From Acinetobacter phage Acj61, in the sequence record GU911519.1: DNA of 64,000 nucleotides; one strand, written 5' to 3'. Every line of letters begins with the position of its first letter. The first letter of the stretch is position 1. The notes under the pieces are model-generated. The model worked only from the letters and a program-made list of their open reading frames with translations. It ran no database searches and was not told the DNA's origin. This document shows, in pieces, positions 1-64,000 of this stretch. A program made the position numbers and the translations under genes.

Positions 1-2196
1 CTATTTGCCAGGATTCAAAATTTTGTATTGTTCTGCAACTTTCATTGCATCTTTATCGCTGATATCGTATTTCTCTGCTAAATAGAATTCAATTAATGGA
101 TTCGATTTCTTGAACTCAGCATAGTTATGACGATAATCTTTTTCTGCAGCCTCCATTGCAGTTTTCCATTTAGTGACATAGATTTTCACTAACCGAGCAA
201 ATGTAGTTTGATTGCTAAATCGAATATCAACGAATCGATTTGCCCAAGCATTATACTCTTGCGCTTTAGGATTTCCTGTACGAGTGAATTCCTTGATCAT
301 GAAATTGAGACATTCATGTTTAGTCAATTTGTTGCACAATCGACTCTTAGGACTCAAGTAATAAACTTCATTTTTGCGTACTTCTTTTGTCAAATCTTTT
401 AGTTGTTGGAATGCTTCTAAGAATAAACATTCAACATTTTCGTTACGTTTGACTTTGTCCCAAATCGACGGACGAACCATTGTGAACTCACGGACATGCA
501 TGTACTTAGCCATTGTCTTGATTCGAGCGATCTCAATTCCGCAGATAAGATTAAAGTTATCATGTAGAGCTGCTGGTGTATCACGATATTGTCCGATAAC
601 ATAACCTTCTAACTCATCTACTTCATGTGCATTCATGAATAATTCTTGAGCTGTGTACATCTTAGCGGCATCGCTCCATGTGTAACGCATGCCATTTGGA
701 GATGCAGGTCGAGGAGCAGTATCACGAGTACGTTTGACTCCATAATTTGCTACTAACTTACGAACTTCTTCAAGTTCTGATGATCGAAGAGTGATTACTT
801 CGTCCATACCCATTGTAGAACGAATTTCTTTGAGTACATCAACTGCTCGCGGGTCGCCTTCAACCGTCATGTAGATGTACTCATCCTGAGTTGGATGATT
901 CACATCGGTTGAAGCATAAAGACCTTTCATTGTAGTCTGGATACTCTTCTTACAATCATTGATTAAAATGAATGCTCGTTTTTGCTTGTATGAGTACACA
1001 TTTGCTAAGTTGACTTCTGAAGCTCGGAAACGTCGATACGAACCAGATGTCTTTGTAACACCTTTCTTTGGAATAGCTTTGCCATACGAATATTCATAAA
1101 GGCGGCCGGCTTGGTTGATGCCAAGTTCAATACGAGTTAAGTCATGACCACTTGTCAATTCAGAAACAGTTTTGCCAAGGAACTTGATCTTTGAATTTGT
1201 AAGAGCAGTGAAAGCACCAGCTGACATGCTGTTTAAATGACGAGCTACTTCACGTGGATTAATCAATGCTCGAATGACATCCAAATCTTTTTCACGTTCA
1301 AATTCATTTAGACTATTTACTCGTTTGCAAATATTTGCAACAGTAGTTTCGTCCAATGAGAGTTCTTCACGAGATGGCTGGATGTCCAATTCGCCGAGCT
1401 CAAAATGGATGTACACTGTGTTATAGCTGTGTCCTAACCAAGATGCATCCATTCCATCGACATCTTTCAATGGATACACAATGTTACCGTACACTGCATA
1501 TATACCAGAGTTATGATTTGATTGACGAACTCCAAACCAATTCTTCGAGTACTGAGGCATTTTGTCAAATGAATCTACATTGAAATCTATGATGCCTTTG
1601 ATTTCATATGATTTGCTCGGAAATGGACGCATGACATAACTGATTTCGCTGTGCCATTTTGCAATGTCATCAATTTTGACAGGAACAATGACTTCAATAC
1701 CGGGCTTGTCAGTGTCATTGAAAGGCTCTTCATGAGTTTTGACAATTGCGGGTTCGCCATTTGAAAGCATACATGAATAAACTCGAACCATACCTTCAAA
1801 ATATGATACAACCGAGAATGTTGATGTGTAACTGAATGGAGACTTAGAACCAAGGCCTAGAGCACCAATCTGATCGTTACGATTCGCCTTTGTTGATGCG
1901 AAATAAGTTGTGTACAATTCGATCATGTCTTCATCTGAAAGGCCAGGACCAAAGTCACGTACAATGAAACGAGGATCGAGTAAGTTAGGACCTTGAATTT
2001 CATAAGGTGCACTATTTGAATTGATGACATGTGCATCAACTGCGTTACATACAAGTTCACGTACTACAGCACGAATCTTGTTCTTGTAGATGTTGCTTGA
2101 CAGCACTTTAAATGCTTTGGCTGATGCTGCAATCGTGAATGCTTTAGTTTCTCCAGCATTCCCGATGACTTGATCGTTTTCACCTTGAATAATCAT
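1..2196 (-). CDS. rIIA: rIIA membrane-associated protector protein (N-terminal HATPase_c/GHKL-like domain)
   Basis: Stop codon at 1-3; N-terminus MIIQGENDQVIGNAGETKAF...RAVVRELVCNAVDAH aligns with T4 rIIA; GAGGAG RBS ahead of ATG at 2196; track start 2286 is an in-frame upstream extension. Confidence 0.9.
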   Translation of the reverse strand: MIIQGENDQVIGNAGETKAFTIAASAKAFKVLSSNIYKNKIRAVVRELVCNAVDAHVINSNSAPYEIQGPNLLDPRFIVRDFGPGLSDEDMIELYTTYFASTKANRNDQIGALGLGSKSPFSYTSTFSVVSYFEGMVRVYSCMLSNGEPAIVKTHEEPFNDTDKPGIEVIVPVKIDDIAKWHSEISYVMRPFPSKSYEIKGIIDFNVDSFDKMPQYSKNWFGVRQSNHNSGIYAVYGNIVYPLKDVDGMDASWLGHSYNTVYIHFELGELDIQPSREELSLDETTVANICKRVNSLNEFEREKDLDVIRALINPREVARHLNSMSAGAFTALTNSKIKFLGKTVSELTSGHDLTRIELGINQAGRLYEYSYGKAIPKKGVTKTSGSYRRFRASEVNLANVYSYKQKRAFILINDCKKSIQTTMKGLYASTDVNHPTQDEYIYMTVEGDPRAVDVLKEIRSTMGMDEVITLRSSELEEVRKLVANYGVKRTRDTAPRPASPNGMRYTWSDAAKMYTAQELFMNAHEVDELEGYVIGQYRDTPAALHDNFNLICGIEIARIKTMAKYMHVREFTMVRPSIWDKVKRNENVECLFLEAFQQLKDLTKEVRKNEVYYLSPKSRLCNKLTKHECLNFMIKEFTRTGNPKAQEYNAWANRFVDIRFSNQTTFARLVKIYVTKWKTAMEAAEKDYRHNYAEFKKSNPLIEFYLAEKYDISDKDAMKVAEQYKILNPGK

Positions 2197-2206
2197 TACG
2201 GTCTCC

Positions 2207-2410
2207 TCAATAAGGGTTAGAGATAAGAGATTGAGCTTTAGCAAAATCTTCTTGGGTTGCAGAACCATCTTCGATACGATCAGCAAGTTCTAAGTTTGCT
2301 TTACGATCAATTTCAGCTTCATCGATATCAAAGAAACGTTCAGCGAAATGATGGCGAGTTGTTATTGCTTCTTTAAGGCGGTCTAAATTAATTTCAATAG
2401 GCAACATCAT
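2207..2410 (-). CDS. hypothetical small acidic protein (positional analogue of rIIA.1)
   Basis: 67-aa ORF immediately upstream of rIIA, downstream of an early-promoter cassette at 2431-2471. Confidence 0.5.
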   Translation of the reverse strand: MMLPIEINLDRLKEAITTRHHFAERFFDIDEAEIDRKANLELADRIEDGSATQEDFAKAQSLISNPY

Positions 2411-2430
2411 TTTGATTTACTCATTGTTTG

Positions 2431-2471
2431 TTGATAAGACCATTATATCAACGTGTCATGAAGAAGTAAAC
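2431..2471 (-). promoter_or_regulatory. early sigma70-type promoter cassette (PeSL-like) for rIIA.1/rIIA
   Basis: Sense strand: TTTACT (+2465-2470) - 17 nt - TATAAT (+2442-2447); core tgataagaccattata. Confidence 0.6.
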
Positions 2472-2494
2472 AGTTTTGTGAAAATATTTTGAAC

Positions 2495-2526
2495 TATTTT
2501 AAACGATCAAAGGACCCGAAGGTCCT
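2495..2526 (-). terminator. rho-independent terminator (UUCG tetraloop), bidirectional
   Basis: ggacc-cgaa-ggtcc with U/T runs on both strands. Confidence 0.5.
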
Positions 2527-2632
2527 TTTTGAATTTGTCTTTACGTTTGTACTGTGTCTTGTCTTGCACAACTTGCATCTTAAACGCAGGAGTTCGAACA
2601 GCTTTAGCGATTGGATTACGTTTACCTTTCAT
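2507..2632 (-). CDS. tiny basic ORF (41 aa, MKGKRNPIAKAVRTPAFKMQVVQDK...)
   Basis: ATG 6 nt after AAGGAA; sits between two terminator-like hairpins; its last codons lie inside the 2512-2525 hairpin, so it could equally be non-coding. Confidence 0.3.
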   Translation of the reverse strand: MKGKRNPIAKAVRTPAFKMQVVQDKTQYKRKDKFKKDLRVL

Positions 2633-2649
2633 AACATTTCCTTAAATAG

Positions 2650-2669
2650 GAGGCTGCTTTCGCAGCCTC
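2650..2669 (-). terminator. terminator-like GC hairpin after ATP-grasp gene
   Basis: gaggctgc-tttc-gcagcctc, 8-bp stem, 10 nt after stop codon. Confidence 0.45.
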
Positions 2670-2676
2670 ATTGAGT

Positions 2677-3915
2677 TTACTTCCAAAGATAAGAGTATTT
2701 ATCTTCAAGGTCATATGGAATCATCATATGACTTGCAAAGAATGCATTCATACCAGTGACTAGATTTTGATCTTCTCGGACACTCATACCACATGCCTTG
2801 TCGCCGATAATCCATGAACCAAGAATTGGGTAGTAGCCATCATGACTTGGAATGTCTACCCATTGCTGATACATGTAGCCCCAGTGATCATATTCTGGAA
2901 CCAAGTGAGAACCTTGAGCTAGTCGTTCAACATGATTTCCGTTCTCAAACGTTGATTGGAAAATGTTTGAACCTTCACGTCCATGGATGGCTTTCTTAGC
3001 CCATTTAGAATATGATGTCGGTTTATGGATATGAGATTCAAGAAGCAATGGATGATCTGGAAACATCTCCCAAAGCTTGACTAACATTGCCTTATTTGAC
3101 AATAACATTTTCCATGCAGGTTCCATCCAGCGTGTAGGAGCGTCGATGATATTTTTACCGAACTCTTCTTCAGTGATCCATTCCCATGGATACAATTTGA
3201 ACAAATCTCGAATTTCTTTATCTTCAAGATCAACAAATCGATTTTCAGGTGTAAGACCAATTTGTTCCATTTGGATTTCTTTAACAGTCATTCCTGAACG
3301 CAATGCGTTGTCCATGAGATAAACAAGATTGCCAAAGTCTTCATGACGGAATCCACCTGATGCAGCAAAGTGAATCAATGAACCTGGGCTGAATCGTTTC
3401 TGCCAAGTTTCAGTTAGTGTCTCATCAATAAGGTTATATTGAGTGCGAAGTTCTTGTGGCACAGGTTGTCCATTAGGAAGATTCTTGATTTGCTCTAAGT
3501 AATGCCATTGACCTACTGAACATTCAAGAATTGAAACTGGTGTGTCACCATTGTACTCTAACATTTTTAGAGAACCATCACGTTGTTGAACCAAATCGAA
3601 ACGACCGTATAATGAAGGCTCTTTAAGATGCCATGATTGTTCAATCAAAGGAATGTCACGTTCATTCAATTTGAAGTATTCAGGATAATCGCCTGATTTG
3701 ACCATTTGCGATACCATTTCGATACACATATTGTGAAGGTCTTGAGTTGCATCTTGAATTCGATCAACTTGCGTTTCAGAAAAAGCATACATAACACCTT
3801 CTTGCCAGTATGGTAAGTTGTCAGGGCCTGAAGGTGCGTTCCAATAATTCATGCCGATGCCTTCAAGCTGTTGGATGAAATCAGGACGTTTTTCAAAATT
3901 TGTATGACGTTTCAT
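2677..3915 (-). CDS. YgiC/YjfC-like glutathionylspermidine-synthase-family ATP-grasp ligase
   Basis: Motifs LFKLYPWE, WMEPAWKMLLSNKAMLVKLWEMFPDHPLL, REGSNI, ILGSWIIGDKACGMSVRED match E. coli YgiC/GspS synthetase domain; real ATG at 3915 (AAAGAG RBS); track start 3945 is the ATG inside TATAATG of the promoter. Confidence 0.75.
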   Translation of the reverse strand: MKRHTNFEKRPDFIQQLEGIGMNYWNAPSGPDNLPYWQEGVMYAFSETQVDRIQDATQDLHNMCIEMVSQMVKSGDYPEYFKLNERDIPLIEQSWHLKEPSLYGRFDLVQQRDGSLKMLEYNGDTPVSILECSVGQWHYLEQIKNLPNGQPVPQELRTQYNLIDETLTETWQKRFSPGSLIHFAASGGFRHEDFGNLVYLMDNALRSGMTVKEIQMEQIGLTPENRFVDLEDKEIRDLFKLYPWEWITEEEFGKNIIDAPTRWMEPAWKMLLSNKAMLVKLWEMFPDHPLLLESHIHKPTSYSKWAKKAIHGREGSNIFQSTFENGNHVERLAQGSHLVPEYDHWGYMYQQWVDIPSHDGYYPILGSWIIGDKACGMSVREDQNLVTGMNAFFASHMMIPYDLEDKYSYLWK

Positions 3916-3932
3916 ATTAACTCTTTGTTTTG

Positions 3933-3979
3933 TTGATAAGACCATTATACCACAAAGGCAGTTTGAAGTAAACTGCCTT
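3933..3979 (-). promoter_or_regulatory. early promoter cassette with -35 inside stem-loop
   Basis: ggcagttt-gaagt-aaactgcc hairpin (3957-3977) carries TTTACT; 17 nt; TATAAT at 3944-3949; hairpin doubles as terminator for upstream gene. Confidence 0.6.
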
Positions 3980-3989
3980 TTTCATTTAT

Positions 3990-4268
3990 TTAACGTGGTA
4001 TTGAAATTGTGCACATGTGGATAGGATATCGAATCTTATGCGTAGCAGTTGTTATGACTAGGATGCCTGAGTCATACGAGAAATCAAATGAGCTTGAACT
4101 ACCACGGTAAACGTTGATTCGTCCCTTTTGATCTGTACACTCTGCAACCCATAATTTAGGGTCTGTAGCTGGAGCAGCATTTACAGTTTGAGTTACAAAC
4201 AATGCTACTGCAATGATAAGACCGATGATGAAACACAAAATCATTTGACCATTATTTAAATTGTACAT
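3990..4268 (-). CDS. small secreted protein, two-Cys family (paralogue of 4272-4556)
   Basis: N-terminal signal peptide ...TQTVNAAP; GGAGATAATCA RBS; shares C-x-D-x-x-G-x-I-x-x-Y-x-G-x-S...C pattern with neighbour. Confidence 0.55.
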   Translation of the reverse strand: MYNLNNGQMILCFIIGLIIAVALFVTQTVNAAPATDPKLWVAECTDQKGRINVYRGSSSSFDFSYDSGILVITTATHKIRYPIHMCTISIPR

Positions 4269-4271
4269 TGA

Positions 4272-4556
4272 TTATCTCCATTCAACCATTTCACAACGAT
4301 GCTGAGGTATTGTGACAACTCGATCACGTAATGTAACGTTTACGTAAGTGCCATCACCGTACCAACGAATTGTATCTGAGTTGCCATTGTAAGTGATGAT
4401 ATTTTGACCAGTCAAATCAAAACAACGAAGTTCTCTATCTCCACGAATTTTACCGTCTGGTGCTGCTGTAGCAGCCTTTGATGCAAAGAATACTAATAAG
4501 CATACGATTGCAACAGTTATTGCACAAATTACTTTACGTTTCATGTTCGTCTCCAA
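4272..4556 (-). CDS. small secreted protein, two-Cys family (paralogue of 3990-4268)
   Basis: Signal peptide ...FFASKAATAAP; GGAGACGAAC RBS before ATG 4556. Confidence 0.55.
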   Translation of the reverse strand: METNMKRKVICAITVAIVCLLVFFASKAATAAPDGKIRGDRELRCFDLTGQNIITYNGNSDTIRWYGDGTYVNVTLRDRVVTIPQHRCEMVEWR

Positions 4557-4567
4557 TTATTTGGGAA

Positions 4568-4594
4568 AGAGAAAAGGGACTCATATGAGTCCCA
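4568..4594 (-). terminator. rho-independent terminator
   Basis: gggactca-ta-tgagtccc followed in sense by UUUUCUCUUUCCC. Confidence 0.55.
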
Positions 4595-4600
4595 GATTAA

Positions 4601-5149
4601 TTAACCACCAGATGAAACAGCTCCACCGAATCCACCACGAGATGCAGATGAAACACTTGATCGGCTTGAAGAACTCGAAGTTGCTGAGCTACGAGCGGCA
4701 GCTTGAGCACGAGATTCTGTTGAACGAGCTGAATTTAAGTTCGATGCACTTGGTCGAACATAAGCACTTGAACCGTATGAACGTTGGCGATCACGATACG
4801 AGTTATATGAACCATTTGACATCATGTTACCAAGCATCATACCCATTGCTCCAGCCATTAGCATATCCATGCCTGAGTAACCTGAACTTGCTGCTTGCTG
4901 AGATGCAGCTTGCGGATTCGTTTGATGCAATTCAAGAAGTTTTACCCAATCTTCATAAGAGCCAGTATAGCCATTAGCTTTGGCTTCTTCGTATGATTTA
5001 TTAAGTGTGTCGGCAACCTGAACGTATGCACCATCAGCAGTTTTTGCTACACCAGAATCTTGTGTTGCAACGCTGTCTTGGCTAGAACACCCAGCGAATA
5101 CAAAGGCAGGTACGATAAGCATTGCGATAGTTTTGTTTAAACGTTTCAT
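4601..5149 (-). CDS. lipoprotein with Ser-rich low-complexity C-terminus
   Basis: Signal + lipobox VFAGC; AAGGAAAAT RBS; followed by terminator hairpin 4576-4593. Confidence 0.6.
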   Translation of the reverse strand: MKRLNKTIAMLIVPAFVFAGCSSQDSVATQDSGVAKTADGAYVQVADTLNKSYEEAKANGYTGSYEDWVKLLELHQTNPQAASQQAASSGYSGMDMLMAGAMGMMLGNMMSNGSYNSYRDRQRSYGSSAYVRPSASNLNSARSTESRAQAAARSSATSSSSSRSSVSSASRGGFGGAVSSGG

Positions 5150-5158
5150 GTATTTTCC

Positions 5159-5500
5159 TTAAATATCAATTGATGAAAATTGTGCGATGATTGCAAGACC
5201 AACTGAAATGAATCCAAGACCAATCCAAGCTCCAATATCAAGAGTTTGATTAAGCATAGCCTTGGCTAAAACTGCAGTTGCGATAGCACCAACTCCAGCC
5301 CAGAGGACATACAAAATTCCTGCTTGCATATGTTTTAATGCGATAACACAGGCAATGAATGAACCAAAGTATAATAATCCTCCGATAATTGATGGAATGA
5401 TATTAGAAAAACCTTCGGATTTTGCCATATAAATTGTTGAAACTACATCAGTGACTATAGCGATTAATAACCAAAATGTTCCGATCATTGTAGGGCTCAT
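5159..5500 (-). CDS. SMR-family (EmrE/Gdx-like) four-helix small multidrug-resistance transporter
   Basis: 113 aa, 4 predicted TM helices; ...YMAKSEGF and YVLWAGVG match EmrE KFSEGF / YAIWSGVG; Asp18 aligns with EmrE Glu14. Confidence 0.7.
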   Translation of the reverse strand: MSPTMIGTFWLLIAIVTDVVSTIYMAKSEGFSNIIPSIIGGLLYFGSFIACVIALKHMQAGILYVLWAGVGAIATAVLAKAMLNQTLDIGAWIGLGFISVGLAIIAQFSSIDI

Positions 5501-5514
5501 ATTATATTTGATAG

Positions 5515-5557
5515 ATCTATTATAACAAAAAAGGAATATGATGTAAACATATTCCTT
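5515..5557 (-). promoter_or_regulatory. early promoter cassette with -35 in stem-loop (drives SMR gene)
   Basis: aaggaatat-gatgtaaac-atattcctt hairpin 5531-5557; TTTACA - 17 nt - TATAAT (5519-5524). Confidence 0.6.
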
Positions 5558-5569
5558 TATTATTTTTGA

Positions 5570-6274
5570 TTATTTAATTATCAATTTTTTATTTTCTATT
5601 CTTGCTCCAATAACTCTACCATATCCAACAAGCCAAGTTTTGAAATCCGTTCCTTTGGAATTGGATTCATATTTTTGCGAATCCATGTATTTTTTAAATA
5701 GCTCGAATGATTCTTCAGGATTTTTATCGATTTCATATTTAGCGTCATGGACTTTAGCTACGCCAGATTTAATTTTTGCGCTTTTGATAAGATTTGCCAT
5801 TAATTCGTCCAGCGGCAAATTTTTTCCGTATACGCTTGAAAATATTTTATTAATTCCGGTAGGCGACAGGCTTTTCACAAGTTTAAGGAATGTTTTATAT
5901 TTTTCTCCGTTCCATTTAGCGGCACGAAAGAAAATATTTGTCGGGCCACTTCTAACTGTAATGCTTGAATAACCAGCATCTTCTAATAAAGCTACAAAGG
6001 CACTAATTACAGCTGAATTTTCCGATGGTTTAAGAGATTTGTCTGATGATGACAATACTATATCAAAAGTTAAATAATAATCATCTTGCTTTAACTCAGT
6101 GATCATGTAATGTTTGATCAATGGCGTTTTTGTTGGGAGCCAAGAAGTCGTAATTCCGTTATCATACTTTGCTTTTGCACCAGGAAGCTTCGAACTTTTT
6201 AAAGCTTCTGTAGAGATTTTAAAAGAATTAGTCGGGATTGTCTCGGCTTCATATAATGTTTTAAAACTAATCAT
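5570..6274 (-). CDS. hypothetical protein (234 aa) in AT-rich island
   Basis: Long ORF with no recognisable motifs; local AT content clearly above flanking genes; own promoter cassette upstream. Confidence 0.5.
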   Translation of the reverse strand: MISFKTLYEAETIPTNSFKISTEALKSSKLPGAKAKYDNGITTSWLPTKTPLIKHYMITELKQDDYYLTFDIVLSSSDKSLKPSENSAVISAFVALLEDAGYSSITVRSGPTNIFFRAAKWNGEKYKTFLKLVKSLSPTGINKIFSSVYGKNLPLDELMANLIKSAKIKSGVAKVHDAKYEIDKNPEESFELFKKYMDSQKYESNSKGTDFKTWLVGYGRVIGARIENKKLIIK

Positions 6275-6313
6275 TGAGGTATTCCATTAAGGCAATTAAT
6301 ATGTAAAAATTAT

Positions 6314-7324
6314 TTATACAATTTGATCAAGCCATCTTTCACGAATTGTATCTTTAACAATAGTTTGAAGTCCGGCTTTCAATTTTGAAGGTTGTTTGGC
6401 ATCATTGATTGATACTCCTTCACGTTCAGCTTCAACAAAGATATCTCGCATGGTTAGACCGAGGACTTTACCAAAATCTTTAGAAGTCACTTCGCCGATA
6501 TGAGAGATTACGTTTGAAACACGGTTCCACGTAACAAATTCACTGAACTTTTCAAGAAGAGCTAAGTCTTCAGCAGGAAGAGGTACCGGAACAGCAGGTG
6601 CTTTACCTTTACCTTTTTCTTTGAATTTGTCAGTTTTATATTTGATAGCAATTCGGCCACCAGTTCGTAAGAACATAGGAGTTACTGGCTTGATCACAAG
6701 TCCTTCAGACACGTTGTCTTTTGCTTCCGGCTGTTCGAATTTCATTTGGTTAACGATTGCACCTTGAGCTTCAAATAATTTGTCGTACTCGTTAACAACA
6801 GTGTCATATTCGACTGGCAATTTTAAGAGTTCATCAATAGTTCCGAGGCCAATGACAGGAGCCATTTTAAGGTGATGAGCAAAACATAACTTAGTTACAA
6901 AGTCATCAGCCATGTACAAAGCTTCAGTTCCATTTTTGGTAAAGATGACATCAAACACATAGAAGTCTTTTTCACCATAATCAACTTCTTTCTGGATTCC
7001 ACCACCTGCATATTCACCAAAGATTTGAATTTGAGTGATTTCTCCACCAATGTATGCACTTTGAATTTCTTTAAAGTGAGTTTTGTATTTAGCCATGAGA
7101 TCTTCATAACCGAAGAACTTTTCAGTTTCAGTGATTGGGCCAGAACGTTTTGCAGGACTGATTGAGTCGGCAGTAATGATTACGCTGAAGTTAGTGCCAT
7201 GAATCTTTTCACGAGCAACAAATAATTCATTACGAAGTCCATTAGCATCGAGATAATCGAAAACCGCTGCAAGGAATTTACCGTTAGTGTGATTTTCTAA
7301 GCTAGAGTATTTTTGAAAAGTCAT
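6314..7324 (-). CDS. rnlB: RNA ligase 2 (Rnl2-type ATP-dependent RNA ligase)
   Basis: MTFQKYSSLENH...VAREKIHGTNFS (KxHG nucleotidyl-lysine motif)...FGEYAGGGIQKEVDYGEKDFYVFDV aligns closely with T4 gp24.1 Rnl2; AGGAAATG RBS. Confidence 0.85.
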   Translation of the reverse strand: MTFQKYSSLENHTNGKFLAAVFDYLDANGLRNELFVAREKIHGTNFSVIITADSISPAKRSGPITETEKFFGYEDLMAKYKTHFKEIQSAYIGGEITQIQIFGEYAGGGIQKEVDYGEKDFYVFDVIFTKNGTEALYMADDFVTKLCFAHHLKMAPVIGLGTIDELLKLPVEYDTVVNEYDKLFEAQGAIVNQMKFEQPEAKDNVSEGLVIKPVTPMFLRTGGRIAIKYKTDKFKEKGKGKAPAVPVPLPAEDLALLEKFSEFVTWNRVSNVISHIGEVTSKDFGKVLGLTMRDIFVEAEREGVSINDAKQPSKLKAGLQTIVKDTIRERWLDQIV

Positions 7325-7379
7325 GTCTACATTTCCTATGTGGTTAAATTTGATATTGATACTTTAAATCAAAAATGTT

Positions 7380-7574
7380 TTAAGCAATTGCAACGAAAGA
7401 ACGAGCGATAAGAATTGGACCTACTTTAATAGGTGTGAATGCACCTGATTTTGTGAGTTCATCGATAACTTTTGTGTGTTTGACAAAAGGTATATCTAAC
7501 GATACTTGCTCTTGGCTTATTGCTATGTGACCAGTTTCCATATTTGTTGCTACAGCTTCAAGTACGATTTTCAT
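7380..7574 (-). CDS. hypothetical small protein
   Basis: 64-aa ORF MKIVLEAVATNMETGH...; GGAG 6 nt upstream of ATG 7574. Confidence 0.4.
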   Translation of the reverse strand: MKIVLEAVATNMETGHIAISQEQVSLDIPFVKHTKVIDELTKSGAFTPIKVGPILIARSFVAIA

Positions 7575-7597
7575 ATTCATCTCCAAAAGGATGCGGC

Positions 7598-9418
7598 TTA
7601 TGCCGACATCCATACTTTACGTGGTGCTGAGTCATTCCCAAGAAGCATTTCAAAATGTTCTTTCCAATTTTCAGGCAATTTGACTACATCATAATGAGGT
7701 TCATTGATGACCTTTTCATACTCATCCACTTCCAGTGAGCCCAACCCCTTGATGTATCGAGCGTTCCATCCTTTGAGTTCATCTTTAACTGCTTCGTACT
7801 CATCAGATGTATAAAACCATTTCTGTTCTTTACCTTTCTGACAAATCCAAACTGGAGTCTTGACGAATTTGATACGTCCTTGTTCAAACAGTTCTGGCCA
7901 ATTCGCAAAGAATGCAAGTAACGATGGGTAGATCGAGCCGGTACCATCGACGTCGGCATCAGTCATGATAGCGATATTTCGATAGTTAAGACCTTCAGCT
8001 TTCTCACCAAATACAAGTCCAGTGATTGCACAGATATCGAATGACTCTTTATTCTTCAAGATGTCACTTGGCAACATACCCCATGTGTTCATGAATTTAC
8101 CACGTAGAGGATAACCACCATGCAATTCACGATTACGAGTGGATAGTAAATAACCAATCGCTGAGTCACCTTCTGTCAAGAACAGAGTTGTTTCAATATC
8201 TTCTTTGCCATACGCATTGGCTTTGATATGTTTTGCAACCTTAGCACGAGATGCAGCTTTCGATGCCTTAGTTTCTGCAGCCTTTTCAGCAGCAAGTTTA
8301 CGAGCAAGTACTGCTTCAATGATTGGCATCAGAATTTCTTCTGAGTTGACAAACATACGAGCAAGTTTCTTGATATCGATGTCAATATGAGACTTGATTT
8401 CTCCCCACGGAGATGTCAAACGTTCTTTAGTTTGAGAGTCAAATCGCATGTTAGACATGTCACGTACAAACATAACTACTGTGATGCATTCTTTGATACG
8501 TGCTTTGTTGATGTCGATTTTGTGCTTGCGTTTGATTAATGGAATCATTTCATTTGCAAGTTCGTCCATCACGTAATCAATATGAGAACCACCATTTTTA
8601 GTATGGATGTTATTCACATAAGTTAATTGACGGAAGCCATCGTCTGAACGTCCAATACCAATTGCACATTTTTCAGTGTCCATGACCAACATGTGTTCAT
8701 CGAACTGTTTCGCATACTTTTTGAAGTTACCAATTACACGAGTACCATTGAACTTGAATGCGATGTCTGGATACACAACCGAAAGAGTTTGAAGTCTATC
8801 TTCAATGATTTTGATAACTTGGTCACCAATGATTTCACAATCAAAATGACTGAAGTCTGGTTCAAACGAAACACTTGTACCTTGACGTCCACCGGCTTTT
8901 GATTTCCAATCAATTGAATCCATGTTGTCTTTACACTTAACCGTGATTGTGTTAGTGCCATCACATGTGATACCGGTGAAGATTGTTGAGAAGATATTCG
9001 TTAATGAACTGCCTACACCGTTCATACCACCAGTTTTACGTTCAGAATCATCACCGAAGTTACCACCAGCTTTAGGACGAGTCCATGCAGCTACAGGACC
9101 AGGAATCTGTTCACCTTCAGGAGTTGTGATCATTGCTTGCGGAATACCACGACCATTATCTGAAACACTTACTAAATGAGGTGAAACAGTTACGTCGATT
9201 TTATTCGCAAATTGGAAATTCGTACGAATCGCTTCATCGATTGAGTTATCGATAATTTCATCAATGATTTTCACAAGACCTGGAACGTATTTGATCTTTT
9301 GGAATTGTCCGAATACAAATCGTTCGTGTTCTTCATTGGCACTTGAACCAATGTACATACCACTTCGCTTAATGATATGTTCTTTATCACTTAAGATTTT
9401 GATTTCGTTATTAATCAT
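7598..9418 (-). CDS. 39: DNA topoisomerase II large subunit, fused gp39+gp60 (GyrB-like ATPase + Toprim)
   Basis: 606 aa from MINNEIKILSDKEHIIKRSGMYIGS...; GHKL ATPase and Toprim motifs; GGAGA RBS before ATG 9418; track start 9478 is an upstream in-frame extension. Confidence 0.9.
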   Translation of the reverse strand: MINNEIKILSDKEHIIKRSGMYIGSSANEEHERFVFGQFQKIKYVPGLVKIIDEIIDNSIDEAIRTNFQFANKIDVTVSPHLVSVSDNGRGIPQAMITTPEGEQIPGPVAAWTRPKAGGNFGDDSERKTGGMNGVGSSLTNIFSTIFTGITCDGTNTITVKCKDNMDSIDWKSKAGGRQGTSVSFEPDFSHFDCEIIGDQVIKIIEDRLQTLSVVYPDIAFKFNGTRVIGNFKKYAKQFDEHMLVMDTEKCAIGIGRSDDGFRQLTYVNNIHTKNGGSHIDYVMDELANEMIPLIKRKHKIDINKARIKECITVVMFVRDMSNMRFDSQTKERLTSPWGEIKSHIDIDIKKLARMFVNSEEILMPIIEAVLARKLAAEKAAETKASKAASRAKVAKHIKANAYGKEDIETTLFLTEGDSAIGYLLSTRNRELHGGYPLRGKFMNTWGMLPSDILKNKESFDICAITGLVFGEKAEGLNYRNIAIMTDADVDGTGSIYPSLLAFFANWPELFEQGRIKFVKTPVWICQKGKEQKWFYTSDEYEAVKDELKGWNARYIKGLGSLEVDEYEKVINEPHYDVVKLPENWKEHFEMLLGNDSAPRKVWMSA

Positions 9419-9475
9419 GTTGTCTCCATTTGGATGGGTTGATAGTGTTATAATAAACCAAAAAGTTTGAAAGCA

Positions 9476-9498
9476 CAAAAGGAGCCGAAGCTCCTTTT
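9476..9498 (-). terminator. rho-independent terminator, UUCG tetraloop
   Basis: Sense GGAGC-UUCG-GCUCC-UUUUGUGCUUUC directly after lysozyme stop. Confidence 0.65.
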
Positions 9499-9499
9499 A

Positions 9500-10072
9500 T
9501 TATTTTTCGAAATATGCCTTTTCTTTAATTCGTCGATTAGTCAAGCCAGGAATAACTTGTAGTACTCCTTTAACACGACCTTTATTCCAAACTAAAAATT
9601 GTTCAGCTGCGCCTTTGTAATCTTTAGCATTGAGTTTCTTGATAAGTGTAGAACCACCGATCGCACCTACGCCGATATTGTAAGTCAATGAAACTAATGC
9701 ATCAAATTGATTTTGAGTTACAGGAACTTGAATGAGTGAACTAACAGCAGGTACGAATTTCTTAAGATCGTTTGCTTTAAACTCATTGGCTTGAGCTTCA
9801 GTACATGTATCGCCTTTGGCTACTTTCTTGCCATTTGGATACACTGTTGTACCATATCCGATTGTCCAAATTCCAACGCTATCAAGATATGCTGCCAAAC
9901 GAAGTCCTTCGAACTGTTTGATCAATGCAACGCCTGCGTCTGAAATCTGAAGCGCCTTCTGAGATGGTGTCATATTGTTAAGGATGACATTCATCTCATC
10001 GACTTCTGCTTGAGTTAATCCACTGCCTTTGAATTCGCGCAGTGCATCAAATACTGGTTTTGAGTTGTCCAT
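9500..10072 (-). CDS. phage lysozyme (GH24, P22 gp19/lambda-R type) with ~45-aa N-terminal extension
   Basis: IKQFEGLRLAAYLDSVGIWTIGYGTT catalytic motif; AAGGAAAT RBS; terminator hairpin 9481-9494 immediately downstream. Confidence 0.8.
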   Translation of the reverse strand: MDNSKPVFDALREFKGSGLTQAEVDEMNVILNNMTPSQKALQISDAGVALIKQFEGLRLAAYLDSVGIWTIGYGTTVYPNGKKVAKGDTCTEAQANEFKANDLKKFVPAVSSLIQVPVTQNQFDALVSLTYNIGVGAIGGSTLIKKLNAKDYKGAAEQFLVWNKGRVKGVLQVIPGLTNRRIKEKAYFEK

Positions 10073-10101
10073 AAATATTTCCTTAAAAGAAAGTATTTAT
10101 G

Positions 10102-10704
10102 TCATTTGGTCTCCTTTGAGATAAAGAGCATTGTTACAAAGGATTGATATTTGACGTCCTTTAAATCTTGCTCATGATACATAGCATAAAAGATACTCTT
10201 GCGTTTGAGTTCAAACAATTTGATGACATACTCAAGAGTCCAGATGTCTAGGCTGAGTTCATCGATATCTTCACGAATTTGTGTCAAGATAATCAACGCT
10301 TCAACTATTGCAGCTTTGAAGTCCTCACGATATTCAAGAGTTTCGACATGATCAAAGCCTTCAACCAATTTTGTCATGTTAGTGAGTGCTATGCGATATC
10401 GATTCAGCAATACACTTTTGTGGTATTGACGAGGCACTTCAGAAAGATTCATAACAATCTGATGGGTTGTGCCTGATATTGCATCAGCTAAGTTAAGATT
10501 GAGAGCATTGGCCATACTTAGGATACAAGCTAATGCATCTTCATATGATGACTGGCGACGCAAATCAGAAGCTGCGTACTTGTTCAAGTGGTTGACCAAA
10601 TGACTCAAGCGTCCCATCAAAGGCTTCGTATAAATGTCTACATGATACCGTTTATCATGCAACTCTTGGAAGTACTGCAATTCGAGTAAAGGGATAAATT
10701 TCAT
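10102..10704 (-). CDS. hypothetical protein (weak resemblance to all-alpha NTP pyrophosphohydrolases, unverified)
   Basis: ORF from MKFIPLLELQYFQELH...; start overlaps upstream gene stop (ATGA); acidic E..E / EDxL patterns only. Confidence 0.45.
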   Translation of the reverse strand: MKFIPLLELQYFQELHDKRYHVDIYTKPLMGRLSHLVNHLNKYAASDLRRQSSYEDALACILSMANALNLNLADAISGTTHQIVMNLSEVPRQYHKSVLLNRYRIALTNMTKLVEGFDHVETLEYREDFKAAIVEALIILTQIREDIDELSLDIWTLEYVIKLFELKRKSIFYAMYHEQDLKDVKYQSFVTMLFISKETK

Positions 10705-11018
10705 GCTGCTAAAGGCTCCGCTAATTTGGCTGAGGCAGATTTGACTGGAATCATTGCCATAGCGCAAGCAGGCAATGGGTCGACTTCACGGAAATATTGA
10801 CGACATGCTGACCAGATATTCACGTTTACATCAATAGTACCATCGCCGAATTCAACTCCCATTATATTGCCGAATGCATCAACAATGATTGGAACTATTA
10901 CTTTGCCTTTAGCCATGATATCAAGAACAAGAGGCAAATAGGTTATAGAACGTTTTTGGAACCCGTCTTTATCAACGAGTTCATACATTTGGCCTTGGAT
11001 AAATTTTTCAGTAGACAT
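10701..11018 (-). CDS. hypothetical protein
   Basis: 105-aa ORF; stop overlaps next start. Confidence 0.45.
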   Translation of the reverse strand: MSTEKFIQGQMYELVDKDGFQKRSITYLPLVLDIMAKGKVIVPIIVDAFGNIMGVEFGDGTIDVNVNIWSACRQYFREVDPLPACAMAMIPVKSASAKLAEPLAA

Positions 11019-11019
11019 C

Positions 11020-11262
11020 TTAAATCTCCTTGTAAATCGTGGTACCTTCGTCAGTAATATGACGAACTGCTACAAAATCGATTTCATCATCTTTGATGAC
11101 GAAAAGAACTTGACTAGTTTCTAGGTGATTATGAAAGTGCTTTTCAACAACCGTTAATTCTGGATTCATGAGAATTGCTTCGAATTCTTCAACTGAGATT
11201 TCAACAGTGTTTGAAGGTTTAGGCATTTTGTTCACTTTAGCGATAAGTTGTTGTTTGTTCAT
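11020..11262 (-). CDS. hypothetical protein
   Basis: 80 aa; preceded by the conserved leader/RBS repeat (GAGGAAATCAC ATG). Confidence 0.5.
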   Translation of the reverse strand: MNKQQLIAKVNKMPKPSNTVEISVEEFEAILMNPELTVVEKHFHNHLETSQVLFVIKDDEIDFVAVRHITDEGTTIYKEI

Positions 11263-11264
11263 AG

Positions 11265-11294
11265 TGATTTCCTCAATTTGATTAATGATTTGAT
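11265..11294 (-). repeat. conserved leader+RBS repeat (copy 1 of 3)
   Basis: gatttcctcaatttgattaatgatttgata = sense ...TATCAAATCATTAATCAAATTGAGGAAATC-ATG; also 30489-30523 and 35463-35492. Confidence 0.85.
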
Positions 11295-11340
11295 AGAACT
11301 ATTATACACCAAAAATGACCAGATGTAAACCATCTGGTCA
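11290..11340 (-). promoter_or_regulatory. early promoter cassette with -35 in stem-loop
   Basis: accagatg-taaac-catctggt hairpin 11317-11339; TTTACA - 17 - TATAAT (11301-11306). Confidence 0.6.
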
Positions 11341-11352
11341 TTTATTTTTACT

Positions 11353-11622
11353 TTATTTTAATTGCATTCGATACAGTTCGATAATTTTACATATCATAGC
11401 AAATGGTGCTACGTCAGAGTATTTGTCGTAGACTTTGATGCATGGTGCTCCAATAGTAGCATCGATATTGAGAATCATATGCAAAGAGTCATAAAGATGT
11501 GGTATATCAAATGACTCAGCGGCTGATGAGTTCAATCCAGCCTTAATGACCTCATCACGAATATTGTCTTTTGATGTTTTGAACCAACTTACCAATTTGG
11601 TCAATTCGTCAGTATGGATCAT
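11353..11622 (-). CDS. hypothetical protein
   Basis: 89 aa; start overlaps dexA stop (ATGA-type coupling). Confidence 0.45.
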   Translation of the reverse strand: MIHTDELTKLVSWFKTSKDNIRDEVIKAGLNSSAAESFDIPHLYDSLHMILNIDATIGAPCIKVYDKYSDVAPFAMICKIIELYRMQLK

Positions 11623-12290
11623 GTCGATCTCCGCTTCTTAACTGTCTGAGGGTCTGTGTCTTCAGGCTCAGGCATGGTTTCAAGTCCTAAAGCATAACGT
11701 TGTGCAGTCTTCAGCATGATAACGTCTTTTGCACAGTCATGAATCGAGTCATGTGCAACGAATCCAGTCAAGACACCATTACGCAGAGGTGTCATCGATA
11801 ATCCACGAGTCAATGCTAAAGATTCGATTGCAGTACGAATATCACGTTGTGCCCAGAACTTGACAGGTTCAAAGTCTTCAGTTACGTCAGTCTTAAATGT
11901 TTGACGAATCATGTCAACTAAGATCGGGAAGTCAAATGACATTCCACGGCACCAGCCTTGGGATTTCCATGCGTTAACACCTGATTTTTTCAAGTAATCG
12001 AGCAATTGTGGAATTGCTTCTTCAACTGTCAAATCTTCAGGCGATGCCTTTAAGTTTTTCTTGGCAGCTTCATCTTGCTCTTTCCACCAGGCAATAGTTG
12101 ACGCCATAGTGGTTCGTACACCTTTCTGAGATTGCAGATTCAACTTGAATCGACGACCAGCATTACACAAATCATTGAATGATTGTACTACAGTAGGGTC
12201 AGAGTCAAATACAACAACTGAGATGTCAACAACAATTGAATCAGGACGTGAACCAAGAGTTTCTAAGTCAATAATAAAATCTTTAGCCAT
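11619..12290 (-). CDS. dexA: exonuclease A (3'-5' DEDD exonuclease)
   Basis: MAKDFIIDLETLGS...SQKG...KSQGWCRGMSFDFPILVDMIR...FVAHDSIHDCAKD aligns with T4 DexA; GGAGAGCCAC RBS. Confidence 0.88.
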   Translation of the reverse strand: MAKDFIIDLETLGSRPDSIVVDISVVVFDSDPTVVQSFNDLCNAGRRFKLNLQSQKGVRTTMASTIAWWKEQDEAAKKNLKASPEDLTVEEAIPQLLDYLKKSGVNAWKSQGWCRGMSFDFPILVDMIRQTFKTDVTEDFEPVKFWAQRDIRTAIESLALTRGLSMTPLRNGVLTGFVAHDSIHDCAKDVIMLKTAQRYALGLETMPEPEDTDPQTVKKRRST

Positions 12291-12301
12291 GTGGCTCTCC
12301 T

Positions 12302-12631
12302 TTAAAGTCCGTTAGCTTTAGGGTTTGTGCGTTCTTCGTATTTTTTGAAGATGTCAATCAATACGAAATATGTGTTGCCATCAGTCATATTGATCTTGGC
12401 TTCGTTAGTTCCAATTATATCATTGATCAACTTAGCATCTTCAATTCGCTGTTGCAAATCACGAATAAAACGAGGAAGCTCGACGTTTCCATAACCAGTT
12501 TGAGCAATGAATGTTTTATCTAAAACACGTGCCTCATTGATCTCTTGCAAACGTGCAACTAAGATTTCAACCGACTTAACAGAGAATGTTTGAAATGGTC
12601 TCATTATTCGCCACCTGTCATGAAGTTCCAT
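12302..12631 (-). CDS. hypothetical protein
   Basis: 109-aa ORF, gene-dense early region. Confidence 0.4.
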   Translation of the reverse strand: MELHDRWRIMRPFQTFSVKSVEILVARLQEINEARVLDKTFIAQTGYGNVELPRFIRDLQQRIEDAKLINDIIGTNEAKINMTDGNTYFVLIDIFKKYEERTNPKANGL

Positions 12632-12855
12632 TCACCTGAATATTGGATGACAATCGAATTCAAATCAGCTGCTAAGCTAAATGGAATCGTAACAGTCGCT
12701 TGGTCTTCACAGAAATTTAACGTTTCACGCAAATTGTAAAAAGGCTGAAATGCATAAAACACATTGCGAACGAAATCATTCTCGTCAGTCTTGTTGTCTA
12801 ATACCCAACGTAAAAGAGCCATGATTCGGTTCAACGCTTCATAAGGTAAGTTCAT
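12604..12855 (-). CDS. hypothetical protein
   Basis: 83-aa ORF overlapping neighbours by short stop/start overlaps. Confidence 0.4.
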   Translation of the reverse strand: MNLPYEALNRIMALLRWVLDNKTDENDFVRNVFYAFQPFYNLRETLNFCEDQATVTIPFSLAADLNSIVIQYSGEWNFMTGGE

Positions 12856-13199
12856 TGGATAGCTCCTAATTGTTTTGGTGTGGCATTCATTGTGCGAACG
12901 TATGCATTATGAAGCTCAACAGGTATTGTACTTGCATCAACTTCTAAGAAGCATTCGTATACCCAGTCAGACAAAACTACGTCATCCGATGGTGTATATC
13001 GAAAATCGTTTAGCACAACATATTTAGTGGCTACTCGATCGATTTCAGGCGTTGAGGCATGACGATCAATGGTTGACCCAACAGCTAATATCCCGATGAA
13101 GTCTCCTATTTCGACATCACCAAGACGAACGCCTTCTTTCCTTTTGATGCATTGGTAAATGTGGCCAAGCTTAAATTCGGTTACATTAGATAGTTTCAT
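12852..13199 (-). CDS. hypothetical protein
   Basis: 115 aa; promoter cassette 13216-13258 upstream. Confidence 0.45.
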   Translation of the reverse strand: MKLSNVTEFKLGHIYQCIKRKEGVRLGDVEIGDFIGILAVGSTIDRHASTPEIDRVATKYVVLNDFRYTPSDDVVLSDWVYECFLEVDASTIPVELHNAYVRTMNATPKQLGAIQ

Positions 13200-13215
13200 A
13201 ATTTCTCCGATCTAT

Positions 13216-13258
13216 CTGACAGGACCATTATAACATAGCCCTGTCGAGAAGTAAATAA
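13216..13258 (-). promoter_or_regulatory. early promoter cassette, palindrome-flanked -10
   Basis: gacaggacc|attata|...gccctgtc; TTTACT (13250-55) - 17 - TATAAT (13227-32). Confidence 0.55.
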
Positions 13259-13260
13259 GT

Positions 13261-14589
13261 TTAGACAAAATAAACGTTATTTCTTGCACGAGTTGCACCT
13301 ACGTACAGAAGTTGCTGCGCTAAATCAGCATCTGCACTATGGATACATGGAGTGTACAAGAATACGTTGTCAACAGAAGTACCTTGAGATTTGTGAATAG
13401 TGCCACATGGTAATGCTTTGACTTTATGGAACTCTTTACGAAGGTCCCACCATCCAGACCAATTCGGACGTTTACCTGTGTTACTATTCTTGAACTCATA
13501 GGCAACTGCTGATAGATAATGTTGGAAGATTTTCATTTGTCTCTCATCTTCAATGACACAAATGGAATCTACAACATCTGTTTCGATTGCACGTAATTCA
13601 AGGTGCCAACATTTCACTACATCTTCTTGATCGATTCCTCGAATAGCAAGTCGTTTTGTGATTGGTTGACAGCTCAATACTCGAACTAGTTCGCCATTGT
13701 TGAATCGCACATCAGTAAATGATTTACCTTCAAATTTATGAGTACGCATTAAAGGCTCTTGCATAACTAAAACTTCATCATTGATGAATGGCACTTCAGT
13801 TTGATACAATTTACGACGAATGATTTTGTTCAAGTTGCCTACTGACTTGTTGGTGAAAGCAAGCATACGATTTTCAAACAAGTCTTCTGGTGTCTTGACG
13901 ATGTCAAAATACTTGTACATGAAATTAGCAACAGAGCCACCAGTTGGCAGAACCATGTCATGAACACCTTCACCGTTAAGTAAGCATTCACGAATCCATT
14001 TACCATGACGAATTTCTGTTGCAACTTCGATAATTGGTGCATTAGATCGCATAACTTCAGTCAATGCAACCTGTTCGAATTTTTCGTTCAAGAAGAATGC
14101 ACTAACTTCTGGAATATTCGAGTTTGGAGCTACAGGACGAATCTGTGCAATATCGCCAAGCCCGATGATAGTACACCAATAAGGCACAGAAGCCATTAAA
14201 ATACGAAAGAGTTCACGATCATACATTGAGACTTCGTCACAAATCAGAACACGACATTCACTCAAATCCGGTACATCGCTTTGTTCAAAAAGAGTTGCAT
14301 CTTCATAAGTTGTCGGGTTGATTTTAAGCAATGAATGGATCGTCTGAGCTTCCATACCTGCAAGTTTCGATAGAACTTTTTTCGCTTGGTGAGTTGGAGC
14401 TGCCAGCATAATTCCACTTTCACCAGTTCGAATCAAATGATTGATGAGAAACTTTGTTAGAGTAGTTTTACCAGTCCCAGCAGGTCCATTGATTGTGATG
14501 TGTTGACCTTTTGTTTTCATAGCTTCTAGAGCTGCATTAAATGCGTTCTGTTGGCCTTCAGTCAAATCATCAAATTGTAGATCAGTCAT
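13261..14589 (-). CDS. dda: Dda DNA helicase (SF1B)
   Basis: MTDLQFDDLTEGQQNAFNAALEAMKTKGQHITINGPAGTGKTT...LYVGATRARNNVYFV aligns throughout with T4 Dda; real ATG 14589 (track start 14628 is the ATG inside TATAATG). Confidence 0.9.
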   Translation of the reverse strand: MTDLQFDDLTEGQQNAFNAALEAMKTKGQHITINGPAGTGKTTLTKFLINHLIRTGESGIMLAAPTHQAKKVLSKLAGMEAQTIHSLLKINPTTYEDATLFEQSDVPDLSECRVLICDEVSMYDRELFRILMASVPYWCTIIGLGDIAQIRPVAPNSNIPEVSAFFLNEKFEQVALTEVMRSNAPIIEVATEIRHGKWIRECLLNGEGVHDMVLPTGGSVANFMYKYFDIVKTPEDLFENRMLAFTNKSVGNLNKIIRRKLYQTEVPFINDEVLVMQEPLMRTHKFEGKSFTDVRFNNGELVRVLSCQPITKRLAIRGIDQEDVVKCWHLELRAIETDVVDSICVIEDERQMKIFQHYLSAVAYEFKNSNTGKRPNWSGWWDLRKEFHKVKALPCGTIHKSQGTSVDNVFLYTPCIHSADADLAQQLLYVGATRARNNVYFV

Positions 14590-14640
14590 AATATTGTACC
14601 TAAAACGTTTAAAGTCATTATAAACCACTTAGCTCTAAAG

Positions 14641-14934
14641 CTAAGCAGTTATTTGTTTGACAAAGCAAGTGCGAGATTTCTGGACGAGTTCTTGGCGTAC
14701 CCAGTCTTCAAGCTTTGGTGGCTCAATCATTTCCATTTTAGAACGAAAGATGCTAACTCGAACTTTTTTGTACTTGATGACCGGATTCAAGATGTTGATC
14801 ACCTTTTCAACGTATTTAGCACACTGAGCACTTGCAACAGCTTTATTCGGAAATACGAGCATTCTGTCTTCGTCTTGAACTAAAATCTCATAGCCATCTT
14901 TGTCTTTGTAGAAAACTCCGTAATAGATTCCCAT
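14641..14934 (-). CDS. hypothetical protein
   Basis: 97 aa from MGIYYGVFYKDKDGYEIL...; ATGA overlap with upstream gene. Confidence 0.4.
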   Translation of the reverse strand: MGIYYGVFYKDKDGYEILVQDEDRMLVFPNKAVASAQCAKYVEKVINILNPVIKYKKVRVSIFRSKMEMIEPPKLEDWVRQELVQKSRTCFVKQITA

Positions 14935-14935
14935 T

Positions 14936-15322
14936 TTAGTCTCCAAATTTAACTTCTTTGCCTGACAAGTTGATTGTGAAGTTTTCACGAATGATTTCGC
15001 GAATTTGCTTGTCACATTCTTCTTGAATGATTCGTTCAACGTCAGTTCGGTTTGAGGCCCAGTAACCACGTTCTTTGTTCATCAAGTCATTGAGGTATTT
15101 CTTAGTCTCAGATCGAACCAAGTTCTCAATTGTTGACTTCACATTGAATGCTTTAAACAAAGTTTCAACACGTTTCTCAACTTGTTCTTGCACAGTTTCT
15201 TTGTACAAGTTCATGATTTCGGCACGTGATACATTGTTGCCTGCGATAATATTTTTGACGATTCGTTTAAATTTAACAATTTCAGTATTCATGATTGCTC
15301 CAAGTCTTTCATTTTCTGCCAT
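14936..15322 (-). CDS. hypothetical protein
   Basis: 128-aa charged ORF. Confidence 0.45.
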   Translation of the reverse strand: MAENERLGAIMNTEIVKFKRIVKNIIAGNNVSRAEIMNLYKETVQEQVEKRVETLFKAFNVKSTIENLVRSETKKYLNDLMNKERGYWASNRTDVERIIQEECDKQIREIIRENFTINLSGKEVKFGD

Positions 15323-15726
15323 AATTCATTCGTTTTACCACCATTACGATCAGGATGCAATGCATACAAAATACGTTGCCATTCCTTCCTGTTGAACTGA
15401 TTAGGACCTAAATTAACAGGCGATTCTTGCGAACTAGATTTCGGTGGAGTCCAGTTCTGATTTTTTACAGTTGCACGATGTCGTTCAAGCAATTCATTAT
15501 ATGCTCTCACATTATCATTATGTTCTTTCAAAATCTTTTTAGCTTTATGAACAAGCGTATTGTAATCATCGATCATGATGTCGTATGCTTCACGAAGATC
15601 AGTTCCATCATTCGTTCGGTATCGTCGTCGAAGTCGTACCATTTCTAGTTCAAGTGCACGAGACTTAAAGAAGTACACTGACGCTGCTATCGCTGTCAAT
15701 AAAAAGAGTGTGATAAAGAATTCCAT
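15289..15726 (-). CDS. membrane-anchored protein with C-terminal J-domain-like segment (HPD motif)
   Basis: N-terminal TM helix; C-terminal KEWQRILYALHPDRNGGKTNELWQKMKDL resembles DnaJ helix II-HPD-helix III. Confidence 0.45.
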   Translation of the reverse strand: MEFFITLFLLTAIAASVYFFKSRALELEMVRLRRRYRTNDGTDLREAYDIMIDDYNTLVHKAKKILKEHNDNVRAYNELLERHRATVKNQNWTPPKSSSQESPVNLGPNQFNRKEWQRILYALHPDRNGGKTNELWQKMKDLEQS

Positions 15727-15736
15727 TTTGATTTCC

Positions 15737-16681
15737 TCAAACTCTGTCAGTTAGATTATAAGCCATTTTTTGTTTAAGCACTTTGGTCATTGGAGCATCT
15801 AATGCAAGTCCAAGCTCTACACGATACTTGTCCATTTTGCTTAAGTTCTCAAATTTCTTGAGGCCTTCGGCTACAATCTCGAGTTTGCTGATCGTCACAT
15901 TGATTGCTTCAATGTTTTTCAAGGTTCCTTCCATTGCAGCTGTAGTTCCTTTAAGATCAGCAGTCCATTCAACAACTTTCGAATCAACAATGCGTACTTT
16001 ACAGAGACGTTTTTGGAGTCGTCCGATGAAGCCGTCGTAATTGTGAGATACTTTTTCAAGAACTTCAAGACGTAAACGTTGTGCTTCTAACGTATCTGTG
16101 ATATTGCGAACTTTAGACTTAGTATGCTTAGACGCTTTGGTTTCCCATTTGATGATTAACGCTTTGTTGTCTTCAATCGATGCTTTTACATGATTAATAT
16201 TGCGTTGAACACCTAATGCATGATCATGTGCTTTACGCCATTGTGCATGGCCCCATGCTGGGATTACCAGCTTTTCTTTAAACTCATATCGTGGCTCTTC
16301 AACAAAGTCTTCGATACGCTTTTTAAGGCATCCGATTTTAGCTTTGCATGAGTTGACAGCGTTAATTCGTGATTTGATTGATTCTTTATGAGTTTCAATT
16401 CGTGCTAAAACATCTTCTGTCGTGTTAAGATCAGAGCGTACTTTATTTAACTCTTGAGTTACGACGATAACATTACCATCTACATACCCAATGTCATTGT
16501 TCAGACGTTCGAAAGAGAATCCATTTGGACCTGTGGCTTTCAATTCAGTACCAGAATATGAGCAATGTGTTTGTGCTTTAAGATTGGCGAAATACGTGAA
16601 AGACATAGCAAATTCTTTACCACGTGACTTAGCTTGTTCAGCCTTTTTAGCATAACATAAAGCGATATCCAGTGTATTCAT
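15737..16681 (-). CDS. HNH_3-like domain protein with long C-terminal coiled coil
   Basis: N-terminal CSYSG...FSFERLNNDIGYVDGNVIVVTQELNK fits the [DE]RIDN..GY...N..V...N..K pattern of HNH_3/AP2-type endonuclease domains; remainder predicted coiled coil. Confidence 0.4.
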   Translation of the reverse strand: MNTLDIALCYAKKAEQAKSRGKEFAMSFTYFANLKAQTHCSYSGTELKATGPNGFSFERLNNDIGYVDGNVIVVTQELNKVRSDLNTTEDVLARIETHKESIKSRINAVNSCKAKIGCLKKRIEDFVEEPRYEFKEKLVIPAWGHAQWRKAHDHALGVQRNINHVKASIEDNKALIIKWETKASKHTKSKVRNITDTLEAQRLRLEVLEKVSHNYDGFIGRLQKRLCKVRIVDSKVVEWTADLKGTTAAMEGTLKNIEAINVTISKLEIVAEGLKKFENLSKMDKYRVELGLALDAPMTKVLKQKMAYNLTDRV

Positions 16682-16700
16682 AATAAGTTCCTCATTTTGT

Positions 16701-16745
16701 TGATAAGACTATAATAACACAACGAGAGGACAAAGTAAACTGTTT
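16701..16745 (-). promoter_or_regulatory. early promoter cassette (variant -10 TATTAT)
   Basis: tgataagactataataac; TTTACT (16735-40) - 17 - TATTAT (16712-17). Confidence 0.5.
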
Positions 16746-16927
16746 GAGTGATCAAAATATGATCGTATAAATAGACGTCTAAGAATGCTTTACGCCAGGA
16801 TGGTATATTATGACATTATAATAGTTCTGATGCTTCAGATGAGTACCTTAATGGGGAAGAAGATTGAATTTGATGAGCATTGATGTTTTTCGATGTTTAT
16901 TGAAGGGAGAGCAGCAGAAAGACAAGC

Positions 16928-16947
16928 ATGGGACCTTTCGGTCCCAT
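16928..16947 (-). terminator. rho-independent terminator
   Basis: atgggacc-tttc-ggtcccat then U-rich tract in sense. Confidence 0.5.
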
Positions 16948-16965
16948 TTGCGCAGCAATAATCTA

Positions 16966-17484
16966 TTAAAGCAGAACATCAGCGAGATATTGACCTGCTT
17001 GCAAGCGATACTTACGACCGATCGTTCGGTCATTTTCACATGAGTCGATGAAGTCGTCCCATTTTTCTGTCAACAGCTTGACAAAGAAGTCCGAGTTTCC
17101 ACGATCAATGTATCGTTGGATGAACTCATCTTTTATTGAACGATCTGGGAATACGAGATCATATTTGATGCCTTCACGCTTCATAGCTTCACGAACATTA
17201 TCGTGTGAAGATACTAAAGCAACGAAATTGCCTTCATACAAGTCTTGTAGACCTTTCATGTGTTGAATATAATTCTGTGGGAACTTTGTCTTATCGAAAT
17301 AAGAGCTGTCGCTATCAAAAACGATTGGGTCTTGGAGTCCCATAAAGTTTCCAAAGTTCTCTTTTAATTCTTCGGGATTGACGCCTTGCACCAGTCCGTA
17401 CTCTTCAGCATTTCGAAATATTGTACTCTTTCCACAACCAGGGAAAGCACAGATGAATCCACGAGTGAAGATTTTACGAGCCAT
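16966..17484 (-). CDS. P-loop kinase, polynucleotide-kinase-like
   Basis: Walker A GFICAFPGCGKST, Walker B-like VFDSDSS, lid-like RYIDRGNSDF; ends 2 nt before macro-domain gene start. Confidence 0.55.
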   Translation of the reverse strand: MARKIFTRGFICAFPGCGKSTIFRNAEEYGLVQGVNPEELKENFGNFMGLQDPIVFDSDSSYFDKTKFPQNYIQHMKGLQDLYEGNFVALVSSHDNVREAMKREGIKYDLVFPDRSIKDEFIQRYIDRGNSDFFVKLLTEKWDDFIDSCENDRTIGRKYRLQAGQYLADVLL

Positions 17485-17485
17485 T

Positions 17486-17935
17486 TTATTTCTCCATATA
17501 GCAAACGATGATTTTTACATCAGGTGTGACACGATTGATGATTTCCGAGACGTCATTCCAATTACCACCTGCAATACCGCATCCGATGTATGGAATGCCA
17601 ATGATTTTGCCAGCGTAATCTTTGTTAAGCTTTGTAAATAGAGTCTCAATGTTTTTCTCTAAATCTGCTTTAGGGAAGCGTCCAGGTCGAAATTGCGTGT
17701 AGCCATTAATGAGGTCACCAAATGCATAAGTTGCTTTAGTGTAGTCTCCCATTTTGCTCCAATCGCCAAATTCAGATTTCAAATCAGCTTGGTATGCTTC
17801 GTAAAAACGTTGGAAAATCTGACCAGCAAGTCCAGCTCCCATTGTGTGAAAACAGTTGCAGCCTTGAACAATTGCATCAAAGTCGCCATGCTCAAAAGCA
17901 TCCAAAATATTTACTTCTACGTATTGTGAAATCAT
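17486..17935 (-). CDS. macro-domain protein (ADP-ribose binding/processing)
   Basis: AIVQGCNCFHTMGAGLAGQI and GIPYIGCGIAGGNW match macro-domain N..N-x-G-G-GV-AG-I and GIyG motifs. Confidence 0.6.
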   Translation of the reverse strand: MISQYVEVNILDAFEHGDFDAIVQGCNCFHTMGAGLAGQIFQRFYEAYQADLKSEFGDWSKMGDYTKATYAFGDLINGYTQFRPGRFPKADLEKNIETLFTKLNKDYAGKIIGIPYIGCGIAGGNWNDVSEIINRVTPDVKIIVCYMEK

Positions 17936-18147
17936 TGTTCACCTTCCTTTAATTTGATTATGAAATCTTTCATCACTGTGTGGTCATAAGCCTGACCAGT
18001 CCGTGTGTAGCCATCTAATAATGGATTCTCTTTCTCGAACTTTAGAAAGAGGTGATGGCACTGTGTTACTCTTGCGTTACTAACAAAATCCATTGTTCTC
18101 AATAGAGATGTGAATTGCATTAAACGCATGTCACGAATATTGTCCAT
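17932..18147 (-). CDS. hypothetical small protein
   Basis: 71 aa from MDNIRDM...; GGAGGTCCTA RBS; sits after terminator 18168-18181. Confidence 0.45.
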   Translation of the reverse strand: MDNIRDMRLMQFTSLLRTMDFVSNARVTQCHHLFLKFEKENPLLDGYTRTGQAYDHTVMKDFIIKLKEGEQ

Positions 18148-18156
18148 TAGGACCTC

Positions 18157-18182
18157 CAAAAACAAAAGGGACCGAAGTCCCA
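18157..18182 (-). terminator. rho-independent terminator, UUCG loop
   Basis: gggac-cgaa-gtccc with flanking A/T runs. Confidence 0.6.
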
Positions 18183-18186
18183 TTCA

Positions 18187-18384
18187 TTATTCAGCGCCAG
18201 CGACACTAATTACTTCGCTTGCAGCATTTAAAATTGCAGCGATTTCAATTACGCCAGTTGCTGAGCCACCTGAAGCAACTACTACAATTGCTAAGATGGT
18301 CCCATAAAGCTTAGGATTTTTCTTTGCAGAAGTTTTCACTTTACCAGTAATTGCTTTCAGTTTTTCAGTAAACTTACTCATCAT
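18187..18384 (-). CDS. hypothetical small protein (hydrophobic C-terminal half)
   Basis: 65-aa ORF MMSKFTEKLKAITGK... Confidence 0.45.
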   Translation of the reverse strand: MMSKFTEKLKAITGKVKTSAKKNPKLYGTILAIVVVASGGSATGVIEIAAILNAASEVISVAGAE

Positions 18385-18553
18385 TGTATTCCTTAATTGC
18401 GTCTTCTACCGAGTTACCTCGCATAATAGACATACAGATTGAAAGCTGACGAAACTCGTCAGTATCATAGCAATGCACATTGTCGAGAAGGCTCCGAGTA
18501 TTACTCAATGTTTCAGAGATGTACTCTGCTTCTTCAGGGCCAAGTGTTACCAT
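18374..18553 (-). CDS. hypothetical small protein (59 aa, below ORF-track cutoff)
   Basis: MVTLGPEEAEYISETLSNTRS...; AAGGAG RBS 7 nt upstream; stop overlaps next ATG. Confidence 0.45.
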   Translation of the reverse strand: MVTLGPEEAEYISETLSNTRSLLDNVHCYDTDEFRQLSICMSIMRGNSVEDAIKEYNDE

Positions 18554-18565
18554 GTTGTACTCCTT

Positions 18566-18837
18566 TTAGGTTGGGACTGAAGTCCCGATAAAGATATTTA
18601 TTTGATCACATTCCAAAGCCAACAAGTTGACTGAAAATTGGATGTTTGTTAAGTCTTCTAATGTTGGATGCTCATCACAAGTTAATCCTTCATGTTCGAA
18701 TTCAGCATAAGTCATTGCCCATTCTGGTTCATCAGGGAAGCAATCGTCTTCGTTTGCATAACGACCAATGTAAAACACCTGAAATTCGACTTCTGATTCG
18801 GCGCAAATGTTTGCAAGTTCTCAAATGATTTTACCAT
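18566..18837 (-). pseudogene. apparently frameshifted small acidic-protein gene
   Basis: GGAGAAATAA-ATG (18837) opens a frame that stops after 40 codons (18712); a long acidic ORF (...FYIGRYANEDDCFPDEPEW...) continues in another frame to 18566 without its own ATG. Confidence 0.3.
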
Positions 18838-18862
18838 TTATTTCTCCAAAAGCGAAAGTTTT

Positions 18863-18892
18863 GTTTACTTTCTTCACAACTTAAATTATAAT
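18863..18892 (+). promoter_or_regulatory. plus-strand (antisense-oriented) copy of early promoter
   Basis: GTTTACT (18863-69) - 17 nt - TATAAT (18887-92) on + strand; inverted copy of the 21293-21348 / 21924-21980 cassette. Confidence 0.45.
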
Positions 18893-18915
18893 GTAATAGA
18901 CCAAGAAATCTGTGG
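18875..18915. repeat. inverted-orientation copy of the 21293/21924 promoter repeat
   Basis: cacaacttaaattataatgtaatagaccaagaaatctgtgg = reverse complement of ccacagatttcttggtctattacattataattta... Confidence 0.85.
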
Positions 18916-19266
18916 AAAGTTACATCTTAGGTAGAACAAATTCATTTTCGAGATTACACAGAGGTGTCTTCTGTTCTTTGAATTTAGCTCCATAATAGTT
19001 ACATATACGTTTCCACAAAGGAAGTGCAGGCTTACTCCAGGAGTATTTGTGACCATAGAGTTGAAACAAAAGCGGATAATTTTTGTTTCAACTCTATGGT
19101 CTTGTGGTCGAATGAAGTTTTTGATGAGTGTACTCTCAGGGCCTACAGGTGTATGCGTGAGAACAGGTATCATCGAACCTACAACATGTACTGCTTGTTT
19201 TGAACCATAAAGCTCTACTACAACCGGAGTGTGACAGATGAGCCAATGTATTTTAACTATGTTCAT
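18886..19266 (-). CDS. doubtful ORF; N-terminal ~55 codons plausible, remainder traverses a 20-bp perfect inverted repeat
   Basis: ATG 19266 with GGAG RBS after terminator 19285-19300; 3' half (19052-19100 palindrome, odd Cys/Trp-rich composition) may be non-coding. Confidence 0.3.
   Translation of the reverse strand: MNIVKIHWLICHTPVVVELYGSKQAVHVVGSMIPVLTHTPVGPESTLIKNFIRPQDHRVETKIIRFCFNSMVTNTPGVSLHFLCGNVYVTIMELNSKNRRHLCVISKMNLFYLRCNFPQISWSITL
19052..19100. repeat. perfect 20-bp inverted repeat with 9-nt loop
   Basis: accatagagttgaaacaaaa-gcggataat-ttttgtttcaactctatggt. Confidence 0.9.
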
Positions 19267-19269
19267 ACT

Positions 19270-19301
19270 AAAACTCCAAGAAGAGGAGCCCGAAGGCTCC
19301 A
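19270..19301 (-). terminator. rho-independent terminator, UUCG loop
   Basis: ggagcc-cgaa-ggctcc after stop of 19308-19505 gene. Confidence 0.55.
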
Positions 19302-19307
19302 ATTCAA

Positions 19308-19505
19308 TTAGTTGACTTGAATTTCACCAGAGATATCGACATATGAAAGGACCCATTCTTCATCAACCCAAGTTAATGATTTAGGCTTTTCATGACCTGC
19401 AGGACCAGCATCAACGATTTCTCCTTCAAGAGGTTTAAAGAAGTAAACTTCGTTGTTGTGTTCGATTACTACAGTTGCGTCAGCTGGAATTTTATATGCG
19501 TTCAT
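19308..19505 (-). CDS. hypothetical small protein
   Basis: 65-aa ORF with cassette promoter upstream and terminator downstream. Confidence 0.5.
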   Translation of the reverse strand: MNAYKIPADATVVIEHNNEVYFFKPLEGEIVDAGPAGHEKPKSLTWVDEEWVLSYVDISGEIQVN

Positions 19506-19528
19506 AATATTTTACTCTTTGGTTTAAA

Positions 19529-19550
19529 TCAAATCCATTATTAGATTTGA
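19529..19550 (-). repeat. conserved 5'-leader hairpin (copy 1 of 6)
   Basis: tcaaatc-cattattag-gatttga; copies at 19947-19968, 20348-20369, 20856-20877, 21830-21851; covarying copy tcaaaac-catgattag-gttttga at 21210-21231. Confidence 0.85.
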
Positions 19551-19588
19551 TAAGACCATTATATCAAATGATCTTATCAATGTAAACT
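19546..19588 (-). promoter_or_regulatory. early promoter cassette
   Basis: tgataagaccattata...tgtaaac; -10 at 19558-63. Confidence 0.55.
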
Positions 19589-19592
19589 GTTT

Positions 19593-19928
19593 TTAGAAAT
19601 TATTTTCAATTAATTTCACATTGTGTAGTGAGCGAAGATACTCATCGGCTTCATCGATCATATCAAAACCACCAGGTTCAATGAATTCACCAAAGATGAA
19701 AGATTCATTATCAACTTCATAATTGAACTCTACACACATGTAGATGACTTCGTCTAAATCTTCATCTTCGTACTCGTACAAAGCAAAACCATTGATGACC
19801 ATTTCACTATCAGAATCAAAACTTACACCTTTGATGTATTGTTGAACCAATGAAAGGCCCGAGATTACATAGTACTCCGCTTGAAGTGCAGATTGAGTTT
19901 CGATTGAAGTAGGAAATTTGATGTTCAT
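19593..19928 (-). CDS. hypothetical acidic protein
   Basis: 111 aa; cassette promoter + conserved hairpin leader upstream. Confidence 0.5.
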   Translation of the reverse strand: MNIKFPTSIETQSALQAEYYVISGLSLVQQYIKGVSFDSDSEMVINGFALYEYEDEDLDEVIYMCVEFNYEVDNESFIFGEFIEPGGFDMIDEADEYLRSLHNVKLIENNF

Positions 19929-19961
19929 AATACTTTACTCTAAGTTTCAAATCCATTATTA

Positions 19962-20013
19962 GATTTGATAAGACCATTATATCAAAAAGGAAAGCAGTTG
20001 TAAACCACTTTCC
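19962..20013 (-). promoter_or_regulatory. early promoter cassette with -35 in stem-loop
   Basis: ggaaag...gtaaac...ctttcc hairpin 19989-20013; -10 19977-82. Confidence 0.55.
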
Positions 20014-20021
20014 TAAATGTT

Positions 20022-20330
20022 TTAAACTTTTTTCAACAATGTTTCAAGTGAAGACCCGTTCTTAATTGAATAGAAAATGTCTTTGATCTCTTCGTTGTCA
20101 AAGTTTTCAAGGCAGTCAAATCCTAGATCTAACAAAGTTTTATTCGTGTACTTTAACTCTGAATTTACTTCAAAGATGTAAGTGTACTTTTCAGTAGTGC
20201 AATGGAGGAAAACGACTTCATGTGAAGCCAGGATTAACACTGATGTGCCATGATTAAATGCATCAAGAACTACGACGTTGTGCAAATCATGTTGTTCTTT
20301 GATTGATTGTGCAAAGAAGTTGATGTTCAT
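20022..20330 (-). CDS. hypothetical protein
   Basis: 102 aa from MNINFFAQ...; track start is the artefactual ATG inside TATAATGGTCTTATC. Confidence 0.5.
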   Translation of the reverse strand: MNINFFAQSIKEQHDLHNVVVLDAFNHGTSVLILASHEVVFLHCTTEKYTYIFEVNSELKYTNKTLLDLGFDCLENFDNEEIKDIFYSIKNGSSLETLLKKV

Positions 20331-20361
20331 AATATTTCCTTCATATTTCAAATCCATTATT

Positions 20362-20413
20362 AGATTTGATAAGACCATTATATCAAAAGATCATGCTGTT
20401 GTAAACAGCATGA
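20362..20413 (-). promoter_or_regulatory. early promoter cassette with -35 in stem-loop
   Basis: catgctg-ttgtaaa-cagcatg hairpin 20392-20412; TTTACA - 17 - TATAAT (20377-82). Confidence 0.6.
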
Positions 20414-20424
20414 CCCAAATTATT

Positions 20425-20835
20425 TTACAATTTTTCGAAGTTTACACTAAAGAAAATTTGTTGATATGCTGCATCATAGAGATAAGTTGAACGAAAACTT
20501 TCTTTAAAGATATGAGCTCGATATCCTTTATCGGGTTCACCTGCTTTCTTTTTAGGCTTAATGAAATCTACCATAGCATGATTATTTGAACGAGTTACAA
20601 GGATTCCACCAAGAGATTGCAGCTTATTGATGATTTCATCGAATTTTGCAGCAATTTTCTTAGGCTTAACGTCTGTGCAATCCATGGGACTTAAAGTTAC
20701 ATAAGTTGGGATTAAACGATACATTGTACCAGTTGCATCACGGTAAGGGCGATACGTTCCATCTAAAGCTTCAACTTTAACAGTTGCTAATGGGAAAGCT
20801 TCTTTGAAAGATTTTTTGATTTCTGACATATTCAT
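20425..20835 (-). CDS. hypothetical protein
   Basis: 136-aa ORF. Confidence 0.5.
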   Translation of the reverse strand: MNMSEIKKSFKEAFPLATVKVEALDGTYRPYRDATGTMYRLIPTYVTLSPMDCTDVKPKKIAAKFDEIINKLQSLGGILVTRSNNHAMVDFIKPKKKAGEPDKGYRAHIFKESFRSTYLYDAAYQQIFFSVNFEKL

Positions 20836-20870
20836 AACAATTTACTCATTTTATATCAAATCCATTATTA

Positions 20871-20915
20871 GATTTGATAAGACCATTATACCATCATTTG
20901 CTTTAGAAGTAAACA
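20871..20915 (-). promoter_or_regulatory. early promoter cassette
   Basis: TTTACT (20908-13) - 17 - TATAAT (20885-90). Confidence 0.55.
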
Positions 20916-20943
20916 CTTTTAGCAAATTATTTTCGGTTTATTT

Positions 20944-20976
20944 TCGCACAAAAAGAGGAGCCTTGAGCTCCTCTTT
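20944..20976 (-). terminator. rho-independent terminator
   Basis: gaggagc-cttga-gctcctc then UUUUUGUG in sense. Confidence 0.6.
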
Positions 20977-20985
20977 CTTAGAAGA

Positions 20986-21192
20986 TTATTCTTCTTCCAT
21001 GTGTGCCATTAACGTCTGGATTAACGTGTCATAATCGCCTTCCATACATTTGTTGGTAACCTTTTGGCATTCTTCCATCGTCCAACCTTGACGTACTGCA
21101 AGTCTTTTGAAGTGACCCATTAGAGCAAAAGCGTTTCCATTGAGACCAACTAAAGAACCTTTAACAAATTTTGGTGGATTGAATAAGTTCAT
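20986..21192 (-). CDS. hypothetical small protein
   Basis: 68 aa from MNLFNPPKF...; terminator 20955-20973 downstream. Confidence 0.45.
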   Translation of the reverse strand: MNLFNPPKFVKGSLVGLNGNAFALMGHFKRLAVRQGWTMEECQKVTNKCMEGDYDTLIQTLMAHMEEE

Positions 21193-21224
21193 AATATTTC
21201 CTTCATTTTTCAAAACCATGATTA

Positions 21225-21269
21225 GTTTTGATAAGACCATTATATCAACTCATAAAGCAAAAGTAAACA
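21225..21269 (-). promoter_or_regulatory. early promoter cassette
   Basis: TTTACT (21262-67) - 17 - TATAAT (21239-44). Confidence 0.55.
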
Positions 21270-21292
21270 GTTTTGATAAAATATTTTTGTGC

Positions 21293-21348
21293 TACAGATT
21301 TCTTAGTCTATTACATTATAATTTAGAACTCAAGAAAAGTAAATAGTA
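21293..21348 (-). promoter_or_regulatory. second early promoter family (no palindrome), copy B
   Basis: Sense ATTTACT (21338-43) - 17 - TATAAT (21315-20); ~57-bp near-identical repeat of 21924-21980. Confidence 0.5.
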
Positions 21349-21354
21349 GAAGCC

Positions 21355-21384
21355 ACAAAAAGGTGATCATTTGATCACCTTTTA
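21355..21384 (-). terminator. rho-independent terminator
   Basis: aggtgatca-tt-tgatcacct flanked by A and T runs. Confidence 0.6.
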
Positions 21385-21392
21385 TTCAATGA

Positions 21393-21812
21393 TTACCAGA
21401 TGCTGCAGTTGTCATCTTCATCTTCATCAAACTCTTCCTCTTCGTAGTTTGTGTAGATTTCAAGCTCGTTAAACTTGAACGTTCCGTTGTCATAACTGAA
21501 AGCAATTGAAGTATCGTTAAACATAAATGAGTTTTGCTTAACAAAGTCTTCTTTAAGTTTTTCAGGACAACATAAAGCTAATGGAACTACACCGATAATT
21601 CCTGCGTCTACTGAGAAAGATACACCTAAGTTTGAATCATAACATCCATCTCCCCAAGCAGTGTTTGAGAGAGCCATCTGATGACCTTCAATTTCAACAA
21701 TTTGAGCACGTGTGTTGAAATCCATTTTATCGCAAAGCACATCATAAGCATCATCACGCATTACGTAACATGGATCGATTGTGATGTAAGTAGCTTGTGG
21801 TAATGTAATCAT
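21393..21812 (-). CDS. hypothetical acidic protein
   Basis: 139 aa with poly-acidic C-terminus. Confidence 0.5.
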   Translation of the reverse strand: MITLPQATYITIDPCYVMRDDAYDVLCDKMDFNTRAQIVEIEGHQMALSNTAWGDGCYDSNLGVSFSVDAGIIGVVPLALCCPEKLKEDFVKQNSFMFNDTSIAFSYDNGTFKFNELEIYTNYEEEEFDEDEDDNCSIW

Positions 21813-21844
21813 TTCAATTTCCTCTAAGTTTCAAATCCATTATT

Positions 21845-21889
21845 AGATTTGATAAGACCATTATACTACGTTTTGCTATTGAAGTAAAC
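21845..21889 (-). promoter_or_regulatory. early promoter cassette
   Basis: TTTACT (21882-87) - 17 - TATAAT (21859-64). Confidence 0.55.
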
Positions 21890-21923
21890 TGTTTTTGCGA
21901 AAATAGTTTAAAATATTTTAGAG

Positions 21924-21980
21924 CCACAGATTTCTTGGTCTATTACATTATAATTTAGAACTCAAGAAAAGTAAATAGTA
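21924..21980 (-). promoter_or_regulatory. second early promoter family, copy C
   Basis: ATTTACT (21970-75) - 17 - TATAAT (21947-52). Confidence 0.5.
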
Positions 21981-21985
21981 CAGAC

Positions 21986-22016
21986 CGCAAAAAGGTGATC
22001 GAATGATCACCTTTTG
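21986..22016 (-). terminator. rho-independent terminator (variant of 21355-21384 with covarying loop)
   Basis: aggtgatc-gaat-gatcacct then UUUUUGCGG. Confidence 0.6.
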
Positions 22017-22021
22017 TTCTA

Positions 22022-22357
22022 TTAAAGTGCTTTCTCTTTAATCAAGTCGATTTCAGCTTTGCATGATCTGCATGTTGTGCAAGATGAAGCAAAACCATGT
22101 TTTAGAGCAGAATATTTAGCACTGGCGTTATGAACTTCTTTTGCTGCTTCAAGAGTTGAAATAACAAATGCATTAGTTTCGTATTTGCGTCCAAAGAAAT
22201 GGCGAGCTGAATGCTTAGCTCTCCAAACTGCATCATCAAAGGTCCCATAAGCTTGATCGATATCATGAGCTACTTCGCGAAGGTACATGTCAATTGTATA
22301 ATCAGGAAATTCTGAAGCTAAAGCAGTTTTCATAGATTGGATAGCTGAAGTAGTCAT
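22022..22357 (-). CDS. hypothetical protein
   Basis: 111-aa ORF; terminator 21993-22012 downstream. Confidence 0.5.
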   Translation of the reverse strand: MTTSAIQSMKTALASEFPDYTIDMYLREVAHDIDQAYGTFDDAVWRAKHSARHFFGRKYETNAFVISTLEAAKEVHNASAKYSALKHGFASSCTTCRSCKAEIDLIKEKAL

Positions 22358-22382
22358 GATAATTTACTCAATGTAGTATTTG

Positions 22383-22426
22383 ATTTGATAAGACTATTAT
22401 ACACTAACTACTTCATGATGTAAACT
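22383..22426 (-). promoter_or_regulatory. early promoter cassette
   Basis: TTTACA (22419-24) - 17 - TATAAT (22396-401). Confidence 0.55.
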
Positions 22427-22858
22427 GTTTTGTTCATTAAAAACCAAATAAGTTTGATGGACTCCATAAGGCTTCCAACCATTTCGTTTCATTCCGTAGC
22501 CCATTGAGCCAGTCGAACGCATCATCTTAATGAAGCCTTCTTTGTGTAAACGCTGAAGTGCTTTTGATTGCTGGAAGTTAGCTTGGTACTTGCGATTGAT
22601 AGGAAGACGCAGATAATGGCCGTCGACTTTCTGTGTAAAGTATTCTTTCAACAAACGATATTGTTCATTGTCAGAATACGTGTTTCCAATGATATGCAAG
22701 ATTTGAGTCCGAGCTAACCAACGCATTTCATACGAGATTTGTGCTTCAGTAGCTTTGGGATACTTAGCACGTACGCGTTCTTCGAGATTTCCAAACGTAG
22801 TCCTTTCTTCTTGCTTCATTTCAGCAAGGATTTCCTTGAGTGTGAAATTGGTTTTCAT
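22397..22858 (-). CDS. hypothetical basic protein
   Basis: 153-aa ORF. Confidence 0.45.
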   Translation of the reverse strand: MKTNFTLKEILAEMKQEERTTFGNLEERVRAKYPKATEAQISYEMRWLARTQILHIIGNTYSDNEQYRLLKEYFTQKVDGHYLRLPINRKYQANFQQSKALQRLHKEGFIKMMRSTGSMGYGMKRNGWKPYGVHQTYLVFNEQNSLHHEVVSV

Positions 22859-23133
22859 ACATCCACCTTTTGCTCTAAGATTACGATTTCATGACGTTCA
22901 GTTCCCCATCCAACTAAAGGTACATCGCCATGGAAATATGCAACAGCTTTTACATCTTTACAAGTGTACTTTTGCTCTTGCCAAAGGAATTCGTTTTCAG
23001 GTTTGTCGCGAAGTCCAGAGAAACGTTTAGCCAAATCGGCTTTAGCTGATTCAGCAGAGTTATACATGCCAACAACTTTAGTAGAGGTTTCCCAGGTGTC
23101 TTCACGTGCAATTGCAAGGTAGATAGTTTTCAT
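22855..23133 (-). CDS. hypothetical protein
   Basis: 92 aa; ATGA overlap. Confidence 0.45.
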   Translation of the reverse strand: MKTIYLAIAREDTWETSTKVVGMYNSAESAKADLAKRFSGLRDKPENEFLWQEQKYTCKDVKAVAYFHGDVPLVGWGTERHEIVILEQKVDV

Positions 23134-23441
23134 GTTAGATCTCCTATTACGTCATAACAATCAGCAAAAACATTTGGTTTGCATGGATATAATTCGTTTC
23201 GAGTACCACGAATTATATAATCACCAACTGAAGCAAAAATTGGTCCTTCAAGAGTAGAAATTTCGATACCTTGGTTTCGTACTATGTCGCAGTAATCATG
23301 GAATTTATCTTGAGACACCGAGTGTCTCGTATCAACGATTTGTCCCATGAACTCTAATACTTGTTTTGTTGACGCTTGAGTACCAGTCCATAGAATAGCT
23401 GTAACTTCTACTGGTTTCTTGCGAATGCGTAAAATTGTCAT
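23130..23441 (-). CDS. hypothetical protein
   Basis: 103-aa ORF. Confidence 0.45.
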   Translation of the reverse strand: MTILRIRKKPVEVTAILWTGTQASTKQVLEFMGQIVDTRHSVSQDKFHDYCDIVRNQGIEISTLEGPIFASVGDYIIRGTRNELYPCKPNVFADCYDVIGDLT

Positions 23442-23458
23442 TTTGATTTCCTCTTTGA

Positions 23459-23501
23459 TTTGATAGGACCATTATACAACAGTCTTATTGAGAAGTAAAC
23501 A
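23459..23501 (-). promoter_or_regulatory. early promoter cassette
   Basis: TTTACT (23494-99) - 17 - TATAAT (23471-76). Confidence 0.55.
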
Positions 23502-23503
23502 GC

Positions 23504-23833
23504 TTATTTTGAACCTGTGATCAATTGTTTGAAAACTGATCCGACGTCACGCTTTGAGTTGCCTCGTTTAATTTCACGTAAACGACAGATTGCATCGCCA
23601 AGCATCCAAGCTTGATGTTGGATTCTAAAGCGTTTTGCTTGTAATGCATTACGTTTGTTTTGCACTTCTTTAATTCGTTGCTTATCTGCAAGTCCAGCAG
23701 GACGATCATTACGAATACGCCAACGGCGTTCATTGTATTCATTAAGAGTCAACTTTTGAATTACAACATCGATTGCTTTGAGTTCACGCTTTAGACGGAT
23801 TTGTTCATTCTTTAAGGCAGGTTCTAAATTCAT
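23504..23833 (-). CDS. hypothetical basic coiled-coil protein
   Basis: From MNLEPALKNEQIRLKRELKA... Confidence 0.4.
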   Translation of the reverse strand: MNLEPALKNEQIRLKRELKAIDVVIQKLTLNEYNERRWRIRNDRPAGLADKQRIKEVQNKRNALQAKRFRIQHQAWMLGDAICRLREIKRGNSKRDVGSVFKQLITGSK

Positions 23834-23850
23834 TTCAGATCTCCAGATAC

Positions 23851-23874
23851 GAAAAAAGGAGCACAAGGCTCCCA
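23851..23874 (-). terminator. rho-independent terminator
   Basis: ggagc-acaag-gctccc then UUUUUUCG in sense. Confidence 0.6.
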
Positions 23875-23887
23875 TTTTCTAATCAAT

Positions 23888-24070
23888 TTACGCTACAGCG
23901 ATAACGCGATCAACTTGAATCAAAAGATTCGCTTTACGTTGAGCAGCTTTACGAGCAGATTTTGCAAATGCAAGACCAAGAGCTAATTTCGTTGTTGCTC
24001 GTGGGTCACGCAATTTACCAGCTTTGGACGTTGTGAATTCAGTTGTAACTGCAGGTTTAGACTTAGCCAT
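23888..24070 (-). CDS. small basic protein
   Basis: 60 aa MAKSKPAVTT...; terminator 23858-23873 downstream. Confidence 0.4.
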   Translation of the reverse strand: MAKSKPAVTTEFTTSKAGKLRDPRATTKLALGLAFAKSARKAAQRKANLLIQVDRVIAVA

Positions 24071-24098
24071 GATAGGATTCCTTTAGGATTGATTTGAT

Positions 24099-24140
24099 AG
24101 GACCATTATATCATAGTCCTATCTAGTTGTAAACTGCTTT
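24099..24140 (-). promoter_or_regulatory. early promoter cassette, palindrome-flanked
   Basis: gataggac|cattatatca|tagtcctatc; TTTACA (24133-38) - 17 - TATAAT (24110-15). Confidence 0.55.
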
Positions 24141-24156
24141 TTGAAAATAATTTAAC

Positions 24157-24270
24157 CGAGCAACAAAGAATCTTGACTTGGTTTATGAGAACTTTCAGAA
24201 GTAGGTTTAGGCTTCTGTTTTTCAGGAGTTTTGACTGTTACTTCAACTTTAATTACTGCACTCATATTGT
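24157..24270 (-). CDS. tiny ORF (37 aa, Lys/Pro-rich)
   Basis: GGAGAAACAAT-ATG strong RBS; below track cutoff. Confidence 0.35.
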
Positions 24271-24581
24271 TTCTCCATTGCGATGATTGCATTAATCCAT
24301 TTGGTTTTAACCATTGACGGACTTATTTTAGAAAGGCGAGTTATTGACCAACCTGCATGAATCCAAGACTTGACATCGTGTTTAGGCACAACTCGTTCTT
24401 GATAATCGATTCCAATACCTCGGCTGATTTCGACATATTCTTTAGAAGGCTCCCAATGTTTAGGAAGCAGTTCTGGTGGCTCGGTTGCGTTGATAAGTGC
24501 TTTAATCAACGAAGGGTCCATAGGTTGCACGGAACAGATTTCCTGTGCAAACTCAGCAGGTATAGGAAACTTAGTAGCCAT
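24249..24581 (-). CDS. hypothetical protein
   Basis: ATG 24581 lies 10 nt after the gp56 stop. Confidence 0.4.
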   Translation of the reverse strand: MATKFPIPAEFAQEICSVQPMDPSLIKALINATEPPELLPKHWEPSKEYVEISRGIGIDYQERVVPKHDVKSWIHAGWSITRLSKISPSMVKTKWINAIIAMEKQYECSN

Positions 24582-25089
24582 TGTTCTGACGATCAAAGTT
24601 TTCTTTATTCTTTAAGAAGTACAACTCAAAGATTTCTTGAGAATCAAGGCCTAATGCAACATTCATGTTCAAGAAGAAGTGCCAGATATCAATGAGCTCG
24701 AATTTGATTTCAAGTTGATCTTCAGGACTCAAGTCTTTGATAAGAGTTGAACGTTTTTCAAGGTTATTAGCTTTCCATGCCTTCCAAACGCCTGATGCAT
24801 CTTTTTCGCCATTTGACATACCACCAAGTGATGTAAGCAATTCACGGAATTCATCGCTCATGCAATCCCATTGAGTACGAAGCCAGTCAACAGTTTTACC
24901 AGCTGTGTCAATGTCATTTGGATTCAAGTTCATTTCTGGTTTTTCGATTGCAAGTTTAGTTTGCAAAGCACGTTGCATTCCAAGCATTGAATCGAGGTAT
25001 TGTTCGCCATTTGAACGAATATTTTCAGATTCTTGACGAGCAGCTTCAATACCGTCTACTAGTGATGCGCATTCATTAAAGTGAGCCAT
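24571..25089 (-). CDS. 56: dCTP pyrophosphatase (dCTPase/dUTPase, MazG-like)
   Basis: MAHFNECASLVDGIEAA...FRELLTSLGGMSNGEKDASGVWKAWKA...EIKFELIDIWHFFLNM...FELYFLKNKENFDRQNNGY aligns closely with T4 gp56. Confidence 0.9.
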   Translation of the reverse strand: MAHFNECASLVDGIEAARQESENIRSNGEQYLDSMLGMQRALQTKLAIEKPEMNLNPNDIDTAGKTVDWLRTQWDCMSDEFRELLTSLGGMSNGEKDASGVWKAWKANNLEKRSTLIKDLSPEDQLEIKFELIDIWHFFLNMNVALGLDSQEIFELYFLKNKENFDRQNNGY

Positions 25090-25137
25090 GTGTTTCTCCA
25101 ATATGTTTGGGTTAATTTGATAGGATCATTATAACAC

Positions 25138-25575
25138 TTAAATTTCAAAAGCGTTAAATGATCGGTGAATTGAACGAATAAAACGTTCTGACGATTCAAT
25201 TGCTTGATGCCGAGTATGGATGCCATCGTAATAGCCTGATTTAGCTCGTTCGAGCTGTGCTTCAGCACGTTTTAGACTATTGTTCAGAGTACGCAATCGA
25301 CGACACTTGTTGCCATACTGATCTCGAACAGTCTCGAGAGTTTGTTTAACACATTGCAAGCGTTCGATTTGAGCTAACGTGGTTTTATGAATCTTGCCAG
25401 CTCGTCGAGCAGCAGGCCATGCTTCAGCTGCTAATGCATTGTTTTTGACCTTTGCGGAATATAACAAAGTTGCATTTAAGACTTCAATTTGAGCCTTGAC
25501 TGTAGCGATATCTCGGTTGAAGTCTTTGATAAATTGCTTAACCAAGATGATCTTTTCGTGCGGTAACTGTTTCAT
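25138..25575 (-). CDS. hypothetical coiled-coil protein
   Basis: 145-aa ORF. Confidence 0.45.
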   Translation of the reverse strand: MKQLPHEKIILVKQFIKDFNRDIATVKAQIEVLNATLLYSAKVKNNALAAEAWPAARRAGKIHKTTLAQIERLQCVKQTLETVRDQYGNKCRRLRTLNNSLKRAEAQLERAKSGYYDGIHTRHQAIESSERFIRSIHRSFNAFEI

Positions 25576-25838
25576 TATGGAGCACTCCGTTGTAAATTGA
25601 CTTGTTGAAGCTTGACCATCTCTTCAATTTCAGAGATCATATCGGATGCGATATTTTCATCTCCATTATACCAAATGTACGACCAATAGCCTTTAGAGTT
25701 TTGGACACAAAATGCGTCGTCATGTAGATCGGAGCACGAGAGTCCGATCTGATCACAATACGTTTTAAGGACTTCATCGACTTGGCTGCGTGTGAGTAAT
25801 ATTGTCATTTGCTTTCCTTCATTTTGTTGAGTAACCAT
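25575..25838 (-). CDS. hypothetical protein
   Basis: 87-aa ORF. Confidence 0.45.
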   Translation of the reverse strand: MVTQQNEGKQMTILLTRSQVDEVLKTYCDQIGLSCSDLHDDAFCVQNSKGYWSYIWYNGDENIASDMISEIEEMVKLQQVNLQRSAP

Positions 25839-26431
25839 TCTTGGCGTTGAGCGCCATTGAAATCAGCCGGTACACTCATCATTGCATTTGCACATTTGAT
25901 GAGTTCTTCAGGCGTATAGTTATAAAACAGGTTGCACCACTTAGAATCAAATTTGTTTCGTTCTTCACGTTCAACTCGTTCTTTGAAACGCTCTTTAAAG
26001 AACTCAACAATTTCAGGCTCTGTGCCAGACAAGAACAAGTCTTGTGGAATCATTTCAAGGTTCCAAGTTTCAGGTTCACCTGCACAGTCGTCGTATTGGT
26101 CTTGGATCTCTACTGCGCAGACTCGACACATCGGAGTCACAACTTCGATTTTGTGGAATCCTGCATCTACAGCAAGATTTTCAGGTTTGTTGTACTCTTC
26201 TGAAGTCAATCCAGGTTTGTAGTTAGGATTGTCGACCCATTGAGAGTTATCAAACGGGAATACTTCAGCATGAAAGCCATGATACGAGTGGATGAATCCT
26301 GGAAGAGATTCAGACGAGTCTGGAAGTTCAGTTAAGCTATCAATAGCTTGAGCTGCCAGTCGTACAAAGATCTGACCACGTTTCTTGATCTTTGTGTGTG
26401 CGTCTTCTTTGATTTGGAAAATGTTTTTCAT
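25805..26431 (-). CDS. hypothetical acidic protein
   Basis: 208-aa ORF. Confidence 0.5.
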   Translation of the reverse strand: MKNIFQIKEDAHTKIKKRGQIFVRLAAQAIDSLTELPDSSESLPGFIHSYHGFHAEVFPFDNSQWVDNPNYKPGLTSEEYNKPENLAVDAGFHKIEVVTPMCRVCAVEIQDQYDDCAGEPETWNLEMIPQDLFLSGTEPEIVEFFKERFKERVEREERNKFDSKWCNLFYNYTPEELIKCANAMMSVPADFNGAQRQEWLLNKMKESK

Positions 26432-26790
26432 TCTTCAATGTACTCCATTGTAAATTCACGTTTGTGTCCGTCTTCACGAGAAGTCTTAATTGTGATAGGA
26501 CCTTCAAAACGAACAGTTTTAATCATTTGAACTGCAAGTTCATTTTGAAGTCTTGCGTTCGGATTTATGAAATGTGTTGCCCATTCAATGTTATGACGAA
26601 CATTGTAGATTTCGCTAAGGTACAATCCAAAGATAGAACCATTAGGGTTTTGGCGATCATTGAAAACAAATTGCTGAGTGTTTTTCTCAATGAATTGTTC
26701 AACGATTTGGCGTCCTTTCCAGAATTTCAAAGGATTGAAAACTTTAACTTCTTTGAATTCAACCATTGTAATTCTAATCTTCTGTACCAT
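26428..26790 (-). CDS. hypothetical protein
   Basis: 120 aa; leader resembles the conserved cassette leader. Confidence 0.45.
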   Translation of the reverse strand: MVQKIRITMVEFKEVKVFNPLKFWKGRQIVEQFIEKNTQQFVFNDRQNPNGSIFGLYLSEIYNVRHNIEWATHFINPNARLQNELAVQMIKTVRFEGPITIKTSREDGHKREFTMEYIEE

Positions 26791-26810
26791 AACGATTTAC
26801 TCAATTTGAT

Positions 26811-26852
26811 TTGATAGGACCATTATAACACGGATTTCGTGATTTGTAAACC
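26811..26852 (-). promoter_or_regulatory. early promoter cassette
   Basis: TTTACA (26845-50) - 17 - TATAAT (26822-27). Confidence 0.55.
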
Positions 26853-27320
26853 ATATCTTGTGTTTTCTATCAAATTTTTCACATAAATGTCTGCAACAGT
26901 TTTTACAGCATTAGTCTTTGGCTTACCACGTATTACAGGCTCTAAAGCACAGAATAATCCTATCAGCAGTTTGTCATCGTCTGATTGGAAATCACGTGAA
27001 AACTTGTTGAGCTTGGCAGTGATTGCCTTGATATACACCTCTTTTGATGCTTCAAGCCAGATGTCGATTACTTTCTCACTTGATTCAAGGAGGTCCTTTC
27101 GATTGCCATCAAATGACATGACGGGCACAGAATCTGCATAGTTATAGAGATTCACAACAAGTTTAGTGTCATCTTGACGATGCTGAGCAAACTCAGCATA
27201 CTTGATATCGCTCGAGTCGATTATCTTGAATGTGTCATTTGCTTCAAACATTGCAAAGCATGATTTCTCTGCAATGTTCAGCTCCTCTTTCATTTCTTGG
27301 TATGAACTAAAGATGTCCAT
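26823..27320 (-). CDS. hypothetical protein
   Basis: 165-aa ORF just upstream of primase. Confidence 0.5.
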   Translation of the reverse strand: MDIFSSYQEMKEELNIAEKSCFAMFEANDTFKIIDSSDIKYAEFAQHRQDDTKLVVNLYNYADSVPVMSFDGNRKDLLESSEKVIDIWLEASKEVYIKAITAKLNKFSRDFQSDDDKLLIGLFCALEPVIRGKPKTNAVKTVADIYVKNLIENTRYGLQITKSVL

Positions 27321-27328
27321 AATGCCTC

Positions 27329-28360
27329 CTATATTTTTCGATACTTTGACATACGTAATTGTGCGAGTAATCCAACAGCCCAGTTATCGACAATGTACTC
27401 TTCGATATCTCTGGGATCGGCTCCTTCTTTTGCAACCATGTCATTGATGTCTTTAGAATGCCATGGAGCTTCATCCCAGAAGCAAACTCGTTCACCTGCA
27501 GCAATCAGTTTTTCCATACGTTTGATAGTGTCGTTGTGTCGTGGTTCGTTGTCGAGCACCCAAATACGTTTATCTTTATACGGCACTTGATCTAAATCCA
27601 GTGAACCACCTGTGATTGCAATCGCATTTGGTATGAATAGACTATCAATAGGTCCTTCCATTACATACACCCATTGCTTAGAGTCATCTACCATATCAAC
27701 TCCATAGACTTTAGAGGCATCTTCATGAGCCTTAATAGTCATATACTTTTGACGAGCTAATGATGAAAGAGCACGTCCTTGATAAGCTTCAATTTTGTGT
27801 TCTTTGTTGTAGATTGGAATCACCAGACGACATTCTTGACGTGGATTGTCAAATGTAGGCTTTGTTGCATTAACCATTTCTTGCCAATGAGCAGTGAACC
27901 AGAGTCGTTTGTAAGCACTCTTTGGAATTGCACGATTCACAACATATTTGATGATTGGATGATTTGTCGGCAATCGATCTAATCGTTCGCAGAAATCGAG
28001 CTTTTCAATGATGAGTTTCTTTGTGAACTTTTCCGAAATTTCAGTTTCCACAACTTTTGGAGTTTCTTTCTTTCCAAAGGTTTCCTCTTTACGTTTTTCA
28101 AGCAAGTATTCACGATACAAACTCTCATCATGATTCTCCAAGAATCGTCCAAATCCTGCAGAATAATCGCAGTTGAAACAGTGACAAAACATTGTGCCTT
28201 TGTATTCATAATACCAGAATCGAGCTTTCAATCGATCTGTTGCAGAATCTCCACAAATTGGACACGAACAGTTGAGCTTAAATGGCATCGTTGATACTTG
28301 TCTAAAGTTTCGTTGATACGAAAATATTCGTAACGCGAACTCGTTGTCTACATACGACAT
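27329..28360 (-). CDS. 61: DNA primase (zinc-ribbon + Toprim)
   Basis: MSYVDNEFALRIF...CPICGDSATDRLKARFWYY...CFNCDY...YVMEGPIDSLFIPNAIAITGG...WVLDNEPRH aligns with T4 gp61; GAGGAAAG RBS. Confidence 0.9.
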   Translation of the reverse strand: MSYVDNEFALRIFSYQRNFRQVSTMPFKLNCSCPICGDSATDRLKARFWYYEYKGTMFCHCFNCDYSAGFGRFLENHDESLYREYLLEKRKEETFGKKETPKVVETEISEKFTKKLIIEKLDFCERLDRLPTNHPIIKYVVNRAIPKSAYKRLWFTAHWQEMVNATKPTFDNPRQECRLVIPIYNKEHKIEAYQGRALSSLARQKYMTIKAHEDASKVYGVDMVDDSKQWVYVMEGPIDSLFIPNAIAITGGSLDLDQVPYKDKRIWVLDNEPRHNDTIKRMEKLIAAGERVCFWDEAPWHSKDINDMVAKEGADPRDIEEYIVDNWAVGLLAQLRMSKYRKI

Positions 28361-28380
28361 ATTACTTTCCTCACCAAAAT

Positions 28381-28430
28381 GGGACTTGTTATAGTCCCAT
28401 TATATCATAATTTGTTCAAGTTTACAAGTT
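28381..28430 (-). promoter_or_regulatory. promoter for primase gene with 5'-leader hairpin
   Basis: TTGTAA (28423-28) - 17 - TATAAT (28399-404); gggact-tgttat-agtccc hairpin lies in leader before GAGGAAAG RBS. Confidence 0.5.
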
Positions 28431-28884
28431 TGCGTTTCTTCATAGTGGCAGGTCCTTTGTTTGTAACAGCACCTGTCGTTTCACCTGAAGCAATTGACTT
28501 AGCACTGCCAGAACCATCTCCTGCATCACCAGCAACCATTGATTCATATAATCTATCATCTAATTCTGTAGCGATTAAGGACCAATCACTTTCTGTGAGT
28601 CCAAATCGACTACCAATTGCAGAAAGTGAAGAAGAAATTGTGGCCATAGTTGTAGCGCCGGGCACAGTAGCCATCATGCGTTTCATTGCACGTATTGAAG
28701 CATGAAATGGAGTATAAGCACTCTTCTCTTCTTCAGTTTTAGGACGTTTTAGAACGTTTCCTTTGTTATCGATCACGCCAACACGAAATGCCTCCCAATC
28801 TTCAAACGACTTCTGCATAAGTCGGATGAAGCGGTAAGCATAAATTGAATCGGCAGTGGTTTTAGCTATTCCACCAATACTCAT
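28405..28884 (-). CDS. hypothetical protein
   Basis: 159-aa ORF, Ala/Gly/Ser-rich centre. Confidence 0.5.
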   Translation of the reverse strand: MSIGGIAKTTADSIYAYRFIRLMQKSFEDWEAFRVGVIDNKGNVLKRPKTEEEKSAYTPFHASIRAMKRMMATVPGATTMATISSSLSAIGSRFGLTESDWSLIATELDDRLYESMVAGDAGDGSGSAKSIASGETTGAVTNKGPATMKKRKLVNLNKL

Positions 28885-29156
28885 TTTACCTGTCCTATCA
28901 TTTGTTTGAGAAAGCGTTTATCGAACTTCGGATCACAATACATTTTTGAAGCAATGTACTCCAAATCCTTATGAGTTAATTCGCTTGTGTTGAGGCGAGG
29001 ATTCATGTTACGGATGTCTTGACGAATACGTTCGAAGTAAACAGCTTGTTGAAGAGGAGTACTCGGTTGAGCAGATTTAAAAGCAACACATTTATTCGAA
29101 TCTTCAGCCATAGCAGAAGTTGAGATCAAAGCTAATGCGATTAAAAACTTTTTCAT
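28881..29156 (-). CDS. small secreted protein
   Basis: MKKFLIALALISTSAMA signal peptide; GGAG RBS. Confidence 0.5.
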   Translation of the reverse strand: MKKFLIALALISTSAMAEDSNKCVAFKSAQPSTPLQQAVYFERIRQDIRNMNPRLNTSELTHKDLEYIASKMYCDPKFDKRFLKQMIGQVK

Positions 29157-29180
29157 TTGGTACTCCAATAAGTATTTATT

Positions 29181-29221
29181 TGATGGAGCCATTATATCAT
29201 AGCTCCATGCGAAAGTAAACT
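29181..29221 (-). promoter_or_regulatory. early promoter cassette, covarying palindrome
   Basis: atggagc|cattatatca|tagctccat; TTTACT (29214-19) - 17 - TATAAT (29191-96). Confidence 0.55.
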
Positions 29222-29471
29222 ATTGTTTAACGTAAGTTTCGCCGTCGATAACGACGGTTGTTTGAGTTGTTTTACCGACTGGATAAGTAGTGCTTGTAGT
29301 GCTGTTAGGACAACGAACTACATTCAAATACGTGTATTTGCCTTGCAAATAAGTAATAGTGCAATCTTTCAATTCTTCTGGCATTGTGTATTGCTCAGAA
29401 ATATCTTTTGCACTTGGAGTACATCCGGTAATTGCTAATGCTATAGAAGCGATGATAAGTAACTTTTTCAT
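29220..29471 (-). CDS. small lipoprotein
   Basis: Signal + lipobox LAITGC. Confidence 0.55.
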   Translation of the reverse strand: MKKLLIIASIALAITGCTPSAKDISEQYTMPEELKDCTITYLQGKYTYLNVVRCPNSTTSTTYPVGKTTQTTVVIDGETYVKQ

Positions 29472-29473
29472 GA

Positions 29474-29881
29474 TTAACCCCAGTAGTTCATGCGATATTT
29501 GTAGAATTGGCGACGCAATTTCAGAGAAATTCGTTGTGTTCGATTAAGTGACCAAATCAGATTATCTCGTACCCAATGTGCATAAACTTTACGATTTGGA
29601 TTCCTGAAAGGATTTTTATCAGAGTGTTCGTATTCTTCTGGACCACCTACTGGATACATGAAGGTTCCTGTTTCAGGATTGGTTGCTTCAATGAAATCTT
29701 TTTGCGCGTCAAAGAACGCATCAGAACCACGATGAAAGAAATAACCAGTTACTAAACAAAGCCCCATGTATGGATTCACTTTACGTGGAAGATTATCCAC
29801 GTTTTTAGGAGTCGACGCGATTTCATCCCAATGCTCGAGTAAAAATTCAAGACGTAAGATTGCTTCTACTTTAGAAATCAT
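29474..29881 (-). CDS. hypothetical protein
   Basis: 135-aa ORF. Confidence 0.45.
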   Translation of the reverse strand: MISKVEAILRLEFLLEHWDEIASTPKNVDNLPRKVNPYMGLCLVTGYFFHRGSDAFFDAQKDFIEATNPETGTFMYPVGGPEEYEHSDKNPFRNPNRKVYAHWVRDNLIWSLNRTQRISLKLRRQFYKYRMNYWG

Positions 29882-29888
29882 AATAACC

Positions 29889-30212
29889 TCAACAAATTAA
29901 TTCAGCGAATGCCCAGTCTGCGTGATAAACTGAAGCACCTTGTGCATCATTCATACAAACTGTATCGACTGGATTCACTACACGAAAGAGAACAGGTTCT
30001 CCACCAATTGATTTAGCAGCTCGTCCTGCATAAATCTTTGCTAAACCGATGTCTTCGGTGAAGAAGATTCGATTTAAGTTTTTGTTACGTCCCTTTTCAG
30101 AGATTGTGTTTGAAATTTCAGGAGGTAACAGAAGATTCTCGATACCTGCTGCAGTGCATGACCCATGATAAAATACTTTAGGCTCTGTAGGGAAGAAGGT
30201 ATCGAGATTCAT
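29889..30212 (-). CDS. hypothetical protein with HGS...PPE motif (speculatively NAD-binding ART-like)
   Basis: VFYHGSCTAAGIENLLLPPE loosely resembles the PARP HGS-x-GIL-x-GL-IAPPE segment; too short for a full fold. Confidence 0.4.
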   Translation of the reverse strand: MNLDTFFPTEPKVFYHGSCTAAGIENLLLPPEISNTISEKGRNKNLNRIFFTEDIGLAKIYAGRAAKSIGGEPVLFRVVNPVDTVCMNDAQGASVYHADWAFAELIC

Positions 30213-30490
30213 TAGCCTGCTACCTGTACATCAGCATGACATAGATTTTTCATGATGTCTGCTATATCAAAGTCAAGTGATTGCGGATTCTTGAAACTGA
30301 TCTGAAGAACTGTAGCATCTTCAGTGCAAATCGCAATTTCAACGTTTTTAAACACTGCCATTACAACATTATCGTCTTCACAATAAACTTCGAAGCGTTT
30401 TGAAGAACCATTTACGTCTAACCAGATTTCACCTTCATCATTGGCTGCATTCATTAAATCGTCGATGATTGATGTGTTAATGTGAATCAT
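30212..30490 (-). CDS. hypothetical acidic protein
   Basis: 92 aa; preceded by conserved leader/RBS repeat. Confidence 0.45.
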   Translation of the reverse strand: MIHINTSIIDDLMNAANDEGEIWLDVNGSSKRFEVYCEDDNVVMAVFKNVEIAICTEDATVLQISFKNPQSLDFDIADIMKNLCHADVQVAG

Positions 30491-30516
30491 TTCAATTTCC
30501 TCAATTTGATTAATGA

Positions 30517-30559
30517 TTTGATATGTCTATTATACCATACGTGGCTTTGGTTGTAAACT
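30517..30559 (-). promoter_or_regulatory. early promoter cassette + conserved leader
   Basis: TTTACA (30552-57) - 17 - TATAAT (30529-34); leader 30489-30523. Confidence 0.55.
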
Positions 30560-30805
30560 ACTTTTTGAATCTTTTTCAACAGGTTGTACACATTGTATGA
30601 TTTGTCCTGTTGGATACTGAGCGATTTGATGCAGAGTAGCTGCTTCTTCATCGTCAATGGTTTGGACAACATCGAGCACTAAGATGCCATTGATGCATTC
30701 AAACGAGATATTTGTTACAATCTTAGGTTCGTAAACATAAGAGCTTTGAGCTTCTGTGCAACCAGAAGAGACCAATAACGCAAGAGCAATAGCAAAGTAT
30801 TTCAT
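30530..30805 (-). CDS. small lipoprotein
   Basis: Signal + lipobox LVSSGC. Confidence 0.55.
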   Translation of the reverse strand: MKYFAIALALLVSSGCTEAQSSYVYEPKIVTNISFECINGILVLDVVQTIDDEEAATLHQIAQYPTGQIIQCVQPVEKDSKSSLQPKPRMV

Positions 30806-30807
30806 GA

Positions 30808-31140
30808 TTAATCCTTTTTGAATGGAACCCAGGTGTTAAAAATTTCTACAGCACATTCTAAAATGTCCTTGTACTCTTCTAAGCGAGGATTAACTCGTTC
30901 GTTTTTACGGAACATCATTGAGAGAACACCTGTTTCACGATTGAAGTAGTATGAATAACTACCAATATGCATGAGGATACAGTGAGAACGGTCTTCCACG
31001 ATGACACTGTGAAAGGCTTTAGATTTGACGAATCGATAATCTCCGGCTTGGAGGGCTGCAACCGAAGGAATTAAAGCTTGAGCTTGGCATTCCATTGGTT
31101 CATATTTTCCAGTTGTTGAAGATTTGATAAGTTTGTACAT
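30808..31140 (-). CDS. hypothetical protein
   Basis: 110 aa from MYKLIKSS...; only ATG in frame. Confidence 0.4.
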   Translation of the reverse strand: MYKLIKSSTTGKYEPMECQAQALIPSVAALQAGDYRFVKSKAFHSVIVEDRSHCILMHIGSYSYYFNRETGVLSMMFRKNERVNPRLEEYKDILECAVEIFNTWVPFKKD

Positions 31141-31162
31141 GATAAAAATTTCGTTAGTTGAT

Positions 31163-31210
31163 TTGATAAGACCATTATACCACAAAAGGCAGTTTGATGT
31201 AAACTGCCTT
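31163..31210 (-). promoter_or_regulatory. early promoter cassette with -35 in stem-loop
   Basis: ggcagttt-gatgt-aaactgcc hairpin 31189-31209; -10 31174-79. Confidence 0.55.
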
Positions 31211-31227
31211 TTACGATTATTTAGAAC

Positions 31228-33012
31228 TTAGTTCCAGAGTTTTTCACGAATCTCATAGAGATCGACAAACTTGAGGAGTTCACCGTCTTTATATACTGTA
31301 GTGAGTAGACCACCTTTTTCCAGTTCACGAGAGACATTATCGATGAAGATGAGTTTACCATCTTTCTCAACAACTGTCATCAGGCCTTTAGCAGATTTCT
31401 TGCTCGAATCTGTTTTAGGGTCTTTGTAAATTGGCTTGTCAACTTGTTGCCCATTGATATCGACGATAGTATTAGTTGCTTTGATTGCCATGCCCAAGTG
31501 ATCTCGAGAAATCATGTTCAATGAGTATGACCCAACACCAAATACGATATTAGTTGATGCAAAACCTGCTTCTTCAAGACGAGTCAGAATTTCTTCTGAA
31601 CGTTGAACTGTGATGCCATCACCATAAATCATGCCGATGTGGCTGTCGAGTTCAATAAAGCCTTGAGTGTTTTCAGTTCCACCAAAGATCGCATGTAATG
31701 ATGCAATTGTACCTAATGCTTCTGCTTCAGAGATTTCAACTAAGAAGATTCCACCTTCGTCTCCGCAGATTTTGCTATAACGACCAGCAATTCGTACAAC
31801 TTCAAAGCCATCTTCTTTAGCTTTAGCAACTTTACGGTTAATAAGTTCTTGATATCCACGATCACCGGCTTCAATTAGCTCATCAGTAGATAACCCAATT
31901 GATGTAAAACGATATCCAGCAATTACATGGACTGGGTTACCAGAGTCACCTCGAACTACGAATTTACCATCACGAGCTTCAATTACATCTTTTAATCGAG
32001 GTAGAATTTTAGTGATGAAAGTCCAATAATCGTATGAGTCTGCAACATAAGACACAATGCCTGTTGGGAAGCGTTCAGTTAACAATTTCTTGGCATACAA
32101 GAATTCTGCTTCTTCGAGTGAAATAGGCTCATCCGGGGTGTTAACCTGAAGTGAAGTGTTCCATCGTTCTTGTTCTGTCAAAATACCAGAAGTGGTTACT
32201 GAGTGTTCACCTGCTGGGACTGAACCAGCTAATAAACGATGATCATTTTTAGCGTTGTAGAATGTTTTAGCAGCCCATAGTGAAGCTACATTATCGGTAC
32301 CACATGAGCTCAATAAGAATGCTGCACCATTGATTGCACATGATTCAAAACCAGATTGACCTCGTGACGAGAAGTCATGGTTCTGGAATTCTACACCTGC
32401 TGTAGAACCAGTAGTACGAATTGCATAATCATTTGAGATCAAACGATAAGTACGTGCAATTGTTGCAACAGTGAGTTGTTTCCACATGTCCATCGAGATG
32501 CCAGTTTCTAAGAAGTTTGGCAACCATTCGAAATCAGGATGTGTATTTCGAATTGTGAAAACTGGAGTTCCAATATCAACTAAAGTACCTTCATCAAGAG
32601 CTTTGATTTCAACTGGCAGGTAACCAAGATCATGTAATGCTTCAAATTGATCGAATTTTTCTTGTCCAATGTATGGACCTAAAACATCTTTCATTTCTTG
32701 AATTGCTTCAGCTTTAGGACGATCGAAGAATCCTTTCTTAGCCATTAGATGCAAACGAATAACCATCCATTGGATACCAAATACAACTACTTTGCCGTCG
32801 TAGTGTTTGCCAAGCATAGCACGTAAGTAATGGTCAAAGCGAGGTGTCAAGTTTGAGTAAATTTCACTAACGCCTTCAGTTTCAAACAAGATATGGCTCA
32901 ATTTATAAGAATCGGTCCAATATAAAAACGGGTTGATTGGAGCGATAAACTCTGCAGCATTTTCTAAAGCAATTTGAATGACGGTCTTTTGCGATTCGAT
33001 TGGTGCGTTCAT
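31228..33012 (-). CDS. NAMPT-family nicotinamide phosphoribosyltransferase homologue (candidate Namat of NARP1 / NadV)
   Basis: 594 aa, full-length NAMPT-like; AAGGAG RBS 7 nt before ATG 33012; 10 nt after Prs-like gene stop. Confidence 0.85.
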   Translation of the reverse strand: MNAPIESQKTVIQIALENAAEFIAPINPFLYWTDSYKLSHILFETEGVSEIYSNLTPRFDHYLRAMLGKHYDGKVVVFGIQWMVIRLHLMAKKGFFDRPKAEAIQEMKDVLGPYIGQEKFDQFEALHDLGYLPVEIKALDEGTLVDIGTPVFTIRNTHPDFEWLPNFLETGISMDMWKQLTVATIARTYRLISNDYAIRTTGSTAGVEFQNHDFSSRGQSGFESCAINGAAFLLSSCGTDNVASLWAAKTFYNAKNDHRLLAGSVPAGEHSVTTSGILTEQERWNTSLQVNTPDEPISLEEAEFLYAKKLLTERFPTGIVSYVADSYDYWTFITKILPRLKDVIEARDGKFVVRGDSGNPVHVIAGYRFTSIGLSTDELIEAGDRGYQELINRKVAKAKEDGFEVVRIAGRYSKICGDEGGIFLVEISEAEALGTIASLHAIFGGTENTQGFIELDSHIGMIYGDGITVQRSEEILTRLEEAGFASTNIVFGVGSYSLNMISRDHLGMAIKATNTIVDINGQQVDKPIYKDPKTDSSKKSAKGLMTVVEKDGKLIFIDNVSRELEKGGLLTTVYKDGELLKFVDLYEIREKLWN

Positions 33013-33022
33013 GTAGAACTCC

Positions 33023-33937
33023 TTATGCATTGATTAGGGTATTAACAATTACTTTTTCTTGCTCTTGAACAGTCAAGGCAAAATACGTGCTTCGTTTCAT
33101 GTAATGAGTATAGATTGTATCATACTCTACTAAAAGATTTTCGACTGCATAGTTTGAAAATATACCATGAGTAACGTATAGGTATAATTTTACACCATTT
33201 TTCGGCTTAAGTACACCGTTTTTTACATTTTCTTTAAAACATTTTGCAACTTCAATGAATGTTCGACCACCTTCACAGATGTCATCGACAACTAAGAATT
33301 CGTTGAACTTTTCAGGTTGTCCTACAATTTGTGAATCAAGCTTGAAGCCCGTGATTTTACCTGTAGCCAGATCGCGAGTCTTATCAAACCGAATGATTGC
33401 ATCAGGAATCTTTTTACGAGCACCATTATCAGGACAGATCAAACCAACATTTTCGAGTTCAACAGTGTTTTGACATAAAACTCGCTGATGAAGATTCAAA
33501 GAGCCTTTGACCAAATCTGTCATGACTTCACTATGGCAGTCACTAAAAACAACGGAATCGAATCCAATTGAGTTGACGAAATCTGCAAAGACTTTAGCTC
33601 CAAAGCCATCGATACCATCAAGCATCGGGCGATCATATCGAGTGTAAGGTGTCGATAAGATATTCAAGCAATACGAACGTGGTCGATTTACAGAGTTTTG
33701 CTCCAAGATATTTTTGATTTGTGCTACAATCATTAGGTCGTCCATCGATTCAACAAATGCATCAATACGTGCAGTTTGCCATTCAAAACCTTTTGTGATA
33801 GATGGAATCAGTACTCGTACTGACCCATCGTTAAAGGTGTTGATCTCGACGCCGACTTCTACAGTTTTAGCACCCATGTACGCTAGTTGCAGTGTATCAG
33901 GGATAAGGTTCACTGTGAATTTTTCGACGACTTTCAT
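33023..33937 (-). CDS. ribose-phosphate pyrophosphokinase (Prs) homologue (candidate Adps of NARP1)
   Basis: 304 aa; PRPP/ribose-phosphate binding loop FLVVDDICEGGRTF (cf. Prs DDIIDTGGT); AAGGAG RBS. Confidence 0.8.
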   Translation of the reverse strand: MKVVEKFTVNLIPDTLQLAYMGAKTVEVGVEINTFNDGSVRVLIPSITKGFEWQTARIDAFVESMDDLMIVAQIKNILEQNSVNRPRSYCLNILSTPYTRYDRPMLDGIDGFGAKVFADFVNSIGFDSVVFSDCHSEVMTDLVKGSLNLHQRVLCQNTVELENVGLICPDNGARKKIPDAIIRFDKTRDLATGKITGFKLDSQIVGQPEKFNEFLVVDDICEGGRTFIEVAKCFKENVKNGVLKPKNGVKLYLYVTHGIFSNYAVENLLVEYDTIYTHYMKRSTYFALTVQEQEKVIVNTLINA

Positions 33938-33947
33938 TTACTGCTCC

Positions 33948-34094
33948 TTAAAATTTAGTTAGTGCGTATTCGATTGCAAGGTACCATGAGATTGGCGGGA
34001 TAAAGATTGATCCGACCGTCCACCAAAAACCTTTTGCAACAACGATGCCAGTAATCCAAATTGCGAATGCGATTAAGCTTGCTAAGTAACGCAT
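33948..34094 (-). CDS. tiny membrane protein (48 aa)
   Basis: MRYLASLIAFAIWITGIVVAKGFWW...; AGGAGAAACAC RBS. Confidence 0.45.
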   Translation of the reverse strand: MRYLASLIAFAIWITGIVVAKGFWWTVGSIFIPPISWYLAIEYALTKF

Positions 34095-34110
34095 GTGTTT
34101 CTCCTGTTGA

Positions 34111-34476
34111 TTAATTGATTTCACCACAGTCACGTAGTGATTTTTCGACTCGAGCTAGATAACCTTCAGTGTATCCAGACCAGTTATTTGCTACAACTCC
34201 ACCATTAAGCTTGTGAGCTGATTCAAGGCAAGTTTTAGCTAATTCGTTAGTGTCGTTGTATACTACATCTCGATTAGTATTACCTGCTATACAAGAGCGA
34301 TAATCTTTTTTGATGTCATCGCGATAAGTCCAGTTGTTCTTAACCGCTTGACGAATTCCACCACCAAATGAACATTCTTTAGCTTCTGCGGCTTGTTCGC
34401 GTTCAAGTTGCTCAGCAGATTTGACACAGCCAGTTAAAGCAATTGCAATTAAAGATACACATAGTAAGGTTTTCAT
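34111..34476 (-). CDS. lipoprotein
   Basis: Signal + lipobox IALTGC; 4 additional Cys. Confidence 0.55.
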   Translation of the reverse strand: MKTLLCVSLIAIALTGCVKSAEQLEREQAAEAKECSFGGGIRQAVKNNWTYRDDIKKDYRSCIAGNTNRDVVYNDTNELAKTCLESAHKLNGGVVANNWSGYTEGYLARVEKSLRDCGEIN

Positions 34477-35459
34477 TTCATTTCACCATTTGGATTATAT
34501 GGAAGTATTATACCATCTTTCATGGCATTTGTAAACTTTGTAATGTAATCATCGTTGTAAAGATTTGTAACTACATCAAAGTTTTCCCAAGCGAATTCAC
34601 GGAACCAGCCTGAAGTAATCGACGTACAGACTTTCTCGAGAGCAATCATGAAACTTTCGTATGGACGAACCATAAACTCATTAGGAATCTGTGAACGTTC
34701 TAATGCAAGGACGTATGATTCTTCGAGGACTCCGAGTAATTGGACTGCCTTGCTTTGAGCAAAGAAACGATCTTTGTCGCAATGAACTTCTTGATTTTCA
34801 GTCATGTAGTATTCGTATGCTGGCTTGTCAAGAAGCTTTACTGCTCGATGAATCGAGTCATGGTCATAAATGTAATTGAAATTTGAATGGAAGAAATCTG
34901 ATTTGCCTACGTTGAGCTTTGGAGTCGCGTAATCGTATGTCTCCTTCATTCGTGCCTGATAGAACTGCTCGTCGATGATCTTTGCACCGATTTTACGCAT
35001 GTTCTTGATGTGTTTCATGGTCTTATGAAAATGAGGACTATTACGAAGATAACGATGACTCATCTTAAGCGTATAAAGCAAATCTAATGACGCATACATG
35101 TAGTTAGCGTAATTGATTGACTCTGGTAGTTTAGGAGCGAGTTGAACTTCATGTTCGAAGCCATGATATAACTGATAAGTCGTAGACTTCTTTGAAGTTG
35201 GAAAGGTGAGTTCCCACATTGATCCGTAATGATTCAAGACGATTGTACCAGTCTTGAATTTCTTAGATGTGGTAATCTTTTCGATTGCAAGAGATGAGTT
35301 GAATTGACGTAAGTAATCAATAAACTCGTATGCAGACTTTTGATTTGGCACGATGATATCGTGATCAAGAGGTTCGAGATTGTGATCGATATGCAGTTTG
35401 TCAAGATGACGAACTAATGCATGAGAACCAATAACGAGAGGTTGAAATGATAATTTCAT
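34473..35459 (-). CDS. hypothetical protein (328 aa; possible degenerate GS...DxD nucleotidyltransferase-like N-terminus)
   Basis: Long ORF; PLVIGSHAL...DHDIIV loosely reminiscent of pol-beta NTase fold; preceded by conserved leader/RBS repeat. Confidence 0.5.
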   Translation of the reverse strand: MKLSFQPLVIGSHALVRHLDKLHIDHNLEPLDHDIIVPNQKSAYEFIDYLRQFNSSLAIEKITTSKKFKTGTIVLNHYGSMWELTFPTSKKSTTYQLYHGFEHEVQLAPKLPESINYANYMYASLDLLYTLKMSHRYLRNSPHFHKTMKHIKNMRKIGAKIIDEQFYQARMKETYDYATPKLNVGKSDFFHSNFNYIYDHDSIHRAVKLLDKPAYEYYMTENQEVHCDKDRFFAQSKAVQLLGVLEESYVLALERSQIPNEFMVRPYESFMIALEKVCTSITSGWFREFAWENFDVVTNLYNDDYITKFTNAMKDGIILPYNPNGEMK

Positions 35460-35486
35460 GATGATTTCCTCAATTTGATTAATGAT

Positions 35487-35527
35487 TTGATAGGACCATT
35501 ATACCATGAATCCTATCAAAAGTAAAC
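35487..35527 (-). promoter_or_regulatory. early promoter cassette + conserved leader
   Basis: TTTACT (35521-26) - 17 - TATAAT (35498-503). Confidence 0.55.
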
Positions 35528-35529
35528 AA

Positions 35530-35835
35530 TTAATTGTAGAATTCTTCACATCCGGCGAAAATAATTCTAAGGGCTTCTTTATGAGAGCATTCCCAACCTA
35601 CATTTTCATGACCGTGCTTAACAACGTCATGCCATGCAAATAAAGGAATCTCGTCATTGATTACTTCATAGATGTTTCGCACATACTCATCAAAGTATTC
35701 GCGTTGAATCGCAACATCTTCAAGTAGATCAGCAGAACAATGACTGCCATGCTTTTTCCATAATAGCTTTAGAACCGAGTTTGCGAACTGTGCACGATGA
35801 TCGTTATTATGGAAATGTGATTGCTTCTTACTCAT
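35530..35835 (-). CDS. hypothetical protein
   Basis: From MSKKQSHFHNNDH...; ATG overlaps stop of upstream paralogue (ATGAGTAA). Confidence 0.4.
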   Translation of the reverse strand: MSKKQSHFHNNDHRAQFANSVLKLLWKKHGSHCSADLLEDVAIQREYFDEYVRNIYEVINDEIPLFAWHDVVKHGHENVGWECSHKEALRIIFAGCEEFYN

Positions 35836-36001
35836 AAGAAGACGACCAGCTTTGAGTCCAATCGACATTCACATCAGTACGATTTTTAAAGCGAACTGTG
35901 AACTCAAGAGAGTTGTCTTCAGCAAGCTGTTCAGCTTGTTCAACCAACGCATTGATTGATTCTTCAAGAGCAGATAAATGCTGTTGTGGTGATGTAGCCA
36001 T
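35828..36001 (-). CDS. small protein, W-x-SS(E/Y) C-terminal family, paralogue 3 (57 aa, below track cutoff)
   Basis: MATSPQQHLSALEESINALVEQAEQL...QSWSSSYE. Confidence 0.4.
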   Translation of the reverse strand: MATSPQQHLSALEESINALVEQAEQLAEDNSLEFTVRFKNRTDVNVDWTQSWSSSYE

Positions 36002-36011
36002 GTGGCTCTCC

Positions 36012-36212
36012 TTAACAAGATTCAGATGAGTTGTACCATGAAATGGTAGTGTGGCCGCCAGATTTTTCTAGGTCAAATCCATGGCGTGAATTCCAATCTA
36101 AGTTGGCTTCAGTTGCGATGTCATCCGCAAGACGAGCAAGAGATTCGATGTTTTCCAAAATCTCTTTAACACGTCGAGATGCCTTAATTTCTGCTTCAGT
36201 ATATGCTGCCAT
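36012..36212 (-). CDS. small protein, ...WYNSSESC family, paralogue 2
   Basis: MAAYTEAEIKASRRVKEILENIESL...ISWYNSSESC; AGAGGAAATTGAA RBS. Confidence 0.45.
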   Translation of the reverse strand: MAAYTEAEIKASRRVKEILENIESLARLADDIATEANLDWNSRHGFDLEKSGGHTTISWYNSSESC

Positions 36213-36232
36213 TTCAATTTCCTCTTTGTTTG

Positions 36233-36274
36233 ATGATAGGACCATTATAACATGGTCATAATTTAAAGTAAACC
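36233..36274 (-). promoter_or_regulatory. early promoter cassette
   Basis: TTTACT (36267-72) - 17 - TATAAT (36244-49). Confidence 0.55.
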
Positions 36275-36280
36275 GCTTTT

Positions 36281-36478
36281 TTAACAAGATTCACTAGAAG
36301 GATACCATTTTCCTTCTTCACCATCATAACGTCCACCCATACCGTAAGCAGGATAAATGTCGAATGACAAGTTATGCTTGTCTGCATGAGCTTCAGCTTC
36401 TGCAATAGCTTTGCTAATTGCGGTATCGAGTTCATCCATACGTTTACGTGGATTAGTTGCTGGTGCACCTTTACTCAT
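36281..36478 (-). CDS. small protein, ...WYPSSESC family, paralogue 1
   Basis: MSKGAPATNPRKRMDELDTAISKAIAEAEAH...GKWYPSSESC; GGAGACTATT RBS. Confidence 0.45.
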   Translation of the reverse strand: MSKGAPATNPRKRMDELDTAISKAIAEAEAHADKHNLSFDIYPAYGMGGRYDGEEGKWYPSSESC

Positions 36479-37067
36479 AATAGTCTCCAAATAATTTAAA
36501 GTCGCCTGATAGGCTTAAGTCCATAGTTGCGATACTGTGGGCGATATCTTCTTTAAGGGTTTGAAGCATTTCGAATGCCTCTTCCATCGTTTTCGCCTTG
36601 CCTAAGTTACAGACTGGAATCATGTAATCTTTTGCAAGACGTAGGGCTTGGCCTGTACCACCAGTCACAAGTCCATCTGGCGTCCAACATAGAATGAAAG
36701 CCACTGGTTCGATTAAATGTGGTCCCAAAATGATGTTACAATTTCGAGCATGCATTAAGCGAGCTGTTGGTGAGCAACGATTCCATGCGGGATGATATTT
36801 CTTTGCTAAGTCCATGACCTTTTTGCTTCGATCAAAAGGCATGATGTTATTGCGATATCCATTGTAGCCAGGGAAAGGAAGATAGTTCCGAAGAGAACCA
36901 TTACCTTGCATAGCTCCATCAATAAACGCAGAATCAGCACCTTTAGCTCCACCTGTTGAAACAGTGTGTCCTTGTTCAGCCATGTATGTTGCAAAGTTTC
37001 TCATACCTTTAAGTATGATGGTAGGAGTCTCGCGACTCCCTATTCCTGCATAATTTAAGACAGCCAT
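36471..37067 (-). CDS. DprA/Smf-like Rossmann-fold (SLOG-type) protein
   Basis: MAVLNYAGIGSRETP...STGGAKGADSAFIDGA matches DprA GSR..P / G-x-GiD motifs; AAGGAGA RBS; track start is TATAATG artefact. Confidence 0.55.
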   Translation of the reverse strand: MAVLNYAGIGSRETPTIILKGMRNFATYMAEQGHTVSTGGAKGADSAFIDGAMQGNGSLRNYLPFPGYNGYRNNIMPFDRSKKVMDLAKKYHPAWNRCSPTARLMHARNCNIILGPHLIEPVAFILCWTPDGLVTGGTGQALRLAKDYMIPVCNLGKAKTMEEAFEMLQTLKEDIAHSIATMDLSLSGDFKLFGDYYE

Positions 37068-37128
37068 TTTGGTCTCCTTCAATTCTTTTAAAACCTTCTT
37101 AGCTAATTTGAGCCATTTGGATGTTTGA

Positions 37129-37170
37129 TTTGATAGGACCATTATACAACAGTCCTATCATAAAGTAAAC
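37129..37170 (-). promoter_or_regulatory. early promoter cassette, perfect palindrome
   Basis: tgataggac|cattatacaac|agtcctatca; TTTACT (37164-69) - 17 - TATAAT (37141-46). Confidence 0.6.
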
Positions 37171-37176
37171 TGCTTT

Positions 37177-38628
37177 TTAAAATTTAATTTGATCTGCTAA
37201 ATCTTCCAATTCGGATCGTGATGCAGCTTGAACTCGATGAACTTTGTTTAGATGCTCTTGAGTTGTTTGCTGAGCATGAGAGATTTCCATTTCATGATCA
37301 CTTGCAGCCGGAATCTTTGGAGCAGTTTCACCGTCAGGTTCAACCCATCGTTGATTGCCTTTCTTGACAACTAATGTGAACTTGTTATTGATCATCTTAT
37401 CACCATAGCGTGATTTGAGCTGTTTGATCAATTGAAGTCCTTGTTGTGCAAGTTCTTCTGTTTCAATGACACCTAACATGAAGTCAGCTGTATGTACAAG
37501 ACCTGCAGATTCAGCAACATCACTCATTGACATGTCTGATGCATCCCATCCACCACGAGTAGTTTGAGCTGCTGACCAAATCAATGTGTTTGTGTCAAAC
37601 GCTAATGCACGAAGTTCTTCGGCAATCGCTTTAACTAATGTGTATGAGTTTTCAGTGTATTGTTTAATACGACATGAACCACAAATACCTAAGTAGTCAA
37701 TGATGATTACGTCAGGCACAAAGCCTTTCTTCAATTTCAACTCGTTGATTAATGCTCGGAATGTGTTAGCATTAGCTCCACCAGTTGCATATTGTTTGAT
37801 GTACAATTGTCCAAGTACGTTAGCTTTTCTCCAACGTTCCATCTTAGACTTGTACTCTGGGTACGAGATTTTGCCATCATCAATATCGTCTAATGTGACA
37901 TCTAACAAGTTAGCATCGATACGTTTAGCACATACCTCTTCTGCCATTTCCATTGTGATGTACAAGACGTTTTTACCAGTCTGCAAATAATCTGCTGCTA
38001 ATGTACAAAGACCTAACGATTTACCAACGTTCGAACCGGCAAGTAAGATGTTTAATGTAGCATTCTCTGCTCCACCTTTAGTGATTCTGTTCAAAATAGG
38101 AAGTTTGAATGGAATCTTGCGTGTTTTGTTTTGATAAGATAACCAACGAGCTTCATAGTCATCCATCCAGTTGTGACCAACTGATGAGTCAAAGCAAACA
38201 CTTAATGCATCGCGCATGATGTCTGGAATTGCACCGACATCTTGAATTTTTCGATTTCTCTGTTCTGGTGGAAGATCAGCATTCGTTTGAATTTGAATAA
38301 TTCGAGATGTTGCGTTGTACATTGCTACCTTTTGAATGTACTTCTCGGTTTCTGGGATTAACCAATCACAGCTTTCTACTTGATCAGAAAGAGAGTTCAA
38401 AAGGTCATTTGCGCCTTTAAGTTCAACTTCGCCTGCACGTGAATTTGATAGTGCAAGATTCAAAGCTACTTTAGATGGCACACCATTATAATCGTTTACA
38501 TGTTTCCGAATTGAGTTATACAAAATTCGTGCCGGTCCTTTCTCGAAGTAGTCTTCATTGAGATATGGCCACACACGTCCAAAATAGTCTTGATTGGCGA
38601 CTAATTGCCCTAAAATCACATCGATCAT
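37177..38628 (-). CDS. 41: replicative DNA helicase (DnaB-like)
   Basis: MIDVILGQLVANQDYFGRVWPYLNEDYFE...LLAGSNVGKSLGL...IIIDYLGI aligns with T4 gp41; AAGGTGGA RBS. Confidence 0.9.
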   Translation of the reverse strand: MIDVILGQLVANQDYFGRVWPYLNEDYFEKGPARILYNSIRKHVNDYNGVPSKVALNLALSNSRAGEVELKGANDLLNSLSDQVESCDWLIPETEKYIQKVAMYNATSRIIQIQTNADLPPEQRNRKIQDVGAIPDIMRDALSVCFDSSVGHNWMDDYEARWLSYQNKTRKIPFKLPILNRITKGGAENATLNILLAGSNVGKSLGLCTLAADYLQTGKNVLYITMEMAEEVCAKRIDANLLDVTLDDIDDGKISYPEYKSKMERWRKANVLGQLYIKQYATGGANANTFRALINELKLKKGFVPDVIIIDYLGICGSCRIKQYTENSYTLVKAIAEELRALAFDTNTLIWSAAQTTRGGWDASDMSMSDVAESAGLVHTADFMLGVIETEELAQQGLQLIKQLKSRYGDKMINNKFTLVVKKGNQRWVEPDGETAPKIPAASDHEMEISHAQQTTQEHLNKVHRVQAASRSELEDLADQIKF

Positions 38629-38649
38629 ATTTCCACCTTTGTCCAATTA

Positions 38650-38690
38650 GAAATCATTATATACCACAAATGGTCCCGAAGGACCATTGC
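38650..38690 (-). promoter_or_regulatory. extended -10 promoter for gene 41 fused to UUCG terminator hairpin
   Basis: Sense ...ggtccttcgggacc-atttgTGgTATATAATg; no clear -35. Confidence 0.4.
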
Positions 38691-39023
38691 TTAAAACATA
38701 AATCGTTTTGTTGATTTGAGAATCTCGTCAAGCTGAAGCTTGAGCACATGTTCGACATGTGGTGTCAACTCTGCCTTACGATCTTCACTTGGAGTACTGA
38801 AGCCATATGATACTCCATTACCAGAAATTTGAAGTTCTGTAACGTAAACAATATGATCAGTACCGTCTTCCAGTTTAATCAGGATTTCTTGCTTGACATC
38901 TTTCATGGCCTCTTTAATGATACCTAAAGACTTGTCATAGAGAGTGTTATCAGGTGGACCTGATGGTTCAATGTACTCTTCTACGTCTTCGATGTCTAAA
39001 TTCAAATCGAAATCATTAGCCAT
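38691..39023 (-). CDS. hypothetical acidic protein (in the position of T4 gene 40)
   Basis: 110-aa ORF between gene 41 and glycosyltransferases. Confidence 0.45.
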   Translation of the reverse strand: MANDFDLNLDIEDVEEYIEPSGPPDNTLYDKSLGIIKEAMKDVKQEILIKLEDGTDHIVYVTELQISGNGVSYGFSTPSEDRKAELTPHVEHVLKLQLDEILKSTKRFMF

Positions 39024-39026
39024 TTC

Positions 39027-40145
39027 TTACTCCATCAATGCCTTTTCCCACATTGCGAATACACGTTCTGGGCGATACTGCTCATACAATGCATTAGCTC
39101 GTTCAACACGTTGTTCAAACGTATCGGTGAATTCATTCAATGCCTTTGAATATGCAGCAATAATTTCTTTGGTGTCCATACCATCTTCAATCCAAACGAT
39201 CTTAGTGTTAGGGTCATGTTCAAGCGTTGCATGACTATAACCACGTTGAATCAATTGCAGAACTGGAACACCTTTCTCAATTGCTTCCATTGAGCCATGT
39301 TCGATGGTACCTGTGTCATGACAAGTATTGACGAGCACAAGTGCTTCTTTCAATGTTTCTTGAATCAATTTACGGGGTTTGTCCATTTGAACGAATGGCT
39401 CTTTCAAATATTTCTTTGGTGGAGCCCATTGGCTTGGCAAGAACGCAACGATTTTGTGAGGACACTGTGCCATAGATTCTAACGCAACGTTTGTCTTTCG
39501 GAATTTCAAGTCATAACGCTGAGCTTGGACAACAGTACCATTTGAAGGCAGAACTTCAGGCTTTTTCTCAATCAGAGTTGCTGGGAAGAAATTGTCTGAA
39601 ATGATGTCATGTTCAGCCCAGTAATCAAAATCGATAGCATCAACAGCAAGTTTGGTATTCATTTTAGAATAGACACGAGTTGTCAAATCCTTAAATGTAT
39701 GAGTTGGCACTAAGTTCTTACCACCGTTCTGATGAATGAAGATTGCTGTACGCCAGATCGAAATAAGTGTACGGATGCCTGGGTCAAGTGGAGTTGCTAA
39801 AAGATTTCGAATTTTTGGTCCAAGTCCTAATTTGACAAGACCATTGATTACACCTTTAGCGCCTTCAACAGTAACGACAACATCATATTTTGAGTAGTCT
39901 TGCTCAGCAATTTTCTCAACGATTTTATTGCCATGTTTGATTGTGTACTTATCCACAATAGGATAATCAATCGAGATCGGATTTACTTTGTACGGACCAA
40001 AGTTCTCGTCACCAAAAGCCATATAATCAATTTCATGATGTTGGCTCATTGTTTTGATGAAGTTTAATTGAACCGACTCGAGACCACCTGAAATGTAGTC
40101 TGCGTTGAAAGTGATAAAACGACATGGAATGTATAAAATTTTCAT
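39027..40145 (-). CDS. GT-B fold glycosyltransferase (candidate DNA hmC glycosyl/arabinosyl transferase), paralogue A
   Basis: 372 aa; C-terminal ...LVNTCHDTGTIEHGSMEAIEKGVPVL fits the GT-B E-x7-E sugar-donor motif; ~45% identical to neighbour. Confidence 0.65.
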   Translation of the reverse strand: MKILYIPCRFITFNADYISGGLESVQLNFIKTMSQHHEIDYMAFGDENFGPYKVNPISIDYPIVDKYTIKHGNKIVEKIAEQDYSKYDVVVTVEGAKGVINGLVKLGLGPKIRNLLATPLDPGIRTLISIWRTAIFIHQNGGKNLVPTHTFKDLTTRVYSKMNTKLAVDAIDFDYWAEHDIISDNFFPATLIEKKPEVLPSNGTVVQAQRYDLKFRKTNVALESMAQCPHKIVAFLPSQWAPPKKYLKEPFVQMDKPRKLIQETLKEALVLVNTCHDTGTIEHGSMEAIEKGVPVLQLIQRGYSHATLEHDPNTKIVWIEDGMDTKEIIAAYSKALNEFTDTFEQRVERANALYEQYRPERVFAMWEKALME

Positions 40146-40176
40146 GTTAGGTCCTGACGTGATTGTAATGATATTT

Positions 40177-40196
40177 ATAGAGCCCGAAGGCTCTAT
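40177..40196 (-). terminator. terminator-like UUCG hairpin after glycosyltransferase B
   Basis: atagagcc-cgaa-ggctctat; weak U tract. Confidence 0.45.
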
Positions 40197-40202
40197 AACA
40201 TT

Positions 40203-41321
40203 TTAGCTCAAAACTGTTTCCCACAGTTTGAAGTATGCATCTTTGTTGAAACGATTGTACAAATATTCTGCACGTTTGACACGATTTTCTTGAGTGTCAG
40301 TGAATTCATTTAATGCTTTAGCATACATATCAATCAATGTTGCAGTGTCAGTACCTTCTTCAAATTCAACACGAACTGTTGTCGGGTCGTATTCGAATGT
40401 TGCATGATTGAATCCTTTTTGAATCAATTGCAAGACCGGTACACCTTGTGAAATGGCTTCAAGACTTCCATTTTCAACTGTGCCAGTGTTATGACATGTG
40501 TTGACAAGAACTTTAGCAACAGAGATTTCGATTTGGATTTCACGACGAGATGAATCGATCATGACCCATGACTTCTCTAACCATTTCTTGCCTGGTGCCC
40601 ATTTGCTAGGACAGAATGCAAGTTTAGGACCTTGATACAAGTCCATTGCACCGAATGCTACATTTGATTTACGAAATGCATTGTCAAAACGTTGAGCTTG
40701 AACAATGTGTCCTTCTGATTCAAGGACGTCTGGCTTTTCTTCAATCAAGATCGGTGGATAGAAATCATCTGCGATGATGTCATTGGCTTGCCAATATTCA
40801 AAGTCTATGACTTCTGCTGCAATTCGTGTATTCATTTTCGAGTACACTTGAGCTGCTAAGTCTTTAAACGTTTGAGTTGGAACAATGTTCTTTCCGCCTA
40901 ATTTGTGAACCATTACTGCGTTGTTCCAGCATTGAACGATACCACGAACCGATGGGTCAAGTGGAGTTGCAAGAATATTGCGAACTTTTGAAATTTGACC
41001 AAGTTCAGCTAATGCATTGAGAACCATCTTACTGCCTTCGATAATAACGATAGCATCATATTGGTCCCAATCTTGAATTTCTTGCAACAAGTACTTGATC
41101 TTGTATGCATGTGCTGTAGTGAACTTACCACCAATCGGTTTGTTGATAGACAATTCATTGACTGCTAAGTGTCCGAAGTCTTCATCGCCAAATGATACAT
41201 AATCGATGTCATGTACCTTTGACATGTTGTTGATGAAGTTGTACTGAACAGCCTCAAGTCCGCCATCGACACGATTGATATTGAAAGGTACTGAACGGCA
41301 AGGCAAATATAAAATTTTCAT
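40203..41321 (-). CDS. GT-B fold glycosyltransferase, paralogue B
   Basis: From MKILYLPCRS...; ...VNTCHNTGTVENGSLEAISQGVPVL; GGAGCATAAC RBS. Confidence 0.65.
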   Translation of the reverse strand: MKILYLPCRSVPFNINRVDGGLEAVQYNFINNMSKVHDIDYVSFGDEDFGHLAVNELSINKPIGGKFTTAHAYKIKYLLQEIQDWDQYDAIVIIEGSKMVLNALAELGQISKVRNILATPLDPSVRGIVQCWNNAVMVHKLGGKNIVPTQTFKDLAAQVYSKMNTRIAAEVIDFEYWQANDIIADDFYPPILIEEKPDVLESEGHIVQAQRFDNAFRKSNVAFGAMDLYQGPKLAFCPSKWAPGKKWLEKSWVMIDSSRREIQIEISVAKVLVNTCHNTGTVENGSLEAISQGVPVLQLIQKGFNHATFEYDPTTVRVEFEEGTDTATLIDMYAKALNEFTDTQENRVKRAEYLYNRFNKDAYFKLWETVLS

Positions 41322-41322
41322 G

Positions 41323-41862
41323 TTATGCTCCAATGAATTCTTTGATTTTCAAATCAGCTACTACTTGATCAAATGGCTTGGCTTCGATAACGCCATTGTA
41401 CACATCATGTTCAAGAATTTTGTATGGAGTAATCCAAAGAGCTTTGTACAAGCTTTCGAATTCATCAACGATCTTATTGAATTGATCTTCTGAGATTGCA
41501 ATCAAATCATCGGCGAAATTATCTTCAAGTTTGTTACGAGTGAGTCCAACTACAAGAACTTGGTTGTTCTCGATGAATCGTTGGAAGTCATCCATGAACA
41601 CATCAGTTCGTTTTCCACGAAGTACACTTTCATACACAATGTTACTTAAACCACCACGATCAAGAACATAAGTCTGATCATTATTGATATATTGTAACAT
41701 AGTTTCAAAGATAGCAACTTCATTACGTGTTACACAAGTGAAACGTCCTTCACTTGTCTTTTTAGGAAACTTCATTACCTTTGCTCCAAGGCTTTCGAGG
41801 CCTTGGATAAAAGTAGTTTTTCCTGAGTTGTCGGGACCTTCAACCAGAATTAACTTAGCCAT
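41323..41862 (-). CDS. thymidylate-kinase-like dNMP kinase
   Basis: P-loop LILVEGPDNSGKTT, cf. Tmk FIVFEGxDGSGKTT. Confidence 0.6.
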   Translation of the reverse strand: MAKLILVEGPDNSGKTTFIQGLESLGAKVMKFPKKTSEGRFTCVTRNEVAIFETMLQYINNDQTYVLDRGGLSNIVYESVLRGKRTDVFMDDFQRFIENNQVLVVGLTRNKLEDNFADDLIAISEDQFNKIVDEFESLYKALWITPYKILEHDVYNGVIEAKPFDQVVADLKIKEFIGA

Positions 41863-42779
41863 ACATCTTCTCCATTTTCGATAACTACATCTTCGTATAG
41901 AGGCATTATATACTCGGATTCAATGTCAGCATCGAAATAGATCAATTCTGCAAGACCTGGATGAAAAACTTTTTGAGGATTTTCATTGTAGATAATTTTT
42001 GGTTGTCCAATCAAAACTCGATAATAATCTTGCTTTGACAACTTGATATTGTGAATCACAGCTCGTTCAGGATATTTTGAACGATCGAACGTGTCATTAG
42101 GGTCGGTCACAAAGACTGCACCATTTTTGAGTTCCATAGATTTCTCTACAACTGCATCAAAATCATAACACTTATCCGAGATTCGGAATGGATGAAAAAT
42201 AGTTCTATCACCAATATGAATAACTTCTGCATCACCCAAATATCGGTCAATGATTTCTGGACTCACAACCTTTTGACAAACAACAATTTTTTCTGCCGGG
42301 GCACCATTTTCAACAAGTACATCTTTTTGACATTGATTCAAAACGAATGTACGTTGTGATAAGATCACACTTGCTACATCAGTTTGTAAGAATCCATCAA
42401 TGTATGCTCGTGGATTTTCAGGGTCAGCAGTAATGTTGAAGTTGAAGATGATTGGAATCTTGCCGAAGTAACCAGTGATATCCGTCACAACGATATCGCA
42501 ATCCAAGAATGTGATGATCTTTGCAATCTTATCACGATTACAATTCCAGAACGATCGACGTGTTTCAAATGCATTAGTCATGTAAGGCACTTGGATGTAC
42601 ACGAATTCCGGAAAGAGTTCTTTAAGTTCATCATAGTCTGCAATAGCTGTTGGGATTGTAATTACATCACCAGCTCGAGCACGACTTAAATGAAGTTGGA
42701 AATTGCCGTCCTTAAGGACTGAGTATAACCCAGTCTCATAAGAACGCATAGAGAAGATTGGTACAATCAGCTTACGCAT
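41850..42779 (-). CDS. hypothetical protein (309 aa) within DNA-modification cluster
   Basis: AAGGAACCTGAT RBS; no motif recognised. Confidence 0.5.
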   Translation of the reverse strand: MRKLIVPIFSMRSYETGLYSVLKDGNFQLHLSRARAGDVITIPTAIADYDELKELFPEFVYIQVPYMTNAFETRRSFWNCNRDKIAKIITFLDCDIVVTDITGYFGKIPIIFNFNITADPENPRAYIDGFLQTDVASVILSQRTFVLNQCQKDVLVENGAPAEKIVVCQKVVSPEIIDRYLGDAEVIHIGDRTIFHPFRISDKCYDFDAVVEKSMELKNGAVFVTDPNDTFDRSKYPERAVIHNIKLSKQDYYRVLIGQPKIIYNENPQKVFHPGLAELIYFDADIESEYIMPLYEDVVIENGEDVWLS

Positions 42780-42789
42780 ATCAGGTTCC

Positions 42790-43503
42790 TTATTTTACCC
42801 ATGGTAAAAATGTTTTGACATATTCGAGGTCTCGTTCAAAGACATGAGCAGATACGATTGAATGTGAATATGTACCCAATTCTACTCCACATTTATCAGC
42901 AATGTGTTGCATAAATTTCTGCATCAAGTAGAAATCTAATTGCATAACAACAGCACAGTTTTGACTACGCATGTGTGTATGAGCATAAAGGCGACCTTCA
43001 CGAATATAGAACGTCACAGAATCAGTACACGGATATTCCAATGTTTCATCTGCATCAAGAAGAACTTGGTCCTGTTCTTGCAAGATTTGAAAAACTACTC
43101 GACGTGAGTTTTCCTTTTCTTTGAGCTCTTTAATAAGAGCGGGCATTTGTGCAGCGATTCGTGGACCATAGAAAGTGTTGAAATTCGCAGGAAGAGATTC
43201 CGTCTTCGGTTTCGCAAGGAATTTCGCGACATTTGGATATTCCTTAAACGCTTGTTCCGCATCTGTGCCACCTGCAATCATGAATTCCCAGAACTTTTCT
43301 GCATAGTTGTAATCAATACGATTGATCTTTTTGTTTCCGAAAGTTGCACCTTCTTCAGGATATTCAACTTCGATTAGAAGTGATCCAATTTCACGACATT
43401 TGCCAATGCGAGATTCAGTGATGAATTCAGGAGTTTCTACTACTTTGGCGACAGTCAATAAGAATGCTTCTTCAAATGTTGCTGCGTCTATATACTTTGA
43501 CAT
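42790..43503 (-). CDS. 42: dCMP hydroxymethylase (thymidylate-synthase family)
   Basis: ...YPCTDSVTFYIREGRLYAHTHMRSQNCAVVMQLDFY... matches T4 gp42 FMCTNTVQYLIRD...MRSNDVV.G..D active-site region (catalytic Cys). Confidence 0.8.
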   Translation of the reverse strand: MSKYIDAATFEEAFLLTVAKVVETPEFITESRIGKCREIGSLLIEVEYPEEGATFGNKKINRIDYNYAEKFWEFMIAGGTDAEQAFKEYPNVAKFLAKPKTESLPANFNTFYGPRIAAQMPALIKELKEKENSRRVVFQILQEQDQVLLDADETLEYPCTDSVTFYIREGRLYAHTHMRSQNCAVVMQLDFYLMQKFMQHIADKCGVELGTYSHSIVSAHVFERDLEYVKTFLPWVK

Positions 43504-43889
43504 TACTTCACCTGTGGTTTGTATGGTTGTTTAGATAATAATTCATTTTTGAAGAAAGCATCTTTGAATTCTTGTGGATTCATCGATTTGTCATCAATAA
43601 TCCAGTCATACACGGGCTTGTGAGTCATGAGTTCATGATATTTGACGCCGATCTTTTCAAGATTCTTGACTAAAGATGGAACGATATCTGTTGCGATACG
43701 TCCAGGACCAACTGACTTCATTCCACGAGCAGTGTAAAGAGTGATATGATGACCTTGCTCATACAACTCATTGATAATTTGAACCATTGTTACATCAGGC
43801 TTGAAATTTTCATAATCTCTGTTGTCGTCCCAGAGAGTTATCGTATCATCGATGTCCACACAAAAATGCTTGCGTTTTACATTGTCCAT
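43503..43889 (-). CDS. HAD-superfamily phosphatase
   Basis: From MDNVKRKHFCVDIDDTIT (DxDxT motif I). Confidence 0.6.
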   Translation of the reverse strand: MDNVKRKHFCVDIDDTITLWDDNRDYENFKPDVTMVQIINELYEQGHHITLYTARGMKSVGPGRIATDIVPSLVKNLEKIGVKYHELMTHKPVYDWIIDDKSMNPQEFKDAFFKNELLSKQPYKPQVK

Positions 43890-44209
43890 TAGTATAAGTC
43901 CTCTGAAAATAAAATACCTGGCGAACCAGTAACACGACGAATTTGATTTGCTGCTTTGGCAATTAACCAAGCTTCTTCACGATCAACAAAACGTCCTTCC
44001 GATGTGGTGAATCCTTGATGCCAGTGATTGTAGTCAGCATCTTCACCATAAATTTTATCAGCGACATTAAAAAATATATCGTCGCCATGACGTTTAGACA
44101 TAATCATCATATTGTCTTCAGGATTCAGTGCCGAAGCACTGATCACGATTTCCTGAAGTTGACGATGTCCAGTATGTTTATCAACACATAATAGAGCACC
44201 GATTGGCAT
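43889..44209 (-). CDS. hypothetical protein in sugar cluster
   Basis: 106-aa ORF with stop/start overlaps on both sides. Confidence 0.45.
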   Translation of the reverse strand: MPIGALLCVDKHTGHRQLQEIVISASALNPEDNMMIMSKRHGDDIFFNVADKIYGEDADYNHWHQGFTTSEGRFVDREEAWLIAKAANQIRRVTGSPGILFSEDLY

Positions 44210-45867
44210 TAGATTTTCTCCCAGTCAAAAACTTGTACAGGATGAGCATTAGGGCGATACTTTTCACCAGTTTCTAAGTCTGTAAGAAGCCATTTGCCTG
44301 GATTCTTTGTCTTTAGAACTGATACGACGAGATCAGTATCATGTGAAACTTTACCATTACGAAGACGTCGACCAGCTTCATCAAGAGTCCGAGTCAATAG
44401 ATGCATCCCGTAATAGTATGCACTTACTGCTTTGATTGGATTGTTCTTGAAATATCCAGCTAATGCGATCCAAATAACTGCAACCCATAGACGATGGAAA
44501 ATGTTGAAGTTTGGATTGTAGAAGCTATCAAGTTCATTGATCTTGACTGTTGCTGATTGACCATCAATCGATAATCCACCCCACATAGGGTCAGAATTAA
44601 ATTCATCATAACCACTTAATGCATAAAGCACTTTAGCTTCATCATAAATTCGTGGACCAAATAATTTCGTTTTACCGAAGTAGCCACGTGGGTCAATCAA
44701 ACGAACACCTGAATCATCGAGCATCAAGTTACTAAAGTTCGGATCACCATGAATGATGTGGTAGTTATTGTGAATTGATTCATAGATCAAATGTGAATAT
44801 GCTTGTTGCAACATAGTCTTCAAACGACCAATACGAGTTCCATTGACAAAACGAATCTTGCCGAATGAATCAATGACACCTTGAATTTCTTTACAACGAG
44901 CTAAAACTTTATCGATGACTTCATATTGATAATCACGAGCTTTAGTTTCGTATGTGACTTTGCATCCAATTTCTGGGAATTTCAAAGTTTCAAGAATTTC
45001 ATCCAATAATTCTGGTTTGTAGACTTCGAACATTGGTTTGCCATGAATTCGTTCCATTTTGAAGTTGCATGCATTAGGAGTATTGCGTCGATCAATAATC
45101 TTTGGCAATGCTGGGCTATCAACATGGTCATACCATGACAGTTCTTCAGCTTGCAGTTCACGACCCTTTTCATTTAATGCAGCTTTGAAAACTACATCAC
45201 CAGAGAAAGTAACTGAGTTGAATTCACGATTCAATTCACGATGACGATGAGCATTTTGAAGTTTCGGTTTGTCACCTAAATCAGTGAGCCCAATCAATTC
45301 TTCTTGATAGAACGAATCTTTAACATCGAGCAATTCGACAAAGTCACGACCTTTGAAATATTCGTTGGCTTCATCTTTGTCATCGAAACGCTGAATGAAG
45401 AAATCATCGTACTGATAAATGCCAACTACGTTGCCGCCGGTTCCACCGGTTTCTTTGAGTTCATTGCCATCAAAGTTATAGCGGCATTCATCACCGAATG
45501 TGTAGATCGCATCATGGTCCCATGAGAATGCATCAAATTCTGGAATGACATCACACCAGTTGAAAACGACATTATGCCCATTGATTCGATTGGCAACTTG
45601 AGATATAGCATAGGCTGAACCATAAGCTTCGTCAACTGTTTCAACTGTGATGTTGAGTTTAAAGACTTTGGCATATTCGCGAACTTGTTTTGCAAACTTG
45701 CTATGAACGACAACAATAATTTCTTGAGCACCAGCTTGTTTATAGATCGAATATAAATGATGCAGAATTGTGTGTTGTTTGTAGTTCACCAAGACTTTAG
45801 GAATATGGTGTGTGATTGGATACAATCGAGTTGCAAGTCCAGCACCAAGAATAACTACTTTTTTCAT
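44209..45867 (-). CDS. bifunctional sugar-1-phosphate nucleotidyltransferase / sugar kinase (APH/ChoK-like)
   Basis: N-term ILGAGLATRLYPITHHIPKVLV (G-x-G-x-R-x-P...K NTase loop); C-term ...HGDPNFSNLMLDD...IDPRGYFG (Brenner HxDxxxxN + DFG-like) kinase motifs. Confidence 0.7.
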   Translation of the reverse strand: MKKVVILGAGLATRLYPITHHIPKVLVNYKQHTILHHLYSIYKQAGAQEIIVVVHSKFAKQVREYAKVFKLNITVETVDEAYGSAYAISQVANRINGHNVVFNWCDVIPEFDAFSWDHDAIYTFGDECRYNFDGNELKETGGTGGNVVGIYQYDDFFIQRFDDKDEANEYFKGRDFVELLDVKDSFYQEELIGLTDLGDKPKLQNAHRHRELNREFNSVTFSGDVVFKAALNEKGRELQAEELSWYDHVDSPALPKIIDRRNTPNACNFKMERIHGKPMFEVYKPELLDEILETLKFPEIGCKVTYETKARDYQYEVIDKVLARCKEIQGVIDSFGKIRFVNGTRIGRLKTMLQQAYSHLIYESIHNNYHIIHGDPNFSNLMLDDSGVRLIDPRGYFGKTKLFGPRIYDEAKVLYALSGYDEFNSDPMWGGLSIDGQSATVKINELDSFYNPNFNIFHRLWVAVIWIALAGYFKNNPIKAVSAYYYGMHLLTRTLDEAGRRLRNGKVSHDTDLVVSVLKTKNPGKWLLTDLETGEKYRPNAHPVQVFDWEKI

Positions 45868-45940
45868 ATTTGAATAATTCCTAAGAAGAACTGTGATACG
45901 TTAATTATACCACAGTTCTGAGTTAAAGTACATTGCTATT

Positions 45941-46573
45941 TTATTTAGTTTCGGACTTTAACATAGCACCTAATGAACCGCCAGGATGATACGCATAGAA
46001 ATCTTCACGTTTAAAGCCAACATACTTCGACAGAATGACACCGATTGTATCGAGAAGAGCCAATAGAACTGTCGTACTGGTCGTCGGAGCCAAGTTATTG
46101 TCATCACATTCTACAATGCCAGGAATACCAAATTCGATGTCAAATGGAGCTTTCTGCTCATCAGTCAAATTCGGGTTACAATGTAACAAGATTTGAAGAA
46201 CATTTGGACGAATTTTATTGAGGTGCTGTGCCATGTACTGCATTTCGTCAGTTTTGCCTGAACGTGAAACGTGAATAACTACGTCGTCATGTGCAATGAA
46301 GCCAGCGTCACCGTGTGAATAATGACATGTGTTAAGGTACATTGATGGGATACCTAAGCTTGCGAAAGTTTCAGAAGCTTTAGCTGCCATGTTTGCATTT
46401 TTACCAACACCGGTGATCATGATACGACGACGATAATTTGATGCTGCAACTGGCTTTAACGTTTCAATCATGCTGTCATATTTGTCGCCGTTAAGAGCGA
46501 TCGCGGTATGAAGATGATCTAATGCGTCATTTTGAGCTTCAACAACTTGTAATGCTAAATCGATATTGTCCAT
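45941..46573 (-). CDS. SIS-domain sugar-phosphate isomerase, KpsF/GutQ-type (arabinose-5-phosphate isomerase-like, no CBS domains)
   Basis: ITGVGKNANMAAKASETFASLG, VIHVSRSGKTDE and APTTSTTVLLALLDTIGVILSKYVGFKREDFYAYHPGGSLG match KpsF SIS domain. Confidence 0.7.
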   Translation of the reverse strand: MDNIDLALQVVEAQNDALDHLHTAIALNGDKYDSMIETLKPVAASNYRRRIMITGVGKNANMAAKASETFASLGIPSMYLNTCHYSHGDAGFIAHDDVVIHVSRSGKTDEMQYMAQHLNKIRPNVLQILLHCNPNLTDEQKAPFDIEFGIPGIVECDDNNLAPTTSTTVLLALLDTIGVILSKYVGFKREDFYAYHPGGSLGAMLKSETK

Positions 46574-46581
46574 ATTTACCT

Positions 46582-46854
46582 CTAAATACTAGAAACTGCT
46601 GCGAACTCAGCAATTGCCATAATGAATGTTACAAGAACGAACGCTACTGTGAAAATAAGAGTTCGAACTATTTGAGAACCGGTTAGCCCTTTCAATGCCA
46701 AGATGAATGCGATAATCCATCCGATAGCAGTCCAACCGAAGAAAATGTTGACCATCAAAACTGATACGTTGTTTGATGTCGTGTAGTAGGTCGCTGTGAT
46801 TCCTGGTAGCAAGTACAGGAAAAATAGTAACGCACAAACTAATAAGATACTCAT
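46582..46854 (-). CDS. small membrane protein (3 TM; in the position of T4 imm)
   Basis: From MSILLVCALLFFLYLL...; GAGGAAATCATC RBS. Confidence 0.5.
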   Translation of the reverse strand: MSILLVCALLFFLYLLPGITATYYTTSNNVSVLMVNIFFGWTAIGWIIAFILALKGLTGSQIVRTLIFTVAFVLVTFIMAIAEFAAVSSI

Positions 46855-46876
46855 GATGATTTCCTCATCTAAATTA

Positions 46877-46920
46877 TTTGATAGGACCATTATAACACAG
46901 TCCTATCAAATCGTATACTG
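46877..46920 (-). promoter_or_regulatory. early promoter cassette, perfect palindrome
   Basis: tgataggac|cattataacac|agtcctatca; -10 46889-94; -35-like GTATAC. Confidence 0.5.
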
Positions 46921-46929
46921 CTTTATGAA

Positions 46930-48102
46930 TTAAAAACCGAAAATATCTTCAAGAGAAGCTTTCTTTTCACATTGAAGCCCAGCGGCTTCACACATACCTT
47001 CAAGTGGAGTCTTGAAAGATTTACCGAATAATGAGACATAATCGACTGAACGTAGAACGTTTTGACGAATCTCAGTTGGAATCTCTGTACCAGAAGGCCA
47101 TGCAATCAATTTGTCACCAAATGGGTTGGCAGGTACTAATGGCAGAACCATGACCTTTTCGCCTTCTTGGATGTCTGTTGCACCAGGGATTTCTTTGATT
47201 GCTCGTTTGTAAGTCAGAACTCCACGAATATGAGCAGGACACTTGAGACCAGGGAATCCATTGTCATCATATTTAGCAATGTTGTTTGCAGACGAAACTT
47301 TAGCGATCACTTTGTAATCAAGAGCTCGATATTCATTTTCAAACTCTTTGTAGTAAGTTTGAAGTGATTTCTCACCTTCTTGAAGCATTCGGCGAATAGA
47401 TTCAACTAATGCATCTTGAACTGCCTTAGGAGTAGATGATTGCTGAGTTTCCATTCCCATGATTTTCAAGTATGGTGTCTTGAATCGAGTACCTTCCATG
47501 TCCCATACACAAAGTGCATATCGTTTCTTAGCTTTCCAGAATCCACCGATACCTTCAGAACCAAGTGGTGGTGCAGAGATTGCTTCACGATCCATAAACA
47601 TCAAATGTTCGCGATTGTTCATGTACTCACACATTTCACGATATGCTGTATCAATCATTGGTTCCATTTTCTTGAGACCAAATTGATTCAAGAATTCGAT
47701 CAAATCATTTGTCTCTTTGAAACGTTCGATGCCAACTTTTTCAATTACTTTGTCAACACAGACATAGATCGAATCTGTATCACCAGCAATAACGAATGCA
47801 TGTCCTGTAGTTCCACAGACTTTATTCAAGTACTCGTTAACTTTTCGTTCAATCCATTGAATTGCCATTTGTCCAAACGTAGTAATTGCTGCAGCATTTC
47901 GAAGATCATAGAATCGGAAATAAATATTACCTAAAGCACCATACAACGAGTTAATGAGTAGCTTTCGGTTGATCTGATTCGTGTCACACAACATGATGAA
48001 ATCGGCACAATCTTGTTCAAGTTTTTCGATTTCTTCGTCAGACAGTGTTTGAAGATAAGCGATTTCTTCGTCAGTGAAATCACGTCCAAAGTCAAGGTTC
48101 AT
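46930..48102 (-). CDS. 43: DNA polymerase, family B, C-terminal cistron (palm motifs A/C, thumb) = 43B
   Basis: MNLDFGRDFT...NRKLLINSLYGALGN (motif A)...FVIAGDTDSIYV (motif C)...KKRYAL; own GGAG RBS and ATG at 48102. Confidence 0.88.
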   Translation of the reverse strand: MNLDFGRDFTDEEIAYLQTLSDEEIEKLEQDCADFIMLCDTNQINRKLLINSLYGALGNIYFRFYDLRNAAAITTFGQMAIQWIERKVNEYLNKVCGTTGHAFVIAGDTDSIYVCVDKVIEKVGIERFKETNDLIEFLNQFGLKKMEPMIDTAYREMCEYMNNREHLMFMDREAISAPPLGSEGIGGFWKAKKRYALCVWDMEGTRFKTPYLKIMGMETQQSSTPKAVQDALVESIRRMLQEGEKSLQTYYKEFENEYRALDYKVIAKVSSANNIAKYDDNGFPGLKCPAHIRGVLTYKRAIKEIPGATDIQEGEKVMVLPLVPANPFGDKLIAWPSGTEIPTEIRQNVLRSVDYVSLFGKSFKTPLEGMCEAAGLQCEKKASLEDIFGF

Positions 48103-48301
48103 AAGAACTCCAATTAAGATGGGATAATGTAATTGTATATCAAATTATCGATTCGCACCTGTCGAATCAACTGAGCCGTCACAGACTACACACGGGACTC
48201 TACCAGTTTCTCGTATGTAGTTCTGACGGATTTCTTCAGAAGTCATTGTAGGTGCATCGTAATGATACGTAGTGCAGCCGGTAAGAGTGATAATCAATAA
48301 G

Positions 48302-48484
48302 CTAATTGCGTACTTCATATGTTATGTCTACCCGTGCTGTAAGAGATAATTCTTCTTCGCAATTTGAGCATTCGATGACGAATGAATCGCCATCATGTCT
48401 CCAGTTTTCAGTGTAGTCGGTAGAGTCGTTTTGGTGTCCACAGAATGGACACCCAACGTCATCACTCATACTTTTCACCTTCAA
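48302..48484 (-). CDS. small zinc-ribbon-like protein
   Basis: CPFCG...C..C pattern. Confidence 0.4.
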   Translation of the reverse strand: MKVKSMSDDVGCPFCGHQNDSTDYTENWRHDGDSFVIECSNCEEELSLTARVDITYEVRN

Positions 48485-49019
48485 CTTTATTTTGAAGTTT
48501 GAAACGACGATTCAAGTCAACGTTAATGTTGAGATATCCTGACACGTTTCGTGAAATTTTGTCTGCAACACCTGCATCGTTTGCAAGTGAAACAAGTTCA
48601 GTCAAACGAATTTCAGCTTCATTGATCTCGCCTGTGTAGTCTGATGAGCTATAACGCTGAGAATAATTTGCATACGTGTAATCATGTACTGCAGATTGAA
48701 TTCGACGTTGTAATTGATCGATCATAGATGTGCCTCGTTGATAGTAGACTGGCTCTGGTTTCTTCCAATCATATGGGAATAATTTGTGGCACTTTGTGCA
48801 ACGTTTTTGAGGAGGATTCGATAGTAACATACGTCCTTCCTGAAATTCATGTTCGCATTCTGGAATACGAGGCTCGATACCTGAAACACATCCAGTTGTT
48901 AAGCTCAGAGGTGCTTGCACTGGCGGTGTAGCAACAAGTATTGAATGTTTCAATTCAGGTGCAGGTTGTCCATATACACCATTGAACCATTGTTCAGCTA
49001 AAGATTTCATACGAACCAC
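48462..49019 (-). CDS. hypothetical Cys-containing protein
   Basis: 185-aa ORF inside the gene-43 insertion. Confidence 0.45.
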   Translation of the reverse strand: MVRMKSLAEQWFNGVYGQPAPELKHSILVATPPVQAPLSLTTGCVSGIEPRIPECEHEFQEGRMLLSNPPQKRCTKCHKLFPYDWKKPEPVYYQRGTSMIDQLQRRIQSAVHDYTYANYSQRYSSSDYTGEINEAEIRLTELVSLANDAGVADKISRNVSGYLNINVDLNRRFKLQNKVEGEKYE

Positions 49020-49483
49020 TCCGGTTGATTACGATTTTTCCATTCAGCAAGATTTCGTTTTTCAGTCATGTACAACTCGCGATACAATTGAACTGTGTCT
49101 GCGTTGTGTACTACACGTCCAGGCAAAACTGCAACGAATGGAGTCAATTCACCTTTTCCATCAGGAATTTTATCAAGAACATCGATAAACAAAGGAATCA
49201 AACGAGAACCTGCATGTACCTTACCATATCGATGAGTGTACTCATCAAGAAGAGCCATGTTAAGTTCGAGTAGATATTCAAAGTTTGCTTTAGATTCACG
49301 AACCCAAACTGCTGAAGGATGATTGACATGAGTTTTACGATACATATCTTCCGTAGCTAAGCCGAAAACATGGCATGCAGTCGAAAGAAGTTGATTGTAC
49401 TCAGTAATCATTTTAACAACGTGTTTGTTGCCATGTGCTTGAGCACATAGATTTATGTCGTGATCTAAAAGAAAGATGTTCAT
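49007..49483 (-). CDS. hypothetical protein
   Basis: 158-aa ORF. Confidence 0.5.
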   Translation of the reverse strand: MNIFLLDHDINLCAQAHGNKHVVKMITEYNQLLSTACHVFGLATEDMYRKTHVNHPSAVWVRESKANFEYLLELNMALLDEYTHRYGKVHAGSRLIPLFIDVLDKIPDGKGELTPFVAVLPGRVVHNADTVQLYRELYMTEKRNLAEWKNRNQPEWFV

Positions 49484-49501
49484 GATAATTCCATCATTGT
49501 T

Positions 49502-49542
49502 TTGATAGGACCATTATAACATAGTCCTATCAAAAAGTAAAC
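49502..49542 (-). promoter_or_regulatory. early promoter cassette, perfect palindrome
   Basis: TTTACT (49536-41) - 17 - TATAAT (49513-18). Confidence 0.55.
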
Positions 49543-49814
49543 TAAACTTTGGTCAAAAGTTTCTTGATTTCAGAAATTAATGCTTCAACTTCTTTCGCCA
49601 TTGTAGTCTGATGCTCAGGCTTGGTTGTAACTTCAGCAACACCTTTTATTCGATAGGCTGCAATAAGAATCTCTTCAATTTGAGGTTTTAATGCAGGTCC
49701 AACCCGAAAACTTTCGAATTTGAAATCATCGGTACTTATACGACGTGGTTCAGTGATAAGTGGATTGCGTTGTCCAATTCCGATACCAACGCCTGGAAAA
49801 TTACCGTCATGCAT
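49542..49814 (-). CDS. hypothetical protein
   Basis: 90-aa ORF after cassette promoter 49502-49542. Confidence 0.45.
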   Translation of the reverse strand: MHDGNFPGVGIGIGQRNPLITEPRRISTDDFKFESFRVGPALKPQIEEILIAAYRIKGVAEVTTKPEHQTTMAKEVEALISEIKKLLTKV

Positions 49815-49824
49815 AGCATGTCTC

Positions 49825-50022
49825 CTATTTGATTTGCTCTAATTTATCTCGAAGCCCGTGAAGAGTACCAAGTGTACCTTCATCAGTGCAGAACAAGATT
49901 TCGCCTTCGATCATACCTAGACATTCACGAGCGATGAAATGTGCATCATCAAACTTGTCCTTCCAGTTGACCAACTTGTTAGCTTCATTTTCAGAAGCTA
50001 ACGTACCATTAATTGCTATCAT
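49825..50022 (-). CDS. hypothetical small protein
   Basis: 65-aa ORF. Confidence 0.4.
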   Translation of the reverse strand: MIAINGTLASENEANKLVNWKDKFDDAHFIARECLGMIEGEILFCTDEGTLGTLHGLRDKLEQIK

Positions 50023-50030
50023 TCTAGCTC

Positions 50031-50267
50031 CTAGAATAACCCGTCGATAGTTTCTTTACCAGCAGCGTGTGGATTCATGAACCACAACAAACCAGTGATA
50101 AAACCCGCGATGTACAGCAAAGGAAATGCAATTAACAAAGTCACAATGAATTTGTAGACAATCAATGCTTTCATAGCAGTTGATTCTTGGTCTTTGTATG
50201 CACCTTTAGCAGCTTTGTATAGATCCATTTTATACTCCAATTTCCCAGAAGCATTGTGCAATGGCAT
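50031..50267 (-). CDS. small membrane protein
   Basis: 78 aa, one long hydrophobic segment. Confidence 0.45.
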   Translation of the reverse strand: MPLHNASGKLEYKMDLYKAAKGAYKDQESTAMKALIVYKFIVTLLIAFPLLYIAGFITGLLWFMNPHAAGKETIDGLF

Positions 50268-50547
50268 GATTCAATTGCATGTCAGAATGAAGTGACTGCT
50301 GAATCAATTGAGCAACAAATGCAATCTCAGATTCTTTGTTGGCTCGAGCGTTGATAGTAACTTCTGCATTTCGTCGAGCCAGATCGATTGCAGAAAACCG
50401 AGCTTTGTAGCGAGGCTGTGTAATGGCTTTCAATAAACCAGGTTGCCATGAAATCGTGAAGCCAGATTTGATTTCAGCAATAATGAACATACTAGTCTCG
50501 CATGACTGCGTCACGCAGGCTTCGCCTTTCTCATTTTTGTAAATCAT
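50230..50547 (-). CDS. hypothetical protein
   Basis: From MIYKNEKGEACV...; GGAGCGAGAAAA RBS. Confidence 0.45.
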   Translation of the reverse strand: MIYKNEKGEACVTQSCETSMFIIAEIKSGFTISWQPGLLKAITQPRYKARFSAIDLARRNAEVTINARANKESEIAFVAQLIQQSLHSDMQLNHAIAQCFWEIGV

Positions 50548-50930
50548 TTTTCTCGCTCCAAGATTTTCGTACAGCAAAATCGTAGTCTTTGCTAGCATTC
50601 AAGAAATGACCATGCATCTTATGGATTTCAATTGAGATAAGATGAAATACTTCATCATTCATCGGTTTGTGACGATACATATCTGACATACGTTCGATAG
50701 CAACAGTGATGTCGTCTAAGATTGATGCACCACCTGATGATTCAATTCGATCAATAACAACTGGGTCAACATTGACTGCAATAACATTAGCTTGTGGCTT
50801 ACACACAAGAGTGTAAGGATACAACGTAATGATTGTTGTGTCTTCCAATTTTTGCACTGATGGCAATGGATACACTTCAGATGGAGTGAATGACATCAAT
50901 CCATCAATAGGCATCTGTTCTAAACCAATC
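50531..50930 (-). CDS. hypothetical protein
   Basis: From MIGLEQMPIDG...; GGGAG RBS 8 nt upstream. Confidence 0.45.
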
Positions 50931-51223
50931 ATATCTTCTACTCCCAAAGTAATCTGAAGTGACAGAACTATTATAATGAACATTTTATACTATTCAGGCT
51001 TATAGCACTCTTCCGTTGTAAATATTTTTGCCAACTTCAGGAGGATAACTTTTGAACTGTTTACGAGTCACCACATCTTAAACACTTTGTGTAACGCATA
51101 GAGAATTTGTATGCATTGCTTTGAGTTAGTCCACCGCCTTTAACTCGTTCGGTCCATTGGTCCTAGTGATGAAAGATTTCTTCATGTTCGACTGTGTGTT
51201 TGCACATAAGTTGCTGAAGTATT

Positions 51224-51658
51224 TTAAACATTGAACGGACTCACTACAGGTAAATTGATTGTGTTACCATACATACGACGAGAACCTTGATAACATCCGG
51301 ATAACGAGTTTGCCATAATTGTATAAAATGGGCGAAGAGCAGGTTTTTGAGATTCAACTTCTACTGAAAGCCCGTATTCAGTCATGAGTTTGTTATACAT
51401 TTGATCATGAACCATCAAATTATGTTCAAGACGTTCAAGGATTGACATTGTTACAGGAATGAATTGCTCGAGAACTGAAGGATCGATTGCAACTGGTTTA
51501 GGGTCCCAAAAACCACCAAGTGTACATTTAGAAGAAGATCCGAACACCTCATTAAACTGCTTGTCAATTGCATCAGAGATAATAGTATCCATCATATTCA
51601 CAGTTAGATTATCCTGTGTTAAATCCTGAATGGCCTGTGTTAAAGTAGTTTGTTTCAT
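51224..51658 (-). CDS. hypothetical protein
   Basis: 144-aa ORF. Confidence 0.5.
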   Translation of the reverse strand: MKQTTLTQAIQDLTQDNLTVNMMDTIISDAIDKQFNEVFGSSSKCTLGGFWDPKPVAIDPSVLEQFIPVTMSILERLEHNLMVHDQMYNKLMTEYGLSVEVESQKPALRPFYTIMANSLSGCYQGSRRMYGNTINLPVVSPFNV

Positions 51659-51675
51659 AATTTAATACTCATTAG

Positions 51676-51717
51676 ATGATAAGACTATAATAACAAATCA
51701 TATAGCAAAAGTAAACT
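51676..51717 (-). promoter_or_regulatory. early promoter cassette (variant -10 TATTAT)
   Basis: tgataagactataataac; TTTACT (51710-15) - 17 - TATTAT. Confidence 0.5.
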
Positions 51718-51726
51718 ATTAGATGC

Positions 51727-51750
51727 CACAAAAGGAGCATAAAGCTCCTA
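51727..51750 (-). terminator. rho-independent terminator
   Basis: aggagc-ataaa-gctcct then UUUGUGGC. Confidence 0.55.
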
Positions 51751-51766
51751 TGTGATTACATTTTGA

Positions 51767-52036
51767 TCAGAACAATGTATCTAACTCTACTGCAATAGGC
51801 AGAAGTTCGTTAGTCAATGCTTTGATATTGTCACCTGTGATAGGTAATCCAATGTACTTGTGAGTGATCTGCTCCATATCTGCGATACGTTGCTTGTTCA
51901 TGTCTCGATCACGTGGGTCAACGATCAAACGAATATTTTCTTTAGCGAACTCAATAGCTACAATGCCAAGAGTAATTTTTGCATCTAAAGAACGAGTTGC
52001 ACGAGTATCAATTTTAGGTTTGAATGTGTTTTTCAT
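51767..52036 (-). CDS. hypothetical protein
   Basis: 89 aa; terminator 51733-51749 downstream. Confidence 0.45.
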   Translation of the reverse strand: MKNTFKPKIDTRATRSLDAKITLGIVAIEFAKENIRLIVDPRDRDMNKQRIADMEQITHKYIGLPITGDNIKALTNELLPIAVELDTLF

Positions 52037-52089
52037 ATCATAACTCCGGTTTGTAAGATCATTATACTACATGTTAAGAAGAAGCACAA

Positions 52090-53598
52090 TTACTTGCGCA
52101 ACTTCTTGAGGATTTCTAAGTTTCGTTTACCAGGCAACATCTTGTTTTTCCATTCTTTACGTTGGAAGAACACTTTGGTGATTTCTTCAGGAATCACACC
52201 TTGGACATCTTTGGTGTACATCATGCCGTTTGGTGAACAACTGTACACTTCTGAAGGACGTGGAGCAGTTTTGTTGATGTACTCAGCCAATGGACTTAAT
52301 GCGAATGTACCTGCAATAGTTTCTGGGCTGATATTCACTTGACGAATGATCGATGGATACAATGATGTCAAGTCAAATGACATAACATATTTGTAAGCAC
52401 CTGGTTTTGGTTCCTTAACGTATGCACCTGGATAACCTTGACGAATATGAGATTTGCCTTCTGGTAAGATCGTGTGCTTTGATTTCAATGAGTTGAATAA
52501 AATCGCATCCCAAGTTTTGATTGGAGACATGACTGATCCGATTGCCATTTTAGCATAGTAACCCATTGAAAGTGATAGGTTAATGAATCCACGTTTCACA
52601 TCAATCGCTTGTACAGATTCAACGTCCATGATGTTGTACGAAATGTAACGTTGGTGATTTCGTTCACGTAACTTGTTAATTGGACCATCATATTCCAACT
52701 TACCAACACCGGTTTCATATTTCGCAATGAAGTCAAGTTTATAAGTCGGTTGGTTTGTGAATGCGAACTTTTTGTATAAGTCCATGTAGTCAAGAATCGT
52801 GACACCTACGATATTGAAGATTTCTTTGTCACCATACATGTTAGTGATGACTTTAGAAGTTACTTTACCGAATGGACTCATTCGATTGACTGCACTGTTA
52901 CCAAGAACTCGTTTCAAACGATTGAGCACGTATGGAATATCGAATCCTTCAACGTTCCAACCTGTGAAAATTACTGGTCGTTTAGTTTCCCAAAGATTGA
53001 CGTATTCCATCAATAATTCTTTTTCAGAATCAAATGGCATGTACACGACTTTGTCTAAAAGATTTTGAGGTACTTCATCACCACCTTCAGAATCTGGGCG
53101 AGCTGCAAGTTTGATGTCCCATTTCGAAACAGAACCATAAACCGAATTCAACAAGTCAAAGACATAGTACTTGTCATCGATTGAATCATAGTGAGTGATC
53201 GCATCGATTTCATACATCGCTTCAGCTGGATTCGGGAACTCTGCTGCAGTCACCTCAATGTCCATATTGGCAACACGAACATATTTTCGATTGTACTCAA
53301 TCACATCTTTGTATGTGTCAGCAATATATGCTAATTTGAAGTCATCCATACCAAGAACATCGACGATACCACGAGTTTTCTGCATCCAATCTTTGGCATC
53401 TTTGATGCATGTGAATCGTTTAGGGAGACATGGCTTACCATAAATGTCTTTGTACTTTGATTCAACGTGATCTTGTGCATGAATGAATAATGTCGGTTCA
53501 TATGGCACATAACGAATAACTTCTTCACCAAATTCATTGATGTATCGTTCACAAATGTTGTTACCAATCTGTTCGACTGCTAAATAAAAAGGCTTCAT
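52090..53598 (-). CDS. 43: DNA polymerase, family B, N-terminal cistron (N-domain + 3'-5' exonuclease + start of pol) = 43A
   Basis: MKPFYLAVEQIGNNICERYI...VRVANMDIEVT (Exo I)...YNIMDVESV...FDLTSLYPSIIRQVNISPETI aligns with T4 gp43 residues 1-~500; ends ...FFQRKEWKNKM... where T4 continues. Confidence 0.88.
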   Translation of the reverse strand: MKPFYLAVEQIGNNICERYINEFGEEVIRYVPYEPTLFIHAQDHVESKYKDIYGKPCLPKRFTCIKDAKDWMQKTRGIVDVLGMDDFKLAYIADTYKDVIEYNRKYVRVANMDIEVTAAEFPNPAEAMYEIDAITHYDSIDDKYYVFDLLNSVYGSVSKWDIKLAARPDSEGGDEVPQNLLDKVVYMPFDSEKELLMEYVNLWETKRPVIFTGWNVEGFDIPYVLNRLKRVLGNSAVNRMSPFGKVTSKVITNMYGDKEIFNIVGVTILDYMDLYKKFAFTNQPTYKLDFIAKYETGVGKLEYDGPINKLRERNHQRYISYNIMDVESVQAIDVKRGFINLSLSMGYYAKMAIGSVMSPIKTWDAILFNSLKSKHTILPEGKSHIRQGYPGAYVKEPKPGAYKYVMSFDLTSLYPSIIRQVNISPETIAGTFALSPLAEYINKTAPRPSEVYSCSPNGMMYTKDVQGVIPEEITKVFFQRKEWKNKMLPGKRNLEILKKLRK

Positions 53599-53629
53599 AA
53601 ACTACTCCATAATTATAGGGAAATTGTAT

Positions 53630-53655
53630 ACCAAAAAAATTTAAAGCGGGTTTCC
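53630..53655 (-). terminator. rho-independent terminator
   Basis: aaagcggg-tttc-cccgcttt then AAAUUUUUUUGG in sense; between small membrane gene and gene 43A. Confidence 0.6.
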
Positions 53656-53665
53656 CCGCTTTCTT

Positions 53666-53905
53666 TTAATTGGTTTGAACATCGTTTGCGATTGCTCGTT
53701 TGCTCATTTCTTCTCGAGGAATCCAGCCTTTTTCTGTTTTGACATAACATCCTGAAACTATGCTATATCGAGTTTGCCGATCAGTCATTGATTCGTAACT
53801 ATTGCATTGCATGAATCCAGAAACAGTGTTCCATCCAGCGATTAAGATTGCAATAACGACTACTAAAATGATTGTGGCCCATAATTCAAATGCGGCGTTT
53901 GACAT
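53666..53905 (-). CDS. small membrane protein
   Basis: N-terminal TM helix; terminator 53633-53652 downstream. Confidence 0.45.
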   Translation of the reverse strand: MSNAAFELWATIILVVVIAILIAGWNTVSGFMQCNSYESMTDRQTRYSIVSGCYVKTEKGWIPREEMSKRAIANDVQTN

Positions 53906-53906
53906 A

Positions 53907-54263
53907 TTAGTTTCCTACAGTGTACTTTGATTTAAGTGTCCATTCAGACTTTTGACTGAACTTAATAACTCGGAAATTGTTAGAGATTTCTACATCTCCG
54001 AGGTCAGTTTTGATAAGACCCCATGCTTCAAGAGTCTTAGCAATTGATTTGGTACGAAGCAGATCATCTTCAGACATGTTGACAGCTTTGCCATCTAATT
54101 TCATCATGTCTTTAAAATGAGCAATGAAATATTTTCCTTGCTTTTGCAAGATATGGCAAGACTGGTACAAGACTTTGTCTTTATTGTTTGCGATACCCAT
54201 GCGAGTAAGAGTTTCTTTAACTTTTAGGAAGTCGTCTGGTGTGTTCAAAATAATGTTAATCAT
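53907..54263 (-). CDS. regA: RegA translational repressor
   Basis: MINIILNTPDDFLKVKETLTRMGIANNKDKVLYQSCHILQKQGKYFIAHFK...NNFRVIKF aligns near-identically with T4 RegA. Confidence 0.92.
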   Translation of the reverse strand: MINIILNTPDDFLKVKETLTRMGIANNKDKVLYQSCHILQKQGKYFIAHFKDMMKLDGKAVNMSEDDLLRTKSIAKTLEAWGLIKTDLGDVEISNNFRVIKFSQKSEWTLKSKYTVGN

Positions 54264-54826
54264 AGCAATCTCTTTAACTCTTTCTGCTCTTTGACATTTT
54301 TCGTGATCGACTTCAAAAATTCATCAGTCACGAATCCTTTAGCTTGTTGCAACACTGCATCAAGTTTACCTTTATGTTGTAGCAAATCACGATATTCTAC
54401 CGCTTTGCCTGGGTTGACTTTGTAAAACTTCTGTAGAAGTTGAAGTACAAATTTGTCTTTGAATGATTCATCAAGCTTAACTGCCTTAGCGAATCGTTTG
54501 CCATGTGGAATCGCATTCATTAAGTAGTTATGATGAGCTTGGTCACTCATTCCATGAAGTAACATGTTAGCCATGTACACATGGTGGATGCAATCAACGT
54601 GTTTCGATAACATGTTGTCAACTGCAAACTTTGAATATGAATCGATGTTGCCAACAGGTAATTCTTTCTTACCCGTGTTGATATTGTTGAGCAACATGAA
54701 GAATTCATTTTCAGGTTTTTCTTTATATGAATCAGCCAACTTCTGAACTGCTTCCCAATCTTTGCCAAACCAAGCAACGTCATGTTCAGAATATTGTTGT
54801 TCATCTTCACCAAATAAACAGATCAT
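54260..54826 (-). CDS. 62: clamp-loader small subunit
   Basis: ...AWFGKDWEAVQKLADSYKEKPENEFF...VTDEFLKSITKNVKEQKELKRLL aligns with T4 gp62. Confidence 0.88.
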   Translation of the reverse strand: MICLFGEDEQQYSEHDVAWFGKDWEAVQKLADSYKEKPENEFFMLLNNINTGKKELPVGNIDSYSKFAVDNMLSKHVDCIHHVYMANMLLHGMSDQAHHNYLMNAIPHGKRFAKAVKLDESFKDKFVLQLLQKFYKVNPGKAVEYRDLLQHKGKLDAVLQQAKGFVTDEFLKSITKNVKEQKELKRLL

Positions 54827-54844
54827 GATAATGTCCTCATTTAG

Positions 54845-54886
54845 TTGATAAGGCTATTATATCAAATAGCCTTGGATTTGTAAACA
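54845..54886 (-). promoter_or_regulatory. early promoter cassette between genes 44 and 62, covarying palindrome
   Basis: aaggcta|ttatatcaaa|tagcctt; TTTACA (54879-84) - 17 - TATAAT (54856-61). Confidence 0.55.
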
Positions 54887-54887
54887 C

Positions 54888-55853
54888 TTAGTTCCATTGA
54901 ATTTCGAGAACTAAACGAGTGAACATGTACATCATGTGGATTTCGACGTTGGCTGCAAGACCATGCATCTGATTATTTTCACCTACAATTTCATACATAC
55001 GAATGATACTGGCTTTTGAGACCTTAGTGTACAATTCATTTGCAAGTTTTTCGATGAAGAATGAATAATCCGGTGCATACTTAGGAGCTAATGCTCGTAA
55101 TGTTGCAAGGTCTTTTCCTTTGAGAGCTTCGAGAACATCATCAATTGAACCACGATCATTTGTTACAATCGAAAGAATACCTTCGTCAATAACACCTTTG
55201 GTTGAATAATGATCTAATTGCTTGATCGTTTCACGGAAATCTGGGAAGTTTTTCTTGACCAAAGCTGCAATGACCTTACGATCTTGGACTTCGATGCCTT
55301 CATTTTCACAGATTGCCATACAACGAACAATCATTTCTTTCATCATGGTACGTGTATCTTCTTGAGTTGGTGACCCAAATTGGATAACGTTAGCACGAGA
55401 ACGAAGTGGTTTGATGATACCTTCGAGATTGTTGGCAGTGATAATGATTGAACAGTTGTTGCCATAAGTTTCCATGAAAGTACGTAAGTGACGTTGTGCT
55501 TCAGCAACACCAGCTCGGTCGAACTCATCAATAACAATAACTTTTTGACGTCCATCCATTGATTTAGATGATGCGAAACGAGTCAATTCATTACGAACGA
55601 AATCGATCTTACAGTCAGAACCATTGACAAAGAACATTTCTGCATTAATATCAGCACATAGGGCTTTTGCAACAGTTGTCTTACCGGTACCAGGAGAATT
55701 TGATTGGAGAATGAGATGTGGAATCTTGCCTTTCTTAACCAAGGCTAAAAAGATTTCCTTATCATGTGCAGGCAAAACACATTCTTGAATTGATTGTGGA
55801 CGATATTTCAACTCAAACATATGTTCTTGTGCGTTAATTGTTAAATTACTCAT
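54888..55853 (-). CDS. 44: clamp-loader large subunit (AAA+ ATPase)
   Basis: ...KGKIPHLILQSNSPGTGKTTVAKALC...QKVIVIDEFDR...CSIIITANN aligns with T4 gp44. Confidence 0.92.
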   Translation of the reverse strand: MSNLTINAQEHMFELKYRPQSIQECVLPAHDKEIFLALVKKGKIPHLILQSNSPGTGKTTVAKALCADINAEMFFVNGSDCKIDFVRNELTRFASSKSMDGRQKVIVIDEFDRAGVAEAQRHLRTFMETYGNNCSIIITANNLEGIIKPLRSRANVIQFGSPTQEDTRTMMKEMIVRCMAICENEGIEVQDRKVIAALVKKNFPDFRETIKQLDHYSTKGVIDEGILSIVTNDRGSIDDVLEALKGKDLATLRALAPKYAPDYSFFIEKLANELYTKVSKASIIRMYEIVGENNQMHGLAANVEIHMMYMFTRLVLEIQWN

Positions 55854-55884
55854 AATAAGCTCCGTGTCATTTCAGAAAAATAAG

Positions 55885-55910
55885 AAGTAAGGAAGGCCCG
55901 AAGGCCTTAA
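55885..55910 (-). terminator. rho-independent terminator, UUCG loop, after gene 45
   Basis: aaggcc-cgaa-ggcctt then CCUUACUUCUUAUUUUU. Confidence 0.6.
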
Positions 55911-55911
55911 C

Positions 55912-56598
55912 TTAGAAATCGTGTGTTGAATCAGCTTCTACTGCTAAGACATATGATGCAGTTGTACCTTCGAACTTAGAAGCGAACATTTCACCAGTAG
56001 CCCATAGCAATACTTTGTAGCTATCTTGTTGCATTTTCATATTTGCAATATTGATAACAAAGTTGAAGTTGTTAGAGTCATTATATTCTGTTGCATCGAA
56101 CTTGTACAATGGTTTTTCAAGTTTTGAATCGGCAATTTTGTTAAATGATTTGATAACGATTTTACCATCTTCAGAACCAATTGTCAAAGTATCAGCGCCA
56201 AGACCACGTGAAACTCGCATGATTTGTTGATATTCTTCGGCATTCAATTCGAAGATCACGTTTGCAGTTGGGAAACTGATTTGTTTCTTAGGTGCAACGA
56301 TTGTTGATGGGTCTGCAGAAGGCCAAGTGATTTCAGATCGAGCACCTTTGATTGAGATGTCACCTTCTTTATTCAATGAGATTGTTGCATTTTCATCAGC
56401 TAACGATAGAATGCTTAAGAACGCATTGAGATCGTAAATACCAAATTCTGCATCAATTTCATCACTCAATGTTGCTTCGGCATAAGTTGCACCATTGACA
56501 GATCGAGTCATTACGAATTGACCAGGTTTTAATACGATACCGCCATTGATTGTTGCAAAGTTTTTAAGAGTAGCCAAAGATTCTTTAGAGAGTTGCAT
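55912..56598 (-). CDS. 45: sliding clamp
   Basis: MQLSKESLATLKNFATINGGIVLKPGQFVMTRSVNG...YVLAVEADSTHDF aligns with T4 gp45. Confidence 0.92.
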   Translation of the reverse strand: MQLSKESLATLKNFATINGGIVLKPGQFVMTRSVNGATYAEATLSDEIDAEFGIYDLNAFLSILSLADENATISLNKEGDISIKGARSEITWPSADPSTIVAPKKQISFPTANVIFELNAEEYQQIMRVSRGLGADTLTIGSEDGKIVIKSFNKIADSKLEKPLYKFDATEYNDSNNFNFVINIANMKMQQDSYKVLLWATGEMFASKFEGTTASYVLAVEADSTHDF

Positions 56599-56646
56599 AA
56601 TTACCTCGAAATGTTAATAAAAATGTTGTTAGTGATATTATATCAC

Positions 56647-57021
56647 TTATTCGCCTTTCGCAGAACGAGTTGCGAAATCTTCAAGCCATAGTTGAGCTGC
56701 AGTGATGAGTAATTCATCGGAGTCAGAGCAGAAGGCATCTTCAAGACGTTCGATACCATCGACTTTAACAAATTTAGCACCATCTTCAATTGCTTTGAGA
56801 CGTGCATCTTTCATGAGTTTGACCCAGATCGCTTGAACTTCAAAGTCGAATTCACGGAACAGTTGACATTTTACATATCCAGGGAAGTGTTCAAATTTGG
56901 CTTTATCTGCCTCAGGCATCTGAAGTTTCCAAGCATTTCGAACACGTTGATCACAAGATTCACCACGAGTTTTCTTTGGTTGGATGTCTGCAGGAGTGAT
57001 CATAGTCATTGAATTGTTCAT
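56647..57021 (-). CDS. rpbA: RNA-polymerase-binding protein RpbA-like (by position between 45 and 46)
   Basis: 124-aa ORF in the conserved 45-rpbA-46 slot; sequence identity not verified. Confidence 0.5.
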   Translation of the reverse strand: MNNSMTMITPADIQPKKTRGESCDQRVRNAWKLQMPEADKAKFEHFPGYVKCQLFREFDFEVQAIWVKLMKDARLKAIEDGAKFVKVDGIERLEDAFCSDSDELLITAAQLWLEDFATRSAKGE

Positions 57022-57097
57022 AATAAATTCCTTGATTAAGTGGATGTATCAATTAAGATTTGATGAGAGTATTTTAAACTACAATTTAATATAGCAC

Positions 57098-57286
57098 TCA
57101 ATCATAATACTCTGATAAGAGCCAGGCGTCATTTCGCCCTGATTTAATTTTGAGGAATCCCTCTTCACCAAAGGCAGCTAAAAGCTGCTCTTTAGTAACG
57201 AGAGTTTCTTCATTCGTATAGAGATTAGTAAGTGTATACTTCTTAATCTCTGGGTGCAATGACAAATCGTTTAGAGTTTCCATCAT
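57098..57286 (-). CDS. hypothetical small protein
   Basis: 62-aa ORF abutting the gene 46 start. Confidence 0.4.
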   Translation of the reverse strand: MMETLNDLSLHPEIKKYTLTNLYTNEETLVTKEQLLAAFGEEGFLKIKSGRNDAWLLSEYYD

Positions 57287-58965
57287 TACTCCATAATTGT
57301 GAATCGGCCCACCTTCTTCATTTGCAAGTGCTGGCCATAATCTTGCGGATTATGATCTCGGTGAGAGATAATGAAAATGTTAGCGTCTTTCAATTCGCCT
57401 AGGATTTGATTGATAGACTTCATTGCTTGTGCGTCAACTGGGCCATCGAAAACTTCATCCAAGAACAGACAGTTAATTTTAATACCACTTACTTTTTCAG
57501 CAATATCTCGCCAAGTAAATAGCAATGCGATGTCAATACGAGCTTTCTCGCCTTGACTGAATGAAGCATAGGTGAACTCTTCACGTCCACGTGACTTGAT
57601 CGTTTCTGAGAATTCTTCATCAAGAACGAACGAGTAGTCAGCTTCCATAATGTTCAAATAGTGATTAATTTGCTTATTGAACAAAGGGATGTACTTCTTG
57701 ATAATAGAGCCTTTGATGCCAGAATCTTTGAGCATTTCAGTGATTAGACCACGACGATGTTTTTCAAGTACCAAGTCAGACTTGTGCTGAATGTCATTAT
57801 TTAATTTCGACTGAAGCGAATTAACTTCTTCAGTGTTATCAACAAATTCCTTTGATGCTTCTTCAAGAGCAGCATTGATCTTTCGAATTCGTTCGACTTG
57901 TTGAACAGCCAATTGGCGATTCGTTGCGATCTGGTTTTCATAACGACGAATTTCCTCTTTAGCATTCAAGTGAGCTACTTTACGAGAGTGAACTTCAGCA
58001 TGAACTTCTTTAAGGCGTTCGAATTCTGATGTCAATGAAGCTTTAGAATCTTCAATCTTGTCTACCAATGAGTCATCTGAAAGTTGTTGTAAACATGTAG
58101 GACATGAGCCACCTTTTTGATACAATGATAGCACACGAACTGTTTGATTGAGTTCACCTTCGATTTGTACTACAGCACGATGAGCATTATGGCTTTCGTC
58201 TGATGGGTCTTCACCTGCATCAACGCCTAAGATTTTTTCATTCAATGACTGATTTTCTGCTTTGATCTTTTCGATCTCAGCCATCGCCTCGTCTTTCATT
58301 GTCTGTAGTCGAGTGATGTTGTCACCAGACAATTTCTTTTGACGCTCAGCATAGTCATTATGAGTTTTGATCTGAGTTTGGGTATGTCCAATTGTCAAAT
58401 CAATTTGCTGTACATCAGTGTTCAATTCACGAATTGCACTTTTGTTAAGCTTGTCCATTTCTGCAAGAATCGTTACTTCTAATAAGTCTTCAACTAACTT
58501 ACGACGTGAAGGAGTATTGAGTCCCATAAATGGCGTGTAACCAGCAGTACCGAGTACGACGATTTGCTTGAATGATGCATAGTTCATTCCAATCATTTCT
58601 TCGAAGTGAGTTTGGAAATCACGTACACTTGCTGATTCATCGATTGGTACACCATCTTTCTTGACGGTGAACACATTCGGCTTGATGCCACGAGCGATTT
58701 CAAACACATGTCCATCATACTCCATTGCCAATTCAACTAACAAAGCTTTCTTTGTAACTGAGTTGACCAACTGGCCTTTTTTGATGTCACGAAACGGTTT
58801 TCCAAATAGAGCAAATGTGATTGCTTCTAACATTGTACTCTTGCCACCGCCATTTTTACCTGTGATGAGAGTCTTATGATGTGCATCAAGTGCAATTCGG
58901 ATTTCTGTATCGCCTACAGACATGATATTCTTGTAGGCGACGCTGTTGAGTTTAAATGTTTTCAT
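57286..58965 (-). CDS. 46: recombination endonuclease subunit (SbcC/Rad50-like)
   Basis: MKTFKLNSVAYKNIMSVGDTEIRIALDAHHKTLITGKNGGGKSTMLEAITFALFGKPFRD...LFLDEVFDG...QHLQMKKVGRFTIME aligns with T4 gp46; ATG 58965. Confidence 0.92.
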   Translation of the reverse strand: MKTFKLNSVAYKNIMSVGDTEIRIALDAHHKTLITGKNGGGKSTMLEAITFALFGKPFRDIKKGQLVNSVTKKALLVELAMEYDGHVFEIARGIKPNVFTVKKDGVPIDESASVRDFQTHFEEMIGMNYASFKQIVVLGTAGYTPFMGLNTPSRRKLVEDLLEVTILAEMDKLNKSAIRELNTDVQQIDLTIGHTQTQIKTHNDYAERQKKLSGDNITRLQTMKDEAMAEIEKIKAENQSLNEKILGVDAGEDPSDESHNAHRAVVQIEGELNQTVRVLSLYQKGGSCPTCLQQLSDDSLVDKIEDSKASLTSEFERLKEVHAEVHSRKVAHLNAKEEIRRYENQIATNRQLAVQQVERIRKINAALEEASKEFVDNTEEVNSLQSKLNNDIQHKSDLVLEKHRRGLITEMLKDSGIKGSIIKKYIPLFNKQINHYLNIMEADYSFVLDEEFSETIKSRGREEFTYASFSQGEKARIDIALLFTWRDIAEKVSGIKINCLFLDEVFDGPVDAQAMKSINQILGELKDANIFIISHRDHNPQDYGQHLQMKKVGRFTIME

Positions 58966-59068
58966 AGTTGTGAACCTGCCATAAGACCGCCAAAAAATGC
59001 AGCTGTTGCGATAGCACACCAAATCAATTCATTTGCGAACCATTCACGTTTTGTCATCTTGACATAAA

Positions 59069-60085
59069 TCATTTTGAAGCCTCCAAGTACAATTGTTTAA
59101 CGATTATCTTTGTTGCATCGATATCTGCAGCATTGACTTCAGGTAGAGCATCAACATATTCTTCCATCAAATCTGGTAGTGTCTTGATCTCTTCATCAAC
59201 TGCATCGTCAGTTACTTCAACTGATGTATCAACTTTAACAATGACCTTCAATTCATGAACAACTTCTTCGAGTGCAGTTTCAAATGCAACCAAAGACTTA
59301 TCCATTTTGTCTACTATAACACGTAATGAGATGTTTGTAAACTGTCTTGGATTAATTGAGCATGGATAATAAATCTTTTTGTGCCAGATCGTTTCATTTG
59401 GAACGAATTCTGATTCTTCGGTTTCTGTATCAAAAATCCAGAATCCACGAATGTCATTTTCATCACCAGCAGTCAGTGTGTAAGGAGTTCCAATGTAACT
59501 GACATTCTTATTTTCTGATTGTGTATGGAAGTGACCTGACCATGCTCGTTTGTATCGACGTAAGAAATCAGGCTCAATACCATGTGATTTCATGCCTTTG
59601 TAGAAATAGAATCCATTTAGTTCGAAGTGTCCTAAACAATATCGAGCTTCAGTAGTTTTCATGTACTCAAGAATTTCTTCTCGATTCTCATCACAAATCC
59701 AAGGCACCATATCGATTTTGAGTCCATCATAATCAACAGTTGTGATCTTATCATAGATTGTGAAGTGCGGGAACTGAGTCAACAATTCTGTGCAAGCATT
59801 CGGATGAATTTTTTGTTTGAGTGACATGTCGTGATTACCCACAATCACATCGACTTCAATACCTGCATTGCCAATTTCAGTTGCGATTTCACGAGTGAAT
59901 TCCATGCACTTGTGAGTAATTGCTTTGCGTACATCGAACCAGTCACCAGCCTGTAACCATTTCGTGATGCCGTGCTTCTTTGAGATTTCAATCGCTTGAC
60001 GAATTGCATCTCGTTGTAAGTCTTGAACCCATTTGTCATCTTGCTTGACTCCAAAATGAAGGTCGCCAAGTTTAAGTACTTTCAT
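59069..60085 (-). CDS. 47: recombination endonuclease subunit (SbcD/Mre11-like phosphoesterase)
   Basis: MKVLKLGDLHFGVK...WLQAGDWFDVRKAITHK...VIVGNHDMS...GHFELNGFYFYKG...WSGHFH aligns with T4 gp47. Confidence 0.92.
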   Translation of the reverse strand: MKVLKLGDLHFGVKQDDKWVQDLQRDAIRQAIEISKKHGITKWLQAGDWFDVRKAITHKCMEFTREIATEIGNAGIEVDVIVGNHDMSLKQKIHPNACTELLTQFPHFTIYDKITTVDYDGLKIDMVPWICDENREEILEYMKTTEARYCLGHFELNGFYFYKGMKSHGIEPDFLRRYKRAWSGHFHTQSENKNVSYIGTPYTLTAGDENDIRGFWIFDTETEESEFVPNETIWHKKIYYPCSINPRQFTNISLRVIVDKMDKSLVAFETALEEVVHELKVIVKVDTSVEVTDDAVDEEIKTLPDLMEEYVDALPEVNAADIDATKIIVKQLYLEASK

Positions 60086-60325
60086 GTTTTACCTCCAACG
60101 TAATGATTCCATTATACCACAAAAGGATGCTAAAGCATCCCCGTGAAGTTATCGAACAAATCAGGCTTCGCTTCGCGCTGGTCCGGGTCCGGACCAGAAA
60201 TCCACTTCGTAAATAACTAACGAAGTTATTTATAACTTTTCTCTGAGCACTTTCTCGAAAAGTGAACAATTTAGTTTAGAAAGTAAACATCCAATTGTAT
60301 TGTATTTGTAACAACATATAGATAC

Positions 60326-60351
60326 GCGAAAGGGACTCAATTGAGTCCCTA
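60326..60351 (-). terminator. rho-independent terminator
   Basis: agggactcaa-ttgagtccct then UUCGCG. Confidence 0.5.
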
Positions 60352-60355
60352 TACG

Positions 60356-60724
60356 TTATTTAGCGGTTTGTACAATATCGAGCAATGATTGACGGCTGGT
60401 ATTCCACATTGTGCGAATGAGTTCGTCGTTATAAGGCTGTTTATAAATGTCACGCAATTTCTTAATAGCGTATGCATAACCATCAAATCGGTTTTCCATT
60501 AAACATTTACCAGCATGATTTTTGAGACGTTTGATTTCACGTCCATTTCGTTTTAAAACCCGTTGTGCTTTTTGAGTAGCCATAGACATCATTTTATCGT
60601 GCATCTTTTCTGCATCGTAGTGGTCTAAGAGAGATGATTGACCTTCATCTTCGGCTTGTTCTTCAGTGAGGTTTGCTTGGATTGCTTCAGCTTCAACTAA
60701 TTGATGTTCGATATTGGCTTGCAT
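60356..60724 (-). CDS. hypothetical acidic protein
   Basis: 122 aa; terminator 60331-60350 downstream. Confidence 0.45.
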   Translation of the reverse strand: MQANIEHQLVEAEAIQANLTEEQAEDEGQSSLLDHYDAEKMHDKMMSMATQKAQRVLKRNGREIKRLKNHAGKCLMENRFDGYAYAIKKLRDIYKQPYNDELIRTMWNTSRQSLLDIVQTAK

Positions 60725-60726
60725 AA

Positions 60727-60903
60727 TTATCCCTTTGTTTCGTAGGTGAGCTGCAATCCGAATGATGATTCAGATACGTTAAATTGATAATCTAAATCGA
60801 AATTCGGATCGATTTCAGCTCTGAATAGATTGTTACCACCAGGTAACGTTGCGTATTGGCTGTCTTCATTTAATAGATGAGTTATGTCAAGATTCATCTC
60901 CAT
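60727..60903 (-). CDS. possible small ORF downstream of gene 55
   Basis: ATG overlapping gp55 C-terminus; weak RBS. Confidence 0.3.
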
Positions 60904-61432
60904 ATAGGAAATCCAGGTTAGGTCCATCAGCTTTCGCTTGCTCTTTCGGCTGAGCTTTAACTGACTCTTCATATTGCGTCATTTTGTCGTAGATGTCTTG
61001 AATGAAATTCTCATCGGCTATTGAGGCCATATCAGTATCTCGTGAATCATAAACATTGTTGACAAAGTAGCTATATTTCTTAGCCATCTCTTTACGTTCT
61101 TTCTTGATACGCTGAACAAAGGCATTGAAACAAGCTTGGGTGATATACGCATGTGGATTATTGAATCGGGTCTCATCGAAGTTGATAAGACCTTTAATCG
61201 ACGCTTCAATCCCATCCGATATCATTTCCTCTTTCCAAGACGACGAATATCCTGAAAAGTTGAATCGTTTCGAAAGTCCTTTTGCAATTAAAAGGATTGC
61301 TTTACCGATCGTGTCATTTTGGCGAACAGGTTCACCTGCCTCAGCACATTTCTGTTTCCAATCGCAAATCGCTTGATACAGCTCTTTGTTATTGACATAA
61401 TTGTTCTTCGGCTTAATTGGTTGGTCAGTCAT
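60887..61432 (-). CDS. 55: late-transcription sigma factor
   Basis: ...[16 protein letters not shown]...[47 protein letters not shown]...[41 protein letters not shown] aligns near-identically with T4 gp55. Confidence 0.93.
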
Positions 61433-61492
61433 AGTTAATTACCTCTTGATAAGATAATTATACAACACTTAATCATAAAGCATATGAAATAT

Positions 61493-61900
61493 TTATGTCT
61501 TTGGTAACTTGTCTATCGGTTTGATTTCATCGGCTTTCCAAACTTTACCTTCAACATATGATTTGAACACAAGTTCTTCAGATTCTGACACACGTTTCAA
61601 ATCTCCAGAGATATCTACAGAGACATACACAATTTCACCGTTGCGAACACAGATTTCGCCTAGACGTTGACATTGGTCATTGTAGATCGTCGCAATTAGA
61701 TTTGAATTCGTGCGAGTTTCATATGACAAGATATGAACGTACCCAATAACAGTAGGCTCAACAATGGTTTCTTCAATGAATAACCACTTTTTCTTAGTGA
61801 CTAACTGATTCCATTGTAAGGCGTGAAAGCCTTGATTAAGAGATTGTAGTCGTTTGATTGCACTTAACATATCATACTCCAGTTTGTTTTGATAGTTCAT
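61493..61900 (-). CDS. hypothetical protein
   Basis: 135-aa ORF. Confidence 0.45.
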   Translation of the reverse strand: MNYQNKLEYDMLSAIKRLQSLNQGFHALQWNQLVTKKKWLFIEETIVEPTVIGYVHILSYETRTNSNLIATIYNDQCQRLGEICVRNGEIVYVSVDISGDLKRVSESEELVFKSYVEGKVWKADEIKPIDKLPKT

Positions 61901-61937
61901 TATACCACAAAAGACAGTTTGAAGTAAACTGCCTTTT
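61890..61937 (-). promoter_or_regulatory. early promoter cassette with -35 in stem-loop
   Basis: gacagttt-gaagt-aaactgcc hairpin; -10 61899-904; 18-nt spacer. Confidence 0.5.
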
Positions 61938-61941
61938 TCAA

Positions 61942-62244
61942 TTAATTTTGTGGTGGGTCAACATCGTATCCCATTTCGTATAACGTTGACTGCAAATTTT
62001 TGATTCGTACTATGTTGTCGTCAATGAATACGACAGGGTACATGATTTGTCGGTTAGGAAACTTTGCTCGTTTGACTAATGAATCTATTAACTCGGTGTT
62101 GTACACAGGGAAGTCATCTTCACCTCGAGTCACCACCTTATGAAATTCAAATTCAATTCCAGCCTCACTGAACAATCGTTTTGCTGCTATGCAGCCTCCA
62201 CATCGAAAATCTGATTCGTCGACTCCATAAATCTCAGCTTTCAT
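61942..62244 (-). CDS. nrdH: glutaredoxin-like protein NrdH
   Basis: MKAEIYGVDESDFRCGGCIAAKRLF... CxxC redoxin motif; ATGA overlap with gene 49. Confidence 0.7.
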   Translation of the reverse strand: MKAEIYGVDESDFRCGGCIAAKRLFSEAGIEFEFHKVVTRGEDDFPVYNTELIDSLVKRAKFPNRQIMYPVVFIDDNIVRIKNLQSTLYEMGYDVDPPQN

Positions 62245-62729
62245 TTCGCACCCTTCAAAAATAATTTGAGCCCTTTCTTAAAGATTGGAACTCGTTTGAC
62301 CTTAGTCGTTTTAGGTGGAAATTCGACATTGTATTTTGCAGCCATGTCGTCCATACCTTTAACATCAAGTCGAGAAAATAATTTAGACAAATCATTGACA
62401 AATTGAGGATGGATGTTGTGTTCTGAAAGGTCTTTGCGATAATATTCTGCTAATGTTTCTAACCAATCAGCAATATCGACTCCTTTCGTCTTTAATCCAG
62501 ACGTGTCAAATTTGTGTTTGATTTGTCCTTCTAATGAATTGCAGTACAAACAGAGAAGAGCTCGAACTTTACCGGCGTTAGGACCTTCTAGCGTGTGGTC
62601 ATGATCTAAATGATTTGAGGCGATGTCTTCGTTTAGTTCTCTTCCACAAATCGGACATAATCCATTCTGTTCTTGATACAAGCGTTCTTTCTCTGCAACA
62701 TAGAGCTTTCCAATAAGTAGAATATTCAT
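62241..62729 (-). CDS. 49: endonuclease VII (Holliday-junction resolvase)
   Basis: MNILLIGKLYVAEKERLYQEQNGLCPICGRELNEDIASNHLDHDHTLEGPNAGKVRALLC..C aligns with T4 gp49. Confidence 0.9.
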   Translation of the reverse strand: MNILLIGKLYVAEKERLYQEQNGLCPICGRELNEDIASNHLDHDHTLEGPNAGKVRALLCLYCNSLEGQIKHKFDTSGLKTKGVDIADWLETLAEYYRKDLSEHNIHPQFVNDLSKLFSRLDVKGMDDMAAKYNVEFPPKTTKVKRVPIFKKGLKLFLKGAK

Positions 62730-62759
62730 ACAATCCTCCGTAGATGATTGTATTTATTG

Positions 62760-63044
62760 TCAGATTTCCACTAATCGGATTGAATCATTCTTGTCGAATA
62801 AGCACCAATATTCTTCAAGAGCTTCAAAATTGTTGACATCAAAAATTTCTTGAGTTTCGATATCTTTGATCGATACGATTCCCCATTCATCTGGATGTCC
62901 ATCAAGCGTGTCTACTTCTAAAATCTCATAGACTTTGCCTGGGGTCAGGTTAGGCATAGACTGAACGAAAAATTGATTAGGTTCCATCCATGCTTTGTTG
63001 ATGATTAGATGTTGACCAACATCTGGTTTTATACGAATAGGCAT
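62760..63044 (-). CDS. hypothetical acidic protein (member of a three-gene paralogous array)
   Basis: 94 aa ...EEYWCLFDKNDSIRLVEI. Confidence 0.45.
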   Translation of the reverse strand: MPIRIKPDVGQHLIINKAWMEPNQFFVQSMPNLTPGKVYEILEVDTLDGHPDEWGIVSIKDIETQEIFDVNNFEALEEYWCLFDKNDSIRLVEI

Positions 63045-63337
63045 TATTTCTCCACAAATTCAAATTCGGCTGTTACGTCAGTGTAGACGAAGCACCAGTA
63101 ATCATGAGCAGGACGCTGATCTTCAGGTAATCGACCTAGTTCAGCAATATCAAAGAAGGCACCAGTTGCAGTGTCACGAAGTTTTGTGATACCAAAATCG
63201 TTTTCGTCTTCCGTTAAATATTCGGTTCCGACGATTTCATATGTCGCATCAGCACTTAGTTCCGGGAATAGCTTAACTAGCCCATCAACTTCGTTTTCAA
63301 AAAATGCTTCAGTTAAAGTAATAAACTTAGACGGCAT
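63044..63337 (-). CDS. hypothetical acidic protein (paralogue)
   Basis: From MPSKFITLTEAFFENE...; ends ...YWCFVYTDVTAEFEFVEK; GGAG RBS; track N-terminal extension runs through terminator hairpin. Confidence 0.45.
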   Translation of the reverse strand: MPSKFITLTEAFFENEVDGLVKLFPELSADATYEIVGTEYLTEDENDFGITKLRDTATGAFFDIAELGRLPEDQRPAHDYWCFVYTDVTAEFEFVEK

Positions 63338-63344
63338 AATAGGC

Positions 63345-63366
63345 TCCAAAAGGGACCGAAGTCCCA
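63345..63366 (-). terminator. rho-independent terminator, UUCG loop
   Basis: gggac-cgaa-gtccc then UUUUGGAGCC (GGAG serves as next gene's RBS). Confidence 0.55.
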
Positions 63367-63383
63367 ATTTAATCGATTGATAA

Positions 63384-63713
63384 TTAGAACTCAACTATTT
63401 CAAATCGTTCTGCACTAAATTCTGAAAAGAATGCCCAGAAGTCATCCTTTTCATCGAGATACACATCATCAATATCGATGACTTTACCAGTTTTAGCGTG
63501 ACGAAGCTGAGTAGCTCCAATTGTTAATTCAAGAATTTCAGTGTGTTCGTCTTCAGCCATTGAATCACGAGTTTTAATAACAAAGAACTCGTCAGAAGTT
63601 CCGAGTAAAGGTTCATTTTTAACTAACTTGCGCATGTCTTTTCGGAAAGTTTCAGTTAAAGTAACAAGAGTGCCTGTACGAAATTTTACTGGGTTAAGAG
63701 CTGAAGTAGTCAT
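63384..63713 (-). CDS. hypothetical acidic protein (paralogue)
   Basis: 109 aa ...DDFWAFFSEFSAERFEIVEF. Confidence 0.45.
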   Translation of the reverse strand: MTTSALNPVKFRTGTLVTLTETFRKDMRKLVKNEPLLGTSDEFFVIKTRDSMAEDEHTEILELTIGATQLRHAKTGKVIDIDDVYLDEKDDFWAFFSEFSAERFEIVEF

Positions 63714-63762
63714 AATATCTCCAAATGTTTGGGTTCAATTCGTTAAAAGTATATTGTAAACC

Positions 63763-64000
63763 TTATTTCGATTTAGCAATATGGGTTCGTAATTCGTTAA
63801 AGCCACCAATGTGTTTTTCATCTTCAAATACAACTGGCAAACTGAGACCTACAATCGAGGTACGTCTAAGTTTTTGAAGCAAATCTGCAATGATCTCATC
63901 ATTAAAGACCGGGCCTTCTTCATTTTTTGAATCGGCTAAAGACACAAATTCAAATTCACGTTTCTTTGCAGTACAGAGACGTTTTGCTCCATCACAATTG
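63763..64000 (-). CDS. nrdC: thioredoxin/glutaredoxin NrdC, partial (N-terminus beyond window end)
   Basis: ...CNCDGAKRLCTAKKREFEFVSLADSK...TSIVGLSLPVVFEDEKHIGGFNELRTHIAKSK aligns with T4 NrdC (CVYCDNAKRLL...IGGFDQLREYFK). Confidence 0.8.
   Translation of the reverse strand, partial: NCDGAKRLCTAKKREFEFVSLADSKNEEGPVFNDEIIADLLQKLRRTSIVGLSLPVVFEDEKHIGGFNELRTHIAKSK

Follow-up and report, generated by a model that had tools for sequence, protein, structure and literature searches.

Acinetobacter phage Acj61 encodes a probable arabinosyl-5-hydroxycytosine DNA modification cluster

In Acinetobacter phage Acj61, the gene block bounded by gp40 and imm is very probably a Straboviridae cytosine-arabinosylation cluster that acts by the mechanism proposed below. 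It lies within a 64,000-nucleotide stretch of sequence record GU911519.1, referred to here as the window. The pathway assigned to the block, in which 5-hydroxycytosine (5hoC) carrying arabinose replaces DNA cytosine, is already described: gene-for-gene counterpart clusters in Acinetobacter phage DLP3 (gp76 to gp83), Escherichia phage RB69 and E. coli phage HY126 were characterised by Lee et al. (NAR 2026, PMC13326640, which cites Mahler 2025 and He 2026 as further works). The Acj61 genes themselves had been named in such a context in 2018 and 2021.

Enzymatic activities and DNA chemistry in Acj61 are inferred by homology from DLP3, RB69, HY126 and Maestro, where they have been demonstrated. 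In the proposed mechanism, a dCTPase would deplete dCTP and yield dCMP, which a thymidylate synthase (ThyA) homologue would hydroxylate at C5, using O2 and a flavin cofactor, to give 5-hydroxy-dCMP (5hodCMP). The triphosphate would be made by a gp1-type dNMP kinase encoded outside the window, possibly also by the Tmk-like kinase of the cluster, and the phage polymerase would insert 5hoC instead of C. In parallel, a SIS isomerase would convert ribulose-5-P into arabinose-5-P (Ara5P), the kinase domain of a 552-aa protein would produce arabinose-1,5-bisphosphate (Ara-1,5-P2), a HAD phosphatase would take off the 5-phosphate to leave Ara1P, and the N-terminal nucleotidyltransferase domain of the 552-aa protein would generate UDP-arabinofuranose (UDP-Araf). 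A 309-aa GT-B enzyme would then join the first alpha-Araf to the 5-OH, and two RB69-gp3-like paralogues would lengthen the chain.

The gene content and orthology of the Acj61 cluster, its catalytic motifs and diagnostic residues, and the GT-B fold were established here directly. All open reading frames listed in an earlier note on this DNA were recovered at the same coordinates; they sit close together on the minus strand. Most gene pairs are joined at +1, -1 or -13 nt, suggesting co-transcription and translational coupling, and both gene order and 1:1 orthology are conserved in comparison with Maestro, Lazarus, DLP2 and RB69. Two flank markers outside the pathway delimit the block. The 110-aa ORF at 38691..39023 (minus strand) had been taken for a mere positional stand-in for gene 40, however it is a genuine gp40 head vertex assembly chaperone (Pfam Phage_head_chap, 6.3e-23; phrog_999, 2.2e-33; 46% identity to T4 gp40). 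At the other end, 46582..46890 (minus strand) encodes a homologue of the superinfection-immunity protein Imm (Pfam Imm_superinfect, 2.5e-11; 30% identity to T4 Imm), followed by part 43B of a split DNA polymerase at 46930-48102, also outside the pathway, with 70.5% identity to Lazarus gp43B.

Two enzymes of the block are paralogous GT4-like arabinosyltransferases of the RB69-gp3 type on the minus strand. Paralogue a (39027..40145) is orthologous to DLP2 048 (86% identity), Lazarus gp072 and Maestro 077 and occupies the position of DLP3 gp76; it shares 42% identity with RB69 gp3 and matches the HY126 glycosyltransferase structure PDB 9iqz (9.3e-91). Paralogue b (40203..41321) corresponds to DLP2 047 (87%), Lazarus gp073 and Maestro 078 in the DLP3 gp77 position, and aligns with RB69 gp3 over its full length at 41% identity (phrog_8302, 2e-187). 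The two are 54% identical to each other. The earlier proposal that several GT-B transferases might add successive sugars is supported. The 57-nt spacer separating the two genes contains a hairpin whose perfect 10-bp stem is capped by a UUCG tetraloop (40175..40198, minus strand; coding strand TTATAGAGCC-TTCG-GGCTCTATAA), which could be an mRNA-stabilising or processing element. A third transferase, the 309-aa GT-B protein at 41850..42779 (minus strand), had been put forward only as a possible transferase. Its sequence is 100% identical to an Acj61 protein, and it is orthologous to DLP3 gp79 and RB69 gp46:47, which are proposed to start the chain by placing an alpha-arabinose on 5hoC, with 55% identity to RB69 gp46:47 and 50% to its DLP2 and Lazarus orthologues.

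These three enzymes bear on the structure of the glycan. In the characterised relatives, DLP3 gp76 and gp77 together transfer Araf onto DNA, and the number of arabinoses per base is one to two in RB69, one to three in DLP3 and one in Thanatos (PMC13326640). With a 1:1 orthologue of each transferase in the DLP3-type pair, Acj61 is predicted to carry tri-arabinosyl-5hoC; its most likely product is the one known from DLP3, beta-Araf-(1-5)-beta-Araf-(1-3)-alpha-Araf-5-hydroxy-dC. The same base and sugar could instead bear a glycan unlike that of DLP3, with only mono- or di-arabinosyl chains or with other linkages or anomers, given that chain length differs between relatives, that the paralogue pair might act differently in Acj61 and that the chain-initiating transferase is strongly diverged, having the highest dN in the window in comparison with Lazarus (0.43). 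We consider this outcome rather unlikely. The equally diverged first transferases of RB69 and DLP3 both accompany an alpha-Araf-5hoC linkage, and the extension transferases, each a 1:1 orthologue within the DLP2/Lazarus pair, are the most constrained genes of the window; together with the ThyA homologue they have its lowest dN against Lazarus (0.10-0.13, vs 0.2-0.3 for replisome genes), which, with dS saturated everywhere, points to strong functional constraint on all three.

A Tmk-like nucleotide kinase is encoded at 41323..41862 (minus strand), overlapping the 309-aa ORF by 13 nt. It carries the P-loop GPDNSGKT, matches phrog_761 (1.8e-29) and is orthologous to DLP3 gp78 and RB69 gp45, with 67% identity to DLP2 046 and 44% to RB69 gp45. 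This gene raises the question of when the first sugar is added: the first arabinose may be placed on free 5hodCMP and the Tmk-like kinase may phosphorylate the glycosylated dNMP, making the first step pre-replicative and leaving only chain extension to occur on DNA. In support of such an order, the genes for the kinase, the first transferase and the hydroxylase are closely packed and overlapping (junctions of -13 nt and +10 nt), a triad that is kept in RB69, Ac42, Lazarus and DLP2 and is also listed for Rhizobium phage RL38J1, which is unrelated (genes 214-216; PMC13326640). In addition, 5hodCMP is already served by the separate gp1-type kinase, and single transferases were inactive on 5hoC-DNA, the authors leaving the order open (PMC13326640). 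On balance, glycosylation of the free nucleotide is judged improbable, and transfer of the first arabinose to 5hoC already in DNA is retained in the proposed mechanism.

The identity of the base is indicated by the ThyA-superfamily protein at 42790..43503 (minus strand), a 5-hydroxy-dCMP synthase by homology and diagnostic residues. It matches Pfam Thymidylat_synt (2.3e-13) and PDB 9iqu/9iqc (4e-108), and shares 80-82% identity with its counterparts in Maestro, Lazarus and DLP2 (81% in DLP2) and 68% with RB69 gp48. At E. coli ThyA positions 143/169/177 it has E/N/D, corresponding to the signature D169N/N177D/L143E, whereas T4 gp42 has D/D/D. Characterised homologues convert dCMP and O2 into 5hodCMP in a flavin-dependent reaction, RB69 gp48 makes 5hodCMP in vivo with incorporation of 18O2, and Asn at position 169 is diagnostic of the hydroxylase (PMC13326640). 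The E/N/D signature and the 68% identity to the verified RB69 gp48, compared to 23-25% to T4 gp42, therefore indicate by homology a 5-hydroxy-dCMP synthase, and a base that would be 5hoC rather than 5-hydroxymethylcytosine (hmC). The earlier note had read this gene as a gp42-type dCMP hydroxymethylase giving arabinosyl-hmC DNA, a reading to which we give very little credence: membership of the thymidylate synthase superfamily, a dCMP-selecting Asp at 177 and an acidic residue at 143, as in T4 gp42, are compatible with it, however the residue at 169 is Asn where T4 has Asp, and the overall similarity lies with the 5hodCMP-making enzyme. The precedent on which it drew, RB69 as first reported with arabinosyl-hmC (PMC6024577), has since been explicitly corrected to arabinosyl-5-hydroxycytosine (PMC13326640; PMC13390438). 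The gp56-type dCTPase claimed at 24571..25089 (minus strand) is indeed present, with 72% identity to the Lazarus gp047 dCTP pyrophosphatase and matches to phrog_173 (2.2e-35) and Pfam dUTPase_2 (8.4e-6); by removing dCTP, such an enzyme would keep C out of phage DNA.

Three of the remaining genes are assigned to synthesis of the sugar donor; like the small ORF embedded among them, they lie on the minus strand. The HAD phosphatase (43503..43889), orthologous to DLP3 gp81, RB69 gp51 (66% identity) and HY126 AfhF, and 74% identical to DLP2 043, has a DIDDT motif at residue 12 and matches PDB 9iqw (2.2e-52) and 1xpj (3.9e-10). Between it and the 552-aa protein, at 43889..44209, is an Arn.3-like 106-aa ORF with no recognised pathway step, which the earlier note had passed over. 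The 552-aa protein (44209..45867), orthologous to DLP3 gp82, RB69 gp52:53 (52-62%) and HY126 AfhE, and 73.5% identical to DLP2 042, combines an N-terminal sugar-1-P nucleotidyltransferase domain (Pfam NTP_transferase, 1.6e-11, residues 3-100; many NCBIfam models of this class) with a C-terminal APH-like kinase domain bearing the motifs HGDPNFSN (HxDxxxxN; residue 373) and IDPRG (residue 391). Based on the activities in PMC13326640, the APH-like domain would convert Ara5P into Ara-1,5-P2 and the N-terminal domain would combine Ara1P and UTP into UDP-Araf. The single-domain SIS protein (45941..46573), with motifs GVGKN, HGD and HPGG, is orthologous to DLP3 gp83 and RB69 gp55 (58%) and 78% identical to DLP2 041. 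Its assignment as a KpsF/GutQ-type arabinose-5-phosphate isomerase (API) holds: it matches TIGR00393 (1.2e-29), KdsD (8.7e-27) and the PDB arabinose-5-P isomerases 5uqi (4.8e-25), 3etn (2.1e-20) and 2xhz, and no GmhA model, the heptose isomerase alternative, matched it in the NCBIfam scan. The reported route is Ara5P to Ara-1,5-P2 to Ara1P to UDP-Araf, with HY126 AfhE acting as kinase on Ara5P and AfhF stripping the 5-phosphate before uridylyl transfer (PMC13326640); the earlier derivation of arabinose from ribulose-5-P through an NDP-sugar stands, but its order of phosphatase and then anomeric kinase is not supported, the reported order being the reverse. That these are auxiliary metabolic genes for the host envelope (Kdo or capsule) rather than for DNA modification is exceedingly unlikely. 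In its favour, API normally supplies Kdo synthesis, older annotations label these sugar genes as capsule genes, and there is a weak match of the HAD protein to the capsule-biosynthesis phosphatase family TIGR01689 (1.6e-12, below the family cutoff). Against it, the sugar genes alternate with those of the cytosine hydroxylase and DNA transferases and share translational coupling with them, Pfam, PHROG and NCBIfam scans of the cluster ORFs found no Kdo-8-P synthase or CMP-Kdo synthetase, the HY126 orthologues make UDP-Araf, and the DLP3 pair puts Araf onto DNA.

Among known systems, the DLP3 cluster of Lazarusvirus (PMC13326640), compared through the proxies DLP2, Lazarus and Maestro, shares the gene order from gp40 to imm/gp43B and the eight enzymes, including both RB69-gp3-type paralogues and the D169N ThyA homologue, at 67-87% identity; the first transferase is the exception at only 50%. 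Acj61 differs in the extra Arn.3-like ORF and in a far more diverged genome backbone (megablast coverage of only 13% of the first 25 kb). In RB69 the corresponding enzymes are gp45 to gp55 and gp3, at the identities given above, and the Afh proteins of the E. coli phage HY126 (PDB 9iqu/9iqc, 9iqw and 9iqz) are grouped with this system. However, RB69 has a single extension transferase, located beside rIIA instead of in the cluster, retains uvsX beside gp40, encodes gp49 and the U32-peptidase-like gp50, both missing in Acj61, and adds two arabinoses at most. Acinetobacter phage Ac42 shares the E/N/D hydroxylase (75.5%), first transferase, Tmk-like kinase, HAD phosphatase, nucleotidyltransferase-kinase and API, as well as an Arn.3 gene at the same HAD/nucleotidyltransferase junction, but its region is without RB69-gp3-type extension transferases, retains uvsX and contains homing endonucleases.

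The T4 glucosyl-hmC system (gp42, alpha-GT, beta-GT and gp56) occupies the same genomic slot, between gene 40 and 42-imm-43, and follows the same logic of a dCTPase, a ThyA-family dCMP modifier and UDP-sugar-dependent GT-B transferases. It relies on folate-dependent C5 hydroxymethylation where the Acj61-type system would use flavin and O2, and the Acj61 sugar would be a pentofuranose with a phage-built donor. In agreement with the earlier note, T4 uvsX, alpha-gt and beta-gt have no tblastn match in the window, in which gp47 and gp55 were detected. In the hexosyl-5hoC system of RL38J1 (Pootjesviridae), a D169N 5hodCMP synthase likewise adjoins a transferase and a nucleotide kinase and 5hoC is glycosylated stepwise, however the sugars are hexoses (galactose/glucose), there is no arabinose pathway and the phage family is unrelated. 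DNA modified as proposed for Acj61 would withstand type II restriction, Brig1-type glycosylases and some CRISPR systems.

The block running from gp40 to imm on the minus strand of Acj61 is proposed to be a cytosine-arabinosylation cluster, and every ORF listed for it in the earlier note was found on that strand at the coordinates assigned to it. In transcription order, the block opens with a SIS-domain isomerase (45941-46573) and a 552-aa protein that fuses a nucleotidyltransferase to an APH-like kinase (44209-45867), continues with a 106-aa Arn.3-like ORF missing from the earlier list (43889-44209), a HAD phosphatase (43503-43889), a ThyA-family protein (42790-43503), a 309-aa ORF (41850-42779) and a Tmk-like kinase (41323-41862), and ends with two paralogous 372-aa proteins, b (40203-41321) and then a (39027-40145). 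Junctions are mostly -13, -1, +1, +3 or +10 nt, and true gaps occur at just two places, one of 73 nt following the isomerase and one of 57 nt separating the paralogues. The GC content of 0.38-0.39 is no different from that of the remaining window, and thus gives no compositional sign of foreign origin. Scans of 38000-47500 for promoter and terminator consensus sequences returned 34 and 8 matches against 28.7±5.2 and 5.7±2.6 in shuffled controls, an absence of excess that leaves gene spacing as the sole basis for transcription-unit claims. The 57-nt spacer contains, at 40175-40198, a UUCG tetraloop closed by 10 perfectly matched base pairs (coding strand minus; TTATAGAGCC-TTCG-GGCTCTATAA), resembling the stable C(UUCG)G hairpins in T4 intercistronic regions. 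In the 73-nt gap (45868-45940, minus strand), a 9-bp inverted repeat, AGAACTGTG ... CACAGTTCT, surrounds a TATAAT; in Maestro, one of the Acinetobacter phages compared, a terminator is annotated at the corresponding site.

The block is flanked by gp41 and gp40 on one side; on the other lie a protein homologous to Imm (Pfam, 2.5e-11) and part 43B of the split DNA polymerase. The 110-aa ORF, previously regarded as a mere positional stand-in for gene 40, is gp40 itself, as indicated by its match to Pfam Phage_head_chap (6.3e-23) and its 46% identity to T4 gp40. The two parts of gene 43 (43B, 46930-48102; 43A, 52090-53598, minus strand) are divided by approximately 4 kb of small ORFs, including one for a phrog_624 DNA-binding protein (49007-49483), and the gene is split likewise in Lazarus and Ac42. 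Directly upstream of gp41 lies a gene for a DprA-like recombination-mediator protein (36471-37142, minus strand; phrog_768, 9.5e-56), the Lazarus homologue of which is found about 11 kb away and close to the dCTPase, indicating local rearrangement. Further genes on the minus strand encode a 328-aa protein with DUF7275 (5.2e-70) and DUF7277 domains (34473-35459), annotated as a 'putative nucleotidyltransferase' in Lazarus, a nicotinamide phosphoribosyltransferase (31228-33030; phrog_448, 4.6e-176; Pfam NAPRTase, 1.4e-29) and, overlapping the latter, a ribose-phosphate pyrophosphokinase-like ORF (33023-33937; phrog_619, 1.7e-65). These last two look like an NAD-salvage module, and no homologue of either was found within the first 50 kb of Lazarus.

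The ThyA homologue carries the residues that identify the modified base. At the positions of E. coli ThyA residues 143, 169 and 177 it has E/N/D (alignment A1 and motif scan), the acidic residue, Asn169 and Asp177 of arabinosyl-5-hydroxycytosine (ara-5hoC) clusters, as do the proteins of DLP2, Ac42 and RB69, whereas T4 gp42 has D/D/D. An Asn at the Asp169 position is diagnostic for hydroxylases that form 5-hydroxy-dCMP, which RB69 gp48 and DLP3 gp80 make in vivo from O2 with a flavin cofactor (PMC13326640). The Acj61 protein matches PDB entries 9iqu/9iqc/9ir2, nearly identical to RB69 gp48, at 4e-108, and shares only 23-25% identity with T4 gp42. The earlier proposal of 5-hydroxymethylcytosine (hmC) made by a gp42-type dCMP hydroxymethylase, which has Asp169 in the T4 system, is contradicted by Asn169 and by this low identity. 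That proposal was correct in placing a gp56-type dCTPase outside the block at 24571-25089; this component of the T4 system is common to both T4 and ara-5hoC phages and therefore does not discriminate between them. Searches of the 64-kb window by tblastn with T4 uvsX, alpha-gt and beta-gt and with RB69 gp50 found none of them, in agreement with the previously noted lack of uvsX and of the alpha- and beta-glucosyltransferases of the T4 glucosyl-hmC system. The T4 neighbours of alpha-gt, gp47 and gp55, were both found in the window by tblastn.

The sugar and the kind of pathway named in the earlier note, arabinose activated to a nucleotide sugar, are upheld. The best models for the isomerase are TIGR00393 (KpsF/GutQ, 1.2e-29) and KdsD (8.7e-27), its matches to arabinose-5-P isomerases in the PDB reach 4.8e-25, and its GVGKN, HGD and HPGG motifs are intact. 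A GmhA-type sedoheptulose-7-P isomerase, the identity that the earlier note had said would count against arabinose, is contradicted by these best models, and no GmhA model matched at E<=0.01. The 552-aa fusion protein has a Pfam NTP_transferase domain at its N-terminus, with the motif GAGLATRLYPIT intact as read from the translation, and an HxDxxxxN motif (HGDPNFSN) at residue 373 in the kinase domain, and is collinear with RB69 gp53+gp52. The HAD phosphatase retains its DxDxT motif (DIDDT) and matches PDB 9iqw at 2.2e-52; GPDNSGKT is likewise intact in the Tmk-like kinase. The block therefore holds the KpsF/GutQ-type isomerase, AfhE-type fusion and AfhF-type small HAD phosphatase of ara-5hoC clusters. 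In phage HY126, AfhE, a kinase/nucleotidyltransferase fusion, and AfhF, a HAD phosphatase, convert Ara5P through Ara-1,5-P2 and Ara1P into UDP-arabinose, according to the work of He et al. (Nat Chem Biol 2026) as relayed in PMC13326640. The order of activation steps first suggested for Acj61, with the phosphatase named ahead of the kinase, is wrong.

Neither 372-aa paralogue matched a Pfam or NCBIfam model, and both were assigned as extension transferases through PDB 9iqz and RB69 gp3. Paralogue a matches 9iqz/9ir0 ('phage HY126 glycosyltransferase') at 9.3e-91; these entries, 9iqw and 9iqu/9iqc/9ir2 appear to be one deposition series. Extension transferases of the RB69-gp3 type belong to ara-5hoC clusters, and Acj61 has two, each sharing 41-42% identity with RB69 gp3 and 86-87% with its counterpart in DLP2. 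The paralogues share 54% identity and each has its own orthologue in every relative compared, placing the duplication before the divergence of these phages. The 309-aa ORF is 100% identical to an Acj61 protein annotated as 'conserved hypothetical phage protein'. A sequence-profile search with its family returned no match in the PDB, and the GT-B fold of this family is seen by structure comparison only. Foldseek matched the ORF to HepE and MshA 3c4q, the same structures reported by Lee et al. as hits of DLP3 gp79 and RB69 gp46:47, the proposed chain-initiating alpha-arabinosyltransferase (PMC13326640). This agreement supports the earlier guess of a further transferase, although the enzyme is probably the first, rather than the third, to act; the number of transferases counted then was right. 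The ORF lies beside the hydroxylase gene, like the chain-initiating transferase of ara-5hoC clusters.

The block is a gene-for-gene match to DLP3 gp76-gp83, and its RB69 counterpart is gp45-gp55 together with gp3; both clusters have been characterized by Lee et al. (NAR 2026; PMC13326640). Its best DNA matches in the phage collection (BLAST) are Acinetobacter Twarogvirinae, namely Lazarusvirus, Hadassahvirus Maestro and DLP2, at ~77% identity over ~80% of the block. The window outside the block is far more diverged, with megablast coverage of just 13% of the first 25 kb, and gene order parallels Lazarus from rIIA on. Protein identities to Maestro, to Lazarus/DLP2 and to RB69 are, respectively, 80%, 81-82% and 68% (gp48) for the ThyA homologue; 74%, 74-75% and 66% for the HAD phosphatase; 71%, 73.5% and 52-62% for the kinase/nucleotidyltransferase fusion; 86%, 78% and 58% for the isomerase; 69%, 67-68% and 44% for the Tmk-like kinase; 49%, 50% and 55% (gp46:47) for the 309-aa ORF; 87%, 85-86% and 42% (gp3) for paralogue a; and 85%, 86-87% and 41% (gp3) for paralogue b. 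The gene-level finding has already been published for Acj61: Thomas et al. 2018 listed two Acj61 homologues of the RB69 ORF003c transferase, Acj61p076 and p077, together with gp84 as the full-length homologue of RB69 ORF53_52c (PMC6024577), and Nikulin and Zimin 2021 tabulated Acj61p076 and placed two Acj61 transferase homologues within the gp40-polymerase region (PMC8056088). The system is thus already known and its chemistry solved in close relatives; among 35 searchable papers mentioning Acj61, no chemical analysis of its DNA was found.

DNA of DLP3 and RB69 contains no dC by LC-MS/MS and NMR; that of DLP3 carries mono-, di- and tri-arabinofuranosyl 5-hydroxy-2'-deoxycytidine and that of RB69 the mono- and di-arabinofuranosyl forms, with the sugar ether-linked straight to C5 (PMC13326640). 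DLP3 gp76 and gp77 jointly add the third arabinose on DNA from UDP-arabinofuranose (UDP-Araf) (PMC13326640), and arabinosylated 5hoC was found in Maestro by Mahler et al. (Cell Host Microbe 2025), as relayed in the same source. From the gene content, orthology, motifs, diagnostic residues and fold observed in Acj61, its DNA very likely carries arabinosyl-5hoC. The chain would fairly likely be tri-arabinosyl, since both paralogues have orthologues, at 86-87% identity, in the DLP2 pair that occupies the DLP3 gp76/77 positions. We infer the enzyme activities and DNA chemistry of Acj61 throughout from homologues, the activities having been shown, in the account given by PMC13326640, only for RB69 gp48, DLP3 gp80, HY126 AfhE/F and DLP3 gp76+77. 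In the proposed mechanism, the dCTPase would remove dCTP, the ThyA homologue would hydroxylate dCMP, and kinases would raise the 5hodCMP to the triphosphate for incorporation by the polymerase. Ribulose-5-P would be converted through Ara5P, Ara-1,5-P2 and Ara1P to UDP-Araf, from which the 309-aa enzyme would place alpha-Araf on the 5-OH, the two 372-aa paralogues then lengthening the chain.

Ac42 carries a related region (3598-10265) with the hydroxylase (E/N/D), first transferase, Tmk-like kinase, HAD, nucleotidyltransferase-kinase and arabinose-5-P isomerase genes, and no RB69-gp3-type extension transferase, suggesting from gene content that its DNA may contain mono-arabinosyl-5hoC. These genes contradict a 2021 statement that Ac42 has no arabinosylation-related homologues. 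Ac42 also has an Arn.3 gene at the same phosphatase/kinase-nucleotidyltransferase junction as Acj61, where a homing endonuclease gene and a further pair of small ORFs accompany it in Ac42. The Acj61 ORF belongs to the Arn.3/phrog_839 family, overlaps both neighbours by 1 nt, bears the conserved C-terminal motif QGF.T..GRF.DREEA..IA.AA.QI...LFSEDLY and gave no match in a fold search. It does not occur at this junction in Maestro, Lazarus, DLP2 or RB69, and the junction may simply be insertion-tolerant. The Tmk-like kinase, first transferase and 5hodCMP synthase form a tightly coupled triad in Acj61, RB69, Ac42 and the unrelated Rhizobium phage RL38J1. It is conceivable, but unlikely, that the first sugar is added to the free nucleotide, with the cluster kinase as a dedicated glycosyl-dNMP kinase and the Arn.3-like ORF of Acj61 and Ac42 as an accessory factor. 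If so, the polymerase would build phage DNA with a dCTP analogue that already carries its sugar, a reading that is not particular to the Acj61 window.

Constraint within the cluster is uneven. Relative to Lazarus, dN is lowest in the window for the extension transferases (0.10 and 0.12) and the hydroxylase (0.13), lies at 0.20-0.30 for replisome genes, and is highest in the window for the first transferase (0.43). The same asymmetry separates Lazarus from Maestro, with 84-92% identity for the paralogue pair and 71% for the first transferase. Synonymous sites are saturated against Lazarus in every gene (pS 0.5-0.77; 0.65-0.75 for the extension transferases), which argues that no part of the block was recently transferred and that the low dN of the two extension transferases reflects purifying selection; recent horizontal transfer as the source of their conservation is rejected. 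Within the phage collection, the 309-aa ORF is closest to phages of Enterobacter, Kosakonia and E. coli (55-59%), and its identity to those of Acinetobacter is 50%. Its replacement by an enterobacterial-phage allele is not supported, because the family evolves fast everywhere (Lazarus and RB69 share 46%). This evolutionary asymmetry, in which the extension pair forms the most constrained gene set of the window while constraint is weakest on the transferase that starts the chain, is a small new observation.

The value of these results for the Acj61 window is chiefly corrective. Public annotations as 'dCMP hydroxymethylase', 'thymidylate synthase', 'phosphoheptose isomerase', 'DNA alpha-glucosyltransferase' and 'capsule biosynthesis' are misleading, and the D169N signature makes the base callable from sequence alone. 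The pathway rests on an unusual shift of the thymidylate-synthase fold from folate to flavin/O2 chemistry, and constitutes a second route by which T4-like phages hide cytosine, distinct from the glucosyl-hmC of T4, against restriction, glycosylase and CRISPR defences. The tri-arabinosyl-5hoC predicted for Acj61 would bear on the sequencing, cloning and defence sensitivity of Acinetobacter phages that are candidates for therapy.
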